DNA of 58,770 nt from Macrostomum lignano. Lineage: Eukaryota. The notes beneath the pieces are model-generated. The model searched no databases. It saw only the letters and a list, made by a program, of their open reading frames with translations, and had not been told where the DNA came from. A program made the position numbers and the translations under genes. Below, in pieces: positions 1 through 58,770 of this stretch (its first letter is position 1; the number at the start of each line of letters is the position of its first letter). The stretch is taken from positions 1 through 58,770 of the forward strand of contig NIVC01004128.1 in assembly GCA_002269645.1 (NCBI GenBank), given 5' to 3'.

Positions 1-710
1 GCGTCGGTTGCATTAGCTCGCTCATTTTACTTGGCTAGAGTTATCGAGTCTGCGTTCTGTTCCAAATAATAAATTTGTTAATTTAAAATTATTCATATTA
101 ATATTTCCACTACGAGTGGCAACTTGATTATCGACATAGTTCTTTATCAACCACTGAATCACTAGTTGAATTGAAACATTTATAATTCGGTTGTTGCTCA
201 TATCTAGGTTTCGGTTGCGGTGGTTGAACATAACGTGAATCAGAATCAGTTCGAGAATAAGAATCAGTTACATCTCTTTTAAATTTAATCCATTATCAAC
301 TTCGGTTTTGGTATAGAATCGGTACGTTCCGTTTCAAATTTATGAATTATCAACTTCGGTTTTGGTATAAGAATCGGCCGTATTGCGTTTAAATTTAATG
401 AATATCAACTTCGGTTTTGGTATAAGAATCGGCTGTATTGCGTTTTAAATTTAATGAATTATCAACTTCGGTTTTGTATAGGAATCGGCCTACGTTCCGT
501 TTCAGATTTAGTAATCATCTATTTGAGTTTTAGTATAGGAATCTGCAACATTTCTTTTTAAATTTAATTTAGTATCAATTCACTTTTTTTATAACCTTCA
601 TCTTCATTAATATATCGATTATCTCCAAATGTAACACTTATTCCACCAGATGTGCCACCACCACCACTACTTGTTGTTCCGTTCCATGAGGGTGTTCCAG
701 AAAATAACAT
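1..710 (-). CDS. Fibre-like virion protein, frameshifted and running off the window
   Basis: Manual translation from ATG 710: MLFSGTPSWNGTTSSGGGGTSGG..., then about 6 copies of a ~20-aa repeat (LNLKRNxADSYTKTEVDN), then (G)NLDMSNNRIINV...KNYVD, motifs typical of viral/phage fibre proteins. Several single-base deletions must be bridged. Confidence 0.6.
295..590. repeat. ~60-bp tandem repeat coding the fibre YTKTEVD repeats
   Basis: Repeated TCAACTTCGGTTTTGGTATAAGAATCGG core at about 60-bp spacing. Confidence 0.8.
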
Positions 711-764
711 TTTTTACTGTCTATTTTATAGAGTCTAAAATCGCCCGTATCTCCGTATCGAACC

Positions 765-1198
765 TTAGGTTCGCATGCTTTGCATGATACCCCTAAAGTC
801 TTCGGGTCTTTCCTTCGAGTTATTAATTTTATATAAAAAATAACGCAGCTGCCCGCAATAACTTTTATCAAAGTTTGAAATGTTCGTGATGATCTCCACA
901 TAAACGATTTTTAGTATGATTAAATTTATCTTTTATTTCCTGTAACGGAGGAAGCGCGTATGAATCAAAAAAATAAACAAGTTTTGGTTTTGAATAAACT
1001 GCTGACCAATGAACACCATTTTCTTTTGTTGTTTCAATATTAACAATGAAACATCCATATTGTGTAAGTCTTTTATCTCATCCGCATAACACATCTGAAT
1101 GGTTTTATTTTTAACTGCCTCGCCCAATTTGTTAATTCGATATTGCTTGTTGTGTCCGTTCCATATCTTTGTTTAAAATCATCCCACGTCATGGTCAT
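765..1198 (-). CDS. Adenain-type cysteine protease (Polinton PRO), frameshifted; missed by ORF track
   Basis: Bridging about four -1 shifts from ATG 1198 gives MTMTWDDFKQRYGTDTTSNIELTNWARQLKIKPFRCVMRDEIK...GCFIVNIETTKENGVHWSAVY...YFFDSYALPP...FQxFDKSYCGQ...MRT*, with catalytic His (GVHW), Asp (FDSY) and Gln/Cys (Q...CG). Confidence 0.85.
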
Positions 1199-1199
1199 T

Positions 1200-1406
1200 T
1201 TATGTTCCTGAAAAACTCTTGGTTTTAGTTAGTTTCGTAGGTGTGGGTTTTAACAATTCCTTTCTTATTTTATCAGCTTGTAACTGCCTTAATTTTGCTA
1301 GTTCTAGTTCGTAATTATCTTCAGCTTTTTTAACTTTTTCTGATTGTTTTTTTATTAAATTATTATTATCGTGCTTTGCACGCGAACATGTTGTTCGATT
1401 ACCCAT
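1200..1406 (-). CDS. Small basic/coiled-coil Polinton protein, 68 aa, N-terminal MG
   Basis: ORF fills the gap between penton and protease and has the same TAAAAATG start context as its neighbours. Confidence 0.55.
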   Translation of the reverse strand: MGNRTTCSRAKHDNNNLIKKQSEKVKKAEDNYELELAKLRQLQADKIRKELLKPTPTKLTKTKSFSGT

Positions 1407-1416
1407 TTTTACAGTA

Positions 1417-2201
1417 CTAAACCTGTTTTATACGTAAAATTATTGTTATTGATGCCCACCAAAACTTATTAATCTATCGCTTTCATCTACAATCCTAATA
1501 TAAATTGATTGAACATTATATTGATTTAATGGGTAATATATTGGGGTTTGAGGTGATACAATCATTTTCTCTCCAATTGGAACAGCAAGAAATGGGATTG
1601 AATAAATAATTCCACGTTGAACCAAAACTCCGTTATCGTCTGTTATATAACCACCGTTTGAAATGTCGGTTGTTATATTAATTGTATTTACTCCACCCTC
1701 TATATTTCCAACTGTATCACCGGTGCTTGATGTGGTAACTATTCGGGAATTAAATCCAAGTATGGTTCTGAGTGAATTTGCAATTGTGAAATCAACCTGA
1801 TATCCGGATCCTAGTGATAGTGTGAATCTGCCAGACGGTAAATCAACACCTATAACAATTGCTCCTGTTACCCAATCACCATTAGTTGTTAATTCTCCTT
1901 CTATATAAGCATTCAAATCAGTATAGCTATACGCTCCTGGGTTAATGCTAAATGTTGTCCAATTGGCTCCGGAATCTTTAGAATATCTAAATTGATTATT
2001 TGTTGCATTAATTAATTGAGGCATGTTGAAAACCGAAAATAGTATTAAACCTATTTGATAACTTAGGCTTTGATCAAGTTGTAATGGATCGCGCAATTGA
2101 ATCCGTTGCTCGCTGGTTGTCATTATAAACTGTAATGTTGTACTAAATTTTGAATTAGTTCGATCTACCAATTGTTTTATAGTATTTAAATTTGTAGCCA
2201 T
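1417..2201 (-). CDS. Minor capsid protein (penton, single jelly-roll)
   Basis: Beta-rich 251-aa ORF with NSLRTILGF and P..IYYPL...I.IRIVDE..RLI motifs seen in Polinton pentons. One -1 shift near 1450 restores the C-terminus GGHPITIILRIKQV* (stop 1417-1419). Confidence 0.8.
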
Positions 2202-2215
2202 TTTTATAGTGGGAA

Positions 2216-2977
2216 TTATTCTTCTTCCTCGTCGTCTTCTTTTATAAGATCTTTTAAGATTCGATTTTTCCTTTCTAACCTCGGATTGATATAAATATGT
2301 TTGTATTGGCTATCATCCCAAATTTTTTTACACATACTTTTAAATGGTTTTGCATCCAATCCGGGATTAAATCTCGCGTGAATATTTTGTAAATCATAAT
2401 TATCTAAATCAAACATTACACAACAACTTGCATTCTTTTTTATAATCGATTCTAATTCTCTAAAGGACTGTGTTAGATAAAAAGCTCCAATTCCATCTCC
2501 TCTACCACTAACAAAAATTTCCTTTTGCAATTCTTGATCACCGTCATTAATACAATCATCAAAAATAATTAGTGTTTTATCATGTTTTGGAATTTGATCA
2601 TAGGCTAATCGGGTTGATACTCTAACAGTTGGGGCGCGATCGGTGATGTTTTCTGGCTGTTGTGCCATTGTTTTACATAAATCCTCAATGTCTGCTAGAT
2701 TAAATCGCGGTTCGTCATCATCCTCATATTGCTCATATGCTCTTAACATTCTAAACAAGACATCTTTTTTTAATTTGTTTTTTAATCCATGTTTAAGAAA
2801 TTCATAATATTTTATTCTAGGTTTATTAGTATAAATTATTAAATTATTATAGTCTAACATTCCATCTGTTGTTAATAAATCGTAAACAAAGTGTGTTTTT
2901 CCTTTACCTGATCCTCCGATTACTAAACAAAGAAAAGGATCATTTGGAAATATCTTATCGTGTTTTGCTTTTACCAT
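2216..2977 (-). CDS. A32/FtsK-HerA-like genome packaging ATPase
   Basis: Walker A GGSGKGKT, Walker B LIIFDD, then GRG...FYLTQSF. Confidence 0.92.
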   Translation of the reverse strand: MVKAKHDKIFPNDPFLCLVIGGSGKGKTHFVYDLLTTDGMLDYNNLIIYTNKPRIKYYEFLKHGLKNKLKKDVLFRMLRAYEQYEDDDEPRFNLADIEDLCKTMAQQPENITDRAPTVRVSTRLAYDQIPKHDKTLIIFDDCINDGDQELQKEIFVSGRGDGIGAFYLTQSFRELESIIKKNASCCVMFDLDNYDLQNIHARFNPGLDAKPFKSMCKKIWDDSQYKHIYINPRLERKNRILKDLIKEDDEEEE

Positions 2978-3026
2978 TTTTAAAGAAATAATTTAAATAG
3001 GCGCGACGGTCGGAGACCTGCGCCGC

Positions 3027-4497
3027 TTACAGCGGGGCGTCCCGAACAATCGTGCCATCAGCTTTAGCAATTGACATATATTCCTCTAGAAACAATACGT
3101 GGGCGTCAAGTGCCTGATTACCGGTTTTATTAATCTCTAACATATAATTAAGTCCAATATTGGCTACGTTTTCTTTCTGTGCCGTTAGATCATAAACAAC
3201 CACTGGATGAATGTTTAGAAACTCTGTGGGTGTGTACTGAGGGACGGCATACGCTTCATTTTTAGCATAATCTTGATAATATTTTATAAAATCATTAACA
3301 TTATTATTTGCTATATTTAAATTTAGGGGTCTTTAACCGGATAATATTGATCATCAACCTGCAGGCGGATATTCTGAACATTAAACTCGTTAATAGCTGC
3401 AGCCGCATTGTCTGTTGCGGTGGCTGCTTGTTCTGCTATGGCACCGGATTGAAGCCAATATAAATCCCCATTTGCTCTTTTACTCCTTCTATTTGTTATC
3501 TTAAACCAAACAAAAATATATCTCACCCGACGTTTTGATGTCAGTATTTGCCACTGGAATGAATCCTGGTTATTATTAATGGTTCGCATAAAATGTCGAC
3601 GATTCAAATAAAATATTTCCTGATCATGCGTTAACTGATTATCGATGTGTTTTAAAAGTGGGGCTGTTACCTCAATAGTTGGTACGACTAATTGAATTGA
3701 ATCTATACGAACTGCTATATCGGTTGAAATTGAGGTTCCATAAAGTATCCTAGGCTGATATCCACCAGATATTTGCAACTGTATCCCAAATTTTAATCCT
3801 TTCCATACCCGATTTGGTGAGAAAAACCCAAATAGTGGAAAGATTGAAAAGTCCTGCTCATATGCTGTTGCTGTGGTTAAAACCGCGACTGGGAATTTAT
3901 TCTGACGATCTATAAAACCAGTATTAATATCTTTTGTATTAGTCATAGTGGTTACAACTGGAACTATGTTTGTATTAAGGTAAACAATTAGCGCTGCAGT
4001 ATCTGCACCGGCTGCGTTTTGTACATTAGGGAAAACTACTGCTTGCCGTTACCTTTATCCGGCATCCACCCAACATTATCACCAACTTGTTTTGATAAAT
4101 AAGTATAATTTAAATGTTTCAAAACTCCATTAATCTCTGCGGGGTTTGATGATGTCTCAACCTCAGCACCATTAACAGTTAGTTGAGCTTGGGAAAAACA
4201 TTTATAAAACCAATCATTTTCTATTATTATTCCGGATCGATCTGCGATATCTCCGGCTGCAAGAGCAGTTCCATCATTTCTAGTATACAACCATCTAACG
4301 CGGAAAAACGCATTTTTCATATCCAATATAGTGTTGGTTGCGCCGATGTCAAAAGTTACCGTTCCAGTAGTAAAGTTATTTGAATTATCACTTGTTGGTA
4401 GGGTATAATTTAAATCTCTTGCTCTGACCTCATTAATATACTGTCGGTGCTTTTTGAAATGAAATTTATCACTCCACATAGTTTTTGTTTCAGCCAT
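3027..4497 (-). CDS. Major capsid protein (double jelly-roll), about 490 aa, split by two -1 frameshifts (~4040, ~3325)
   Basis: ORFs 4036-4497 and 3323-3946 join, and a third segment (...HPVVVYDLTAQKENV...RDAPL*, stop 3027-3029) completes it. NTGFIDRQ and FPLFGFF..RVWKGLKFGIQL motifs, size and position next to the ATPase fit a Polinton MCP. Confidence 0.8.
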
Positions 4498-4531
4498 TTT
4501 TTTAAGTTAAAAAAGTTTTTTATGTTAAAAA

Positions 4532-5197
4532 ATGAGTCAATTTATGGACGTTGATGGAGAGTTAGCGATTTATAAAGAGAAGCAAAGATATTCTGATTTT
4601 GTTAGAAATTTACAAAAAAGAAAGTTAGGAATACAATTAGCGGGTGAAAGATTTGCTGCTCCTTTTGTTAATCCTATTACTGGGAAAATTAGTGAACTAG
4701 AAAAAACAGATAAAGATCTTCTGGAAAAAATTGCTAAAAATACGGAGCCAAAAGAGGATGAAATTTTGGATGAGCCGCCTGCTTATGATGTTGATCAAGC
4801 ACAATTGAGAATTGCAGAGATTAGACGTGCAGAGCGGGGCGATCGGGAACAATATCCAAGAGTACCAGCTAGTATTGCTGCGACAGATTTAGGTAATAAT
4901 AATTATCGAATTGGTGGAGTTGATAAAAATCGAAATGAACTATATAGAGAATTGGGTGGAGCATATAATATTGTTATGAACCCTAGGGTAAAGTTTAACC
5001 CTGATTTATATACTAGGGATGAATTAATAAGTGCTAGAATTTTTTATGATGAGTTAGGAGGAGCTGTTAAAAATACCAGCTTGTATAAAAGGATTGTTAA
5101 TTCTATAAATAACAAACCAGCTGTTGGTGATGGATTTAAAACACCACGAAAACTTGTTTTAGCTGCTGCGAAAGCTGCTGGACATACTGGTGTTTAA
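4532..5197 (+). CDS. Polinton hypothetical protein, 221 aa
   Basis: Intact ORF with TAAAAAATG start, divergent from the MCP gene; N-terminal charged helical region ending in PFVNPIT. Confidence 0.7.
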   Translation: MSQFMDVDGELAIYKEKQRYSDFVRNLQKRKLGIQLAGERFAAPFVNPITGKISELEKTDKDLLEKIAKNTEPKEDEILDEPPAYDVDQAQLRIAEIRRAERGDREQYPRVPASIAATDLGNNNYRIGGVDKNRNELYRELGGAYNIVMNPRVKFNPDLYTRDELISARIFYDELGGAVKNTSLYKRIVNSINNKPAVGDGFKTPRKLVLAAAKAAGHTGV

Positions 5198-5224
5198 TTA
5201 ATTGTTAAATTTATTTTTTATAAA

Positions 5225-5825
5225 ATGAAAACTAATAAGATTTGTACTAAGTGTAAACAAGAAAAACCGATGACGAAAGAATTTTATTTTTGGAGAAATG
5301 ATTCAAAAAAATTTAGAAATGATTGTCGATCTTGTCATAATACCTCATCTGCTATTTGGATAAAAAACAATAAAGATAAATGGAATGAATATAGAAAAAA
5401 TAAGTATCACACTGATGATAATTACAAACATATTGTTTTAATTAGAAATAGAATAAATTGGGCGTTGAAAAATTTTAATGACAAGGACTATATCTCATAT
5501 CTTGGTTGCACAAAAGAATTCTTTTTTGATTGGTTAAATTTCACAAGAAATTATTATGTATCAAAAGATTATACTGGAAAGTTAGATATTGATCATTTCA
5601 TCCCCGCTTCTTCATTTAGTTACAAAGACGATGATCAGATTAAAAAGTCTGAAAATTGGAGAAATAAAAGATACTTAACTAGCGTAGATAATCGCTATAA
5701 AAAAGTTAAACAACCAACTATCGAAGAGTTTGCAAAACAATTGGTGCTATCATGTATTTTTATGGCTATTAAAAATGAGCAACCGAACGAAGTTCGCGAA
5801 CCGCAGTTCGATCAATTAGTATTTG
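5225..5825 (+). CDS. Zinc-finger/HNH-type endonuclease of the kind found in large DNA viruses; end coordinate approximate
   Basis: CTKC...CRSC zinc knuckle, YLGC, and DIDHFIP...NWRN...DNRYK beta-beta-alpha-metal motif. As assembled the frame continues into PLA2 exon 1 to the TAA at 5933-5935; see findings. Confidence 0.8.
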
Positions 5826-7384
5826 AAGGAGGATTTTTAGATGTTCAAAAAGGATTAACAAGCTTACCACCAATATTTACTACTGGGAGGTATACGGGTG
5901 AGCTACACCTACCATCAATGAACTTCACAGGTTAACCCGTGGCCTGAGTGAGGAAGGCAATGTCCTTGCTAGTCACTATTTGTGGCGACATCTCCAAATT
6001 GCGTGAAACCCGTCATACAGCTTCAAGTACCACTTCAATTGAGAAATCTTTTGAAGGAACAGAGGTAACTCCTCTTCCCAAAGGTAAAAAGCTTGAAGAC
6101 ATGGTGGCAATGCGCAGCCAAGCTCCTAAGTATTTTAAATATAAGGAGAAGGTTCAGAGAGCAGACGGAGATGGGCGGTAATTATCGCCGCTTAAGGTGT
6201 GCTCCAGCCTCATTCGAAAGATTGAGGGTAAACAGCCGGGGACTAGACTGGATTTAAGATTAAATCCTGACAATACTCCAAAATCTGATTCAATTCCAAT
6301 AAATGGGATTGATTGGTTAGCATACTATCACGACTTAGCATATAGAGATGCTGACAAGAACCCGCCCGAGGAAGCATTAAGATTAAAACATGAAGCCGAT
6401 CAAAAAATGATTCAAGGATTAGATAACTTGCAGGGATTATCGGTAGGTCAAAAATTAACTAGGTGGATGGTTAAAAAGATTCTACAATCTAAAGTTAAAT
6501 TTGGTTTGGGAATTAATTATAATCAACATGGAAATAATTGTGTTGAGTGTTTACTATTAAGTGGCAGTGGGTTAAGTTATTATGATGCTAAGTTTCTTCA
6601 TAAAGAATATCGAAAACCTAAATTTTATAGAAAAATCATGAACTTCAAAAAGAACGAAATTTGGTATGCTGATTTAATGTCTATGCCGAAAGATCTGGGA
6701 TATAAATATATCTTAACCATATTAGATGGTTTTACTCGATACGCGTGGGCTGTTCCTTTAAAATCCAAAAAGGGAGAGGAGGTTGCTGCTGCTTTTAGAA
6801 GTCTTGGAGAAAAAAGCGAACGTTTGTGTGTTGACGAAGGAAAAGAATTTTACAATCCACACATGTATAAATTGTATCATTTTGAAAAAGGACAAGAAAG
6901 GAAAAAGGACGCGAATGGGGGGTATATTAATAAAATTTATTCTATTTATGGAGAGAGTAAAAACGCATTAATAGAAAGATTTAATCGAACTTTAGGTAAG
7001 AAATTATGGTTTCAGTTTAGTCTTAATGGTAACCAAAAGTGGGTAAAAATATTACCAGACGTAGTGAAAGATTATAACAATTCATATCATTCAGCTATAA
7101 AGATGGCTCCTCAACAAGCTTATAACAATCCTGAAAAAGTTAAAGTTACTTTTGGAAAATTTGAAAAAAAGAAAACTAAAGATTTTAAAGTTGGTGATTC
7201 TGTTTATATCTATAAATGGAAAGATAAGTTTGAAAAGGGAAGAAAAGGATATTGGAAAATAAGTGAGAAATTTACCATCAGTAAAGTTTTAAATACCAAT
7301 CCTACAACCTATATAATTGCTGATAAGGACGGTGAAGAAATATTGGGTTCTTTTTATGAGAACCAGATAATGTCTGCGAACTAA
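5775..7384 (+). CDS. PLA2-integrase fusion gene, exons ~5775-5932 and 6236-7384, interrupted by a group I intron
   Basis: Joining 5932 to 6236 gives GELHLPSMNFTG|PGTRLDLRL...PINGIDWLAYYHDLAY (parvovirus VP1u-type PLA2: GPG loop, HD dyad). This runs through KVKFGLG into a DDE integrase (WYADL, VDEGKEF, LIERFNRT) with C-terminal KVGD...GSFY. The start is either ATG 5775 (needs +1 base) or the HNH ATG 5225. Confidence 0.88.
5933..6235 (+). ncRNA. Group I self-splicing intron, IC1-like, 303 nt, no internal ORF
   Basis: P1 CAGGU(5928-32)/GCCUG(5942-46) with U.G at the 5' splice site; P2; P2.1 (GCUAGUCAC...GUGGCGAC); P3 CAUCUCC(5989-95)/GGAGAUG(6167-73); P4 UGCGUG(6000-05)/UGCGCA(6111-16); P5abc with GAAA loop (6043-46); P6 GCC/GGU, P6a CUCCU/AGGAG; P7 G-A-GAGCA(6157-63)/UGCUCC(6200-05); P8 GGCGG/CCGCU; J8/7 UAAGGUG; P9 with GAAA loop (6216-19); terminal G 6235. 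Removal restores the frame and the conserved GPGT motif. Confidence 0.93.
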
Positions 7385-7394
7385 GTTCAAACAG

Positions 7395-7619
7395 TTACTT
7401 AAGACAACATGGTAGTAAATTTTTTATTACAAACAAAAACAATATTATTACTATTATTGTTACTAATATTATTATTGACATTTGTTCAACTGTTATCAAA
7501 CTTAAATTTTCATTAAGTTCATTAATTGGAACATTTCCGATGTAGGAATAGTTTACCTTCATTTTTTTATATATATTTTTCACAATAAAAGTCGTTTCTG
7601 TTATAGAATAATAATTCAT
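7395..7619 (-). CDS. Small single-pass membrane protein, 74 aa
   Basis: TAAAAAATG start; hydrophobic stretch SIIILVTIIVIILFLFVI followed by KNLLPCCLK. Confidence 0.55.
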   Translation of the reverse strand: MNYYSITETTFIVKNIYKKMKVNYSYIGNVPINELNENLSLITVEQMSIIILVTIIVIILFLFVIKNLLPCCLK

Positions 7620-7635
7620 TTTTTAAATATTTTTT

Positions 7636-7950
7636 TCACATAAAAATTTCACTTTCATTCTCTGAATCGCTGGTTTCATATGAACTATTTGTTGATTCGG
7701 AATCTGTTGATCTAACCTCCCAATCATCCGAATTTAAATAATCTCCAAGTTGAAATATTAACTCACCCTCTTGTTCTAAATCATACATCTCATCTAGCTC
7801 TAATGGATAAAGTTTTAGGTCGTGCTTGTCGTCATATTTTAAATAAACTTCATCAATTATTCCATTCAAAATATGTTGTTTTATTATCTCTGCATTTTTA
7901 GCAACAGTCTCAAAAGTATCACTAACAGAAAAGGTGTAAACTCGGGTCAT
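7636..7950 (-). CDS. Acidic hypothetical Polinton protein, 104 aa
   Basis: TAAAAATG start; D/E/S-rich C-terminus. Confidence 0.6.
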   Translation of the reverse strand: MTRVYTFSVSDTFETVAKNAEIIKQHILNGIIDEVYLKYDDKHDLKLYPLELDEMYDLEQEGELIFQLGDYLNSDDWEVRSTDSESTNSSYETSDSENESEIFM

Positions 7951-8004
7951 TTTTAGTAACAGAAAAAGACCCTTCGCGCCTGCGGCGCGGGCAAGGGGTT
8001 ATAG

Positions 8005-8275
8005 AGTAGTAGTATAGAAAAAGACGCTTCTAGATCAGACCTTATTTTAATGGCCGTTTGTAAGGTCTTAAGAGGGGGGACGCGAGGGGGGTGTTGGGGA
8101 GTGTTTGGAAGTGTTGGGAAGTGATTTTTATTGTTAGGGGTGATTATGGGTGATTAGATGTATTAATGGTGTTTAGATGTGTTTTTTTATTTACCCCCCG
8201 TGTCCCCCCTCTAGACCCTTAAAACGGTCATTAAAAAAGTGCTCTGGGTCTAGAAGCGTCTTTTTATATACTACT
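8005..8275. repeat. Polinton terminal region with an internal inverted copy of the terminus
   Basis: 8008-8092 (AGTAGTATAGAAAAAGACGCTTCTAGA...) is an imperfect reverse complement of 8192-8275 (...TCTAGAAGCGTCTTTTTATATACTACT). Confidence 0.85.
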
Positions 8276-9700
8276 GAAGCCATCGTTAATTTTGACGGCT
8301 TGCCTTTGTACCGAGCAAGCCACTTCGGTCTTTGGCCCATACTTATGTCTATTCCCAGCATATTCAGCAGACCTTTTCCAGTAGCCGTATGGGCTGGTTG
8401 TGGCAAGCCACCTCTGAATGATTATCTTCGACAATTTTGCGACGAGGCTAAACGTTTTCTTACGGGTCCAATAAAAATTATCGAAAATTTAAGCATCAGC
8501 TTCTCGACTATCCGATTTGTTTGCGATGCGCCTGCTCGAGCCTGGGTCTCAGTAACTCAAGGGCACATGTCGTACGTCGGTTGCATGTACTGCAGGGCTA
8601 CTGGACCTTATACCGACAACAGAGTAACATTTTCAACGAGCGTCGGGGAGTCTCGTAGCAGCCAACAATACCGAGAGGGAAAGGAGTCTAACCAGGAAAA
8701 TAAAAAAATCGCTCTATCGCCCCTTCTAAATTTGCCTAACATTAGTTTTGTCGATGCTTTTCCCCCTGACTACCAGCATGCCGTATGCCTTGGAGTCACA
8801 AGGAAGCTATTTTACCTATTTTTCGACAAATCTAATGGCAAGAAGTGTCTCGTCTATCCCGGTCCGATGAGCCTATTGGGCGACCGAATTACTATGGCTG
8901 CCGGTTGGACACCTTCAAACTTTCAACGAAGACCCCGGAAAATCGACTTGGAACTGAAGCACATGAAGGCTACTGAATTCAGACAGTACTTGCTGTACCT
9001 AGGACCTGTCCTCTTCAAAGGCATTTTAAATGAAGAAAGGTATAACCACTTTCTTTACCTCCATTTCGCCATTTACGCATACTCCAACGAAAGGTACTCC
9101 AAGTGGTGGACGCAGGCAAAAACTTGCATTGAAGTTTTTGTTGAACGGGCTGCCCACCTTTACGGCCAGAAGTTTATAAGTTTCAATCTTCACACTATTC
9201 TTCATTTGGATGAGTTTGTCCGAAAGCTAGGCAGTTTAAACAACTTTTCGACTTTCCCTTTCGAAAACTTTCTTGGATCTGTAAAGCGCCGCGTAAAGGT
9301 GACAAGGCACATGGCAGCGCATTCAGTTAAGCAGGTGCTCAGAGTTCGCGATCTTCTGTTGAATGAGCAGCGAATTCCACCGTTGAAATTCAGCACAAAG
9401 CGAGGTGATAATTGTTGCATAATCGACAAAGTATGCGTCCTAATCGAAGCTGTAAGTGAAGCTAATCAAGTCACTGGCAGGATTTTACACCCAGTTGACA
9501 ACATCTACGCCAACCCATATCCATCTTTGCGTCTGGGAATCGGCTTGTACAGGATGACATCTGGTGTTCTAACTGGCACACCTGAGCGAAAGTGCTGGAT
9601 TTTGCCTGCGAATCTGCTTGCCAATCTTGCTGGAGCGGACAGGGATCCAGCAAGCCATTTTTTTGTCATTCCTCTGACAGGTGACTCCGAGGAGGCCTGA
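8276..9700 (+). pseudogene. EnSpm/CACTA-superfamily transposase, 5' part cut off by the Polinton insertion
   Basis: NFDGLPLY...WPIL, FVCDAPAR, GH..Y.GCMYC, PDYQHAVCLGV, KATEFRQYLLYLGP, FNLHTILHL, FPFENFLG. The ORF-track N-terminus (8177-8275) is Polinton terminal DNA. Confidence 0.85.
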
Positions 9701-10793
9701 TGTACCCACTAAAAACGGGTTATCGGATTGACATCGGAATCTGGCCGGATTTTAGCAGGGCAATCGGAATCTGGTGGAACTAGATTTGCAAGCAAAAAAA
9801 CGATGAAAAATGTGCTCCAATGACATCCAAAAACTACACAAAGTATTTCCTGGCTTTCTTTGCTTCTCGGAAGCACCCCGGAAACATACCGGAATATGAG
9901 GCTCCATATTCCGACCGGAATTTACACTGCACCCGAGCCGTCACTTTCCGACAATAATTTTGAACGCAAGCTTCGCAAAAATATCAGCATACTTATCAAC
10001 TAGTATGATGACTGTCCACTTTGAAGAAAAAACTCTTTTAGACGGGAATTCTGCGCCCTCGCAATTTGCAAGAAGAACAGCTAGCAAGCTTTGTTTTACG
10101 CGATCAAGTGTTGAAGCTATTGACCAGTTTAATTTGCACACTTCCATTTTCACTAATTTGCGCTCGCTTGGAACATCAGCTCTTTTGAACACAGCTCCTT
10201 TAGCCAACACAGGACAGTGAGACCACAACTTTGAACTCTCTGCAACTTCATCTGTGGTTACACGCAAATACTATACTAGTATGCTACTCCTTTCGTTCAT
10301 TTAGTGCATTTCTTTAGTCTCCTATTATCTTGTATGCTTGAATTTTTTACTGGCGGACTATATAATCGCTAATTTCAGTAATAAAATATATTATTATTGT
10401 TTATTTGTGATAACAGCTAGCCAAAACTATTATACTATACCTAAAAAGAACAATTTGGTATACTGCAATACTGCATAGTGAGTTTTGACCATAGTGGCAC
10501 TTGCAGAAGCTTATTAATATTTGAGTACAGTATATGATAGGCACCAATTGTCCAGCTATACATAATATATACTGACATTGTACTATACTCATAGCCAGTT
10601 TCAATTCAGACCATCGCAAAGTAGTAAACAAGGGCCAATTCTATAAATTCTATCTAGTGCTAGTCCTAGATTTCTCATATTGAAAGAGACTGCAAATTAA
10701 AATAATTGACTACATTGTGTACTAAAAACATATAAGGCAAAAGCTAGTTCTAATAATAAATAAGTATTGTCATTTATTGATTAATTTGATTTA

Positions 10794-12704
10794 ATGGCTT
10801 TGCCAAGTCGTGCATCAAATAGACAGGTAGCCAGGGAAATGCAAGAAATACTACAAGAGCTTCCGACGATTGGGGCTACAAATATTGAGGCTAGGCTAGA
10901 TCTAGAAAATGTGATGGGACAAAATGAAGATACAAAGAGCAATGCTGAGCCTGAAGAGACATTCTTTGATGCAGTGGGTCCAATGCCAATGGACTTTGAT
11001 AGCCAAATGCATGCTCTTTTTGAGGAAGAAATGGATGAAGAAGTTGAAGAACAAGATGACTCTCTTGGCTATAATAGACCTCCGCCACTTACTTTGGTGC
11101 AAGAGTTACTATTGTTTTACATAACATTCAATATTACTAGTGCTGCCATGAATTACCTACTTCGGCTTTTGGCTCGTTTCTTCACTGACATACCCACTTC
11201 TGTCTACATGCTTAAGAGGCAGTGTCCAAGCACAGAGATCACGAGGTTCAATGTCAATAATGGTCATGTTGCCTTTCTCTCCATTGTGGACAATTTGAAA
11301 TTTTTACTTGATTCCAAAATCCTTACAATTCCATCTGGAATTACAAACTTCTTTGTTTCCTTAAGGGTAAATGTTGATGGTCTTCCTTTATTCAAGTCAT
11401 CTAGAATCAATCTTTGGCCTATATTGATGCTAGTAAATAATTGTTTTAGACCTGTGCCATTTGGCCTTTTTTGTGGCATTGGAAAGCCTGACCTACATGT
11501 CTTCTTAGAAAGGTTTTGTTCTGAAATTGCAGGTCTACAGAATGGTTTTGACTATAATATGAAAAGAATTTTTATTAAGTCAATTGTCTTTATCTGTGAC
11601 ACACCTGCTAGAAACTTTATTCAATGTTTGAAAGGTCATTCCAGTTATCTTGGCTGTAGTTGGTGTCGTCAAGTAGGAAATTACACAGGTGACAGAATTT
11701 GTTTTTCTAATACCATTGCAGAGGCTCGAACAAATCAAGATTATGAACAAGGGCGTGAAAATAACCAACTTGGTATTTCTCCACTAGCCAGGATTGTTCC
11801 AATGTATTCCAATTTTGTACCCGACCCAATGCATATTGTCTACTTAGGGGTTGTAAAGAAGTTGCTCAAATTTTACTTCCTTGGAGCAAAGCACATTCGA
11901 CTTGCTTGCAAGTTGTCATCCCAATTAAAAGAGGAAATAAATAGAAAAATAATGTATATTAAGGAATTTGTTCCTTCAGATTTTCAAAGACGGCTTCGCA
12001 CTTTTGCTGACATTGAATACTTTAAAGCAACGGAATTCCGCCAATGTCTTTTGTACTTTGGTCCGTTCCTTTTTAAGAATACCTTGCCAAAGGTCTACTT
12101 TAATCATTATCTATTATTGCATTGGTCAATTTCAGTCCTTAATTCACCTGAGTACTGTGAAATTTATTTTGATGCTGCTGAGGCTTGTTTGAAAAAGTTT
12201 GTTGCTGAGGCACCAAGCCTATATTACAACAGTGTAGTTTCTTATAATTGGCATGCTCTGTTGCACCTTCCTGAGTTTGTGCAAATGTATGGCCCACTTG
12301 ACACGTTTTCAGCTTTCCCTTTTGAAAACTACTTGCAATTGATCAAGAAGAGAATTCGTTGTACCAATCATGTTTTTGCCCAATCTGTCAACCAGTTGTT
12401 GAATGTGAGATTTTTATATTCTAATGACAAGTTGGGTGACATTGGTTTTACTAATAAGAGTCCTAATAACTGTGCTATTGTTGATGGAAAGGTTGTCATT
12501 GTCACCAATTTAAATGATGGTCTTATTTCAGGCCAGGTTCTCACATTTGATAGAAGCCTTTATTCCTATCCATATCCATCAAAATCAATTGGCATAGGCT
12601 ACTATAAGCATTCAAAGACATTTGTATCCAACTTGCAACCTTCTAAGAAGGCCATTCTAATTCCCTTTGGCGGAGACTATCTGGTCATTCCTTGCATCAA
12701 GTAA
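10794..12704 (+). CDS. EnSpm/CACTA-superfamily transposase, 636 aa, apparently intact
   Basis: NVDGLPLFKSS..LWPIL, ICDTPAR, GH..YLGCSWC, PDPMHIVYLGV, KATEFRQCLLYFGP, YNWHALLHL, FPFENYL. Confidence 0.9.
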   Translation: MALPSRASNRQVAREMQEILQELPTIGATNIEARLDLENVMGQNEDTKSNAEPEETFFDAVGPMPMDFDSQMHALFEEEMDEEVEEQDDSLGYNRPPPLTLVQELLLFYITFNITSAAMNYLLRLLARFFTDIPTSVYMLKRQCPSTEITRFNVNNGHVAFLSIVDNLKFLLDSKILTIPSGITNFFVSLRVNVDGLPLFKSSRINLWPILMLVNNCFRPVPFGLFCGIGKPDLHVFLERFCSEIAGLQNGFDYNMKRIFIKSIVFICDTPARNFIQCLKGHSSYLGCSWCRQVGNYTGDRICFSNTIAEARTNQDYEQGRENNQLGISPLARIVPMYSNFVPDPMHIVYLGVVKKLLKFYFLGAKHIRLACKLSSQLKEEINRKIMYIKEFVPSDFQRRLRTFADIEYFKATEFRQCLLYFGPFLFKNTLPKVYFNHYLLLHWSISVLNSPEYCEIYFDAAEACLKKFVAEAPSLYYNSVVSYNWHALLHLPEFVQMYGPLDTFSAFPFENYLQLIKKRIRCTNHVFAQSVNQLLNVRFLYSNDKLGDIGFTNKSPNNCAIVDGKVVIVTNLNDGLISGQVLTFDRSLYSYPYPSKSIGIGYYKHSKTFVSNLQPSKKAILIPFGGDYLVIPCIK

Positions 12705-13405
12705 ATCAAGTTATTTGCCTGAAGTCCATCGTCCATAATTGTGTCTTGCCTAAGTTGTTTACAAATGTAATTGTGTATACAGTCAGCAAATATAATTTAA
12801 TTAGGTCTAGAATAAAAAAATATATAATTCCATATATATTATATAATATTGAAGTAGTATAGCCATTATAGCCATTAACAAACTAAAGCATTTGTTCGGA
12901 TCATGGTATGAAATAAGATGATCATTATTATTTTTATTATTATTATTAATTAATTTTATTACAAAAAACAATTATTATTGTTTTGTATAATTTCTATGCT
13001 TTATTATAACCTTCCTAAGTGCTTGCAAATATGAGTACGTATTATTTAAGTAATGTGTCCTTCAATGTGAATGTCCTAGTCAGACTATTTATGATTTTTG
13101 TGGCAGAATTCTAGTGTAAATGTATTTTGACAAGTTGTCTACTAGTAAGTTAGCAAGTAGCAATAGGCCCCTATGAACAATTCAATAAACATTTTTTGTG
13201 TATCCTCTAAATTTGTAACTCACTTGTTCCAATGGAATAATTACATGTTATGTGCCATATTATGCTGTAAAAACTTTAGTTACTGCTTGGCCAACATTAC
13301 ACCACAATGAGTAAATAGTCCTTCTTAGTACATGCAGTGTCTTGTGCAGTTGCTAAATCATTAAATAATAAAACTTTAGTTCAGTAATCTTGTTGCAGTG
13401 ACTCA

Positions 13406-15916
13406 ATGAAGTTTATTGTGTATTTTACCTCTGACTATGAAGTAATAGAAGCTGATGAGGAAGATTGCCTTCTTGGCTCTTTTACTAAGTGGACTATTGA
13501 GCAATGGAGGCAAGTGGACAAACTTGAAGAAGTTCATATTCAGGTAATATATAATGACAAGTTGGAAGATTGCATTGTTTTGCAAGTTGTTCCACATGCC
13601 TGTGACACCAGTGACACTGTTGCCATGCTACGAGCTGTGGTCAAAGAGAAGCACTATCGTCCAAGCAAGCTACTAAAGATTCTGCCAGATCGTGTTCGAT
13701 CCAACAAAAGACAGACATTTCCTCCTATGAAGAATCTTGAGACAGACAATGATGCAACAGATATTGATGCTGTAAGTATAATGTAAAATAATATTTAATT
13801 TAATATTTAGTATACAACTAAGGTCTGCCACGTGCGTTAATATAAAATATAAAATAATATAATTGTAGGTTGCTGATGCAGCCAGCCATGGACAAGCCAA
13901 CCGGGGTCCCACACAGAGAAGTGAATCATTGTCTGGGTCTTCTGGTGTTGTTTGCCTCCCTCCACTGCCAACTCTGCAAGCTTCGGGAATTGCAGAAGTA
14001 CGTGCTTACATTTGTGTCTATTTAAAAATGTCAAGCATTTATAGTCTTTATGTATTCATGCATTTGGAGTACAGTATGCTTATTAATTTCAAATTATTGC
14101 ACTTGGCAGTTTGCCAGACATATTACAAAATGATTGAGACAGTTTTAATAGTTTGGATTTTATTCTTTTCTTTAATTTCTCTAATCTAACACTGTCTTCA
14201 CCTCACCCCAATGCCAGGCTAGCGTGACGGCTTGTTGTCACACATCACATTGTTATGTTTATATCTATACACCTCTGTTATGTCTGCATCATCTCATTCA
14301 ATGCGTGTATGGTTACTGTTGAGTATATCATTTCTCCTACTATGTTACAGATTAACGTGCTGAGAAAAAAATTATCTATTCTAATCATTTCTTTACCAAC
14401 CCAGGCCTACGACGGCACAATGGCGCAGAGCACTGTCAGGAAACTTCAGAACCGCACCTCCATGGCACCTCCACCAGAACCGCAGTCGATCGACAGCCCA
14501 GCCTTTGAGCGACTGCACCCTCAAGCAGCTCTCAATTCGTCTGGAAGCTCGACGCCTACTCGACACCCGTCTAGGCAGTTTTCGTGCACTCCAACTTCAG
14601 CCCCAAGAGCCAGCTTCTCGCGCGAACAGCTGCGACAGCCTGCGCAGGTAATTTGTAAAACTCGTTTCATGAAGTCTTGCAACAGTTTTTTTCAGAACTT
14701 GCCACGGTTTCTAACGAAAATTTAATCCACAGTTTTCAGCTCTGCCTCAGCTGGAAACGCAAGCCAGAAGCCAGGTTGAGGCTTGTGGGTACACGTGGGG
14801 ATCTGTTGAAGGTAATGGAGTTATTGTTATTGACGCTGAGATAGCAGTAGTTGACAACAGCCGCAAAATGTAACTGGTGACCAGCGCACACTCGTTGTTT
14901 GAACAGCTAGGTGGATGAAATCGACAGCGTCTAGCTTGGAACTGGCACGTAAATTGAAGTTAATTTACTATGCAACTTTCAACTCATTATTCAGGGCTCT
15001 ACTGTCTGCAGCTCTTGAGCATTCGCGAACTCATGAAGCTAAAGGCCACGATTGAGTCGTCCAGTCTCCGGGGAGCTGCTGCGGCACCCACGCTCGAAAT
15101 TCCATTCGGGCTTCCTGTCGCAAACGAGGCCGACCTCAACAGTGCAGTCGAGAAGATTTCTGCCAGTGCGGAGGCCAAGACTGCGCTGGTTAGTTAATAT
15201 CTTATGAGCATTTCTCTTACTATTAAACTTCCACCATGCGTTCGGAACTTCGGTACTGTAGACTCGGGGAAATGGTCCAGACGCTTTCATGTGTGAATTT
15301 TAGACTTCGTTCATTCAGAAAAAGTGCCTGGGCCCTTCTGTGACTCAGTCTGTTCGCTATGCGATGAACGAGCTTCTGGCGCGAGACTTCCAGCAGCGCT
15401 TCAATCGCACTGGCGGCAAGGATGCCCGAGGCCGTGGCCAACAAGAGAACTCCAAGATGTCTTTCGACAAGTGCTTTGGAGGGATTGTGAAGGGTAGGTT
15501 ATGCTTTACTGTCGCATATGTACCAATTACCAGAGTTGATTCTTAATAGTGATATCAATAGTGATATACTGTCTGATACAACGTACTGATAAATGTACGG
15601 GGTGGGTACTGCCATAACCATACGTATTCATGCCGTAATTCATACATGTATTTCTCTCAGGTCAACAGTTGTGGACTTGACAACCTGCTTATGTTGTGAT
15701 TGTCAAATTTCAGACGCGTTGGGCTCTTCATTTACGCTGCACGACATCAATAAGGCAATCGAACGGTTCTTCGATGGCGTCCGGAAGCGTCGAAGCCACG
15801 AGGGATCAGCTGAATCGGACGTGGCCGGCGGGCATGGCGCCCCCACTCCAAGCAGGCGTCGCTCGACGATGCGAGTGCAACGCATATCCGACAGCACTGA
15901 CGAGGAAAATATGTAA
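13406..15916 (+). CDS. Spliced accessory gene of the EnSpm element with a DUF4806-like C-terminal domain; exon boundaries approximate
   Basis: GC-richer coding islands bounded by AG/GT. Segments LPVANEADLNSAVEKI, GPSVTQSVRYAMNELLARDFQQRFNRTGG...KMSF and DINKAIERFFDGVRKR resemble the domain that accompanies animal EnSpm transposases. Confidence 0.5.
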
Positions 15917-17589
15917 CTTGGTGGCATAGTAAAAAATTGTCCCTTTCGTCGAAACTTCGCGCTAACTTAAATTTTAACTGCTCCGAGACCGAAATGCTAG
16001 TGTAGTACAACTGGGTTTGAAGGCCGCGAATTTGAACAGTTTCACTACAGCAATTTAACGTCTTCAGTTCACTCGCAGCGCAGCGCCTTACAATTGTTCA
16101 CTCGATTGCAGCGCGCTTTTCAAACTGGTGCGATTATATTTTAATTAGACAACGATTAAAATAATTTATAATTAATATTTGCTTTATTTTCAAGGGTCAA
16201 AAAAGTAGAAATTAATAACATAATAATGCTATTTGCAATTGCTATAGTTACTATATAGCAACAATTAAATATTTAGTGCAATTTTAACAGAACATTTTCA
16301 GCCGCACTACACTAGGCCTAATCAAATTGACCTAACAACTATAAAATACTTGTCGAACTGTCTCCAACCTGCACCCTATTAGTGACTGCTTTGGTGGCCC
16401 ACCACGCGTTGCTGCAATGTTCTATTTTGTAAACACTAAATAAACACTTATTATTCCTTTCCATCTGCTGCCATTGAGCAATTTTGTATTTGATGTAAAA
16501 TGATGCACACCCGGTCTTTGTGTCATTGAATTTTCAGACGGGATCGGGCTGTCTAAATGTACATGCGTGACTGCGTGTACACTGATCTTCGGCTACATTG
16601 TAGCACATGCATGTTTGTACTCGCTTTGTGCTTCGTCATTTATATCAGCTCGGAAAGTGAAACGAAAAGCTCTGGATGAGTCCGATCGTCAAATCCGATC
16701 AGAATCCGAATGGATTTCCCGGGACAAATTTCCACTCGGTTTCCGAGCTGCATTTCCGATCGGAATCCGACCAAGCTTTTTTAGTGGGTAGGACGCGTGA
16801 GTCGCAAGTGAGTACTAAAAATATCTTTCTCTGGTTTTTTATATCAATCCGATTTCCTTCTATCTCGATTCTCGTATTCCCTGTATTCTGCAATTCTGCA
16901 ATTTCTTCCTGTATATGTTCTCAGCTTCAACACGCAGACATGATTGTAGATTGTGAGTTAAATATTAGTATATTACGATGCATACTCGATCGCAACTGCC
17001 ATTTTATCTTTACTTTTAGGATCCGCAGTTTCACGAGTTTACTACAAGCCTGGCGATCGGTCATTCATGAACTGGAGTTATTTTAGAGACTGATTATATT
17101 GATTCTATCTTTATTGTTTACATTCTTGAACCCTAGAATTAGGTACAGCTTAAAATTCGGTGTTATAGAGGCCGGAGGGGTAATTTAGCTCAAAACTGTG
17201 TAGGAGGGGTGGAGGGGCCGGAAACTTAGTGGGAGGTGATGCCGCTGTATGTGGCTGAAATGGGGGATTTATTTTCTTAAACCCCAGTATACGAGTATGA
17301 AATACTAATGGTATTGTATACAGTATTCCTACCTCCAATTCAAGCCAACAGAATTTTTGTAATATTTTACTTATCCCATTGATAATAATCAACTAGCTGC
17401 ACAACTGTAATTTCCATCTGTTACCATCTTGTTTTACTTTTAAGCACATATAAAATGCTATGAATATTTTCTTTCTTTTGCTGGCACCTATTTTAGGTCA
17501 GATCGAATCAATACTTTCCGTATCAAAGTATTTATGTGTTTATGCTAGGTTGTAACTTATAAAATATATATATAAAATATATAACAAAG

Positions 17590-17593
<4 letters not shown>

Positions 17594-17625
<32 letters not shown>
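17594..17625. repeat. (TA)n microsatellite
   Basis: Direct. Confidence 0.95.
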
Positions 17626-17628
<3 letters not shown>

Positions 17629-18502
17629 CTTGTCAAGCCTCGCACGAAATTCGTCTTTGTTCTTCCTTTATCTTTGGTGCAATATGGGAATAGAAAAAAC
17701 TTGATGACCTGCACTGATAAGGAGTCAGGACAGTTTGTTTGTTTCGCATAGGTTCGCTTAAGCAGGCAAGAACGGTACAACGTAGAAATTCCCATATCAC
17801 TTCTCTAGCCTTTCTTCTAACCCCCCCCCACCCAACTGAAATGAATTGGCCAAAATTAGCTGTCACCTCTAGGTTAAAATAATTCCTTGCATTGCCCTGT
17901 CATTACGGGTTATTGCCACTGGCCAGGAAATTCAAAACATTTTTCTAAGAGCAACTCAAAATGAGTAAGCTTTATACAGGCTATAATTGATGAGAGATTT
18001 CTGTTAATGAGAGATAAAGCCCACACGGGTTTTATTGATGTCGGGTTGTAAAAGACGATCGCAAATAGAGAACAATATAGCGAGAATATTCAAGCTGGCG
18101 GACGTGCGCCGAGCTATAATTTTCTGTTAACTCGGGGATTCAGTAAGACTAGAATAATTGAGTGGCAAAAACTGTCATGAGAACGCAAAGGCACTTTGAA
18201 ACCTTTATGATTCAGTGGATTTATTCATCCGGAAAAATGACAAGGCGGGGGTTAGATTGTTATTTATTCATGACCTGTCCCATTTGAGCTCTGACCGCCT
18301 CTGAATATGAAAACTGAGAAAATATCTATGTCTATGTATCCCTCCTTATCAAAATGTGACTGAGTGACTGTGCCCTACTCGTAATCGGGGAGATAAATGA
18401 AGGGGAGACAGGGGAGACAGTCTCCTATCTCCAATCTCCCATGTCTCTTATTTGCCATTATGCAGTTAACTGGGCCCGTCATGCATAGCCTACTGCAGGC
18501 TG

Positions 18503-19060
18503 CAGGGGTCAGCAAACTCCAGCCCACGGGCCACATGCGGCCCGCAGTCTCTCTATCCAGCCCTCGGGTCCTTTCTAACTTCCCATGCCAATAACAATCC
18601 AGCCCGCTCAAGGTTTGCATCTCTTCTCAGCTTTTTTGCTAATTTCTTCTCCTTTTCTCATCAAAATCTCCCCTCTCTCCTCCTTTCCCCTCTTTCCTTG
18701 CTCCCAGTGGCGCAACCAGGGGGGGGCGGGGGGGGCGGTCCCCCCCCCCTTAGGCGGAGACCCAGAAAAAATTGAAGGGGGGACCAAGCGAATTTTCGCC
18801 AAAAACAGAGCCTCCCCTCCGCCCCCTCCCTCACGGGACTTTACCTTCCAGAATCCGCCCCCCCCCTCAAAAAATTTCTGGTTGCCCTACTGCTTGCTCC
18901 CTTCCTCTGACATCTCTCCTTTCGCCTCTCTCCTCTCTCCCTTTATCTCCCTTCTTTCTCTCATCTCGCCTCTCTCCTCTCTTCCCTCCTCTCACATCTC
19001 ACATCTCTCCCCTCTCCCCTCCACTCTCCTCCTTCTGGCCCGCAGTCTTGAGCTAGATTC
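18503..19060 (+). mobile_element. hAT-like non-autonomous element (CAGGGG...GCAAACT terminus); related inverted fragment at ~41140-41229; right end approximate
   Basis: 18503-18590 aligns by eye with the reverse complement of 41140-41229. Confidence 0.5.
18705..18892. mobile_element. hAT-type MITE, 188 bp, 8-bp TSD CTTGCTCC
   Basis: TIR CAGTGGCGCAACCAG / CTGGTTGCCCTACTG; CTTGCTCC at 18697-18704 and 18893-18900. Confidence 0.85.
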
Positions 19061-19778
19061 TCTATCTGGCACTTAAAGTAAAATAGTTAGCCAATCCCTC
19101 GCAAGGAATTTCGATCATTACAATGAGCAAAAGTTGACATTAACAAAATTTTGGCGGGCGCGTTGTGCCAAGCCTGAACAGCTTCTCTAGACAGCACTCT
19201 GTGCTCTCCAGAATTACTTGAACTGTTAGCAGTGGCGCAAGCAGAATTTCTTATGTGGGGAGGGGGGGGCGGATTCTGAAGGGTAAAGACCCAAGGGGGG
19301 CGGAGGGGTGGCTCTGTATTTTGGCAAAAATGCGCTTGGTCCCCCTTTAATACAGCTTGGCAAACCTGATTGATTTTCCGGGATTTCCCCTGTCCTAGTT
19401 GTATTTCTCTAAAATTCTGGAAGATAAATCGAGATTCTAGATAATAGCTGCATCTAAGATTAGTTTGTTTTGCTATCGCATTGTACCGTACAATTAATTA
19501 TTGAAAATTTTAAACCTTTGCTGGCATACGCATATGTTATCTTTGACCTTACCTGTTGTTTAATAGGTAAATTATTACTGTATGGAGGTACATGTAGATA
19601 TAGGCATTTTGACTGTCAACTGTCCACCCCATACAAGCATACGGCTTTCAAATAATTATGCAACCTTGTGCAAGGGTATGCCGCCTACTTACATGTAAAA
19701 CTTTGAAATGAGTATTTATTTACGCCGCTATCCAAGGGGGGGGGGCGCGGCCGCGGGAGACCGACAGCGGAGACCGCC

Positions 19779-20127
19779 ACAATTTGCCCGCCAGACAATT
19801 TGCCCGCCAGACAATTTGCCCGCCAGACAATTTGCCCGCCAGACAATTTGCCCGCCAGACAATTTGCCCGCCAGACAATTTGCCCGCCAGAAAATTTGCC
19901 CGCCAGACAATTTGCCCGCCAGACAATTTGCCCGCCAGACAATTTGCCCGCCAGACAATTTGCCCGCCAGACAATTTGCCCGCCAGACAATTTGCCCGCC
20001 AGACAATTTGCCCGCCAGACAATTTGCCCGCCAGACAATTTGCCCGCCAGACAATTTGCCCGCCAGACAATTTGCCCGCCAGACAATTTGCCCGCCAGAC
20101 AATTTGCCCGCCAGACAATTTGCCCGC
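19779..20127. repeat. 16-bp tandem array (ACAATTTGCCCGCCAG), about 21 copies
   Basis: Near-perfect array; inverted motif copy CAAATTGTGGCGGT at ~20159-20172. Confidence 0.95.
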
Positions 20128-23100
20128 CGCCCTATTTCACCTTGAATAGAACGGCGATCAAATTGTGGCGGTCAAATGTACTCGTAGATGTAGTAGACCC
20201 GGCGGCCGCCCCCTTTGCCATGGCTGGACTTGCATATAAGGGGGGTAAATTTTGAGCTTACTTTGGCTTTTTAGACCAAAACAAAAATTTGGGCAAATCT
20301 GCCCCCACTACTTTAAAAATCCTGAATTGACCACCAAATCGGACTCATCTAAATGAAAACTTAAGAATACAAGCAACATTGTACATGCGCTAGTGCTTAA
20401 GTAGTGGAGTATTAAAAAATATATTTTTTGTTGCGTTGATTTCGAAGATCAAAAGGTATTACTTATAAGTAGGTAGGCTAAAACGCACACTTTTGCGTTC
20501 ACATCCAATTTCTGAAGTGTATGAAACTCAGAAAAATTTGCACGAGTCGCCTATACCCCACTTTGGAGCTTGCAGCAATTTTTCAAAGAGATGGCTGCTC
20601 AAAGGGTTAAAAGTTCAAGTTAGCTGTAGTATGAGGATTGGTCAATGCAAATAAATAATGAGCTCATTATACAAGAAAATAATTAATAAGGATATCAATA
20701 GTTCGCCCCACTGTCCACTGCACGTACTGAAAGGCGTACTGTCAGGTTCGAGCACAAAAACACCCGAAACTAAAAAAATCAACTTTAAAAATTCTGCTCT
20801 TTACATAATTTCCTCACAAAAATATTTCATACGTACAAAGAAGAAAACCTACAAACTTTTATCTTGCGGGATGGGGCGTACCCTTGAGGGCCGCCGGGGC
20901 GCCGGCCTAGAGGGTACGCCCCAATTTTTCGAACCACTGGGATACTGCCAAATAGTACTTAGAATAGCCTACTCTAAGTCTAACTACTTTTCATTTATTT
21001 TCAGAACTTTGTGAACATTGAGCTAAAGATTATCATACATTGATGTAACCACGCTCTGGTCGCGGGATAGGGCATGGGAACTTTTTGAAAGTGCCTCCTA
21101 TCCCGTGCACCCCCTGCACAGAGCCGTCGAGACTCGGCCAGGTCTCCGACCAGGCCTGGAGACTCCCGCTCTGCTGCACCCCTCCTGCTGCCTTGGTTCC
21201 GTCTCCCCTGCCGCCACACCTGCCTTTCCGGAGCTCCCTACCCCTCTCTGTACCTCCCCCTCTACCCTATCTCTTCTGTTTTTCGCCCTATTCTTCCTGT
21301 ACTTTCCCTATCCCCCTCTTTTTGTCTCCCTCTGCACTCTTTTCCTGCGCTGTCCCCTCTTTCCCTGTGTCTACTTACAGTATTTTGTGTGCTCACCGTC
21401 TCCCCATCCCCTCTCAAACTCCCAAACGGTGACGCAAGTCGTGTGACCCCTTCCCCCCTCGGTGACTCATCGATGACTCATCCCCCTCTCTTGCGCAACC
21501 TTTTCTCACGCCATTGTTCTCCTTCCCAAATTTCTCATGCGACACCCACCCCACCTCCGCTTCTATTGTTCTCGTTTTTGATTCTTTTGTTCTCACAACC
21601 CCCACCAATTATCACATTTTCTCCGATTTTCTCTTTCTTTTGTTCTCGTTTTCGCACCTAATTATCACCTTTTCCCCAATGTTTACTTTTCCATTGTTCT
21701 CAGTTCTCTCCAATTATCCCCAATTTCCAATTCCTTTGTTCTCGACCCCAGCCCTATTGTTCTCAATGTTTGCTTGCGCAACACTTTCGCGACCACCCGC
21801 TGCGCCAATTACCCCCCTACCCCACCTCCGGATTGCGCAATTTCCCTTTTTCTCATGTTGCTATGCCGGTATCATGCTTCTCATCATGACTCATTCTGAC
21901 GTCATTCTGCCGGCAGCCAATCAGAGAGAGGGAGCCATGGTAACGACCTTGAGGAGGCGGCTGTGAGGTCTATAAAAGGAAGCGATTTCGGCATGAGAAT
22001 ACTCAACTGAGTTTATCTCTGTTCCTCTCCTCGTCCTTCTTTGGACTTGCTGTCAGATTGAGTTCTGACCCATTCGTCTATAAGACGAATCCCTGCCGGC
22101 CCGCGGTCTGTTACCGCCAAGTTATCCTTAGCTCCCCAAGTGAGCTCGCCTATCGGCCAGCGGTCTGAAACCGCCCAGCATCATCAGCATCGCCTGATCT
22201 ACATCAGCGCCTCGTCGCTTCAGCGCATCGCCGCTTCACCGTCTGCCTGACTGCAGCCTACAGCCGCCCTCGGTCACTCCGCCTCTCTCTCTCTCTGTGC
22301 AGCTGCCGGTAAGTTCCTATTACTAATTTGTGCTCTAATCGCCTTGCTTATCCGGGGTTTGCCTATTTTTCCATTGTCTGATTAGAGAGCTGAGCCAATT
22401 GTGATACCGTAACCTTTTGCTGTATTTTACTCAATAGTGAAGCTGCCTAATTGCCTGATTATTCGCCTAAGGGCCTAATTATTAACTATTAACTAACTCC
22501 ATCATTATTTACTCTTTCACCATCATTTCTCTCATGGCTTGCTAAGCCTTTCTCCCGGGGTGGCAAAGCATAAGGAAGTTTGGGTAAGCTAATGGCCTCT
22601 CCCCGTGCACAGCCCGCCTGTGAGTGCGTGCTGCGGGGCCGCGTGTGCGTGCAGTAGAGGGATTAGCGAGTCTTGGCACAGAATGGCAGTAGGAAGGTTG
22701 CAACCCCATGCTGACGCGTCCCTTCGCCCTGAGCAATCTAAACTATAGACAGTACATGTTCGCCTCATACTACTTTTAGTAATCAAAGTCGCAAGTTAGC
22801 CTCGCTCACAGCCACAAAGGATCCCCTGCTGAGAAATCCTCCAGATTGAGCCCAGAGTTCCCGATCATGCCCCAAGCAGAGTCCCTGTACTCGGCTACAT
22901 ATGTCTCTCCTGTTAGCCTAAATCTCCTGGTAACCATCCCAGGCGGGGCTCTAGCATCGAGAGGTCTGGTAGAAAGATCCAGGTGCGCCAGGTCACATAG
23001 AGTGGTGGCAGCCACTCGGTCATACTATGACCGAGTGACCAACTATTGCACCTTGGCTACAGGTGGGGTCCATGTGGGTCCTTGGCCCTCTGGTCACAAA

Positions 23101-23403
23101 GCGCTACCAAAGCTATCAATCATGTGGGCGGGACAGTCTGGTGCTGGAGGTCCGTCAGGCCATTGCCCGGTCATAGGCAGCCTACGGTCATTGCCCCCTC
23201 TAGTCATGCGTTCGTCTCTCTACGGAGCGGACCGGCGACAAGGGTGGTTACATCAACATGTTTATTTACATTCTATTTGATTTTGTTTAACTGTCAATGT
23301 ACTCTAAATTCTAAATTTAAACTAAAATACACTTGGCATTAGTCAAAACTGACACTCTAGACTTAAAGCAAGAGTTGGAAAAGCTTGTTATTGCAGTTTA
23401 GGG

Positions 23404-24949
23404 TAGGGGGCGACCCAGTCCCGGGCCCGGGCCCGAAAAGTCGGGAATCCCGACCAAAATCGTGGCCCGACCCGGGCCCGGGCCCGACCCTAAAAAAGTC
23501 GGGAAATCGGGACAAGTCTTTTTTCCCTAAAGGCACTAACCGCGTGCGAATAAGAATAAAATTATTTTTATTCACAGCACAGCACAACACTCAGTTAAGC
23601 ATCGCATCAGCACTCAAGACTCAAGCACTGCACGACTGCAGTAATAGTAATAGATGATATGATGTGAAGTAGCAATATCATTGATTTGTAGTATGCTCTT
23701 AGCGTGAGCGTCTGTGACTGTGACCGTGAGCGTCAGCCACAGCCAGTTTCCACTTTCCAGGAAGATCGGATTTTTTCCAGGAAGATAAAATTAAAACATA
23801 GTTTTGCAATACTTTTTTGCAATATTGATTCCACTTTACACGCTGCAGGCTGCAGCCTAAAAGCAAAAATATGATTCTTAAAAAAGTTGATTTGTCAATT
23901 TTAAGCTTTTGTAAATAACATTTCCTATTTACATTCCAAGAAGTACCTATTAAGGGCCAAGGCTACCATTTTTCCAAGAAGTTTGCTATCTGTCAGAGTT
24001 TGTAATCGTGTTCATATTTGTATTGTATTCGTAGGTAGTTGTAGTCGTAGACTCATAGTATCATATTCGTAATCATATTCGTTTAGGTAGGTAGGTGAGC
24101 AGGTAGGCAGGTATCAGCTAATTACTTGTATTTCCATTGTCTGTTTGCCTGTTCTGTTGAGACAGTTGAGTGTTGTGTTGTGTTGTCACTTCACTTGTGT
24201 TCTGTTCTGTTGTCTTGTCTTGTTGTCTTATTGAATACTGACTGTGTACATGGCTCTTTACATTGAAGCTATGTAAAGGAACTAAAAATTCAAATAAAAG
24301 AATCAATCAATTGATTTGGTTCTTACTTCCTTATTGCTTCCAATGCCAAGTGCCTTACACTTAATGCTTCAGCTTTTCTTCTTTTTGCTTACTGCCACTG
24401 CCAGTGCCAGCCGCACTACCGCAGTGCCTGCTTGCCTACCTCACTGCCTATTAGTGTCACTGTCACTGGCACACACACAGTACTTGTGCCACACAGTGAC
24501 ATTGAATTTGAACTATTGGGTATATTGATATTTGAGTATTAAGTCTTTTAATGTAACTCTTATCTATTCTGAAGTCTTAACTAATGTATTAAATAAAAAT
24601 AATATTTATTATATTATATATTTAATATATATTTAATTTAATATATTATATTTATTATATTTATATTATTATATATTCAATATATTTATATATTATAATA
24701 TATTTAATGTTTATCATATATTTATTATACATTTAATATATTATATTAGATTTAATATATCTATATATTTATTATATATTTAATAGTAATCCGCATATGC
24801 TAAAAGTATTAAGATTTATTATGATTTTTTTTCCAATTATTGAGCTGTCCTAAAGATCTTGTCCCGAATTCCCGAGGCCCGACCCGGGCCCAAGTCCTCA
24901 TTCCCGGGCCCGACCCGGGCCCGACTTTGGCTGTCCCGGTCGCCCCCTA
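23404..24949. mobile_element. Non-autonomous hAT-type element, 1.55 kb, 8-bp TSD GTTTAGGG
   Basis: TIR TAGGGGGCGACC / GGTCGCCCCCTA, subterminal CCCGGGCCCG repeats; GTTTAGGG at 23396-23403 and 24950-24957. Confidence 0.85.
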
Positions 24950-25528
24950 GTTTAGGGGCCTGATAAGCTCAATTGTCAATTTTCAAAAATAGTAGCTTTG
25001 ATGTTATAGTGAAAAAATGAATCTAGAAGCCTTAGAAAAATTTTAATTTAATCTAGAACTCTCAGTCTTATACTAAAGTTATACTTAACCCATAACTAAA
25101 TTAGAAATTATGACTGGGCCATACTCTAGATCATATAAGTATATACCTGAAAATTTAGGCATGCATTGGCTTTGCATATAAACTTAGGCGTGCAAAGTTG
25201 ATATGCATGACTCTTAAGAAAATAGTATAAGTATACACCTCGTATGTACTTCATATAATCATACAGAAGAGTTAGTATTAAGCCATAGTTTGGGAGGCAA
25301 CATGTACACTGGGATTTCCCAGTGTACAACAAGGGTATTTGTCATTTTTCAGCATACATCAGCATACACCCAAGTGTACATAACACAAAGGAAAATTTTT
25401 GGCTTATATCTATGGCATTCCTGCATACAATTTAGAATTAATTAAAGCAACTTTATATAAAATAGGGGCCTACTCTATATATAACATTGTCAACATAGAC
25501 ATTAAATAATAAAAAAAATTTATCTTAT

Positions 25529-26913
25529 GGGCAATTCCACGAATGGGTCACCACTAGGACAAAAATTAAAAAATTGTTGTCCTTCGAGAAAATGAGCGGC
25601 TGAGGAGTGAGCGGCGCCGAGCTTTGCGATCACCAACGCAGGTGAGGGATCAGAACCGCCAGGCATGCATTCGGTTTCAGAAGTGTAAGTAAAAAAGTTA
25701 AGACAGAAGGCAAAAATACTTTTAAAAACAACACAGTTTACTTAAAGTAATTAAACAACAACAGGCTTTAGAGAAAAAAATATGTTCAAGCGTATATTTT
25801 GAATTCCATAAACCAACCCCTTTTTTACCAGACTGTCGGCATCATGCGCCTACACTATTGGGCAGCCAAGCCTGACATAGTGGACTGCTCTGCCACCCTG
25901 TCTACCATTGGCGTGTCTATTGTGCAGCTTGTTCGGCCTGATGGTGATCAGCCTTCTGGTGGTGTCACTGGTGTGATGGAAGACCCCAGCAGTGCCAGCC
26001 AGATAGCCAAAGGCCAATGGGTGGCTGTCACTTACGACGGGAAGCTGTACGCTGGCCAGGTAGTGAAAGTCTGCACAAAGAATGGCAAGCCAGAGGCCAA
26101 GGTCAGTGTCATGGCTGAGTGTGGGCCAAACACCTACCGCTGGCCAAAGAAGCAGGACTGCATTTATTATGCACTGTCAGACATAGTGCAGCATTTACCA
26201 TTTTCTAATTCAAATGCATTTTCTAACTCATTTTATAGTTAAATTGCACACATGTTTTAACGTTGGATTAGCGCCATTTACCAGATGGATGCCAGGGGTC
26301 GCTTGATGGGATAGCCAACTGGGGTCATTGTCCAGCAGCCTTCCATCGGAAGCTCCAACGATGACCCCCATAATAATGATTTTAGTCACTTATAATTACT
26401 GTTGAAATACGTAACATTGGTGTACAATTTGAATTATGACCTTTAGTAGTCTTTTTTGTTTGTGTTACATGCAGTTTTCAATTTTTCCGAGTTGGTTAGA
26501 GTGGGTAAATTGAAGGCTACAACTGTCACGCTACAACCGTCACAACAAAAAATAATCATAAAAATTAATAAAAAAGAGTACTATGCCTAGCTTTGTCTCT
26601 TTTTTCAAGGTGCTAGTGTTTTTAATCAGAAACAGACCAATTTAGATACCTAAGCAGTTGTAATTCTTAGGATTTAAAATTCTTTTTTTCCAACTGCACC
26701 TGTGCTCAATTCTGTGGCTACAATTGTCACGCCCACTAAATTGTGTCCCATTTGTTTAAAATAAATTTCTGTGTGCAGAAATGTTTGTTTTCCCTAGACT
26801 CCATTACAGAATTATTCTTTTGAGACAAAAAACTCTGGTATAAGTATTTTTTTCATGTCAGAATTAAAGTTCAAAGTCATCAAGCTACGACCGTCACACT
26901 CATGGAATTGCCC
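25529..26913 (+). mobile_element. Non-autonomous DNA transposon with GGGCAATTCCA TIRs, TTAT flanks and a remnant ORF (25799-26242)
   Basis: TIRs at 25529 and 26913; TTAT on both sides. The ORF has GQWVAVTYDGKLYAGQV...YRWPKKQD..YY...DIV, a Tudor/SH3-like module common at the C-terminus of invertebrate transposases. Confidence 0.6.
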
Positions 26914-29475
26914 TTATACCGTCAAAAACATTTTCCTTATTTTTTAGCACATAAAAAGTATTTAGAGTACTTCTTTTATAGTTGTCTATTTTAGTGCACA
27001 TTGCTAAAGTGCATATTTTTAAGTTTGTTTCTCTGTATGAATCAGAATAATAAATTCTAAGAATGAAAAAAAGTATACAAATTTGGTGTACATAGTTGAA
27101 AACATTTTTAGTCCTGGTGTACAAATGTGGTCCTGTACTTTTCCCCCATTAGACTTGGCATAGCCTATATTAATATTAATATATAATCTAAACTATAGGT
27201 ATTAAATGGAAAAAAGCTTGAAAATATTTATATCATAGCAAAAATTTTAAACTTTCTAGGTTTTAAGCTTGTTAATCATGCATTCAGACAAAAGTTTAGT
27301 CAGATCAATTTTCCACTATAAATATTAGTATAGGCCTCCTAGACAAGAAAGATAAACAATCAACAAAATAATCAGCCAAAAAGGTCCCTTTATACAATAC
27401 AAAAAAGTCACTGTGGCAATACAAAAAAGGTCTTTTATTTGCCTACATTTAATCTAGGCCTATATTTAATTTTGCCTAAATTAATCCTAGATTTGAGAGT
27501 GCAAGTGTGTACTAATTTTTTGCATACATTTGTAACTCCTCAATTTTTGTTTGGGTATGCACCTAGCCTAGGCCTAGCATAATCTAGACTATGGCATAGA
27601 TTAAAAAAGAAATGTTTTGACTCCAACTGAAAATCTTCTTGTATTGCATCTCGACAATACACGATATGCAAAATGCCAAAGGTTAGGTAGGTCTAGCCTA
27701 GCTCATAGTACAGCATAAACAGTCAGTGATTTTTTTAAATGAGCTTACCTCTGACATTATAGAATATAGATCTTTAGAGACGGAAAACAGGAAAAAGTAT
27801 TACAAGCGTAATTGGTTTTTAAGTGGATGTCTAGAAACACAAACAGAGTCTTCTGAGACTTGCGTCGTCACGAATTCTCGCGTATTTACCACTTGGATTA
27901 TTAAATTTAAAAGTTTGTATAAATCCTTCGATTTTTAATTTTCTTACGGTTACAAAATAAAATACAAAAAATGCTAGTGTCGCAATTTTCAAGTAGGGCC
28001 TAGACAGAATAGAATCACTAGTCAACGCTTAACAAACTACAAACCACACCCAGTAATTACAACGCAGAAAGTGTGCAGTTACTCGCATATTTCTTGGAAA
28101 GATTATTTAGCAAATTAGTTCAAAAACAAGCGTTCATAAAAACTTAGAAATCCGTACTAAAACAATTGCTTGTTTACTTTTAAACCAGATGTTAGAATTA
28201 AATTTAACTTTTTAAGAAAACAGTATAGAAAATGGAAACAAGAAAAGTAAGTTAACAACGATTAGACACAATACATAAGCCGGATCAGTGATTTCCGACC
28301 GACTACTCCACTCACAGGGCTATGAAGCTGTGTGTCTTAATGAAATGCTAAAGTATGATTTGGCAACATAACCGTTCAATTGCTATACGTGTATAACATG
28401 CACAAAACAAGAAAGCTATTAGTTAGTTTCTGTTTGACTACTGACAATTCAGTAGTGTAAGCGTATTTTTGAACGTATAATCACTTCAGTACCTACAGCT
28501 CGGAGCTACAGGAGGTGCGCATAGTCGGAATCAATAGATGCGTCGGTTAAAATGCAATGGCTATACTGTGCGAGGGCAACGCCCATATAATAAAATCCCT
28601 GTATAACAGCCGATCCGACCCGAAAATTAAAGAGGCATAACAACAAATCTGTCTAAATAACAATTACGAGATAAGAGTTTCATCGCACGATTTTTATACA
28701 ATTTTTGTTATAACTAAAATTACTTTGTTTATATATAAATAATCCGTGGACAGATTAAATCTCTAAATTTATTGATTATAAATTATATTGTTATTGTTAT
28801 TATTAGATTTTTATAATTAAATGAAAAAACCACCGAAAAAAATTATCTCCAACAAAAATCGACAATTTACGAGTTCTTGTATCGAATTATAGAAATCATT
28901 ACACGTTGACACAAGACAACAATAAATGGCACACATGCACATGTATATAAAATAATGAATAGGAAATCATAAGTATAAATTTATTATTTGAAACTTATTA
29001 GTGCACTTTGACTTCGATGATTGTACAGTTGTGTCGACTGCAACAAGACGGAACGGATAGCATTAAGGTTAGGCAAAAAGAGATTTATAAAAGCAAGCAG
29101 GCTGCAACTGATGTTAATGGATAGATAAATCGGATACAAGTGTTATTATAGCTTAGTTTAAACTTTTATGACAATTTAAAAAATATTGCCAGATATATAC
29201 TACAGAGATCGGCAAGGCAAGTGTGTGCCTGTATAAATAATATTTTTATGCAAATTACTCGTAGCATCACATGCCATTTTATTCCGCTGGTCAGAGCAAT
29301 GTTAAATCTCTTCTCTGAGTCTGGGGGTCCGGATAAGATATAGACAGGCTAAACAGATGCTGAGTACTGAGAGCATGCAATGTGCAATGAGTACTGTGCG
29401 CACTGCGCTGCTGAGACAGAGACTGCTATTAGTTAAATATAAACCGACGGGCTTTTACTGAGGAAAATTGTGGGT

Positions 29476-29544
29476 GAGACAGACATACAAAAAGACAGAC
29501 ACTAAGAAAGACAGACAAACACATAGACAGTCAGAAAAACAGTC

Positions 29545-29589
<45 letters not shown>

Positions 29590-29601
29590 CTGAGACGGAC
29601 C

Positions 29602-29641
<40 letters not shown>

Positions 29642-29659
29642 CAGACACTGAGACGGACC

Positions 29660-29703
<44 letters not shown>

Positions 29704-29705
29704 TA
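29476..29705. repeat. (CAGA)n microsatellite with an internal duplication
   Basis: Direct. Confidence 0.95.
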
Positions 29706-30735
29706 CATAAGGACAACAGAGAGATAGAAGAGGCTACTAAGCCAGGTTAAAGAGAACAACAACACAAGAACCAAATGTCTGGTAGTTAAAGTCAAATAAC
29801 TTTTTGGTTTTGGTAAATTCAGGAGCAAAAACAGGAAACACGAAAGATAGATACAATTGCAGCAGAGATTTGATTTTTGATTTCCTTAGTTTTACGAACA
29901 AAAGCGTGGATTGTGGTGGCAAACAGAGAAGAAAGTTCGAATAATAGGCTTAACCGAGTCCTTAGTGATTGCACTGGCGGTTTAATTGTATAGAATATAA
30001 AAAAACAGGCATTTTGACAACAGTATCTCAATTGACATTGCAGTATTATTATATAACTGGCAGTTTGTGAATCTCAATCGTAGTTCGAGGTTATATTGAG
30101 TGAGCAGAAAATCTCCAAGTAATAAAAATAAACAGACGCACAAATGGCCCCAAGCAAAGACTTAAAGATAAATGAATCTCTCACAACAACAAGATGTGAT
30201 TGATTTACAGTGGAAACATTTAAATTAGAGTTAAATATAAACAGAATAGAAATATTGATTTATGAGAACAAAAATATCTTTGCTTGACATTAGTAATCTG
30301 AAATATAATGGTAAGAGCTAAAATTTTAATGAGCGAGAACTGGGGTTTTAAAGGCCGATTTCCATTTAATTGTTATGTACTTTACAATTGCAAACTATTT
30401 TTAACTTTTCTTAAATTTTTATACGAAATATGCAAGTGCTTAGGTACTTTTCAAGTGCTTAAGTACTCCTTAAGTACTTACGTACTCTTCAAGAACTTAA
30501 ATATTTCTTAGTAAAGGTACATGTGTACTTAAATTACTAAAGTACTTTTATAGCAAATTTGCACTTCTAAGTACACCAAGAACTATAAGAATTATATAAC
30601 TTCCGGCAGATCAATAACAAGTAAGCAATATTGAAATATTTAGTTGACTAATAAAGAAACAATGTATCAGTTAAAACACACGCGTGTCAATTGACAGTTT
30701 ACTGAGACAACAATAAATGAACACGCAAATAAAAA

Positions 30736-33700
30736 TCACAGCTGCACAGGCCTATTCTTAACCTTGTCGATGCAATAGGCGGTGAAACGGCGTAGAAATT
30801 TCGGATATTCCCGTTTCGCCACCTGCCTGAGGACGGTGGCGGGAGCCCAGCCGCCTGGATTAATGTTAGCCGCGTACTGAATTCGGCAGCGAATATGCCG
30901 ACGGTCCGCCGGCAGCTCGGGCGGCAGCTCGGTCTCGCAGATCATGCTGACATTCAATCGCATACGCTGGCGACTATTAATGAGTGGCGGAGCCTTATAA
31001 TCGGTGCTATAATTCACTACCATTGTGCGCCGTTCGTCGTGTCGAATGTGCGACCAAAAGACCGCATCGCGTTGAGCTGTCGGCCAGACCCGGCGATAGA
31101 TTTGATGCAGCAGGACAGTGTCCGCAGCTAACGTATCGACTACGACTGGAGCGGAGTCGAGAGTGTGCTCCCAGTCAAGGCGGTAGTGCAAATCCCAGAA
31201 GTATTCGGCCACTTCTCTGGCTGACACGCCCGAGACAGTGTACGTAGCCAATATTGGATCGATAATCATGCCTGTGGAAATGAAAGGGATAAAAGGAATA
31301 AATATTTTTTTAGATACAAAAGTACAGATGCACATTAAAGACGCGTACTTTGGCGGAAGCTGCTAAAACATTGTGTACATAATTAAAGTACATGTACTGG
31401 TACTTTTAGAGTACATGCGCACTTTCGAAGTACACGCGTACTTTATGAAGTGCACACGCACTTTCTAAAGTAAATATTATATTTTGCCCGTGTTCTCTAA
31501 AAGTACACGTGACCTTTTTAGTGGCGTGAATTCACTTTTAATGCAAGAAATGGAAAATCCAGACTGCTGTCTCGGTTTAAATAAGCGAATTTTTAGCGCT
31601 CCATTTAAACAAACGTAGTCAAAGTATAGAATCTGAAATGTGTTAGAACGCATTAACCGCAAGCGAAAAAAAACTACTGGTACTCACACAGTGAGCAATT
31701 ACTCTTTAGAATAGAAGCTTCATTATGAAAACAATTAATGCGCTGATTAATTTACATCACTGTAAAAATTTGCCAGTTAAAAAATTCAATAGTCAACTTA
31801 ATAAAATTGTTGACTAACATACCACTGGCTGTAAATTTAATTAGGGAAAGGTTTTTTGTAGTTTGGTAGCTTGTAGTTTATACGCAGTTTGTAGCTTAAA
31901 GTTTGTAGGTAGTTTGTAGCTTATAGTTTATAGGTATTGGGTTGTTAGGAAAGTTCTGTCCGTTTTTTTATTTTTCTATGCAGAGGATCATGAAGCTGTG
32001 TTGGATCCAATACTTGTGTATGCATACACAGCCAGAGTTGTGGTCATTCTAACCAAGTCATTTGCTTTTCAGCGCCCAACTATGGCCAGAAATTTTGAAT
32101 TAAACAGCATCGCTTTAAGGCAGTGCATGCTATATGATTTTCTAGCAGGTATTACAGCAGCCGAATCGACTCGACGCCTGTGCAGTGCATTTGGCCAGGA
32201 TGCTGTCTCTGACCGCACAGCCCGTTGTTGGTTTGATCGCTTTCGCAGCGGCGACTACAGCCTTGCTGACGAACCTCGCCCTGGACGCCCATCTGAGATA
32301 GACACTGAGCTGCTGCGGACACTTGTGGAGGCCAATCCGCACCAGACTACACGAGAGCTGGCAGCCACTCTCGGGTGCTCCCATGTGCAAGTCGCTGAAC
32401 ACCTGGCTGCCATGGGCAAGAAAAGCAAGCTCGGACAGTGGACCCCCCATGACCTGACTGACAGGGACCGTCAAAGCCGAGCAGACATTTGCACCTCACT
32501 GCTCTCCTACAAGAGAACAACAGACTGGCTGGCCTCAATACTCACTGGTGATGAGAAGTGGGTGATGTACGTTAATATACACCGCAAGCGCCAGTGGGTC
32601 GATGCCGGCAAGCCGCCACAGCCAGAGCCAAAGGCTCCACTGCACCCTAAGAAGGTGATGCTCTGCTGTTGGTGGGACAGTGAAGGAGTTGTATACTTTG
32701 AGCTGCTGCCGCCCAACACCAGCATCACCGCCGAGCTCTACTGTAACCAGCTGCAGAATGTGGCCGACTGCCTCCGCACACAGCGTCCAGGGCGTCAGCA
32801 TGTTCGCTTCCTTCATGACAACGCTCGGCCGCACACCGCCAATTTGACCCGACAAAAGCTGCTGGATCTGGGCTGGGAAGTGCTGCCTCACCCACCTTAC
32901 AGCCCTGATCTGGCCCCTACAGACTACCATCTTTTTCGAGCGCTGCACCATCATCTGAAAGAGAAAACGTTTGAAGATGACAAAGGGGTCAAGGACTGCA
33001 TTACTAACTTTTTTGAATCACAGCCCAAGGATTTCTACAGAGCTGGCATCCAAAGTCTGCCCTCTCGTTGGCAGAGGGTCATCGATTGCGATGGCAATTA
33101 TTTTACTGAGTAACACTGCTGCGTTCCTATAAAAACTCGCTCCAACCTATTTTAGTCAAAACGGACAGAACTTTCCTAACAGCCCAATAGTTTGTAGCTT
33201 ATAGTTTATATGCAGTTTGTAGCTTAAAGTTTGTAGGTAGTTTGTAGCTTATAGTTTATAGGTAGTTTGTAGCTTATAGTTTATAGGTAGTTTGTAGCTT
33301 ATAGTTTATATGCAGTTTGTAGCTTAAAGTTTGTAGGTAGTTTGTAGCTTATAGTTTATAGGTAGTTTGTAGCTTATAGTTTATAGGTAGTTTGTAGCTT
33401 ATAGTTTATAGGTAGTTTGTAGCTTATAGTTTATAGGCAGTTTGTAGCTTATAGTTTATAGGTAGTTTGTAGCTTATAGTTTATAGGTAGTTTGTAGCTT
33501 ATAGTTTATAGGCAGTTTGTAGCTTATAGTTTATAGGTAGTTTGTAGCTTATAGTTTATATGCAGTTTGTAGCTTAAAGTTTGTAGGTAGTTTGTAGCTT
33601 ATAGTTTATAGGTAGTTTGTAGCTTATAGTTTATAGGTAGTTTGTAGCTTATAGTTTATAGGCAGTTTGTAGCTTATAGTTTATAGGTAGTTTGTAGCTT

Positions 33701-36700
33701 ATAGTTTATAGGTAGTTTGTAGCTTATAGTTTATAGGTAGTTTGTAGCTTATAGTTTATATGCAGTTTGTAGCTTATAGTTTATAGGTAGTTTGTAGCTT
33801 ATAGTTTATAGGCAGTTTGTAGCTTATAGTTTATAGGTAGTTTGTAGCTTATAGTTTATAGGTAGTTTGTAGCTTATAGTTTATAGGTAGTTTGTAGCTT
33901 ATAGTTTATAGGTAGTTTGTAGCTTATAGTTTATAGGCAGTTTGTAGCTTATAGTTTATAGGTAGTTTGTAGCTTATAGTTTATAGGTAGTTTGTAGCTT
34001 ATAGTTTATATGCAGTTTGTAGCTTAAAGTTTGTAGGTAGTTTGTAGCTTATAGTTTATAGGTAGTTTGTAGCTTATAGTTTATAGGCAGTTTGTAGCTT
34101 AAAGTTTGTAGGTAGTTTGTAGCTTATAGTTTATAGGTAGTTTGTAGCTTATAGTTTATAGGCAGTTTGTAGCTTATAGTTTATAGGCAGTTTGTAGCTT
34201 ATAGTTTATAGGTAGTTTGTAGCTTATAGTTTATATGCAGTTTGTAGCTTAAAGTTTGTAGGTAGTTTGTAGCTTATAGTTTATAGGTAGTTTGTAGCTT
34301 ATAGTTTATAGGTAGTTTGTAGCTTATAGTTTATAGGTAGTTTGTAGCTTATAGTTTATAGGCAGTTTGTAGCTTATAGTTTATAGGTAGTTTGTAGCTT
34401 ATAGTTTATAGGCAGTTTGTAGCTTATAGTTTTATAGGCAGTTTGTAGCTTATAGTTTATAGGCAGTTTGTAGCTTATAGTTTATAGGTAGTTTGTAGCT
34501 TATAGTTTATAGGTAGTTTGTAGCTTATAGTTTATAGGTAGTTTGTAGCTTATAGTTTATATGCAGTTTGTAGCTTAAAGTTTGTAGGTAGTTTGTAGCT
34601 TATAGTTTATAGGCAGTTTGTAGCTTATAGTTTATAGGTAGTTTGTAGCTTATAGTTTATATGCAGTTTGTAGCTTAAAGTTTGTAGGTAGTTTGTAGCT
34701 TATAGTTTATAGGTAGTTTGTAGCTTATAGTTTATAGGTAGTTTGTAGCTTATAGTTTATAGGTAGTTTGTAGCTTATAGTTTATAGGCAGTTTGTAGCT
34801 TATAGTTTATAGGTAGTTTGTAGCTTATAGTTTATAGGTAGTTTGTAGCTTATAGTTTATAGGTAGTTTGTAGCTTATAGTTTATATGCAGTTTGTAGCT
34901 TAAAGTTTGTAGGTAGTTTGTAGCTTATAGTTTATAGGTAGTTTGTAGCTTATAGTTTATAGGTAGTTTGTAGCTTATAGTTTATAGGTAGTTTGTAGCT
35001 TATAGTTTATAGGCAGTTTGTAGCTTATAGTTTATAGGTAGTTTGTAGCTTATAGTTTATAGGTAGTTTGTAGCTTATAGTTTATAGGCAGTTTGTAGCT
35101 TATAGTTTATAGGTAGTTTGTAGCTTATAGTTTATATGCAGTTTGTAGCTTAAAGTTTGTAGGTAGTTTGTAGCTTATAGTTTATAGGTAGTTTGTAGCT
35201 TATAGTTTATAGGTAGTTTGTAGCTTATAGTTTATAGGCAGTTTGTAGCTTATAGTTTATAGGTAGTTTGTAGCTTATAGTTTATAGGTAGTTTGTAGCT
35301 TATAGTTTATAGGCAGTTTGTAGCTTATAGTTTATAGGTAGTTTGTAGCTTATAGTTTATAGGTAGTTTGTAGCTTATAGTTTATAGGTAGTTTGTAGCT
35401 TATAGTTTATAGGTAGTTTGTAGCTTATAGTTTATAGGCAGTTTGTAGCTTATAGTTTATAGGTAGTTTGTAGCTTATAGTTTATAGGTAGTTTGTAGCT
35501 TATAGTTTATATGCAGTTTGTAGCTTAAAGTTTGTAGGTAGTTTGTAGCTTATAGTTTATAGGTAGTTTGTAGCTTATAGTTTATAGGCAGTTTGTAGCT
35601 TAAAGTTTGTAGGTAGTTTGTAGCTTATAGTTTATAGGTAGTTTGTAGCTTATAGTTTATAGGTAGTTTGTAGCTTATAGTTTATAGGTAGTTTGTAGCT
35701 TATAGTTTATAGGTAGTTTGTAGCTTATAGTTTATAGGTAGTTTGTAGCTTATAGTTTATATGCAGTTTGTAGCTTATAGTTTATAGGTAGTTTGTAGCT
35801 TATAGTTTATAGGTAGTTTGTAGCTTATAGTTTATAGGTAGTTTGTAGCTTATAGTTTATAGGCAGTTTGTAGCTTATAGTTTATAGGTAGTTTGTAGCT
35901 TATAGTTTATATGCAGTTTGTAGCTTAAAGTTTGTAGGTAGTTTGTAGCTTATAGTTTATAGGTAGTTTGTAGCTTATAGTTTATAGGTAGTTTGTAGCT
36001 TATAGTTTATAGGTAGTTTGTAGCTTATAGTTTATATGCAGTTTGTAGCTTAAAGTTTGTAGGTAGTTTGTAGCTTATAGTTTATAGGTAGTTTGTAGCT
36101 TATAGTTTATAGGTAGTTTGTAGCTTATAGTTTATAGGTAGTTTGTAGCTTATAGTTTATAGGCAGTTTGTAGCTTATAGTTTATAGGTAGTTTGTAGCT
36201 TATAGTTTATAGGTAGTTTGTAGCTTATAGTTTATAGGCAGTTTGTAGCTTATAGTTTATAGGTAGTTTGTAGCTTATAGTTTATAGGTAGTTTGTAGCT
36301 TATAGTTTATAGGCAGTTTGTAGCTTATAGTTTATAGGTAGTTTGTAGCTTATAGTTTATAGGCAGTTTGTAGCTTATAGTTTATAGGTAGTTTGTAGCT
36401 TATAGTTTATATGCAGTTTGTAGCTTAAAGTTTGTAGGTAGTTTGTAGCTTATAGTTTATAGGTAGTTTGTAGCTTATAGTTTATAGGTAGTTTGTAGCT
36501 TATAGTTTATAGGCAGTTTGTAGCTTATAGTTTATAGGTAGTTTGTAGCTTATAGTTTATAGGTAGTTTGTAGCTTATAGTTTATAGGCAGTTTGTAGCT
36601 TATAGTTTATAGGTAGTTTGTAGCTTATAGTTTATAGGTAGTTTGTAGCTTATAGTTTATATGCAGTTTGTAGCTTAAAGTTTGTAGGTAGTTTGTAGCT

Positions 36701-39700
36701 TATAGTTTATAGGTAGTTTGTAGCTTATAGTTTATAGGCAGTTTGTAGCTTAAAGTTTGTAGGTAGTTTGTAGCTTATAGTTTATAGGTAGTTTGTAGCT
36801 TATAGTTTATAGGTAGTTTGTAGCTTATAGTTTATAGGTAGTTTGTAGCTTATAGTTTATAGGTAGTTTGTAGCTTATAGTTTATATGCAGTTTGTAGCT
36901 TATAGTTTATAGGTAGTTTGTAGCTTATAGTTTATAGGTAGTTTGTAGCTTATAGTTTATAGGTAGTTTGTAGCTTATAGTTTATAGGCAGTTTGTAGCT
37001 TATAGTTTATAGGTAGTTTGTAGCTTATAGTTTATAGGTAGTTTGTAGCTTATAGTTTATAGGCAGTTTGTAGCTTATAGTTTATAGGTAGTTTGTAGCT
37101 TATAGTTTATAGGTAGTTTGTAGCTTATAGTTTATAGGTAGTTTGTAGCTTATAGTTTATAGGTAGTTTGTAGCTTATAGTTTATAGGTAGTTTGTAGCT
37201 TATAGTTTATAGGTAGTTTGTAGCTTATAGTTTATAGGTAGTTTGTAGCTTATAGTTTATAGGTAGTTTGTAGCTTATAGTTTATAGGTAGTTTGTAGCT
37301 TATAGTTTATAGGCAGTTTGTAGCTTATAGTTTATAGGTAGTTTGTAGCTTATAGTTTATAGGTAGTTTGTAGCTTATAGTTTATAGGTAGTTTGTAGCT
37401 TAAAGTTTGTAGGTAGTTTGTAGCTTATAGTTTATATGCAGTTTGTAGCTTATAGTTTATAGGTAGTTTGTAGCTTATAGTTTATAGGTAGTTTGTAGCT
37501 TATAGTTTATAGGCAGTTTGTAGCTTATAGTTTATAGGCAGTTTGTAGCTTATAGTTTATAGGTAGTTTGTAGCTTATAGTTTATAGGTAGTTTGTAGCT
37601 TATAGTTTATAGGTAGTTTGTAGCTTATAGTTTATAGGTAGTTTGTAGCTTATAGTTTATAGGCAGTTTGTAGCTTATAGTTTATAGGTAGTTTGTAGCT
37701 TATAGTTTATAGGCAGTTTGTAGCTTATAGTTTTATAGGCAGTTTGTAGCTTATAGTTTATAGGCAGTTTGTAGCTTATAGTTTATAGGTAGTTTGTAGC
37801 TTATAGTTTATAGGTAGTTTGTAGCTTATAGTTTGTAGGTAGTTTGTAGCTTATAGTTTATAGGTAGTTTGTAGCTTATAGTTTATAGGTAGTTTGTAGC
37901 TTATAGTTTATAGGTAGTTTGTAGCTTATAGTTTATAGGCAGTTTGTAGCTTATAGTTTATAGGTAGTTTGTAGCTTATAGTTTATAGGTAGTTTGTAGC
38001 TTATAGTTTATAGGTAGTTTGTAGCTTATAGTTTATAGGTAGTTTGTAGCTTATAGTTTATAGGCAGTTTGTAGCTTATAGTTTTATAGGCAGTTTGTAG
38101 CTTATAGTTTATAGGCAGTTTGTAGCTTATAGTTTATAGGTAGTTTGTAGCTTATAGTTTATAGGTAGTTTGTAGCTTATAGTTTATATGCAGTTTGTAG
38201 CTTAAAGTTTGTAGGTAGTTTGTAGCTTATAGTTTATAGGTAGTTTGTAGCTTATAGTTTATAGGTAGTTTGTAGCTTATAGTTTATATGCAGTTTGTAG
38301 CTTAAAGTTTGTAGGCAGTTTGTAGTTTCTAGTTAGTAGGTAGGTTGCAGTTGTAATTTGCGAGAATCGTACAATTTTATAATATGCGCACCATTAAGCT
38401 ACTGTTAGTAGAGAAATCAGTAAATAACAGTCAGAATGGTCTAGATAAGTAAATTAATAGACCCCCTCAGTAATTAAATTTCACTCACCCTCTTCTTCCA
38501 GTTGCTTTCTATACACAGCCAATTCTCCATCTTTTTCTAATAGTTCCATCCCGGCGCACGAGGCGCCCCAATTGTCCCAGTGCGATTGGCAGACGCGCAT
38601 AATTTCATCAGTGAGCGGATGGTTTGGATCTAAGCTGTGATTGGGCAGTCGGGCCTGTCTTAATCGGCTCATATTGCTGGCGTCCATGTCCATCTTGTCT
38701 AATTGGGCGTCGATTGCGTCGAAAAACTCTTCTTCATCAAGTTGACAGCAGGGGCCCTCTTCAAAATCTGGGCCCATGGGATCGCCAACACGTTTCTCTG
38801 CTAGTTCGAGCTTCTGTCTAAGCTGTCGAACTACATCTTCCACTTTGCGGCGGCGTTCCATTTCGCGATCAAGGCGTTTCTTCCATTGCTCTTCGCGTTG
38901 GGTCATCAGCTCCAGGCAGCTGGACATTTGATGAATTATGCCGGCTGTGGTTGCCTGAAATTGCAGCGCGTGACGGGGGTAGAGGAGAGGCTGAAGAGTA
39001 GGGAGGGAGAAGAGTGGGGTCACATGGGGTAGGGAGGGAGGGAAGTAGAAGGGCTGGGATACAGGGGGGGGGGTAGAGAGGGAGGGAGAAGGGCTGGGAC
39101 ACTGGGACACAAAGGGTAGGGAGGGAGGTAAAAGGGCTGGGACACAGGTGATAGGGAAGGAGGGAGAAGGGCTGGGACACAGGATATAGGGGGGGAGGTA
39201 AAAGGGCTGGGACTCAGGGGGTAGGGGAGGGAGGGAGAAGGGCTGGGACACAAAGGGTAGGGAGGGAGGTAAAAGGGCTGGGACACTGTGGGTATGGAGG
39301 GAGGGAGAAGGGCAGGGACACAGGAGGTAGGGAAGGAGCTTGGGCTCCAAAAACATTTTGAATTTCTCAGCATTCTCACTCGAAAAGTGTTAGCTTCGCC
39401 TTTGAAATCCACAGCGTGCCCGCCGTGCTGTCGCAACAGCCTCATGTAGCTGTCGTAATCCACCAAGGATTTAGCTGGAGGTGGCGCCGTGGCGGCGGCG
39501 GCAGTGGCAGCGGGTGAGGCACTGGGAGCGGCACTTCGACGACTGAAAAACGAGAATAGCGAAGTACCACCGCCGCTGCCAGCTGACTGCGATGCTGTCA
39601 TAGTGGCAGCGGTGATCGTAGTGGCAGCAGGATCTTCGTATTCGTCCTCCTCATCGTCGCCATCGTCAGCATTGTTGCTAACTTCGTCCTCGGCAGTCTT

Positions 39701-40408
39701 AAGCCCCGACGAGTCGCCACGAGCGGCGCCATTAACTACCACATCGTCTTCGATGTCGATAGAACCGGCTTTTACCGCGGCAGCCGGAGATGAGGCGGCT
39801 AATTGGCTGCATAAATCAAAGTAGCCTTGCAAAGTATCCACCTGTCTAATTAGCATCTCTCTAAACGTGTCAATTTCGGCAAGTTTCTCTTTAACACCGT
39901 GGCCTCGACGGAAACTACCTTGGCTAGCTATGCTCTGCGTGCCAGATGTTAGGCTTAACAAGCTATTGTGCCGTTTTAAACTGGACTCGGAGCCGATGCC
40001 GGACTCCTGACAGGTGCGATGACTTTCTAAAGCGCGTATCCAAGTGGTGCGCAAGTCGCGACTGTCGCAGCGCAGATACCAAATATGCTCGCCAACGCAA
40101 ACGTCGAATCTATTCTCGTCTAAAGTGTGCGGAGTGACCAACGCTCTGCTAAGAGAAATAGCGCCCCGACAGCCGAAAGCGGACTCTTCCGGACTTTTAA
40201 AATAACTCAAAGTGCCGTCTTTTAGTACAAAGAATCGACTCTGCCATCCGGTGATGTAGTTTGTCCACTTGCTCAGCGTGCCCTGCACAACTGGCAAACG
40301 TTCTCCGTCGCTAGACAGATCCGAGTCTAAATCTTCATTATCTAATAATTCATTGGGATCGTGGTCTCCGCCGCCAGTCTGGTGCGAGTGTAAAGCCGCT
40401 GTCGCCAT
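30736..40408 (-). CDS. CERT1: Ceramide transfer protein (CERT/COL4A3BP); exons 40408-39380, 38954-38489, 31271-30736; 676 aa
   Basis: PH domain (GTLSKWTNYITGWQSRFFVL), serine-rich motif, FKGEANTFR|ATTAGII, FFAT motif EEEFFDAID, START domain (EEEG|MIIDP...VWPTAQRD...NINPGGWAP..LRQVAKREYPKFLRRF). Both introns are GT-AG and phases are consistent. Confidence 0.93.
31937..33187 (+). mobile_element. Full-length mariner element, TA TSD
   Basis: TIR TTGGGTTGTTAGGAAAGTTCTGTCCGTTTT / AAAACGGACAGAACTTTCCTAACAGCCCAA (one mismatch); TA at 31935-36 and 33188-89. Confidence 0.95.
32082..33113 (+). CDS. Mariner (DD34D) transposase, 343 aa from ATG 32082, intact
   Basis: HTH N-terminus, WTPHDL (WVPHEL-like), TGDEKW, HDNARPH, YSPDLAPTDY. 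Confidence 0.95.
   Translation: MARNFELNSIALRQCMLYDFLAGITAAESTRRLCSAFGQDAVSDRTARCWFDRFRSGDYSLADEPRPGRPSEIDTELLRTLVEANPHQTTRELAATLGCSHVQVAEHLAAMGKKSKLGQWTPHDLTDRDRQSRADICTSLLSYKRTTDWLASILTGDEKWVMYVNIHRKRQWVDAGKPPQPEPKAPLHPKKVMLCCWWDSEGVVYFELLPPNTSITAELYCNQLQNVADCLRTQRPGRQHVRFLHDNARPHTANLTRQKLLDLGWEVLPHPPYSPDLAPTDYHLFRALHHHLKEKTFEDDKGVKDCITNFFESQPKDFYRAGIQSLPSRWQRVIDCDGNYFTE
38970..39340. repeat. Purine-rich minisatellite (GGGAGGGAGAAGGGCTGGGACAC-like) in CERT1 intron 1
   Basis: Direct; it explains the Pro-rich tails of two ORF-track entries. Confidence 0.85.
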
Positions 40409-42150
40409 GGGAACGATTCAGAAAAGAAAATCGAAAAACACACTTCAATTAAACGGAGTTGCAGATCTGGCCGATCTTTTCGTGCAGCATTTGCCAGACG
40501 CGTCGGGTTTTTTTCTTCTTCTTTTCTTTCTCTGCCTACCTCTTCAGGTGGTCAGTAAAGTAAACACTGGAAGAAAATGGAATATCTTAGCAATTACTGC
40601 CAACCGTTGTTTGTCAATAGCTAAGGCTTATTTCTTTAAATGCAAGCAAGCCGTATCAGGTAGACTATGTGTAGTTAAGTCTCTGCATGAAATATATATA
40701 TATATATACAGCGATTACAGTAAAACCGTACAGAGCTAACAACTTGCAGAGACGGTTGGAGAGAGGAGAGAGAAATGGGGGGTAGACAGGGGGCGGGGCC
40801 GTGCTGTGCCGTGAGGTCAGCCAGAGCCAAGGAGGCCTAAGATTCAAGTGAGGTTGAAGACGGCGCATTTATTGAAAATTATTATAAGTAGAGCTGAGTT
40901 TTGCTATTTTGGTTGATTGCTTGTTATTCCCTTCAAACAGGGATTGGCAAAAAAATTTCCCAGATCCAGAATCCAGCTCATGGCTGCAGGTCAGATGAGA
41001 GTGGAAAGGAGAAAAAATGGAAGATGAGAGATGAGAGAAGAGAGGAAAGGCGAGAAGAGGAATGACGGCGAGGAGAGGGAAAGGAGAGGGAGAGGGGAGA
41101 AGAGAGCTGAAAAGAGATTCCGTGAGCGGGCCAGATTGCTATTTTGTGAAGTTTCCAAGGACCCGAGGGCCGGATAGAGGGGCTTCTCGGGCCGCATATG
41201 GCTTGTGGGTCGGAGTTTGCCGTTCCCTGACTTCAAATATTGTTCGCTTGTAGCCTCAACATTCCTTAATACTCGTACATAGCATACGAGTAGGAAGGTG
41301 GGCCAAGAGTTGGAATTCCAATTCCAGATTCTATGGTTCTAGATCTCCATGACACAGTGCCAATGCTTACAATGCAGCAACTCACTGAAGCTCGCACGTA
41401 CGTATAATACGGCTTCTAAAATTGTAACCCGGTTAGTACTGGTTGGCCCAATACACACACAGACAGAGCGAGCTACTAACACTAAAGCACAGTCACTATT
41501 TCTAAATCTGTCAATTCATTTCTTTACCTTTCTCTCTCTCTCCGTATGTATGTATGCGCGCGTCTGAATCTAACCGCTGACTCATTGTAAGGTTTGCCAG
41601 ATAAATAGATTGCCACGTGATCTTGAACTTTTATATGTTTGTTAATATTTGACTTCGATAAGAGAAATAAAAAAAGAAAAATAATTATCTATTAGCTTAT
41701 TTAAAAGGACTTTTCATTTAAGGATAGATTAAATACTCCTAGTGGAGAGTCTAGCGGCAAATGCGTGAGCAATATGATCTTCTCTACTGAACTTTGACAA
41801 GTGTCCAGCACTGTCCAACACTTTCACCGTCAGACCTTTATACCTCCATAGCTATGCATGAATATTAATCGCACCCAGTTCAGACTTAAGGCTTTTAACG
41901 CCCTCACCTACTGGAAATATCTAATCTAATTGAACTTTGACCCATTCTGACTTCGCTCGGCTTCGACTTCGATATTTTTCTACCATTTCCAAACTTTGCT
42001 TTGGCACTCTCTACGAGCTACGTGGCTTTGGAACATTCTAAGCTATCTATTTTTGCCTCGTTTTTTTACCAACTACTTTCCTCGGCATTCCGTCTTCTCT
42101 CTCCCTCCCTCTCTCAGTCTCACTTTCCCTCCATTGTCAACATTCAACCT

Positions 42151-42959
42151 TCCTCACCTTACCTCCTCTCACCTTTCCTCCTCTCACCTTCCATCCTCTC
42201 ACCTTCCATCCTCTCACCTTTCCTCCTCTCACCTTCCATCCTCTCACCTTTCCTCCTCTCACCTTTCCTTCTCTCACCTTCCATCCTCTCACCTTTCCTT
42301 CTCTCACCTTCCATCCTCTCACCTTTCCTCATCTCACCTTTCCTCCTCTCACCTTCCATCCTCTCACCTTTCCTTCTCTCACCTTCCATCCTCTCACCTT
42401 TCCTTCTCTCACCTTCCATCCTCTCACCTTTCCTCATCTCACCTTTCCTCCTCTCACCTTCCATCCTCTCACCTTCCATCCTCTCACCTTTCCTCCTCTC
42501 ACCTTCCATCCTCTCACCTTTCCTCCTCTCACCTTTCCTTCTCTCACCTTCCATCCTCTCACCTTTCCTTCTCTCACCTTCCATCCTCTCACCTTTCCTC
42601 ATCTCACCTTTCCTCCTCTCACCTTCCATCCTCTCACCTTTCCTTCTCTCACCTTCCATCCTCTCACCTTTCCTTCTCTCACCTTCCATCCTCTCACCTT
42701 TCCTTCTCTCACCTTCCATCCTCTCACCTTTCCTCATCTCACCTTTCCTCCTCTCACCTTCCATCCTCTCACCTTCCATCCTCTCACCTTTCCTCCTCTA
42801 ACCTTCCATCCTCTCACCTTTCCTCCTCTCACCTTTCCTTCTCTCACCTTCCATCCTCTCACCTTTCCTTCTCTCACCTTCCATCCTCTCACCTTTCCTC
42901 ATCTCACCTTTCCTCCTCTCACCTTCCATCCTCTCACCTTTCCTTCTCTCACCTTCCTT
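42151..42959. repeat. 15-bp pyrimidine-rich minisatellite (TCCTCTCACCTTCCA-like)
   Basis: Direct; produces spurious SSHLS/SPFLL ORFs. Confidence 0.95.
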
Positions 42960-43704
42960 CCCTATCTATTACCTCCCTCGAAAGAACGATTCAATCTCAA
43001 TTCGCTCAAACTGTCACCCACGAGCATATCCTTATCTCAGCCCTATACAATGACCTAGAAATTTAGCTATGCTCATTTAAAAAAAATAATTAACAAGAAA
43101 ATACACTGATTAATATAAGCAGGTATTTGTTGATATATTTTAACGCATTCATTTATACATATGTAATACTTTCACTCACCCAACATACAAGTAAAATCGC
43201 AAAAAAATAAATAAAACTCAACGCACTGTGTACAATCTCAATCTTTGTTTAAAAGATTCATTCACTTGTACAAGCAATGAAAAGTTTGCATTTAAAAGTA
43301 CAGGTTGCAAGCAATCAATAAAGGACGCGAATTAAAATTGGAACAAATCGACCAGGATAATATTGATTTTAATAAATGACGTAAAATGATTTTCATATAC
43401 TGAAGGATAAAATTCCTCTTGCAAGTTCAACTTTCTAAAGAAATGTAACAATAAAACTTCATCTAAACTTAATTGCTCAAGGACTACTTATGTAGGTCGG
43501 GAAATCTCGTTTCTTGGAACATTTTAAGAGGATTTCATTTTTAAGCACAAATATTGTTTTTGCTTTAGATAGGAGGCAGATCCAGTGTTTATTTTTTGAT
43601 ACATTTTGCCTTTCCTTTAGCTCTATTGATATTCCTAAGGCTTTTCGTTCAGAAAATTAGGACTCTATGTTAATTTCCCGTCCTTGTATTTGAGTAGTCC
43701 TTGG

Positions 43705-45335
43705 TTAATCGCTATGATCGTCTTGCACGGTAGCTACCATCCTAGCACTGTTGACCTTAACAATGCCGCGTCGCTCCAGTAGCCAACCAATCAGACAGGC
43801 AGCCAGGGCGCTGCCAGCCCATCCGATGCCAAATATTGGATAAGGAAACGGCTGACTACTTCGCAGACACTTGTAACCAGTCCAGCCCGATTGGCATGGA
43901 CAGGCAAACAGACCCGGGCCAGTTAAAGTACACTGAGAACTAGTATTAACTGGACAGGCGTCGTCTGATAGGCAAGGATTTGGCGGCGATAGACACCTGA
44001 TGAACTCTTCAGTATCATTGTTCATTGCATCAAAATCATTGTCAAAGGCTATGCTAGTAGTTTGCTCACTCCAGCCAGTCGGACAGCCAATTAATTTTGG
44101 CATTAATAATTGTTGCAAATTAATTTGGCCAATGAATGCTTCCGGAGATGGCAGCTTCAATTTCGGATTATTAGGAGCCAATGCTAGGAGAACAATATTA
44201 ACTGTTAGATTGGAATTCTGGCCAGATATGGTAGCGGATGTGAAGTTTTGCAGATTGCAGGATGACAAATCGAGTCTGTGGTGATCATCAGAAAGCTTTT
44301 ATGTATTTATAATTATCAGACAACTTTCAAGAAATAAAATTCTTTCACAATTCACTCATATTTCTCTTCTATGACCAATAATTACCCAGTCCCTTATATA
44401 ACCAATAATTACCCGATCACTTCTATGACCAATAATTACCCAGTCCCTTATATAACCAATAATTACCCGATCACTTCTATGACCAATAATTACCCAGTCC
44501 CTTCTATGACCAACAAGCTGTTGAAACCCGCGGATTTTGAACCCGGGGAATTCCAATCCCCGGAACTATTTTTGCATGTATTCTGAAATCTGAGGCCATA
44601 CACAAACAAATTAATAGTTAGTAGGATAGAGGTAGACATAAAATGGAGCACATTCGTGTAAAATTAGGGTTTGAGGCAAATGTTGATATTGTTGGCTGCG
44701 GTACTCCGCAGAATGCCAGGCAATGTCTGTCTGACTCTAAAACATGTATTGGCAAACTCTGGCCTCTCCCTGACTCTCCCTATGTCCCTTGGATCCTTTA
44801 AAATTTCTATCGTCTCTTCTGTTTCCTTTCTTCTCTCTCGTCCCTTGTCTCTCCTCTCTCCTCTCTTCTCTCCTCTCTTCTCTCGTATCTTCCTTCATCT
44901 CTCTTCTCTTTCATCTCTCTTATCTCATCTCTTCCCTATTCTTTTCTCTCTCCTCTCCTCTCTCCTTTCTACTTTTCGTTTTCTCTCTGCTCTCCTCTCT
45001 CCTCTCTACTTTTTCGTTTTCTCTCTCCTCTCCTCTCTCCCCCTCTTCTCTCGTCTCTTCCTTCTCCTCTATTCTTTTCTCTCATCTCTTAACTCTCTCC
45101 TCTACTCTCTCATCTCTCCTCTCTACTCTTTCCTCCCTCTCTCCTCTCTCCCCTTTTCTCTCGTCTCTTTCCTCACCTCTTTTCTCTCTTTTTCCTCTCA
45201 TATTCTTTTTGTTTTATCTCTTCTCTCTCCCCTCGTCACTCGTCTCTTCCCCCACCTCTCTTCTCTCTCGTCTGCTCTTTCATCTCTCCTTTCTCTTCTT
45301 TTATCTTTTCTCTCTTATCTCTTCTCTTTTCTCTC

Positions 45336-45429
<94 letters not shown>

Positions 45430-46381
45430 CTCTCCTCTCCAATCTCTCTTCTCCTCTCTACTCTCTCCCCTCTTCATTCTCCTATTTCCTCTTCTCTTTC
45501 CCTGTCTCTCCTCTCTCCTCTAGTCTCTGTAATCTCTTCTCTCTTATCTCTCCTCTGTTCTCTCTACTCTCCCATCTCTCGTCTGTTCATCTGCTCTCTC
45601 ATCTGTCATCTTTACTCTCTTATACGTTCTCTCACTTATCTCCTCTGTACTCTTCTCTTTCACCTCTTCTGACTCCTCTCTTTCTTTACTCCTCTCTTCT
45701 TTTCTCTTCCCTCTTCTATACTCTCTCTCGCCTCTATTATCTTCTCTCGTCTCTCTGCACTCTCCTCTCACCTTTTTCATCTCTCATCTTTACTCTCTCA
45801 TCTCTCCTTATCATCTGTCTCATCTCTACAATCTCATCTCTTTCCTCTCTCCTCCTCTTCCCTTTACTCTCTCATCTCTCCTTTCTCCCCTCTTCTTTCA
45901 CCACTCTCTTATCTCTATCTCTTCTGAAGTCAATCGCTTCACGTGGAGCAAACTTATGGCAGCCGAAAGTTAGTCAATTTTTAAACCACTTTTACACATC
46001 TGGGCCCAGATCGGGAAAGAGAGGCAGGCGGGCGGAGGTTGGGGTGGTTGCTACGCTGAAAAAAACAGCCTAATTTTAAAAGTGCACAGCACCGCTCAGG
46101 ATTAACTTTGAGACTCGAAATTTTACATAATTGTGCCAAAATAGTTGAAGATTGTCTGTGTCAAATTTGAAGAGAATCGGTAAAAGTGGAGCGGCGCTAT
46201 GGAGGATTTAGTGAAAAAATCGCGTATTTTGAGCAGTTTTTTGTACTTTTAGGTAGGAAGACTTGAGTCTAGGAAATTTAAAGGTAGCCTAAGACATTCT
46301 CCGTAGTAAGTTTAGGGTGGGTGTAAAGTTTGGTGTCATTTGGTTGAGCGGTTTGGGAGTCCATAGCGATCAAAATTGTCC

Positions 46382-46418
<37 letters not shown>

Positions 46419-47098
46419 GTTTTGATTTTTATAGGTAGAGATAATTACCCAGTCCCTTCATGACCAATAATTACCCGATCACTTATATGGCTAATAATTA
46501 CCCAATTTCCCAATCACTTCTATGACCAATAATTGCCTAATTACTTCTATGACCAATAATTTCCCAATCAATTCTATGACCCATAGTTAGTATTATCACT
46601 TTTATGATCAATATTTACCAGAATCATTTCCATAACCTATAATTACCCAATCACCTTTATAACTAACAAATAATTACCCTAATCACTTTTATGACCAATA
46701 ATTATCCCATTCACTTCTATTACTAATACCTACCCTAATCACTTCTCTAATGAATTCACTCTCAAACAGTCAAATAATTTAACATAAAAAATTCCATGAA
46801 CAATATTATGACCAATTTGGAAAAATAAACAAATAAACTACTGAGCTAAAAAATAGAAAACTACTTACCCTACAAGAGAGTCAGCATTTAAACAGCACCT
46901 CTCATCCATAGTTCCATTGTGAGAAGAGCAGAAATTGACAAAATAAGGCAATGTAGAGCTCAAATTGGCACAATGACCATTGTGAATAACAAGAGAGAAT
47001 TTAGAGCATATTGAACTTGCCCTTGTACACAATATGCAGCTAAAAATCAGCATAGTCCAGCTCCAAAAATGATTAGGCCTACTAGTTTTTGCCAACAT
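43705..47098 (-). CDS. ATRAID: ATRAID/APR3-like type I membrane protein; exons 47098-46869 and 44275-43705; about 266 aa
   Basis: Signal-peptide-like N-terminus; ERCCLNADSLVG|LDLSSCNL across a phase-2 GT-AG intron; LRR-like segment; EGF-like C..C..GPG...C.C..GWTGYKCLR; PF..F followed by a TM helix and basic tail. Domain order matches ATRAID. Confidence 0.72.
44810..45910. repeat. CT-rich low-complexity tract with (CT)n runs, intronic
   Basis: Direct. Confidence 0.9.
45911..46442 (+). mobile_element. Probable HINE/DINE-like (Helentron-associated) non-autonomous element
   Basis: Subterminal inverted repeat ATCTCTATCT / AGGTAGAGAT, and a (CAGA)n microsatellite just before the 3' TTTTTATAGGTAGAGAT end. 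Confidence 0.45.
46440..46740. repeat. Degenerate ~26-bp repeat (TCTATGACCAATAATTACCC...), also at 44370-44510
   Basis: Direct; the same unit occurs at both loci in the ATRAID-like intron. Confidence 0.75.
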
Positions 47099-47969
47099 TT
47101 TGTGTTGTATACCTGAAAAAATGTTACAGTAGTTTAATAATTATAATAAAAGCAATCACTAATAATAATAATTTTATAAGACCTAAATTGAATGAACAAA
47201 AAAAACAAAAATATCCTAGGGTTTCAACCCACTTTGGCAAAGGAATTTTCAATGAAAGATGAAAGTCAATGATGGCAAATAATACTTCTGCAATGACCAT
47301 TTTGTCTAAAGCTAACTATTTTGGGAAATAATTTATTAAAATTGATCTAAGCTTTGGTGAAAAATTTTGCACTTTGCTTTAGGGGTCACAAAATCCCATA
47401 TTCTATCAATCCCAAGATCCTAAGATTGATATTTTCTAGTGCTATCCTTCTTGAAACATTGTTATAATGTTATAACAATGCTACAAATGATATTTTATAA
47501 CATATACACTTATAATAGGAGCTAAAAGGATAATGCTAGTCTGGTAATTCATATTTTACATAACATATATTAGATTATTTAATAGGCCTATATATTATAT
47601 ATTATTGTCATGATTGATTATTATACAAAGCAATATGAATGCATATTATAGCATATATATTATATTTACAATCCTCTATTGCCTAGGCAATGGGGCATGG
47701 GCATTCACATTGTTAGGTTGTCACAATATGCATTGATTAGTTCAAAATTTAAAATCAATATTAAATTATTTAAACAAGACTCTATAACATTAAAGATTTT
47801 ACAAAGTCCAAGTCAAAGGCATTAGCTTTTTAAGATTGATTAACCTTGACTCTATGAATCTTAGAATACTAGGATCCTAGAAAAAGCCCTAAACATTAGT
47901 CTAGGATCCTAGGATTACACCACACTTAGAGACATGGCAACCGTGTCTATAATGCATAAAATTATAGAC

Positions 47970-48995
47970 GGCAGTGCTTATCCCCACGGTACCGTAGGAA
48001 TAATTTCTGTCTTATTCCAACGGTACCGTGCGAATAATTTTCTGCTTATCCGCACGGCACACTGACGAGATAGCTGCCCTATCTTCTACATATGCCATGC
48101 GAATAATTTTCTACTTATCCGCATGGCACACTGACGAGATAGCTGCCCTATCTTCTACATATGCCGTGCAAATAATTTTCTACTTATCCGCACGGCACAC
48201 TGACGAGATAGCTGCCCTATCTTCTACATATGCCATGCGAATAATTTTCTGCTTATCCGCATGGCACACTGACGAGATAGCTGCCCTATCTTCTACATAT
48301 GCCATGTGGGAAGTTTAGTACATACGATTTGAGTGCAGTATAACAACATAACTTGGCTTGAACATTTGTTCTAAAGAAATAAAGATTTAACGACTTTTCT
48401 ATGAGAAAGAATTTTTTTGTGTAGTAACAAATGATTTAAATTAAATTAACTCTAAGAATTGTTTATTATTTAAATTTTTAGCAAAGTCTAATCTGATCTC
48501 GCCGTGATTTATATAGTCCATTGCCGCTTCCGTAGAATTTTACTACTGTAGGGCAGGAGGACGTGTAGGGCAGCTATCTCGTCAGTGTGCCGTGCGGATA
48601 AGCAGAAAATTATTCGCACGGCATATGTAGAAGATAGGGCAGCTATCTCGTCAGTGTGCCATGCGGATAAGCAGAAAATTATTCGCACGGCATATGTAGA
48701 AGATAGGGCAGCTATCTTGTCAGTGTGCCATGCAGATAAGCAGAAAATTATTCGCACGGTACCGTTGGAATCATACATGCGCAACTTTGGGAATCACCTG
48801 GCCGTTTCTATTGGCAACACACAAATGTAAGTCGCTATTGGCTGAGGGCAGTCACGTGACTACTATTCCATCCAATAGCGACTTACATGTGTATGTTGCC
48901 AATAGAAACGGCCGAGTGAATCCCAAGGTTGCGCCCAAGCATGGTTGGAATAAGACAGAAATTATTCCTACGGTACCGTGGGGATAAGCACTGCC
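47970..48995. mobile_element. Foldback (Mutator-like) element, 1026 bp, long TIRs with 69-bp tandem units, 9-bp TSD ATTATAGAC
   Basis: GGCAGTGCTTATCCCCACGG... mirrored at 48995; four 69-bp units on the left arm and about three on the right; ATTATAGAC at 47961-69 and 48996-49004. Confidence 0.85.
48772..48943. mobile_element. 172-bp palindromic MITE with 8-bp TSD GTTGGAAT, nested in the foldback arm
   Basis: Arms ...GGCCGTTTCTATTGGCAAC...ATGTAAGTCGCTATTGG / CCAATAGCGACTTACAT...GTTGCCAATAGAAACGGCC; TSD at 48764-71 and 48944-51. Confidence 0.8.
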
Positions 48996-49213
48996 ATTAT
49001 AGACACTATGGCCATGTTTCTAATAGTGACTAGGTCCATACTTATAGACATGGCCACCATGTCAATGAAACTTGCATGGCAGCTGTGTTGTTAATATTGA
49101 ATGGGTTCACACTCAGAGACATGGTAGGTGGCCATGTTGTTAATATTGAATGGGCTCACATTTAGGGGCCTAGAGACACAATGAGTGGCCATATAGGCAT
49201 AGGCAATATATGC

Positions 49214-49615
49214 TAGAGGTCGGACGGGATCCCAATCCCGATCCCAAAATCTTGGGATCCCAAGGAAAATTGGATTCCCATAAGACTAGAATCCCGAACC
49301 TAAAAAAAATGAGAAACAGGAACAGGTCTTTTGTTTAAAAATTTATAGAATTAGTGATTACTTGAATGTATTTTGTTTTACCTTGTACTCATTACATTAT
49401 TAATTTGTTGGTTACAAAACTTTGCATCAATTTTGTTGTATTCTACTTTTTGATCTTGATATTTTTAGCTCAATTTTGTTTAACTTTATATGGACCTACA
49501 AGCTACAATACACTAAAAGACTTGATCCCGATTCCCGAATCCTGATCCCGATCCCAATCCCGAGAAAAAAATTATTCCCGATCCTGCCCAAGATTTCAAT
49601 CCCGTCTGACCTCTA
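49214..49615. mobile_element. hAT-type MITE, 402 bp, 8-bp TSD ATATATGC
   Basis: TIR TAGAGGTCGGACGGGA / TCCCGTCTGACCTCTA; subterminal ATCCCG repeats; TSD at 49206-13 and 49616-23. Confidence 0.85.
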
Positions 49616-52600
49616 ATATATGCATAGGCAATATTGGAGCATATAGGCATGGCTAGGTAGGCCCTAGGCCCTACTATGTATATAATTATTGATCAGATGA
49701 AAATATTGATCAATCAAAAAGTTCGAGTTTTTTAATTTGAAATTTAACACGAAATCTTAAAGTGCAGCCCCAATTATATATGTAGCTTAGCTACTGAAAA
49801 AGAATTAATTTTTTGATACATATCAAAAAAGCTTTCCAAACCATAACATGGTTCTGGAACCAATTCTGAAAATAGAATGGACAATATGAGAAGCTTCAAA
49901 CCGATTCTCAGAATCGGTAATATGAAAAGCCTATATTTCGAAAGCATAGCCTAGGCCTACACATACATAGATCTCAATTTTAGTATATAGGAAAGAAGTC
50001 TCGAAAATATCGTCCAATTCCTACCTCATGAGGCCATCATTTGATCAAAAAAATATGCAAGTTTTAAGCATTAAACAAGCATCTAGAGATAGGTCTAACA
50101 ATCATGAATCATCAGATTATTTTCAAGATTTTTACTTCCGTTCCAGTTTCACTTTCACCTAGCCGAAGAATTATTTAAAATAATAAATGGAAAGCCACGT
50201 GGCATAAGACTAGAGAGATTAAAACTCACTAATAAGCCCTATATGGGTTAATCGCCTTACCTATGTCACTGCAACAAAGACTGATGTTTAGATGTCACGC
50301 TTTCACTTCAGCTAATTCACCTACCCAACAAAATCTCCCAAGTAGCGTAGCATCGACATGACATCAAGCGCATATGAGAAAATTTCCGCAGATTTTTTGT
50401 TTTAAAACAAAACCATTTATCCCTCGTGCTTAAAAATAAAATAAAATATTATTTTATATACTACTAAAAAACAGCAACAGCGCGCTGATTATGACGTTAA
50501 AGTTTAAAAAATCAAATACATGTATCTGTCTAAAAGCAAAGTTTGTTATAGTACTTAGTTATAACTTTCTCAACGGGCCTTTGGATCACGATGCCAATCT
50601 AAAACCCGGTCTTCCGAAAAAATAGTAAAACTAATTATTTTTATTGAATTTTTGACTGCTTAGCAGCCTAACTTTGCACCATTTTTCACTTTCTTCCTGG
50701 CTATTGCTATTTCAATCATTACAACTTAATCGCACGCATATCCCGGCCTCTAGTTTAGGAGACAAAAAGCTTCAAAATCGGCGTCAGAGTGAGCGTAAGA
50801 AAGGGTGTTAGAAAAGCGTCGACCATGAAAAGCGTCAGCAACGGCGTCAAGATGAGTGGTCAGAAAGAGAGTCAAGAAGAGCAGAGCAGAAAAGAGAGTC
50901 AGAAATTCAGATACATGTAGATAGAAAGACGCTGAAGAGTCAGAGACGCTTAGCGCTTTATACACGCTCGCGAAAAAGCTCAGAGGGGCAGGAAGTGGCC
51001 TCAAGCAAGGTGGATGGCCTGAAAGTCGATCACTAGCAAAAAAAGGTCTAAGCGTTTCAGTGAGCGCAAGTCCCCGACGATCCGATTCTTCATAGCCAGT
51101 CATTCGAAAAGACCCGCACATGGGTCGCAAGGAGGATTGAGCACGATGACTGCAAGGGGTTCATTTTCCTGCGTCCATAACTGCGTCATGGCCGAGAAGT
51201 CGCTGTCTCCGCGTTCTGAGGATGGAGTTCACGGCGGGACGCCGGAGCGATCGATCAGCGAGCGCGCGGTTTGACAGCCTTTCAGGGTAGCGGAGATCCG
51301 AGAGCAAACCGCAGCAAAGCTCTGAAGGTAGCGTCGAGAGCCTGGTTGCGAGATTCCTGGTGCGCTAGGTGGATGGGCCGCTTCGGCACCGCGACATCTC
51401 GCCTCCAAAGAACTGATGGGTTTCGACCTTTCAGGCCCCTTTTTGTGAGGAAGCCTTCGGGCCTCAGGCCTCAGAAATAAATCAATTAGAGTCCTGGCCC
51501 CCCACTCCTGTCAGATGGTCAGCCCCATGGTAGCTTGATCGTGTGGCGAGCAGTCTAGGTCCTATAGCTAAGAGAGGGACAGCGAGAGACAAGCAGGGAG
51601 AATTTTGAAGGTAGAAATCAGCTAATCCGCAGAATAAGCTAACTCGCTGCCACCAGCCCGTGCGTCCTGGCTCACCACACCGGGACTCTCGAAATCGGGC
51701 TTCCGACTAGAAGGGGCTTTGCACTTACCTGCCAACTAGTGTCTTTTTGCTGTCAATCTCGAAGTCATAGCCGATGATAAGGGACACTGCTGGGACTAGA
51801 TCGCATTGGCCATGCAGGTACAGAGGGGACTTGTGCAGGGGATTCTTGCAGTGGCGAGTCTATGGGGTAGCTACATGTACTATTACATTGCTAAATACGA
51901 AGATATGTTCTTTTGGCCTTCAACGCGCCAACTAGCCTCTCATAGCGCTGATGATAGACTAACTCGAACTTCAGAGACCGCATGATTAATTACCCGAGCC
52001 GCTTGGCTAACCTAGAGTGCACAAAGTACATCTCTGGCGCCGATTCTGCACTTCTGGCAGTTTTGCTCACTGGTTTGATATATAGATTGATCGACTGAGA
52101 ACCGCCTTGCCATTGGTCCACTGTGACCGGCGCCTACTAGCTTAGCTACTCATCTGAGCCATCGGCGAACAAAGAAACAAAACCGATAAAAATAACTGTT
52201 AGATTTAACCTTCTCCTTAGATCACTTCACACCTCAGATTGAATTGGAGTTTCAGACTACTATTAGTATTACTAAGTGATTTCTGCCTCAGCAACAGCAC
52301 TACTGAACAAAATGAGCAAAAGTGTGCGCCTAATCCAGCTACTGAAACAGGGGACAGATAGGGGATCACCCAATCAAGCAAGTCTAGGTAGCCTCTCACC
52401 CAACCAATCAGAAACTCAACAGCCGGAGACCAGGTAATCCACAGTGACCGAATCGGCTTGATGCTCTGTAGCTGTAGACTCGGGATGATGCCGTCACAGT
52501 CTTCGCTGATAGCTAGCAGGTGATGATCTTCGCTTGATGTTCGCTCCTTGATGATGATGGGAGAAGTCGCAATCCGGGGATCAAGAAACGACGGTCGCGC

Positions 52601-53468
52601 TCCGGGATGTCTCAGCTAGGCTAAGGTCCCAGGAGGTGAGCGCAAGGTCCTAACCAGTTTGCAGTCCGAGCGGGCCAAAAACTCCGGTTTAAATAGCCGC
52701 CAACTAGACCGCAGTTTGTTATAACGGAACACGTCGATTCTGATTGGCTGAGCCGTTTTGTTAAAATGAGCGCCGAATTTTCTGATTGGCTAAGCTTGTT
52801 GCTACCAGAATCACGTGACCGAGAGATCCTATCAGTTCCCACAGGGTCGTAAAAAGATGACAGGTGCGGCCATAAATCACTCAAGTTCGCAACAAAATGA
52901 TTTATGACTTTTCGCGTAGGATTGACAGAAATTAATGAAAAAATATACATTAGAAAGCTCTTATTAAATAGAAAGTGAAGATAATGAAGAGAAACTGCTA
53001 ATCGCTAATCCCAAAGTACTTTTAGGGGTAAAACGCATAGCTGTGAAAGCTGTCACACGCTTGAGTGAATCCGAACAATGGGCTCTGACCTCATAAATCT
53101 TGATGGCCTGTCAAAATGATGAGAAAAAAAAGCTACCGCCCGCATCCTCTCAGACCATCTGGCGCCCGCTTCAACACTGAGTGAGGCGCAGGTGGCTGTC
53201 AGACCAGCTTCGAAAGCAATGACCTATGACCCAAAAAGCAATGCCTATGTAATTATGACCACTAGTATGGCCAGACATTATATCTAGTATAGATTCTATG
53301 ACTATTCGCAGAAAAAGGATAAAAATGCCCACTGCCCACTGTTAGTAGGCTAGTAAGTTTCGAGCCCATTCGCGGGATTTGGGAAAAAGTGCGTCCTCAT
53401 CAGAACGGAATATTTATTGAGGAGCGTAGTGATGGTCGAGTTGAGCTCTGGGAGTTTGAGGACCCTAG

Positions 53469-54859
53469 CTAGGAGGGACTCCATCGACGCCAGGAGCAGC
53501 AGGCTTCATGCTTTTGAGGGCGCTGTGGACCTAGCTCATAGTTCTTGATAGGACTACTGGTGTTGAAGTCCTCACTGCGAGCAGGGGAGAAGCCAGCAGG
53601 CACAGGCAGGAGCGCCGAGGTTGGGGCAGGGGTGTTGAGCACACGCCGGTAGTGCTCCACGAGCTTAGCCTTCCTGTCCTCGATAGAGTCGGCGCCGACG
53701 ACAGCTGCACTGCCTCAGTTTCCGGCCAGTCAGGTGATGGCGATCTCCAGGCGGCTCTGTGCCTGCGGTTGTCATCCGCGTCCCTGATTTCCAGGACAGT
53801 CTCCTCGACGAAGTGTCTCGTGCGATCAGAGTAGGGGCGGGTGAGGTTATCTTGGCCGGGTCGTCGGCAGCAGGACTGTCGTGACCGAAACAGGCGATGT
53901 CCTTCTGCAGCCTCCTCCTCACCAGCTCCACGTGTTGATCGGAGTTCCACATCGCCCCTAGGCCGGTGGGGGGGGGGTGCGTTTCGGCATCACCGTGGCG
54001 GCAGATGCGACGGCGGTGGCGAAGGCATCGGAGGAGCCGTCAAAACGCGGGTCAGAATTCAGGAGGCTTTAAAAAAATTTCTGACTCTCTGTTCTGCTCT
54101 GCTCTTCCTGACTCTCTTTCTGACCACTCATCTTGACGCCGTTGCTGACGCTTTTCCTGATCGACGCTTTTTCTAACACCCTTTTTTACGCTCACTCTGA
54201 CGCCGATTTTGAATCTTTTTCAACAGCAACAACAAAGTACGCAGCCCCACATGCAAAGTCACAGTTAGAGCATGGCGCCCCAGCGTCGCATAGGAGGCGC
54301 AGTCCACGTATCAACGGGTTTGAGCGTGACCCTGCCTAAACGGGCTCTGCAAGGTGAGCAGCAGAACGTCCTGAACAGGTTGGGGGGCAGTAGCCCTCGG
54401 TCCGGATCACGTGCCCCGCCAGTTGAAGTCGCCGCCAGCGCAGGATGATAGACGGGGCGCTGCAGCTTGGCCGATCGTACAGGGCCTCGGTTTCAACAAC
54501 GCTCTCGTCAGCTCGAAAGGCCGCACGGAGCAGCCCTGAGTGCGCCGAGTTCAACTGCCATTCCAGCGTAGCCGTCAGCGTCCACATTTCGGCGTTGCAT
54601 AGCAGGACGGTTTCGACCACCGCCTGCCACAGCCTTGCCCTCTGGCTGTCGGATTGCGCTGCGGACTGGAGGACGGTCCGGATCGAACGGAAGGCCGCCC
54701 AAGAAAGTCCTCTGCGCCGCTGGTCTTAATTTCAGACCGCCGAGGTAGATGAACCGCTGGCAGCGTGCGAGCCTGGTCGTCTGCTCGTCTGCGCCGCGGC
54801 ACGTCAGGTCCGCTGGGATGTCGGCCGGCACAGTCAGCACCTCGGTCTTCAGCGAGGTC
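53469..54859 (-). pseudogene. Decayed RTE-like non-LTR retrotransposon fragments
   Basis: EHYRRVLNTPAP (pre-RT region) and RFIYLGG...VETVLLCNAEMWTL...RRLQLAGHVIR (post-RT region), broken by frameshifts and insertions. Confidence 0.65.
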
Positions 54860-55228
54860 TGTAGACTAAGGCAGAGAGATACGACTGAGAATTAGATCGA
54901 TTAGATCCATACGCAGGTTAAATATGATACAACGATTGCAACATAACTGGGTATGAAAGATACAGAGACAGAGGGTGAGTGGAAAGCACGTTCATGCTGT
55001 ACAATAGCAACCCCCAACCCCGCTCTAGCGACTAGCGCATACAAGTACACTTGCAACTCACTACAAACCTCCCTACAAAGAGATCAATAACAATCGAACT
55101 AATAAATCGAGGAAACAAAAGGACAGAAAAATATTTGAAAAAATATTAGTATAAATTATTTTTCGCTTTCAAATAATTCCAAACAGTAGTAAAAGTCACT
55201 GAGTCAATCAAAAATTCAAACGGCCACA
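54860..55228 (-). repeat. Probable 3' LTR of the Gypsy element (TG...CA on the minus strand)
   Basis: On the minus strand it begins TGTGG after a purine-rich tract downstream of the integrase and ends TCTACA where LINE sequence resumes. The partner LTR is outside the window. Confidence 0.55.
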
Positions 55229-58200
55229 TAGCGATCCACCTGCATCCTCCTGCGCACCGGGTAGCGTCTCGGGGGCGCTGCGTGCGCAAATGGCGGCTGC
55301 AGGAAGCGCTCTCCGTCAGGGACTGGCAGAATCCGCGGCCGCAGACGATTCACATTCACCTGCGGGTCCTGCCGTTCTCGATTTTTTAAATTTTGACTAC
55401 CAGACCCGCTGCGACAGCACCTGCCAGTCCGGCTCCCAGTACGGCGCCAGCTTGGAGCCCCTCAGCTCGATGCGCAGCAGGACCTCGTCTCCAGGACAGA
55501 ACCTGCGCAGCTGTCCGGTCGATCTGTCTTAGCTGCTCTTTTGCTTGCCAGCCGCCTGCACCAGATGCTCCTCGACAAACTCTCGAATTCGCAGCAGGTC
55601 GGCCTCGAGCTTGTCGGTAGGTGCGCACGTCATAGAATCGCCTGGACTGCTGGCTGATGACCGGCAGACTCGGATCATACCCGGTGAACACCTTCAGTGG
55701 CGGCAGCTGTGTTAAGCAGTGCACCCGGGAATTGTAGAACAGCAGGATCAGTGGCAGCTTGTCCTCCCACTCGCTCTCTCGCTCGGTGAAACACCTGAGT
55801 AACTGCAGCACTGACTTTTTCCAGACTCTGCTAATCTGTTGCCTTTGAGATTTTTTTGTAAGCTGTTGTTCTTGTCTTCGTGACTCCAAGGCCTCGCAGA
55901 GTGTCTTGCAAAAGCTGAGACTCGAAATTCGGTCCTTGATCGGAGTGGATGCCTCGGGGAAGTTCAGCCTGGGAGCAGATGGAGAGGAAGGCGCGAGCAG
56001 TAGTCTCAGCAGTCTGGTCAGGAATCGTCACGGCCGTCAGGTACTTGGAAAATTGATCCTGAGCCACGAGCAGGTATTTGTTGCCGCGCGATGATGGCTC
56101 CACTTTGACGATGTCGATAGCTACAGAATCCCACGGCGAGCCGATTGGCAGTTCTCCGAGCGGCGCGTTGGTCCGCGAGTCCGACAGACGGAACAACTCT
56201 GTGCTGCACAATGTCTTCAGCCATGCCGGGCCGGCCAGTAGCCGTCAGTTTCAGTGTGCGGCTCCGAAATGACCTTCCAGACCTTCGTGAGCGTTGATCA
56301 AGAACTGTTGTCGAAGCTGTGCTGGCACCACTGGAACCTCCCGCAGGCCGTCCGGGTCATTGAACTTGTGCAGTAGAATACCTTCGTCATCCAGCTTCAG
56401 CTTCTTCCAAATTCTGCCGAGTTGCTGCAGTGGTCCTGCTCGCCATCTGGGTGCAATTTCTGCGTCCTTGTCCATCGCCTGAATCACCTGGCTGAGCTCC
56501 GGGTCCTGCCGCTGTGCAGTTTTGAGCCCTTTGGTGTCGATTTCCGGAGTCAGCTGCTGAGCTCCGACCTCTGAGCCGTGCAGCCTGGACAGTGCGTCAG
56601 TATCTGTGTTCTCAACGCCTCTTCGGTACTTGACGGTGAAGTCGAACTCTTGGAGCAGCAGACGTCATCGTCCTAGCCTGCCATAGCTTTCGACTCTGTG
56701 AATCGATGTAGGTGAGCGGGCAGTGATCCGTGTGCACCGTGAAGTGCTTGCCGAGAAGATAGTGGCGAAAAACTTTGAATGCGTGCAGGATGGCCAGGCA
56801 CTCCTTTTCTGTTTCAGAGTATTTCTTCTCAACTGAATTGAATGCGCGGCTTGAGAATTCGATCACCGCCTCGAATTGCACCGACTCCGCTGCCACTGGC
56901 ATCCGTGAAGACAGAGAACTCCTTAGTGAAATCCGGGTTCACCAAGATCGGAGGACTCATTAGGCACCTTTTGAGCTCGTCGAAGGCTGTCTAGGATTCC
57001 GGAGTCCAGTCAAATGGGATGCCCTTGCCAGTCAGATAGTGCAGCGGTGCGGCGATGGCAGCAAAGTTGGCTACATGGCGTCGATATTGGTTACACAGGC
57101 CGATGAACTGATGCACCTCCTTGGCTGACCTCGGCTCTTTACACTGCTGAATTGCCTCCAGCTTCTCCTGGCTGGGCTGGGCACCGTCCTTTGAATATCG
57201 TGTGCCAAGAAATGTCCCTTCAGGTACCGCGAGCTTGCACTTGGAGCCTCTTAATGTCAGTCCGGCTGCTCGAAGTCGCTCGAAGGTCTCTCGAAGTTGC
57301 CGCAGATGATCCCACTTGGTCTTTGAGAAGCACAGGCTGTCATCGAAGACCGTGAAGATGAAATCGCAGCCGTTGAAAACTTTTGACATTAGCATGCAGA
57401 ATGTGCTTGGGCCTCCTGACAGACCTTGGGGCATTCTCTTAAATTGGTACAGCGTCATATCCCTGTTCCCGGACAGAATGCCGTCTTTAGCTTGTCTTCT
57501 TCTGCCATCGGAATTTGAAAATAGCCTCCATTGAGATCCAACACGGAGAACACTGAACTGCCTGCGATTCGATCTCTTGCCTCCACCATCAACGGAATTC
57601 CCTGTGCAGAGCGAATAGGAATTCTTCTTGTTGATCTCTCGATAGTCTATGGTCAGGCGTAGACTGCCATCCGTCTTTGTCACGTACACCGGTGGGGCCA
57701 CGTACGGACTTTCGCTCAACTCAATCACATCGTTCTCCAGCAGTTCCTGAATCAGCTGCTCTACCTTCTCCCGGTAATGCACAGGCATCCGGCGCGGTGG
57801 CACTCAGACAGGTACTCATCCAAGAGAGCAAATCGGTGCTGTTGCAGATGAGTTAGTACCGGTTTTTTCTAGAGCAAGTCTTTGAACTCCACCAGCAGCC
57901 TCTGAACATCAGGGTCGTCAGTAGTCGGCAATTCGTAATCCTCACAGCTGAACTCGGGACAAGTGCGTCTTCGATGTCAACTGGATCGTCGGTGTCACCC
58001 TGGAATCTGGTGCTGCTGCAGACTTGACCGGCTTCTCGTGAAGATCCTGTGAAGTCCAGTTGCAAATTATGCTTGCCGATGAAGTCGACTCCAACAATGA
58101 CAGGACAGACCAAACGTGACACAACGAAAAACAACTGCCGAGCTGTCACTCCCCCGACTGTGAGTGGCAATTCTATTTGCCGTTCTATGCTAATTGGCTG

Positions 58201-58770
58201 CTTGTTCACTGAATGAAGTCGCACTCTGGCTGCAGTTGCCTGTCTGAGCTGAGATTTCGTCAGGATGCTGGACTCAACTAGTGAGCACTAACAGCGCCTT
58301 CACACTCCTGCCATCAAGCTTGCACTCACACTGCGATAGTCGGTCGGCGCGACGCTGCATCCATCGAAGATCCCACTGACTGAGAGCGCTGGCCTTGAAG
58401 CCGGCGCTGCTGGGCCCGCAGTTACTGCTGGCTGGGGTTGCGGGCCCGCACACCCCAGCCTCTGGCGTTTCCGGGCTGTCGCCTGCTGTAGCAATCTCTG
58501 GCAATGTGGCCGGCCTTGTGGCAGTTGTAGCAGATGATGTCAGACTTCGAACGGTGCTGCGGTCTTGTCGTGCTGCTCGTCCTCACTCCACAGGCTGCCA
58601 GCTGCTGCAGCTGGGAACTCAGGGTGCTCACGATGCCTGCAGACTCTGTACAGTGTCCCGCAGCTCCTGAACTTCGCTGGATTGGCTCGACTGAGGTTGC
58701 ACCGTGCTGCTGGGATGCTTGGCGAGCTGTGCTGCATCAGTAGCTGGGCCTTTTGAAGCGCTTGCTCTGA
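55229..58770 (-). mobile_element. Degenerate Ty3/Gypsy LTR retrotransposon (gag-pro-RT-RNaseH-INT)
   Basis: Gag knuckle CYNCHKAGHIARDC; RT (LRLTIDYREIN, YQFKRMPQGL, FDDSLCF); RNase H (KYSETEKECLAI...TDHCPL); integrase (HEGLEGHFG, PWDSVAIDIV, SDQGPNFES) in Gypsy order; many frameshifts. Confidence 0.92.

Follow-up and report, generated by a model that had tools for sequence, protein, structure and literature searches.

A group I intron, probably self-splicing and spread by homing, in the PLA2-integrase gene of Polintons integrated in an animal nuclear genome

The stretch of DNA analysed here (the window; 58,770 nt, contig NIVC01004128.1 of Macrostomum lignano) opens inside a Polinton. Up to the right terminus of the element it holds genes for a packaging ATPase, a probable capsid protein, a probable protease and a nuclease, and a gene in which a PLA2 domain is fused to an rve integrase and interrupted by a group I intron (Table 1). 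The capsid and protease genes are broken in this copy and neither gives a Pfam match in the window. The pPolB gene is missing from the window; PF03175 (protein-primed PolB) scores over its cut-off 9–11 kb upstream of nine sister copies. The terminus sequence has 218 matches in the genome, and four whole copies measure 17.7–23 kb from end to end, three of them with a 6-bp target duplication. The Polinton context proposed in an earlier note on this DNA is thus borne out by the ATPase, by pPolB in the sisters and by the target duplications.

Table 1. Features of the window, in window coordinates.
Feature	Position	Strand	Basis
Probable maturation protease gene, fragmented	638..1172	-	one piece weakly like adenain, E 1.2
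A32-type packaging ATPase	2216..2977	-	PF04665, 29.9 bits (cut-off 22.8)
Probable major capsid gene (double jelly roll), split over three frames	3027..4506	-	Atlas look-alikes of the middle piece, PF21738/Capsid_N (lead only)
Free-standing HNH/endonuclease VII-like nuclease gene, candidate homing endonuclease	5225..5794	+	PHROG 1035, E 1.3e-7
Exon 1 of the PLA2-integrase gene	5762..5932	+	sister copies; synonymous excess in last 34 codons
Small double-hairpin insertion at start of exon 1, variable among copies	5783..5810	+	
P1 and internal guide; exon end pairs with 5940-5946	5928..5946	+	reading of sequence
Group I intron of type A, 303 nt, ORF-less	5933..6235	+	RF00028, hand model, covariation
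P3 (5989-5995 with 6167-6173) around P4, P5, P5abc, P6 and P6a	5989..6173	+	hand model, covariation
P5abc; L5b GAAA loop at 6043-6046	6021..6098	+	hand model, sequence reading
P7, with A6158 bulged and G6159-C6204 as guanosine-site pair	6157..6205	+	hand model
P8	6174..6192	+	hand model
P9.0 (1 of 2 pairs in the window copy), P9 with GAAA loop 6216-6219, terminal G6235	6206..6235	+	
Exon 2, encoding PLA2 (His-Asp motif at residues 32-33) and, fused to it, an rve integrase	6236..7384	+	
Right terminus, bounded by 27-nt inverted repeat; host transposase-like frame beyond	8008..8275	.	

About 268 bp at each end of the element form a segment with a 27-nt inverted repeat of its own at the borders (seen in the window and on contigs C110, C326 and C1530). 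A one-base variant of this repeat lies on one side in some copies and on the other side in others, as would fit a flipping of the terminal segment. Two transposase-like frames (8177–9700 and 10794–12704) give no family match over the cut-off; since the Polinton ends inside the start of the first frame, its insertion into another transposon is suggested. The host flank also contains a mariner transposase (32082–33113), a 25-bp satellite in 206 copies (33188–38347) and a piece of reverse transcriptase (56991–57788).

The host is an animal, since four intron-bearing contigs carry Wnt genes. The 764-Mb assembly gives 86 Wnt matches, and Wnt exons share contigs C67, C393, C506 and C952 with a copy of the intron (about 23 kb apart on C952). 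The window contig has a single-exon CERT-type START frame (30736–31335, E 4e-51), CERT being typical of animals. A search with the mir-124 marker gave no match, its controls were silent as well, and it is uninformative on a bilaterian host. The nearest relatives of the intron are found in giant viruses and the published introns of Polinton-like viruses in protists, as would suit elements from a co-assembled protist symbiont, a food organism or a free virus. We regard such an origin as very improbable in view of the linked Wnt exons, the START frame, the target duplications at three of four whole elements and the single organism label on all 20 runs that contain the sequence. The element is one of a Polinton family integrated in many copies in the nuclear genome of an animal, the kind of host that the earlier note had named.

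The intron falls between a Gly codon, which ends exon 1 (5932), and the codons for Pro-Gly-Thr, which begin exon 2 (6236). The start ATG of the sister copies corresponds to 5775; in the window copy this ATG is out of frame because one base is short within 5790–5815, and the in-frame ATG lies at 5762. Window exon 2 matches PF08398 and PF00665, both under the cut-off (integrase E 1.2e-6). Its first in-frame Met is residue 58 (6407), which lies beyond the His-Asp motif and ahead of the integrase core, so that an ATG-started catalytic PLA2 requires removal of the intron. The long frame 5225–5935 in front of the intron is mostly the separate nuclease gene and not PLA2.

Of 20 family-A loci, 17 have an insert of exactly 303 nt. 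A degenerate pattern search (control 0) found 24 intron-less copies in the genome with contiguous flanking codons, and an exact search of the genome with the window's own flanks found no empty site. Loci L054–L056 are natural insert-less copies in which the codons are contiguous. Two empty copies pass PF08398 (33.3 and 34.7 bits, cut-off 23.9), and in P0194, an orthologue from outside the genome with 75% identity, the whole PLA2-integrase fusion is uninterrupted. The empty alleles, which the earlier note had suggested seeking in related Polintons, and P0194 are colinear at the joint NFTG|PGT that it had predicted from excision of 303 nt. All 106 PLA2 loci from outside the genome are likewise contiguous at the insertion site and have neither an intron match under E 1.8 nor a nuclease neighbour; 80 of them came from a pattern that demanded an uninterrupted motif, which kept 80 of 555 relatives.

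On both sides of the intron, in codons where 77–79% of the sites are non-synonymous, intron-bearing sequences differ from each other more by synonymous than by amino-acid variants. Over the final 34 codons of exon 1, 10 distinct sequences show 24 synonymous and 12 amino-acid variants; over 40 codons of exon 2, nine distinct sequences show 22 and 2. L010 was dropped from the exon 1 count and L017 and L058 from the exon 2 count; L018, the empty L056 and family B were excluded from both. The synonymous excess could have built up in intron-less ancestors and been brought in by recombination; exchange with empty alleles could account for part of it. Gly-Gly and Gly-x-Gly motifs occur at window 5820–5830, at about 6560–6575 and at 5140–5155. 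Those that precede the PLA2 and integrase parts resemble the consensus of adenain cleavage sites, so the fusion may be a polyprotein.

RF00028 is the sole Rfam match in the whole window (cmscan; 5923–6226, forward strand, 65.6 bits, E 2e-14) and exceeds the gathering score of 50 bits; the covariance-model check suggested earlier thus gave a significant match. A hand model of P2 to P9 in window coordinates contains 92 standard pairs out of 93, the sole exception being in P9.0. From reading of the sequence, U5932 stands opposite G5942 in P1, giving a U.G pair at the 5' splice site, and 5936–5941 can pair with 6236–6240, with one bulge, as the proposed P10. The guide register of type A recurs in types B and C, described below. 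The features that had been picked out by eye are therefore all found: the group I core, the U.G pair, the terminal G, the GAAA loops L5b and L9 and a P10 between guide and exon CCGGG. A motif in P6/P6a (6125–6130 with 6142–6146) resembles the 11-nt receptor. By its hand-read layout (P2, P2.1, P5abc with an A-rich bulge, the GAAA loop and the receptor-like motif) the intron is IC1-like; P9.1 and P9.2 are missing from the window copy.

In an alignment of 18 distinct cores, drawn from two Polinton families, 96.4% of the 1310 cells are paired in a structure that had been derived from one of those rows. Both sides have changed in 11 of 73 pairs, three of them in P7 and two in P3. None of 500 shuffles reached this, and slid partners pair in 40–51%. 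The double changes sit in the catalytic core; between types A and B, three of the six P7 pairs change on both sides. They amount to few independent events, because most reflect one split between type A and type B. In the aligned cores, hairpin insertions of 15–47 nt are found at peripheral positions only, and the folding energy of the window intron is by itself mildly unusual (z −2.3, 100 shuffles). The fold, the exact insertion point and the empty alleles confirm 5933–6235 as a group I intron. The window copy does have GT at 5931 and AG at 6234–6235, as a spliceosomal intron would, and this route was considered and rejected since the cut from GT 5931 to AG 6235 takes out 305 nt and breaks the frame. 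AG ends only 8 of 100 listed 3' ends, and the Rfam score and the covariation in P7 speak against this route and against a structure formed by chance; removal by the spliceosome and chance structure are scarcely credible.

One codon boundary houses three types of intron; the two Polinton families concerned share about 60% identity in their integrases. Type A, that of the window family, is ORF-less and measures 301–333 nt. Type B (836–895 nt) belongs to the second family and has an ORF in the L2.1 loop that runs on into the core; all 28 RF00028 matches scored in the genome are over the cut-off and are type B where read. Type C is about 325 nt long and is found at loci L049–L053 and, with an extra insertion, at L057. 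It has P2, P2.1 and P5abc in common with type A and a different core, which gives no Rfam match at E 1. Its independent structural support is the free fold (z −3.5), a helix check on self-chosen strands being circular and having misplaced P5, P6, P6a, P6b and P9.0. In the free fold the downstream exon is paired with the 5' leader, which is longer in type C. Two surplus bases after the Pro-Gly codons create a frame problem at the likeliest 3' site of type C, and either an adjacent G serves as 3' site, which adds a codon, or excision requires a further step. Peripheral parts have visibly been exchanged between the types.

The genome contains over a hundred copies of the intron, a count that includes probable haplotype duplicates. 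A search with the exon end gave 167 matches, chance matches among them (control 3), and two of the loci, L179 and L180, are not PLA2. At L178 and L181 (contigs C1391 and C870) exon 1 is followed by a truncated 5' part of an intron (P1–P2.1) and then by unrelated sequence, apparently remnants of a further variant.

The 3' ends differ between the families. In family A, 61 of 79 listed copies end in A and 18 in G, and all 21 listed type B copies end in G (counted by hand among the first 100 of 115 copies, with a pattern that permitted A or G only). A terminal G is near-universal in group I introns; Coxiella Cbu.L1917 is a natural precedent for an intron that ends in A. P9.0 is complete in most sister copies, which however end in A.

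This bears on splicing. We think it likely, from the features of the sequence, that the intron removes itself from the element mRNA by two guanosine-dependent transesterifications, which would be the sole ATG-started route to the PLA2 catalytic motif. Contigs of four runs (X1, X4, X10 and X15, only guessed to be RNA) were placed on 5150–7450, with cover in all 30 bins. Among the pieces listed there is no joint across the intron, and contigs of X4 and X10 run straight through the 3' border in its A-ending form. The predicted junction, which the earlier note had proposed looking for in reads, thus did not turn up in these four runs; the null is weak, because the runs are not recorded as RNA and contigs lose rare forms. 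With the A-ending majority it keeps alive the reading that the intron is a relic, active in a free viral ancestor, and that most copies, above all those ending in A, no longer splice. Copies would then multiply with an integrase started at the internal Met 6407, which precedes the integrase core, or provided in trans, and PLA2 would come from empty alleles. Decayed or interrupted copies (L057, L177, L178 and L181) and the broken capsid and protease genes of the window fit such a history. The A-ending copies (including L002–L010), however, have P7 unchanged, P3 kept and a full P9.0, and the third positions of their Pro and Gly codons vary while the residues are kept. Their exon 1 differs by 15 synonymous against 5 amino-acid variants (three sequences; exon 2, with 1 against 0, is uninformative), and family A, which would need empty alleles as a source of PLA2, contributes only 1 of the 24. 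We consider the relic reading unlikely for these reasons, though it deserves to be kept in mind.

The gene just upstream of PLA2 may offer a means of spread. In the window it is an HNH-like nuclease gene about 140 nt upstream of the insertion site, whose residues His124, Asn147 and Asn156 are invariant in 60 homologues. Its model reaches pLDDT 94 (only 40 when made from the single sequence) and resembles HNH domains and Hpy99I (Z 6.3, 42 residues, rmsd 1.7) only weakly in fold; searches with the window ORF found no nuclease family in Pfam and nothing under E 0.001 in Foldseek. Across the copies the slot just before the PLA2 start holds a variable nuclease gene, three different ones irrespective of intron type. 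In other copies the nuclease is 52–55% identical to that of the window. The type C loci L049 and L051 have a free-standing Eco47II-like gene in the slot that is 62% identical to the ORF inside the type B intron, and this ORF itself matches PF09553 (Eco47II nuclease family; 30.1 bits, cut-off 25.9). L056 has an empty site and yet retains an HNH gene 89% identical to that of the window. The in-frame fusion of HNH nuclease and PLA2 exon 1 in the window was considered as a family trait and discarded, being present in only 2 of 14 loci and a peculiarity of such copies.

From this arrangement it is probable that homing carries the intron from one co-resident Polinton copy to another. The empty site would be cut by a site-specific nuclease and repair would then copy the intron in. 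In type B this nuclease, Eco47II-like, would be encoded by the intron itself, in L2.1; otherwise, as in collaborative homing, it would stand free in the exchangeable upstream slot, where the window has the HNH gene and L049 and L051 have the Eco47II-like one. The window copy looks like an ORF-less passenger, apparently decayed. Taken with the fold, our best explanation, which we hold to be probable on the whole, is a self-splicing IC1-like intron of an animal Polinton PLA2-integrase gene that spreads between copies by homing.

The empty alleles have a particular last exon codon. In all 24 (four sequence lineages) it is GGC, with C rather than U before the insertion point, and in every intron-bearing locus read it is GGT. 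GGC accounts for 6 of the 109 Gly codons in the window's element and for 10 of 106 last exon codons in the homologues from outside. On the homing reading the surviving empty alleles are those in which the last exon base is C; no U.G pair can form in them, and they may resist cutting. The requirement for U before the insertion point would by itself explain the intron side of the GGT/GGC split, and this can also be read with splicing real, the nucleases aimed at other sites (intronless homing or restriction-like competition) and the introns moved by recombination or reverse splicing. The three different nucleases found in the slot whatever the intron type, the HNH gene that adjoins an empty site in L056 and the swapping of intron periphery between types all agree with nucleases of this kind. 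This reading leaves unexplained the absence of an empty GGT allele among 24 and the occurrence of the same nuclease family both beside and inside the intron, and we judge it to be rather improbable.

A further-reaching version of the homing reading is possible, and we put it forward tentatively. The copies may form a living germ-line population of ribozymes, in which Polintons recombine and compete through homing nucleases, the commonest form splices with its terminal A and all stages are present together, beginning with an ORF-less intron that has a free-standing nuclease as its neighbour and ending with an intron that has taken in a nuclease of the same family. The type C ribozyme, with A-type periphery and another core, may in that case need a second, trans-excision-like step, a reaction that is described as non-native, in engineered ribozymes (PMC2532722).

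The intron family exists beyond this genome, because 10 of the 16 homologues of the type B ORF found in ENA, JGI and Logan assemblies end in a tail translated from this intron core, in some cases from a core like that of type A. Among proteins with such read-through tails is P0016, a cluster of 30 near-identical Eco47II-like proteins on ENA contigs of up to 65 kb, which looks like a multi-copy family in another large genome. Relatives were scored with a sequence profile of the cores. In IMG/VR, intron motifs retrieved 132 loci, of which 121 match this profile, the best of them in RPB1 genes of giant viruses, with a nuclease ORF in the same loop as in type B. In a tree with 77 viral cores the 18 Polinton cores form one branch (100/100); the tree is unrooted, leaves type C out and points to no donor. 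Scans of IMG/VR for the type B ORF, the P5abc motif and the type C core found nothing, and none of the 10 matches there to the 5' junction pattern has PLA2 or integrase.

Integrated Polinton-like viruses of Rhodomonas lacustris, Paulinella micropora and Desmodesmus armatus are already reported with RF00028 matches (PMC12220804; at least 32 of the 51 rows of its Table S11 are from Rhodomonas). They resemble the present case in having a group I intron of about 310–375 nt in a protein gene, integrated in many nuclear copies. They differ in that the hosts are protists and the interrupted gene is a short one upstream of the capsid gene, not PLA2-integrase; the accessible parts of the paper report no empty alleles, intron nuclease or splicing test (PMC12220804). 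The earlier note knew of no description of the context; this does not hold for Polinton-like viruses as such and stands, within the literature searched, for the animal host, for the interrupted gene and for the means of mobility, in which the novelty therefore lies. In open-access articles with few of their supplements, the search turned up no case of a group I intron from animals in either Polintons or nuclear genes. In particular, the available text of papers on animal Polintons and their nucleases reports no such intron (PMC10748475; PMC8502044; PMC11131425; PMC11296320; bioRxiv 10.64898/2026.10.13.758929). Also not found there were three intron types at one site and a nuclease both beside and inside the intron.

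Giant viruses contain the closest sequence relatives that we found. Group I introns interrupt polr2a/b of Bodo saltans virus (PMC5871332) and genes of chloroviruses (PMC7019647), and here too they sit in protein genes in nuclease-bearing and ORF-less forms. As described in the portions available, these viruses are lytic, infect protists and use HNH and GIY-YIG nucleases, whereas the nuclease within the Polinton introns is Eco47II-like; their splicing has been confirmed by RT-PCR (PMC5871332; PMC7019647).

An ORF-less intron beside a free-standing nuclease is also the layout of collaborative homing in phages, where F-CphI acts with the psbA intron of S-PM2 (PMC3984707; PMC6083498). F-CphI has an endonuclease VII motif and the window ORF matches an endonuclease VII profile, and the move of the nuclease into the intron that is predicted in the accessible text for collaborative homing appears to be realised in type B (PMC3984707). 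Homing in phages was shown by cleavage assays (PMC3984707; PMC6083498); in the integrated eukaryotic Polintons it would follow from gene layout only.

Tetrahymena Tth.L1925, an IC1 intron of rDNA, has the core, the P5abc layout and the nuclear location in common with the present intron and differs in lying in an rRNA gene; the Polinton intron is in a protein gene and is without P9.1/P9.2 (PMC3679873, in part). As for the interrupted gene, PLA2X of Adintoviruses and Polintons is a parvovirus-like PLA2 that accompanies rve integrase, ATPase, protease and pPolB; the accessible description mentions no interruption (PMC8502044). In the present element PLA2 forms one gene with the integrase, and the intron divides it.

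In the parts of these sources available, nuclear group I introns are stated to occur exclusively in rRNA genes of microorganisms (review, PMC3679873), and those of animals to be scarce and mitochondrial (PMC3984707). A group I intron that occurs in many copies on animal chromosomes, and there in a protein gene, contradicts both statements. It raises the questions whether a ribozyme can splice from nuclear mRNA in an animal and why such introns are otherwise missing in animals. Homing requires that two alleles meet, so that passage of the intron between two families whose integrases differ by about 40% speaks for recombination of Polintons as co-occurring replicons. The copies provide natural variants for ribozyme chemistry (ending in G or A, with or without a nuclease, and with a second core), and the Eco47II-like proteins are a candidate new family of homing nucleases.

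A GC-rich hairpin or double-hairpin unit has been inserted repeatedly. It is seen in the window at 759, 1383 and 5783–5810, and at L021, L038, L042, L174 and L177. Its motif has four matches in window positions 1–8200 and none in the remaining 50 kb. Within introns the unit occupies peripheral loops; P6b of L177 contains a long tandem array of it. The unit may be a tiny mobile element.
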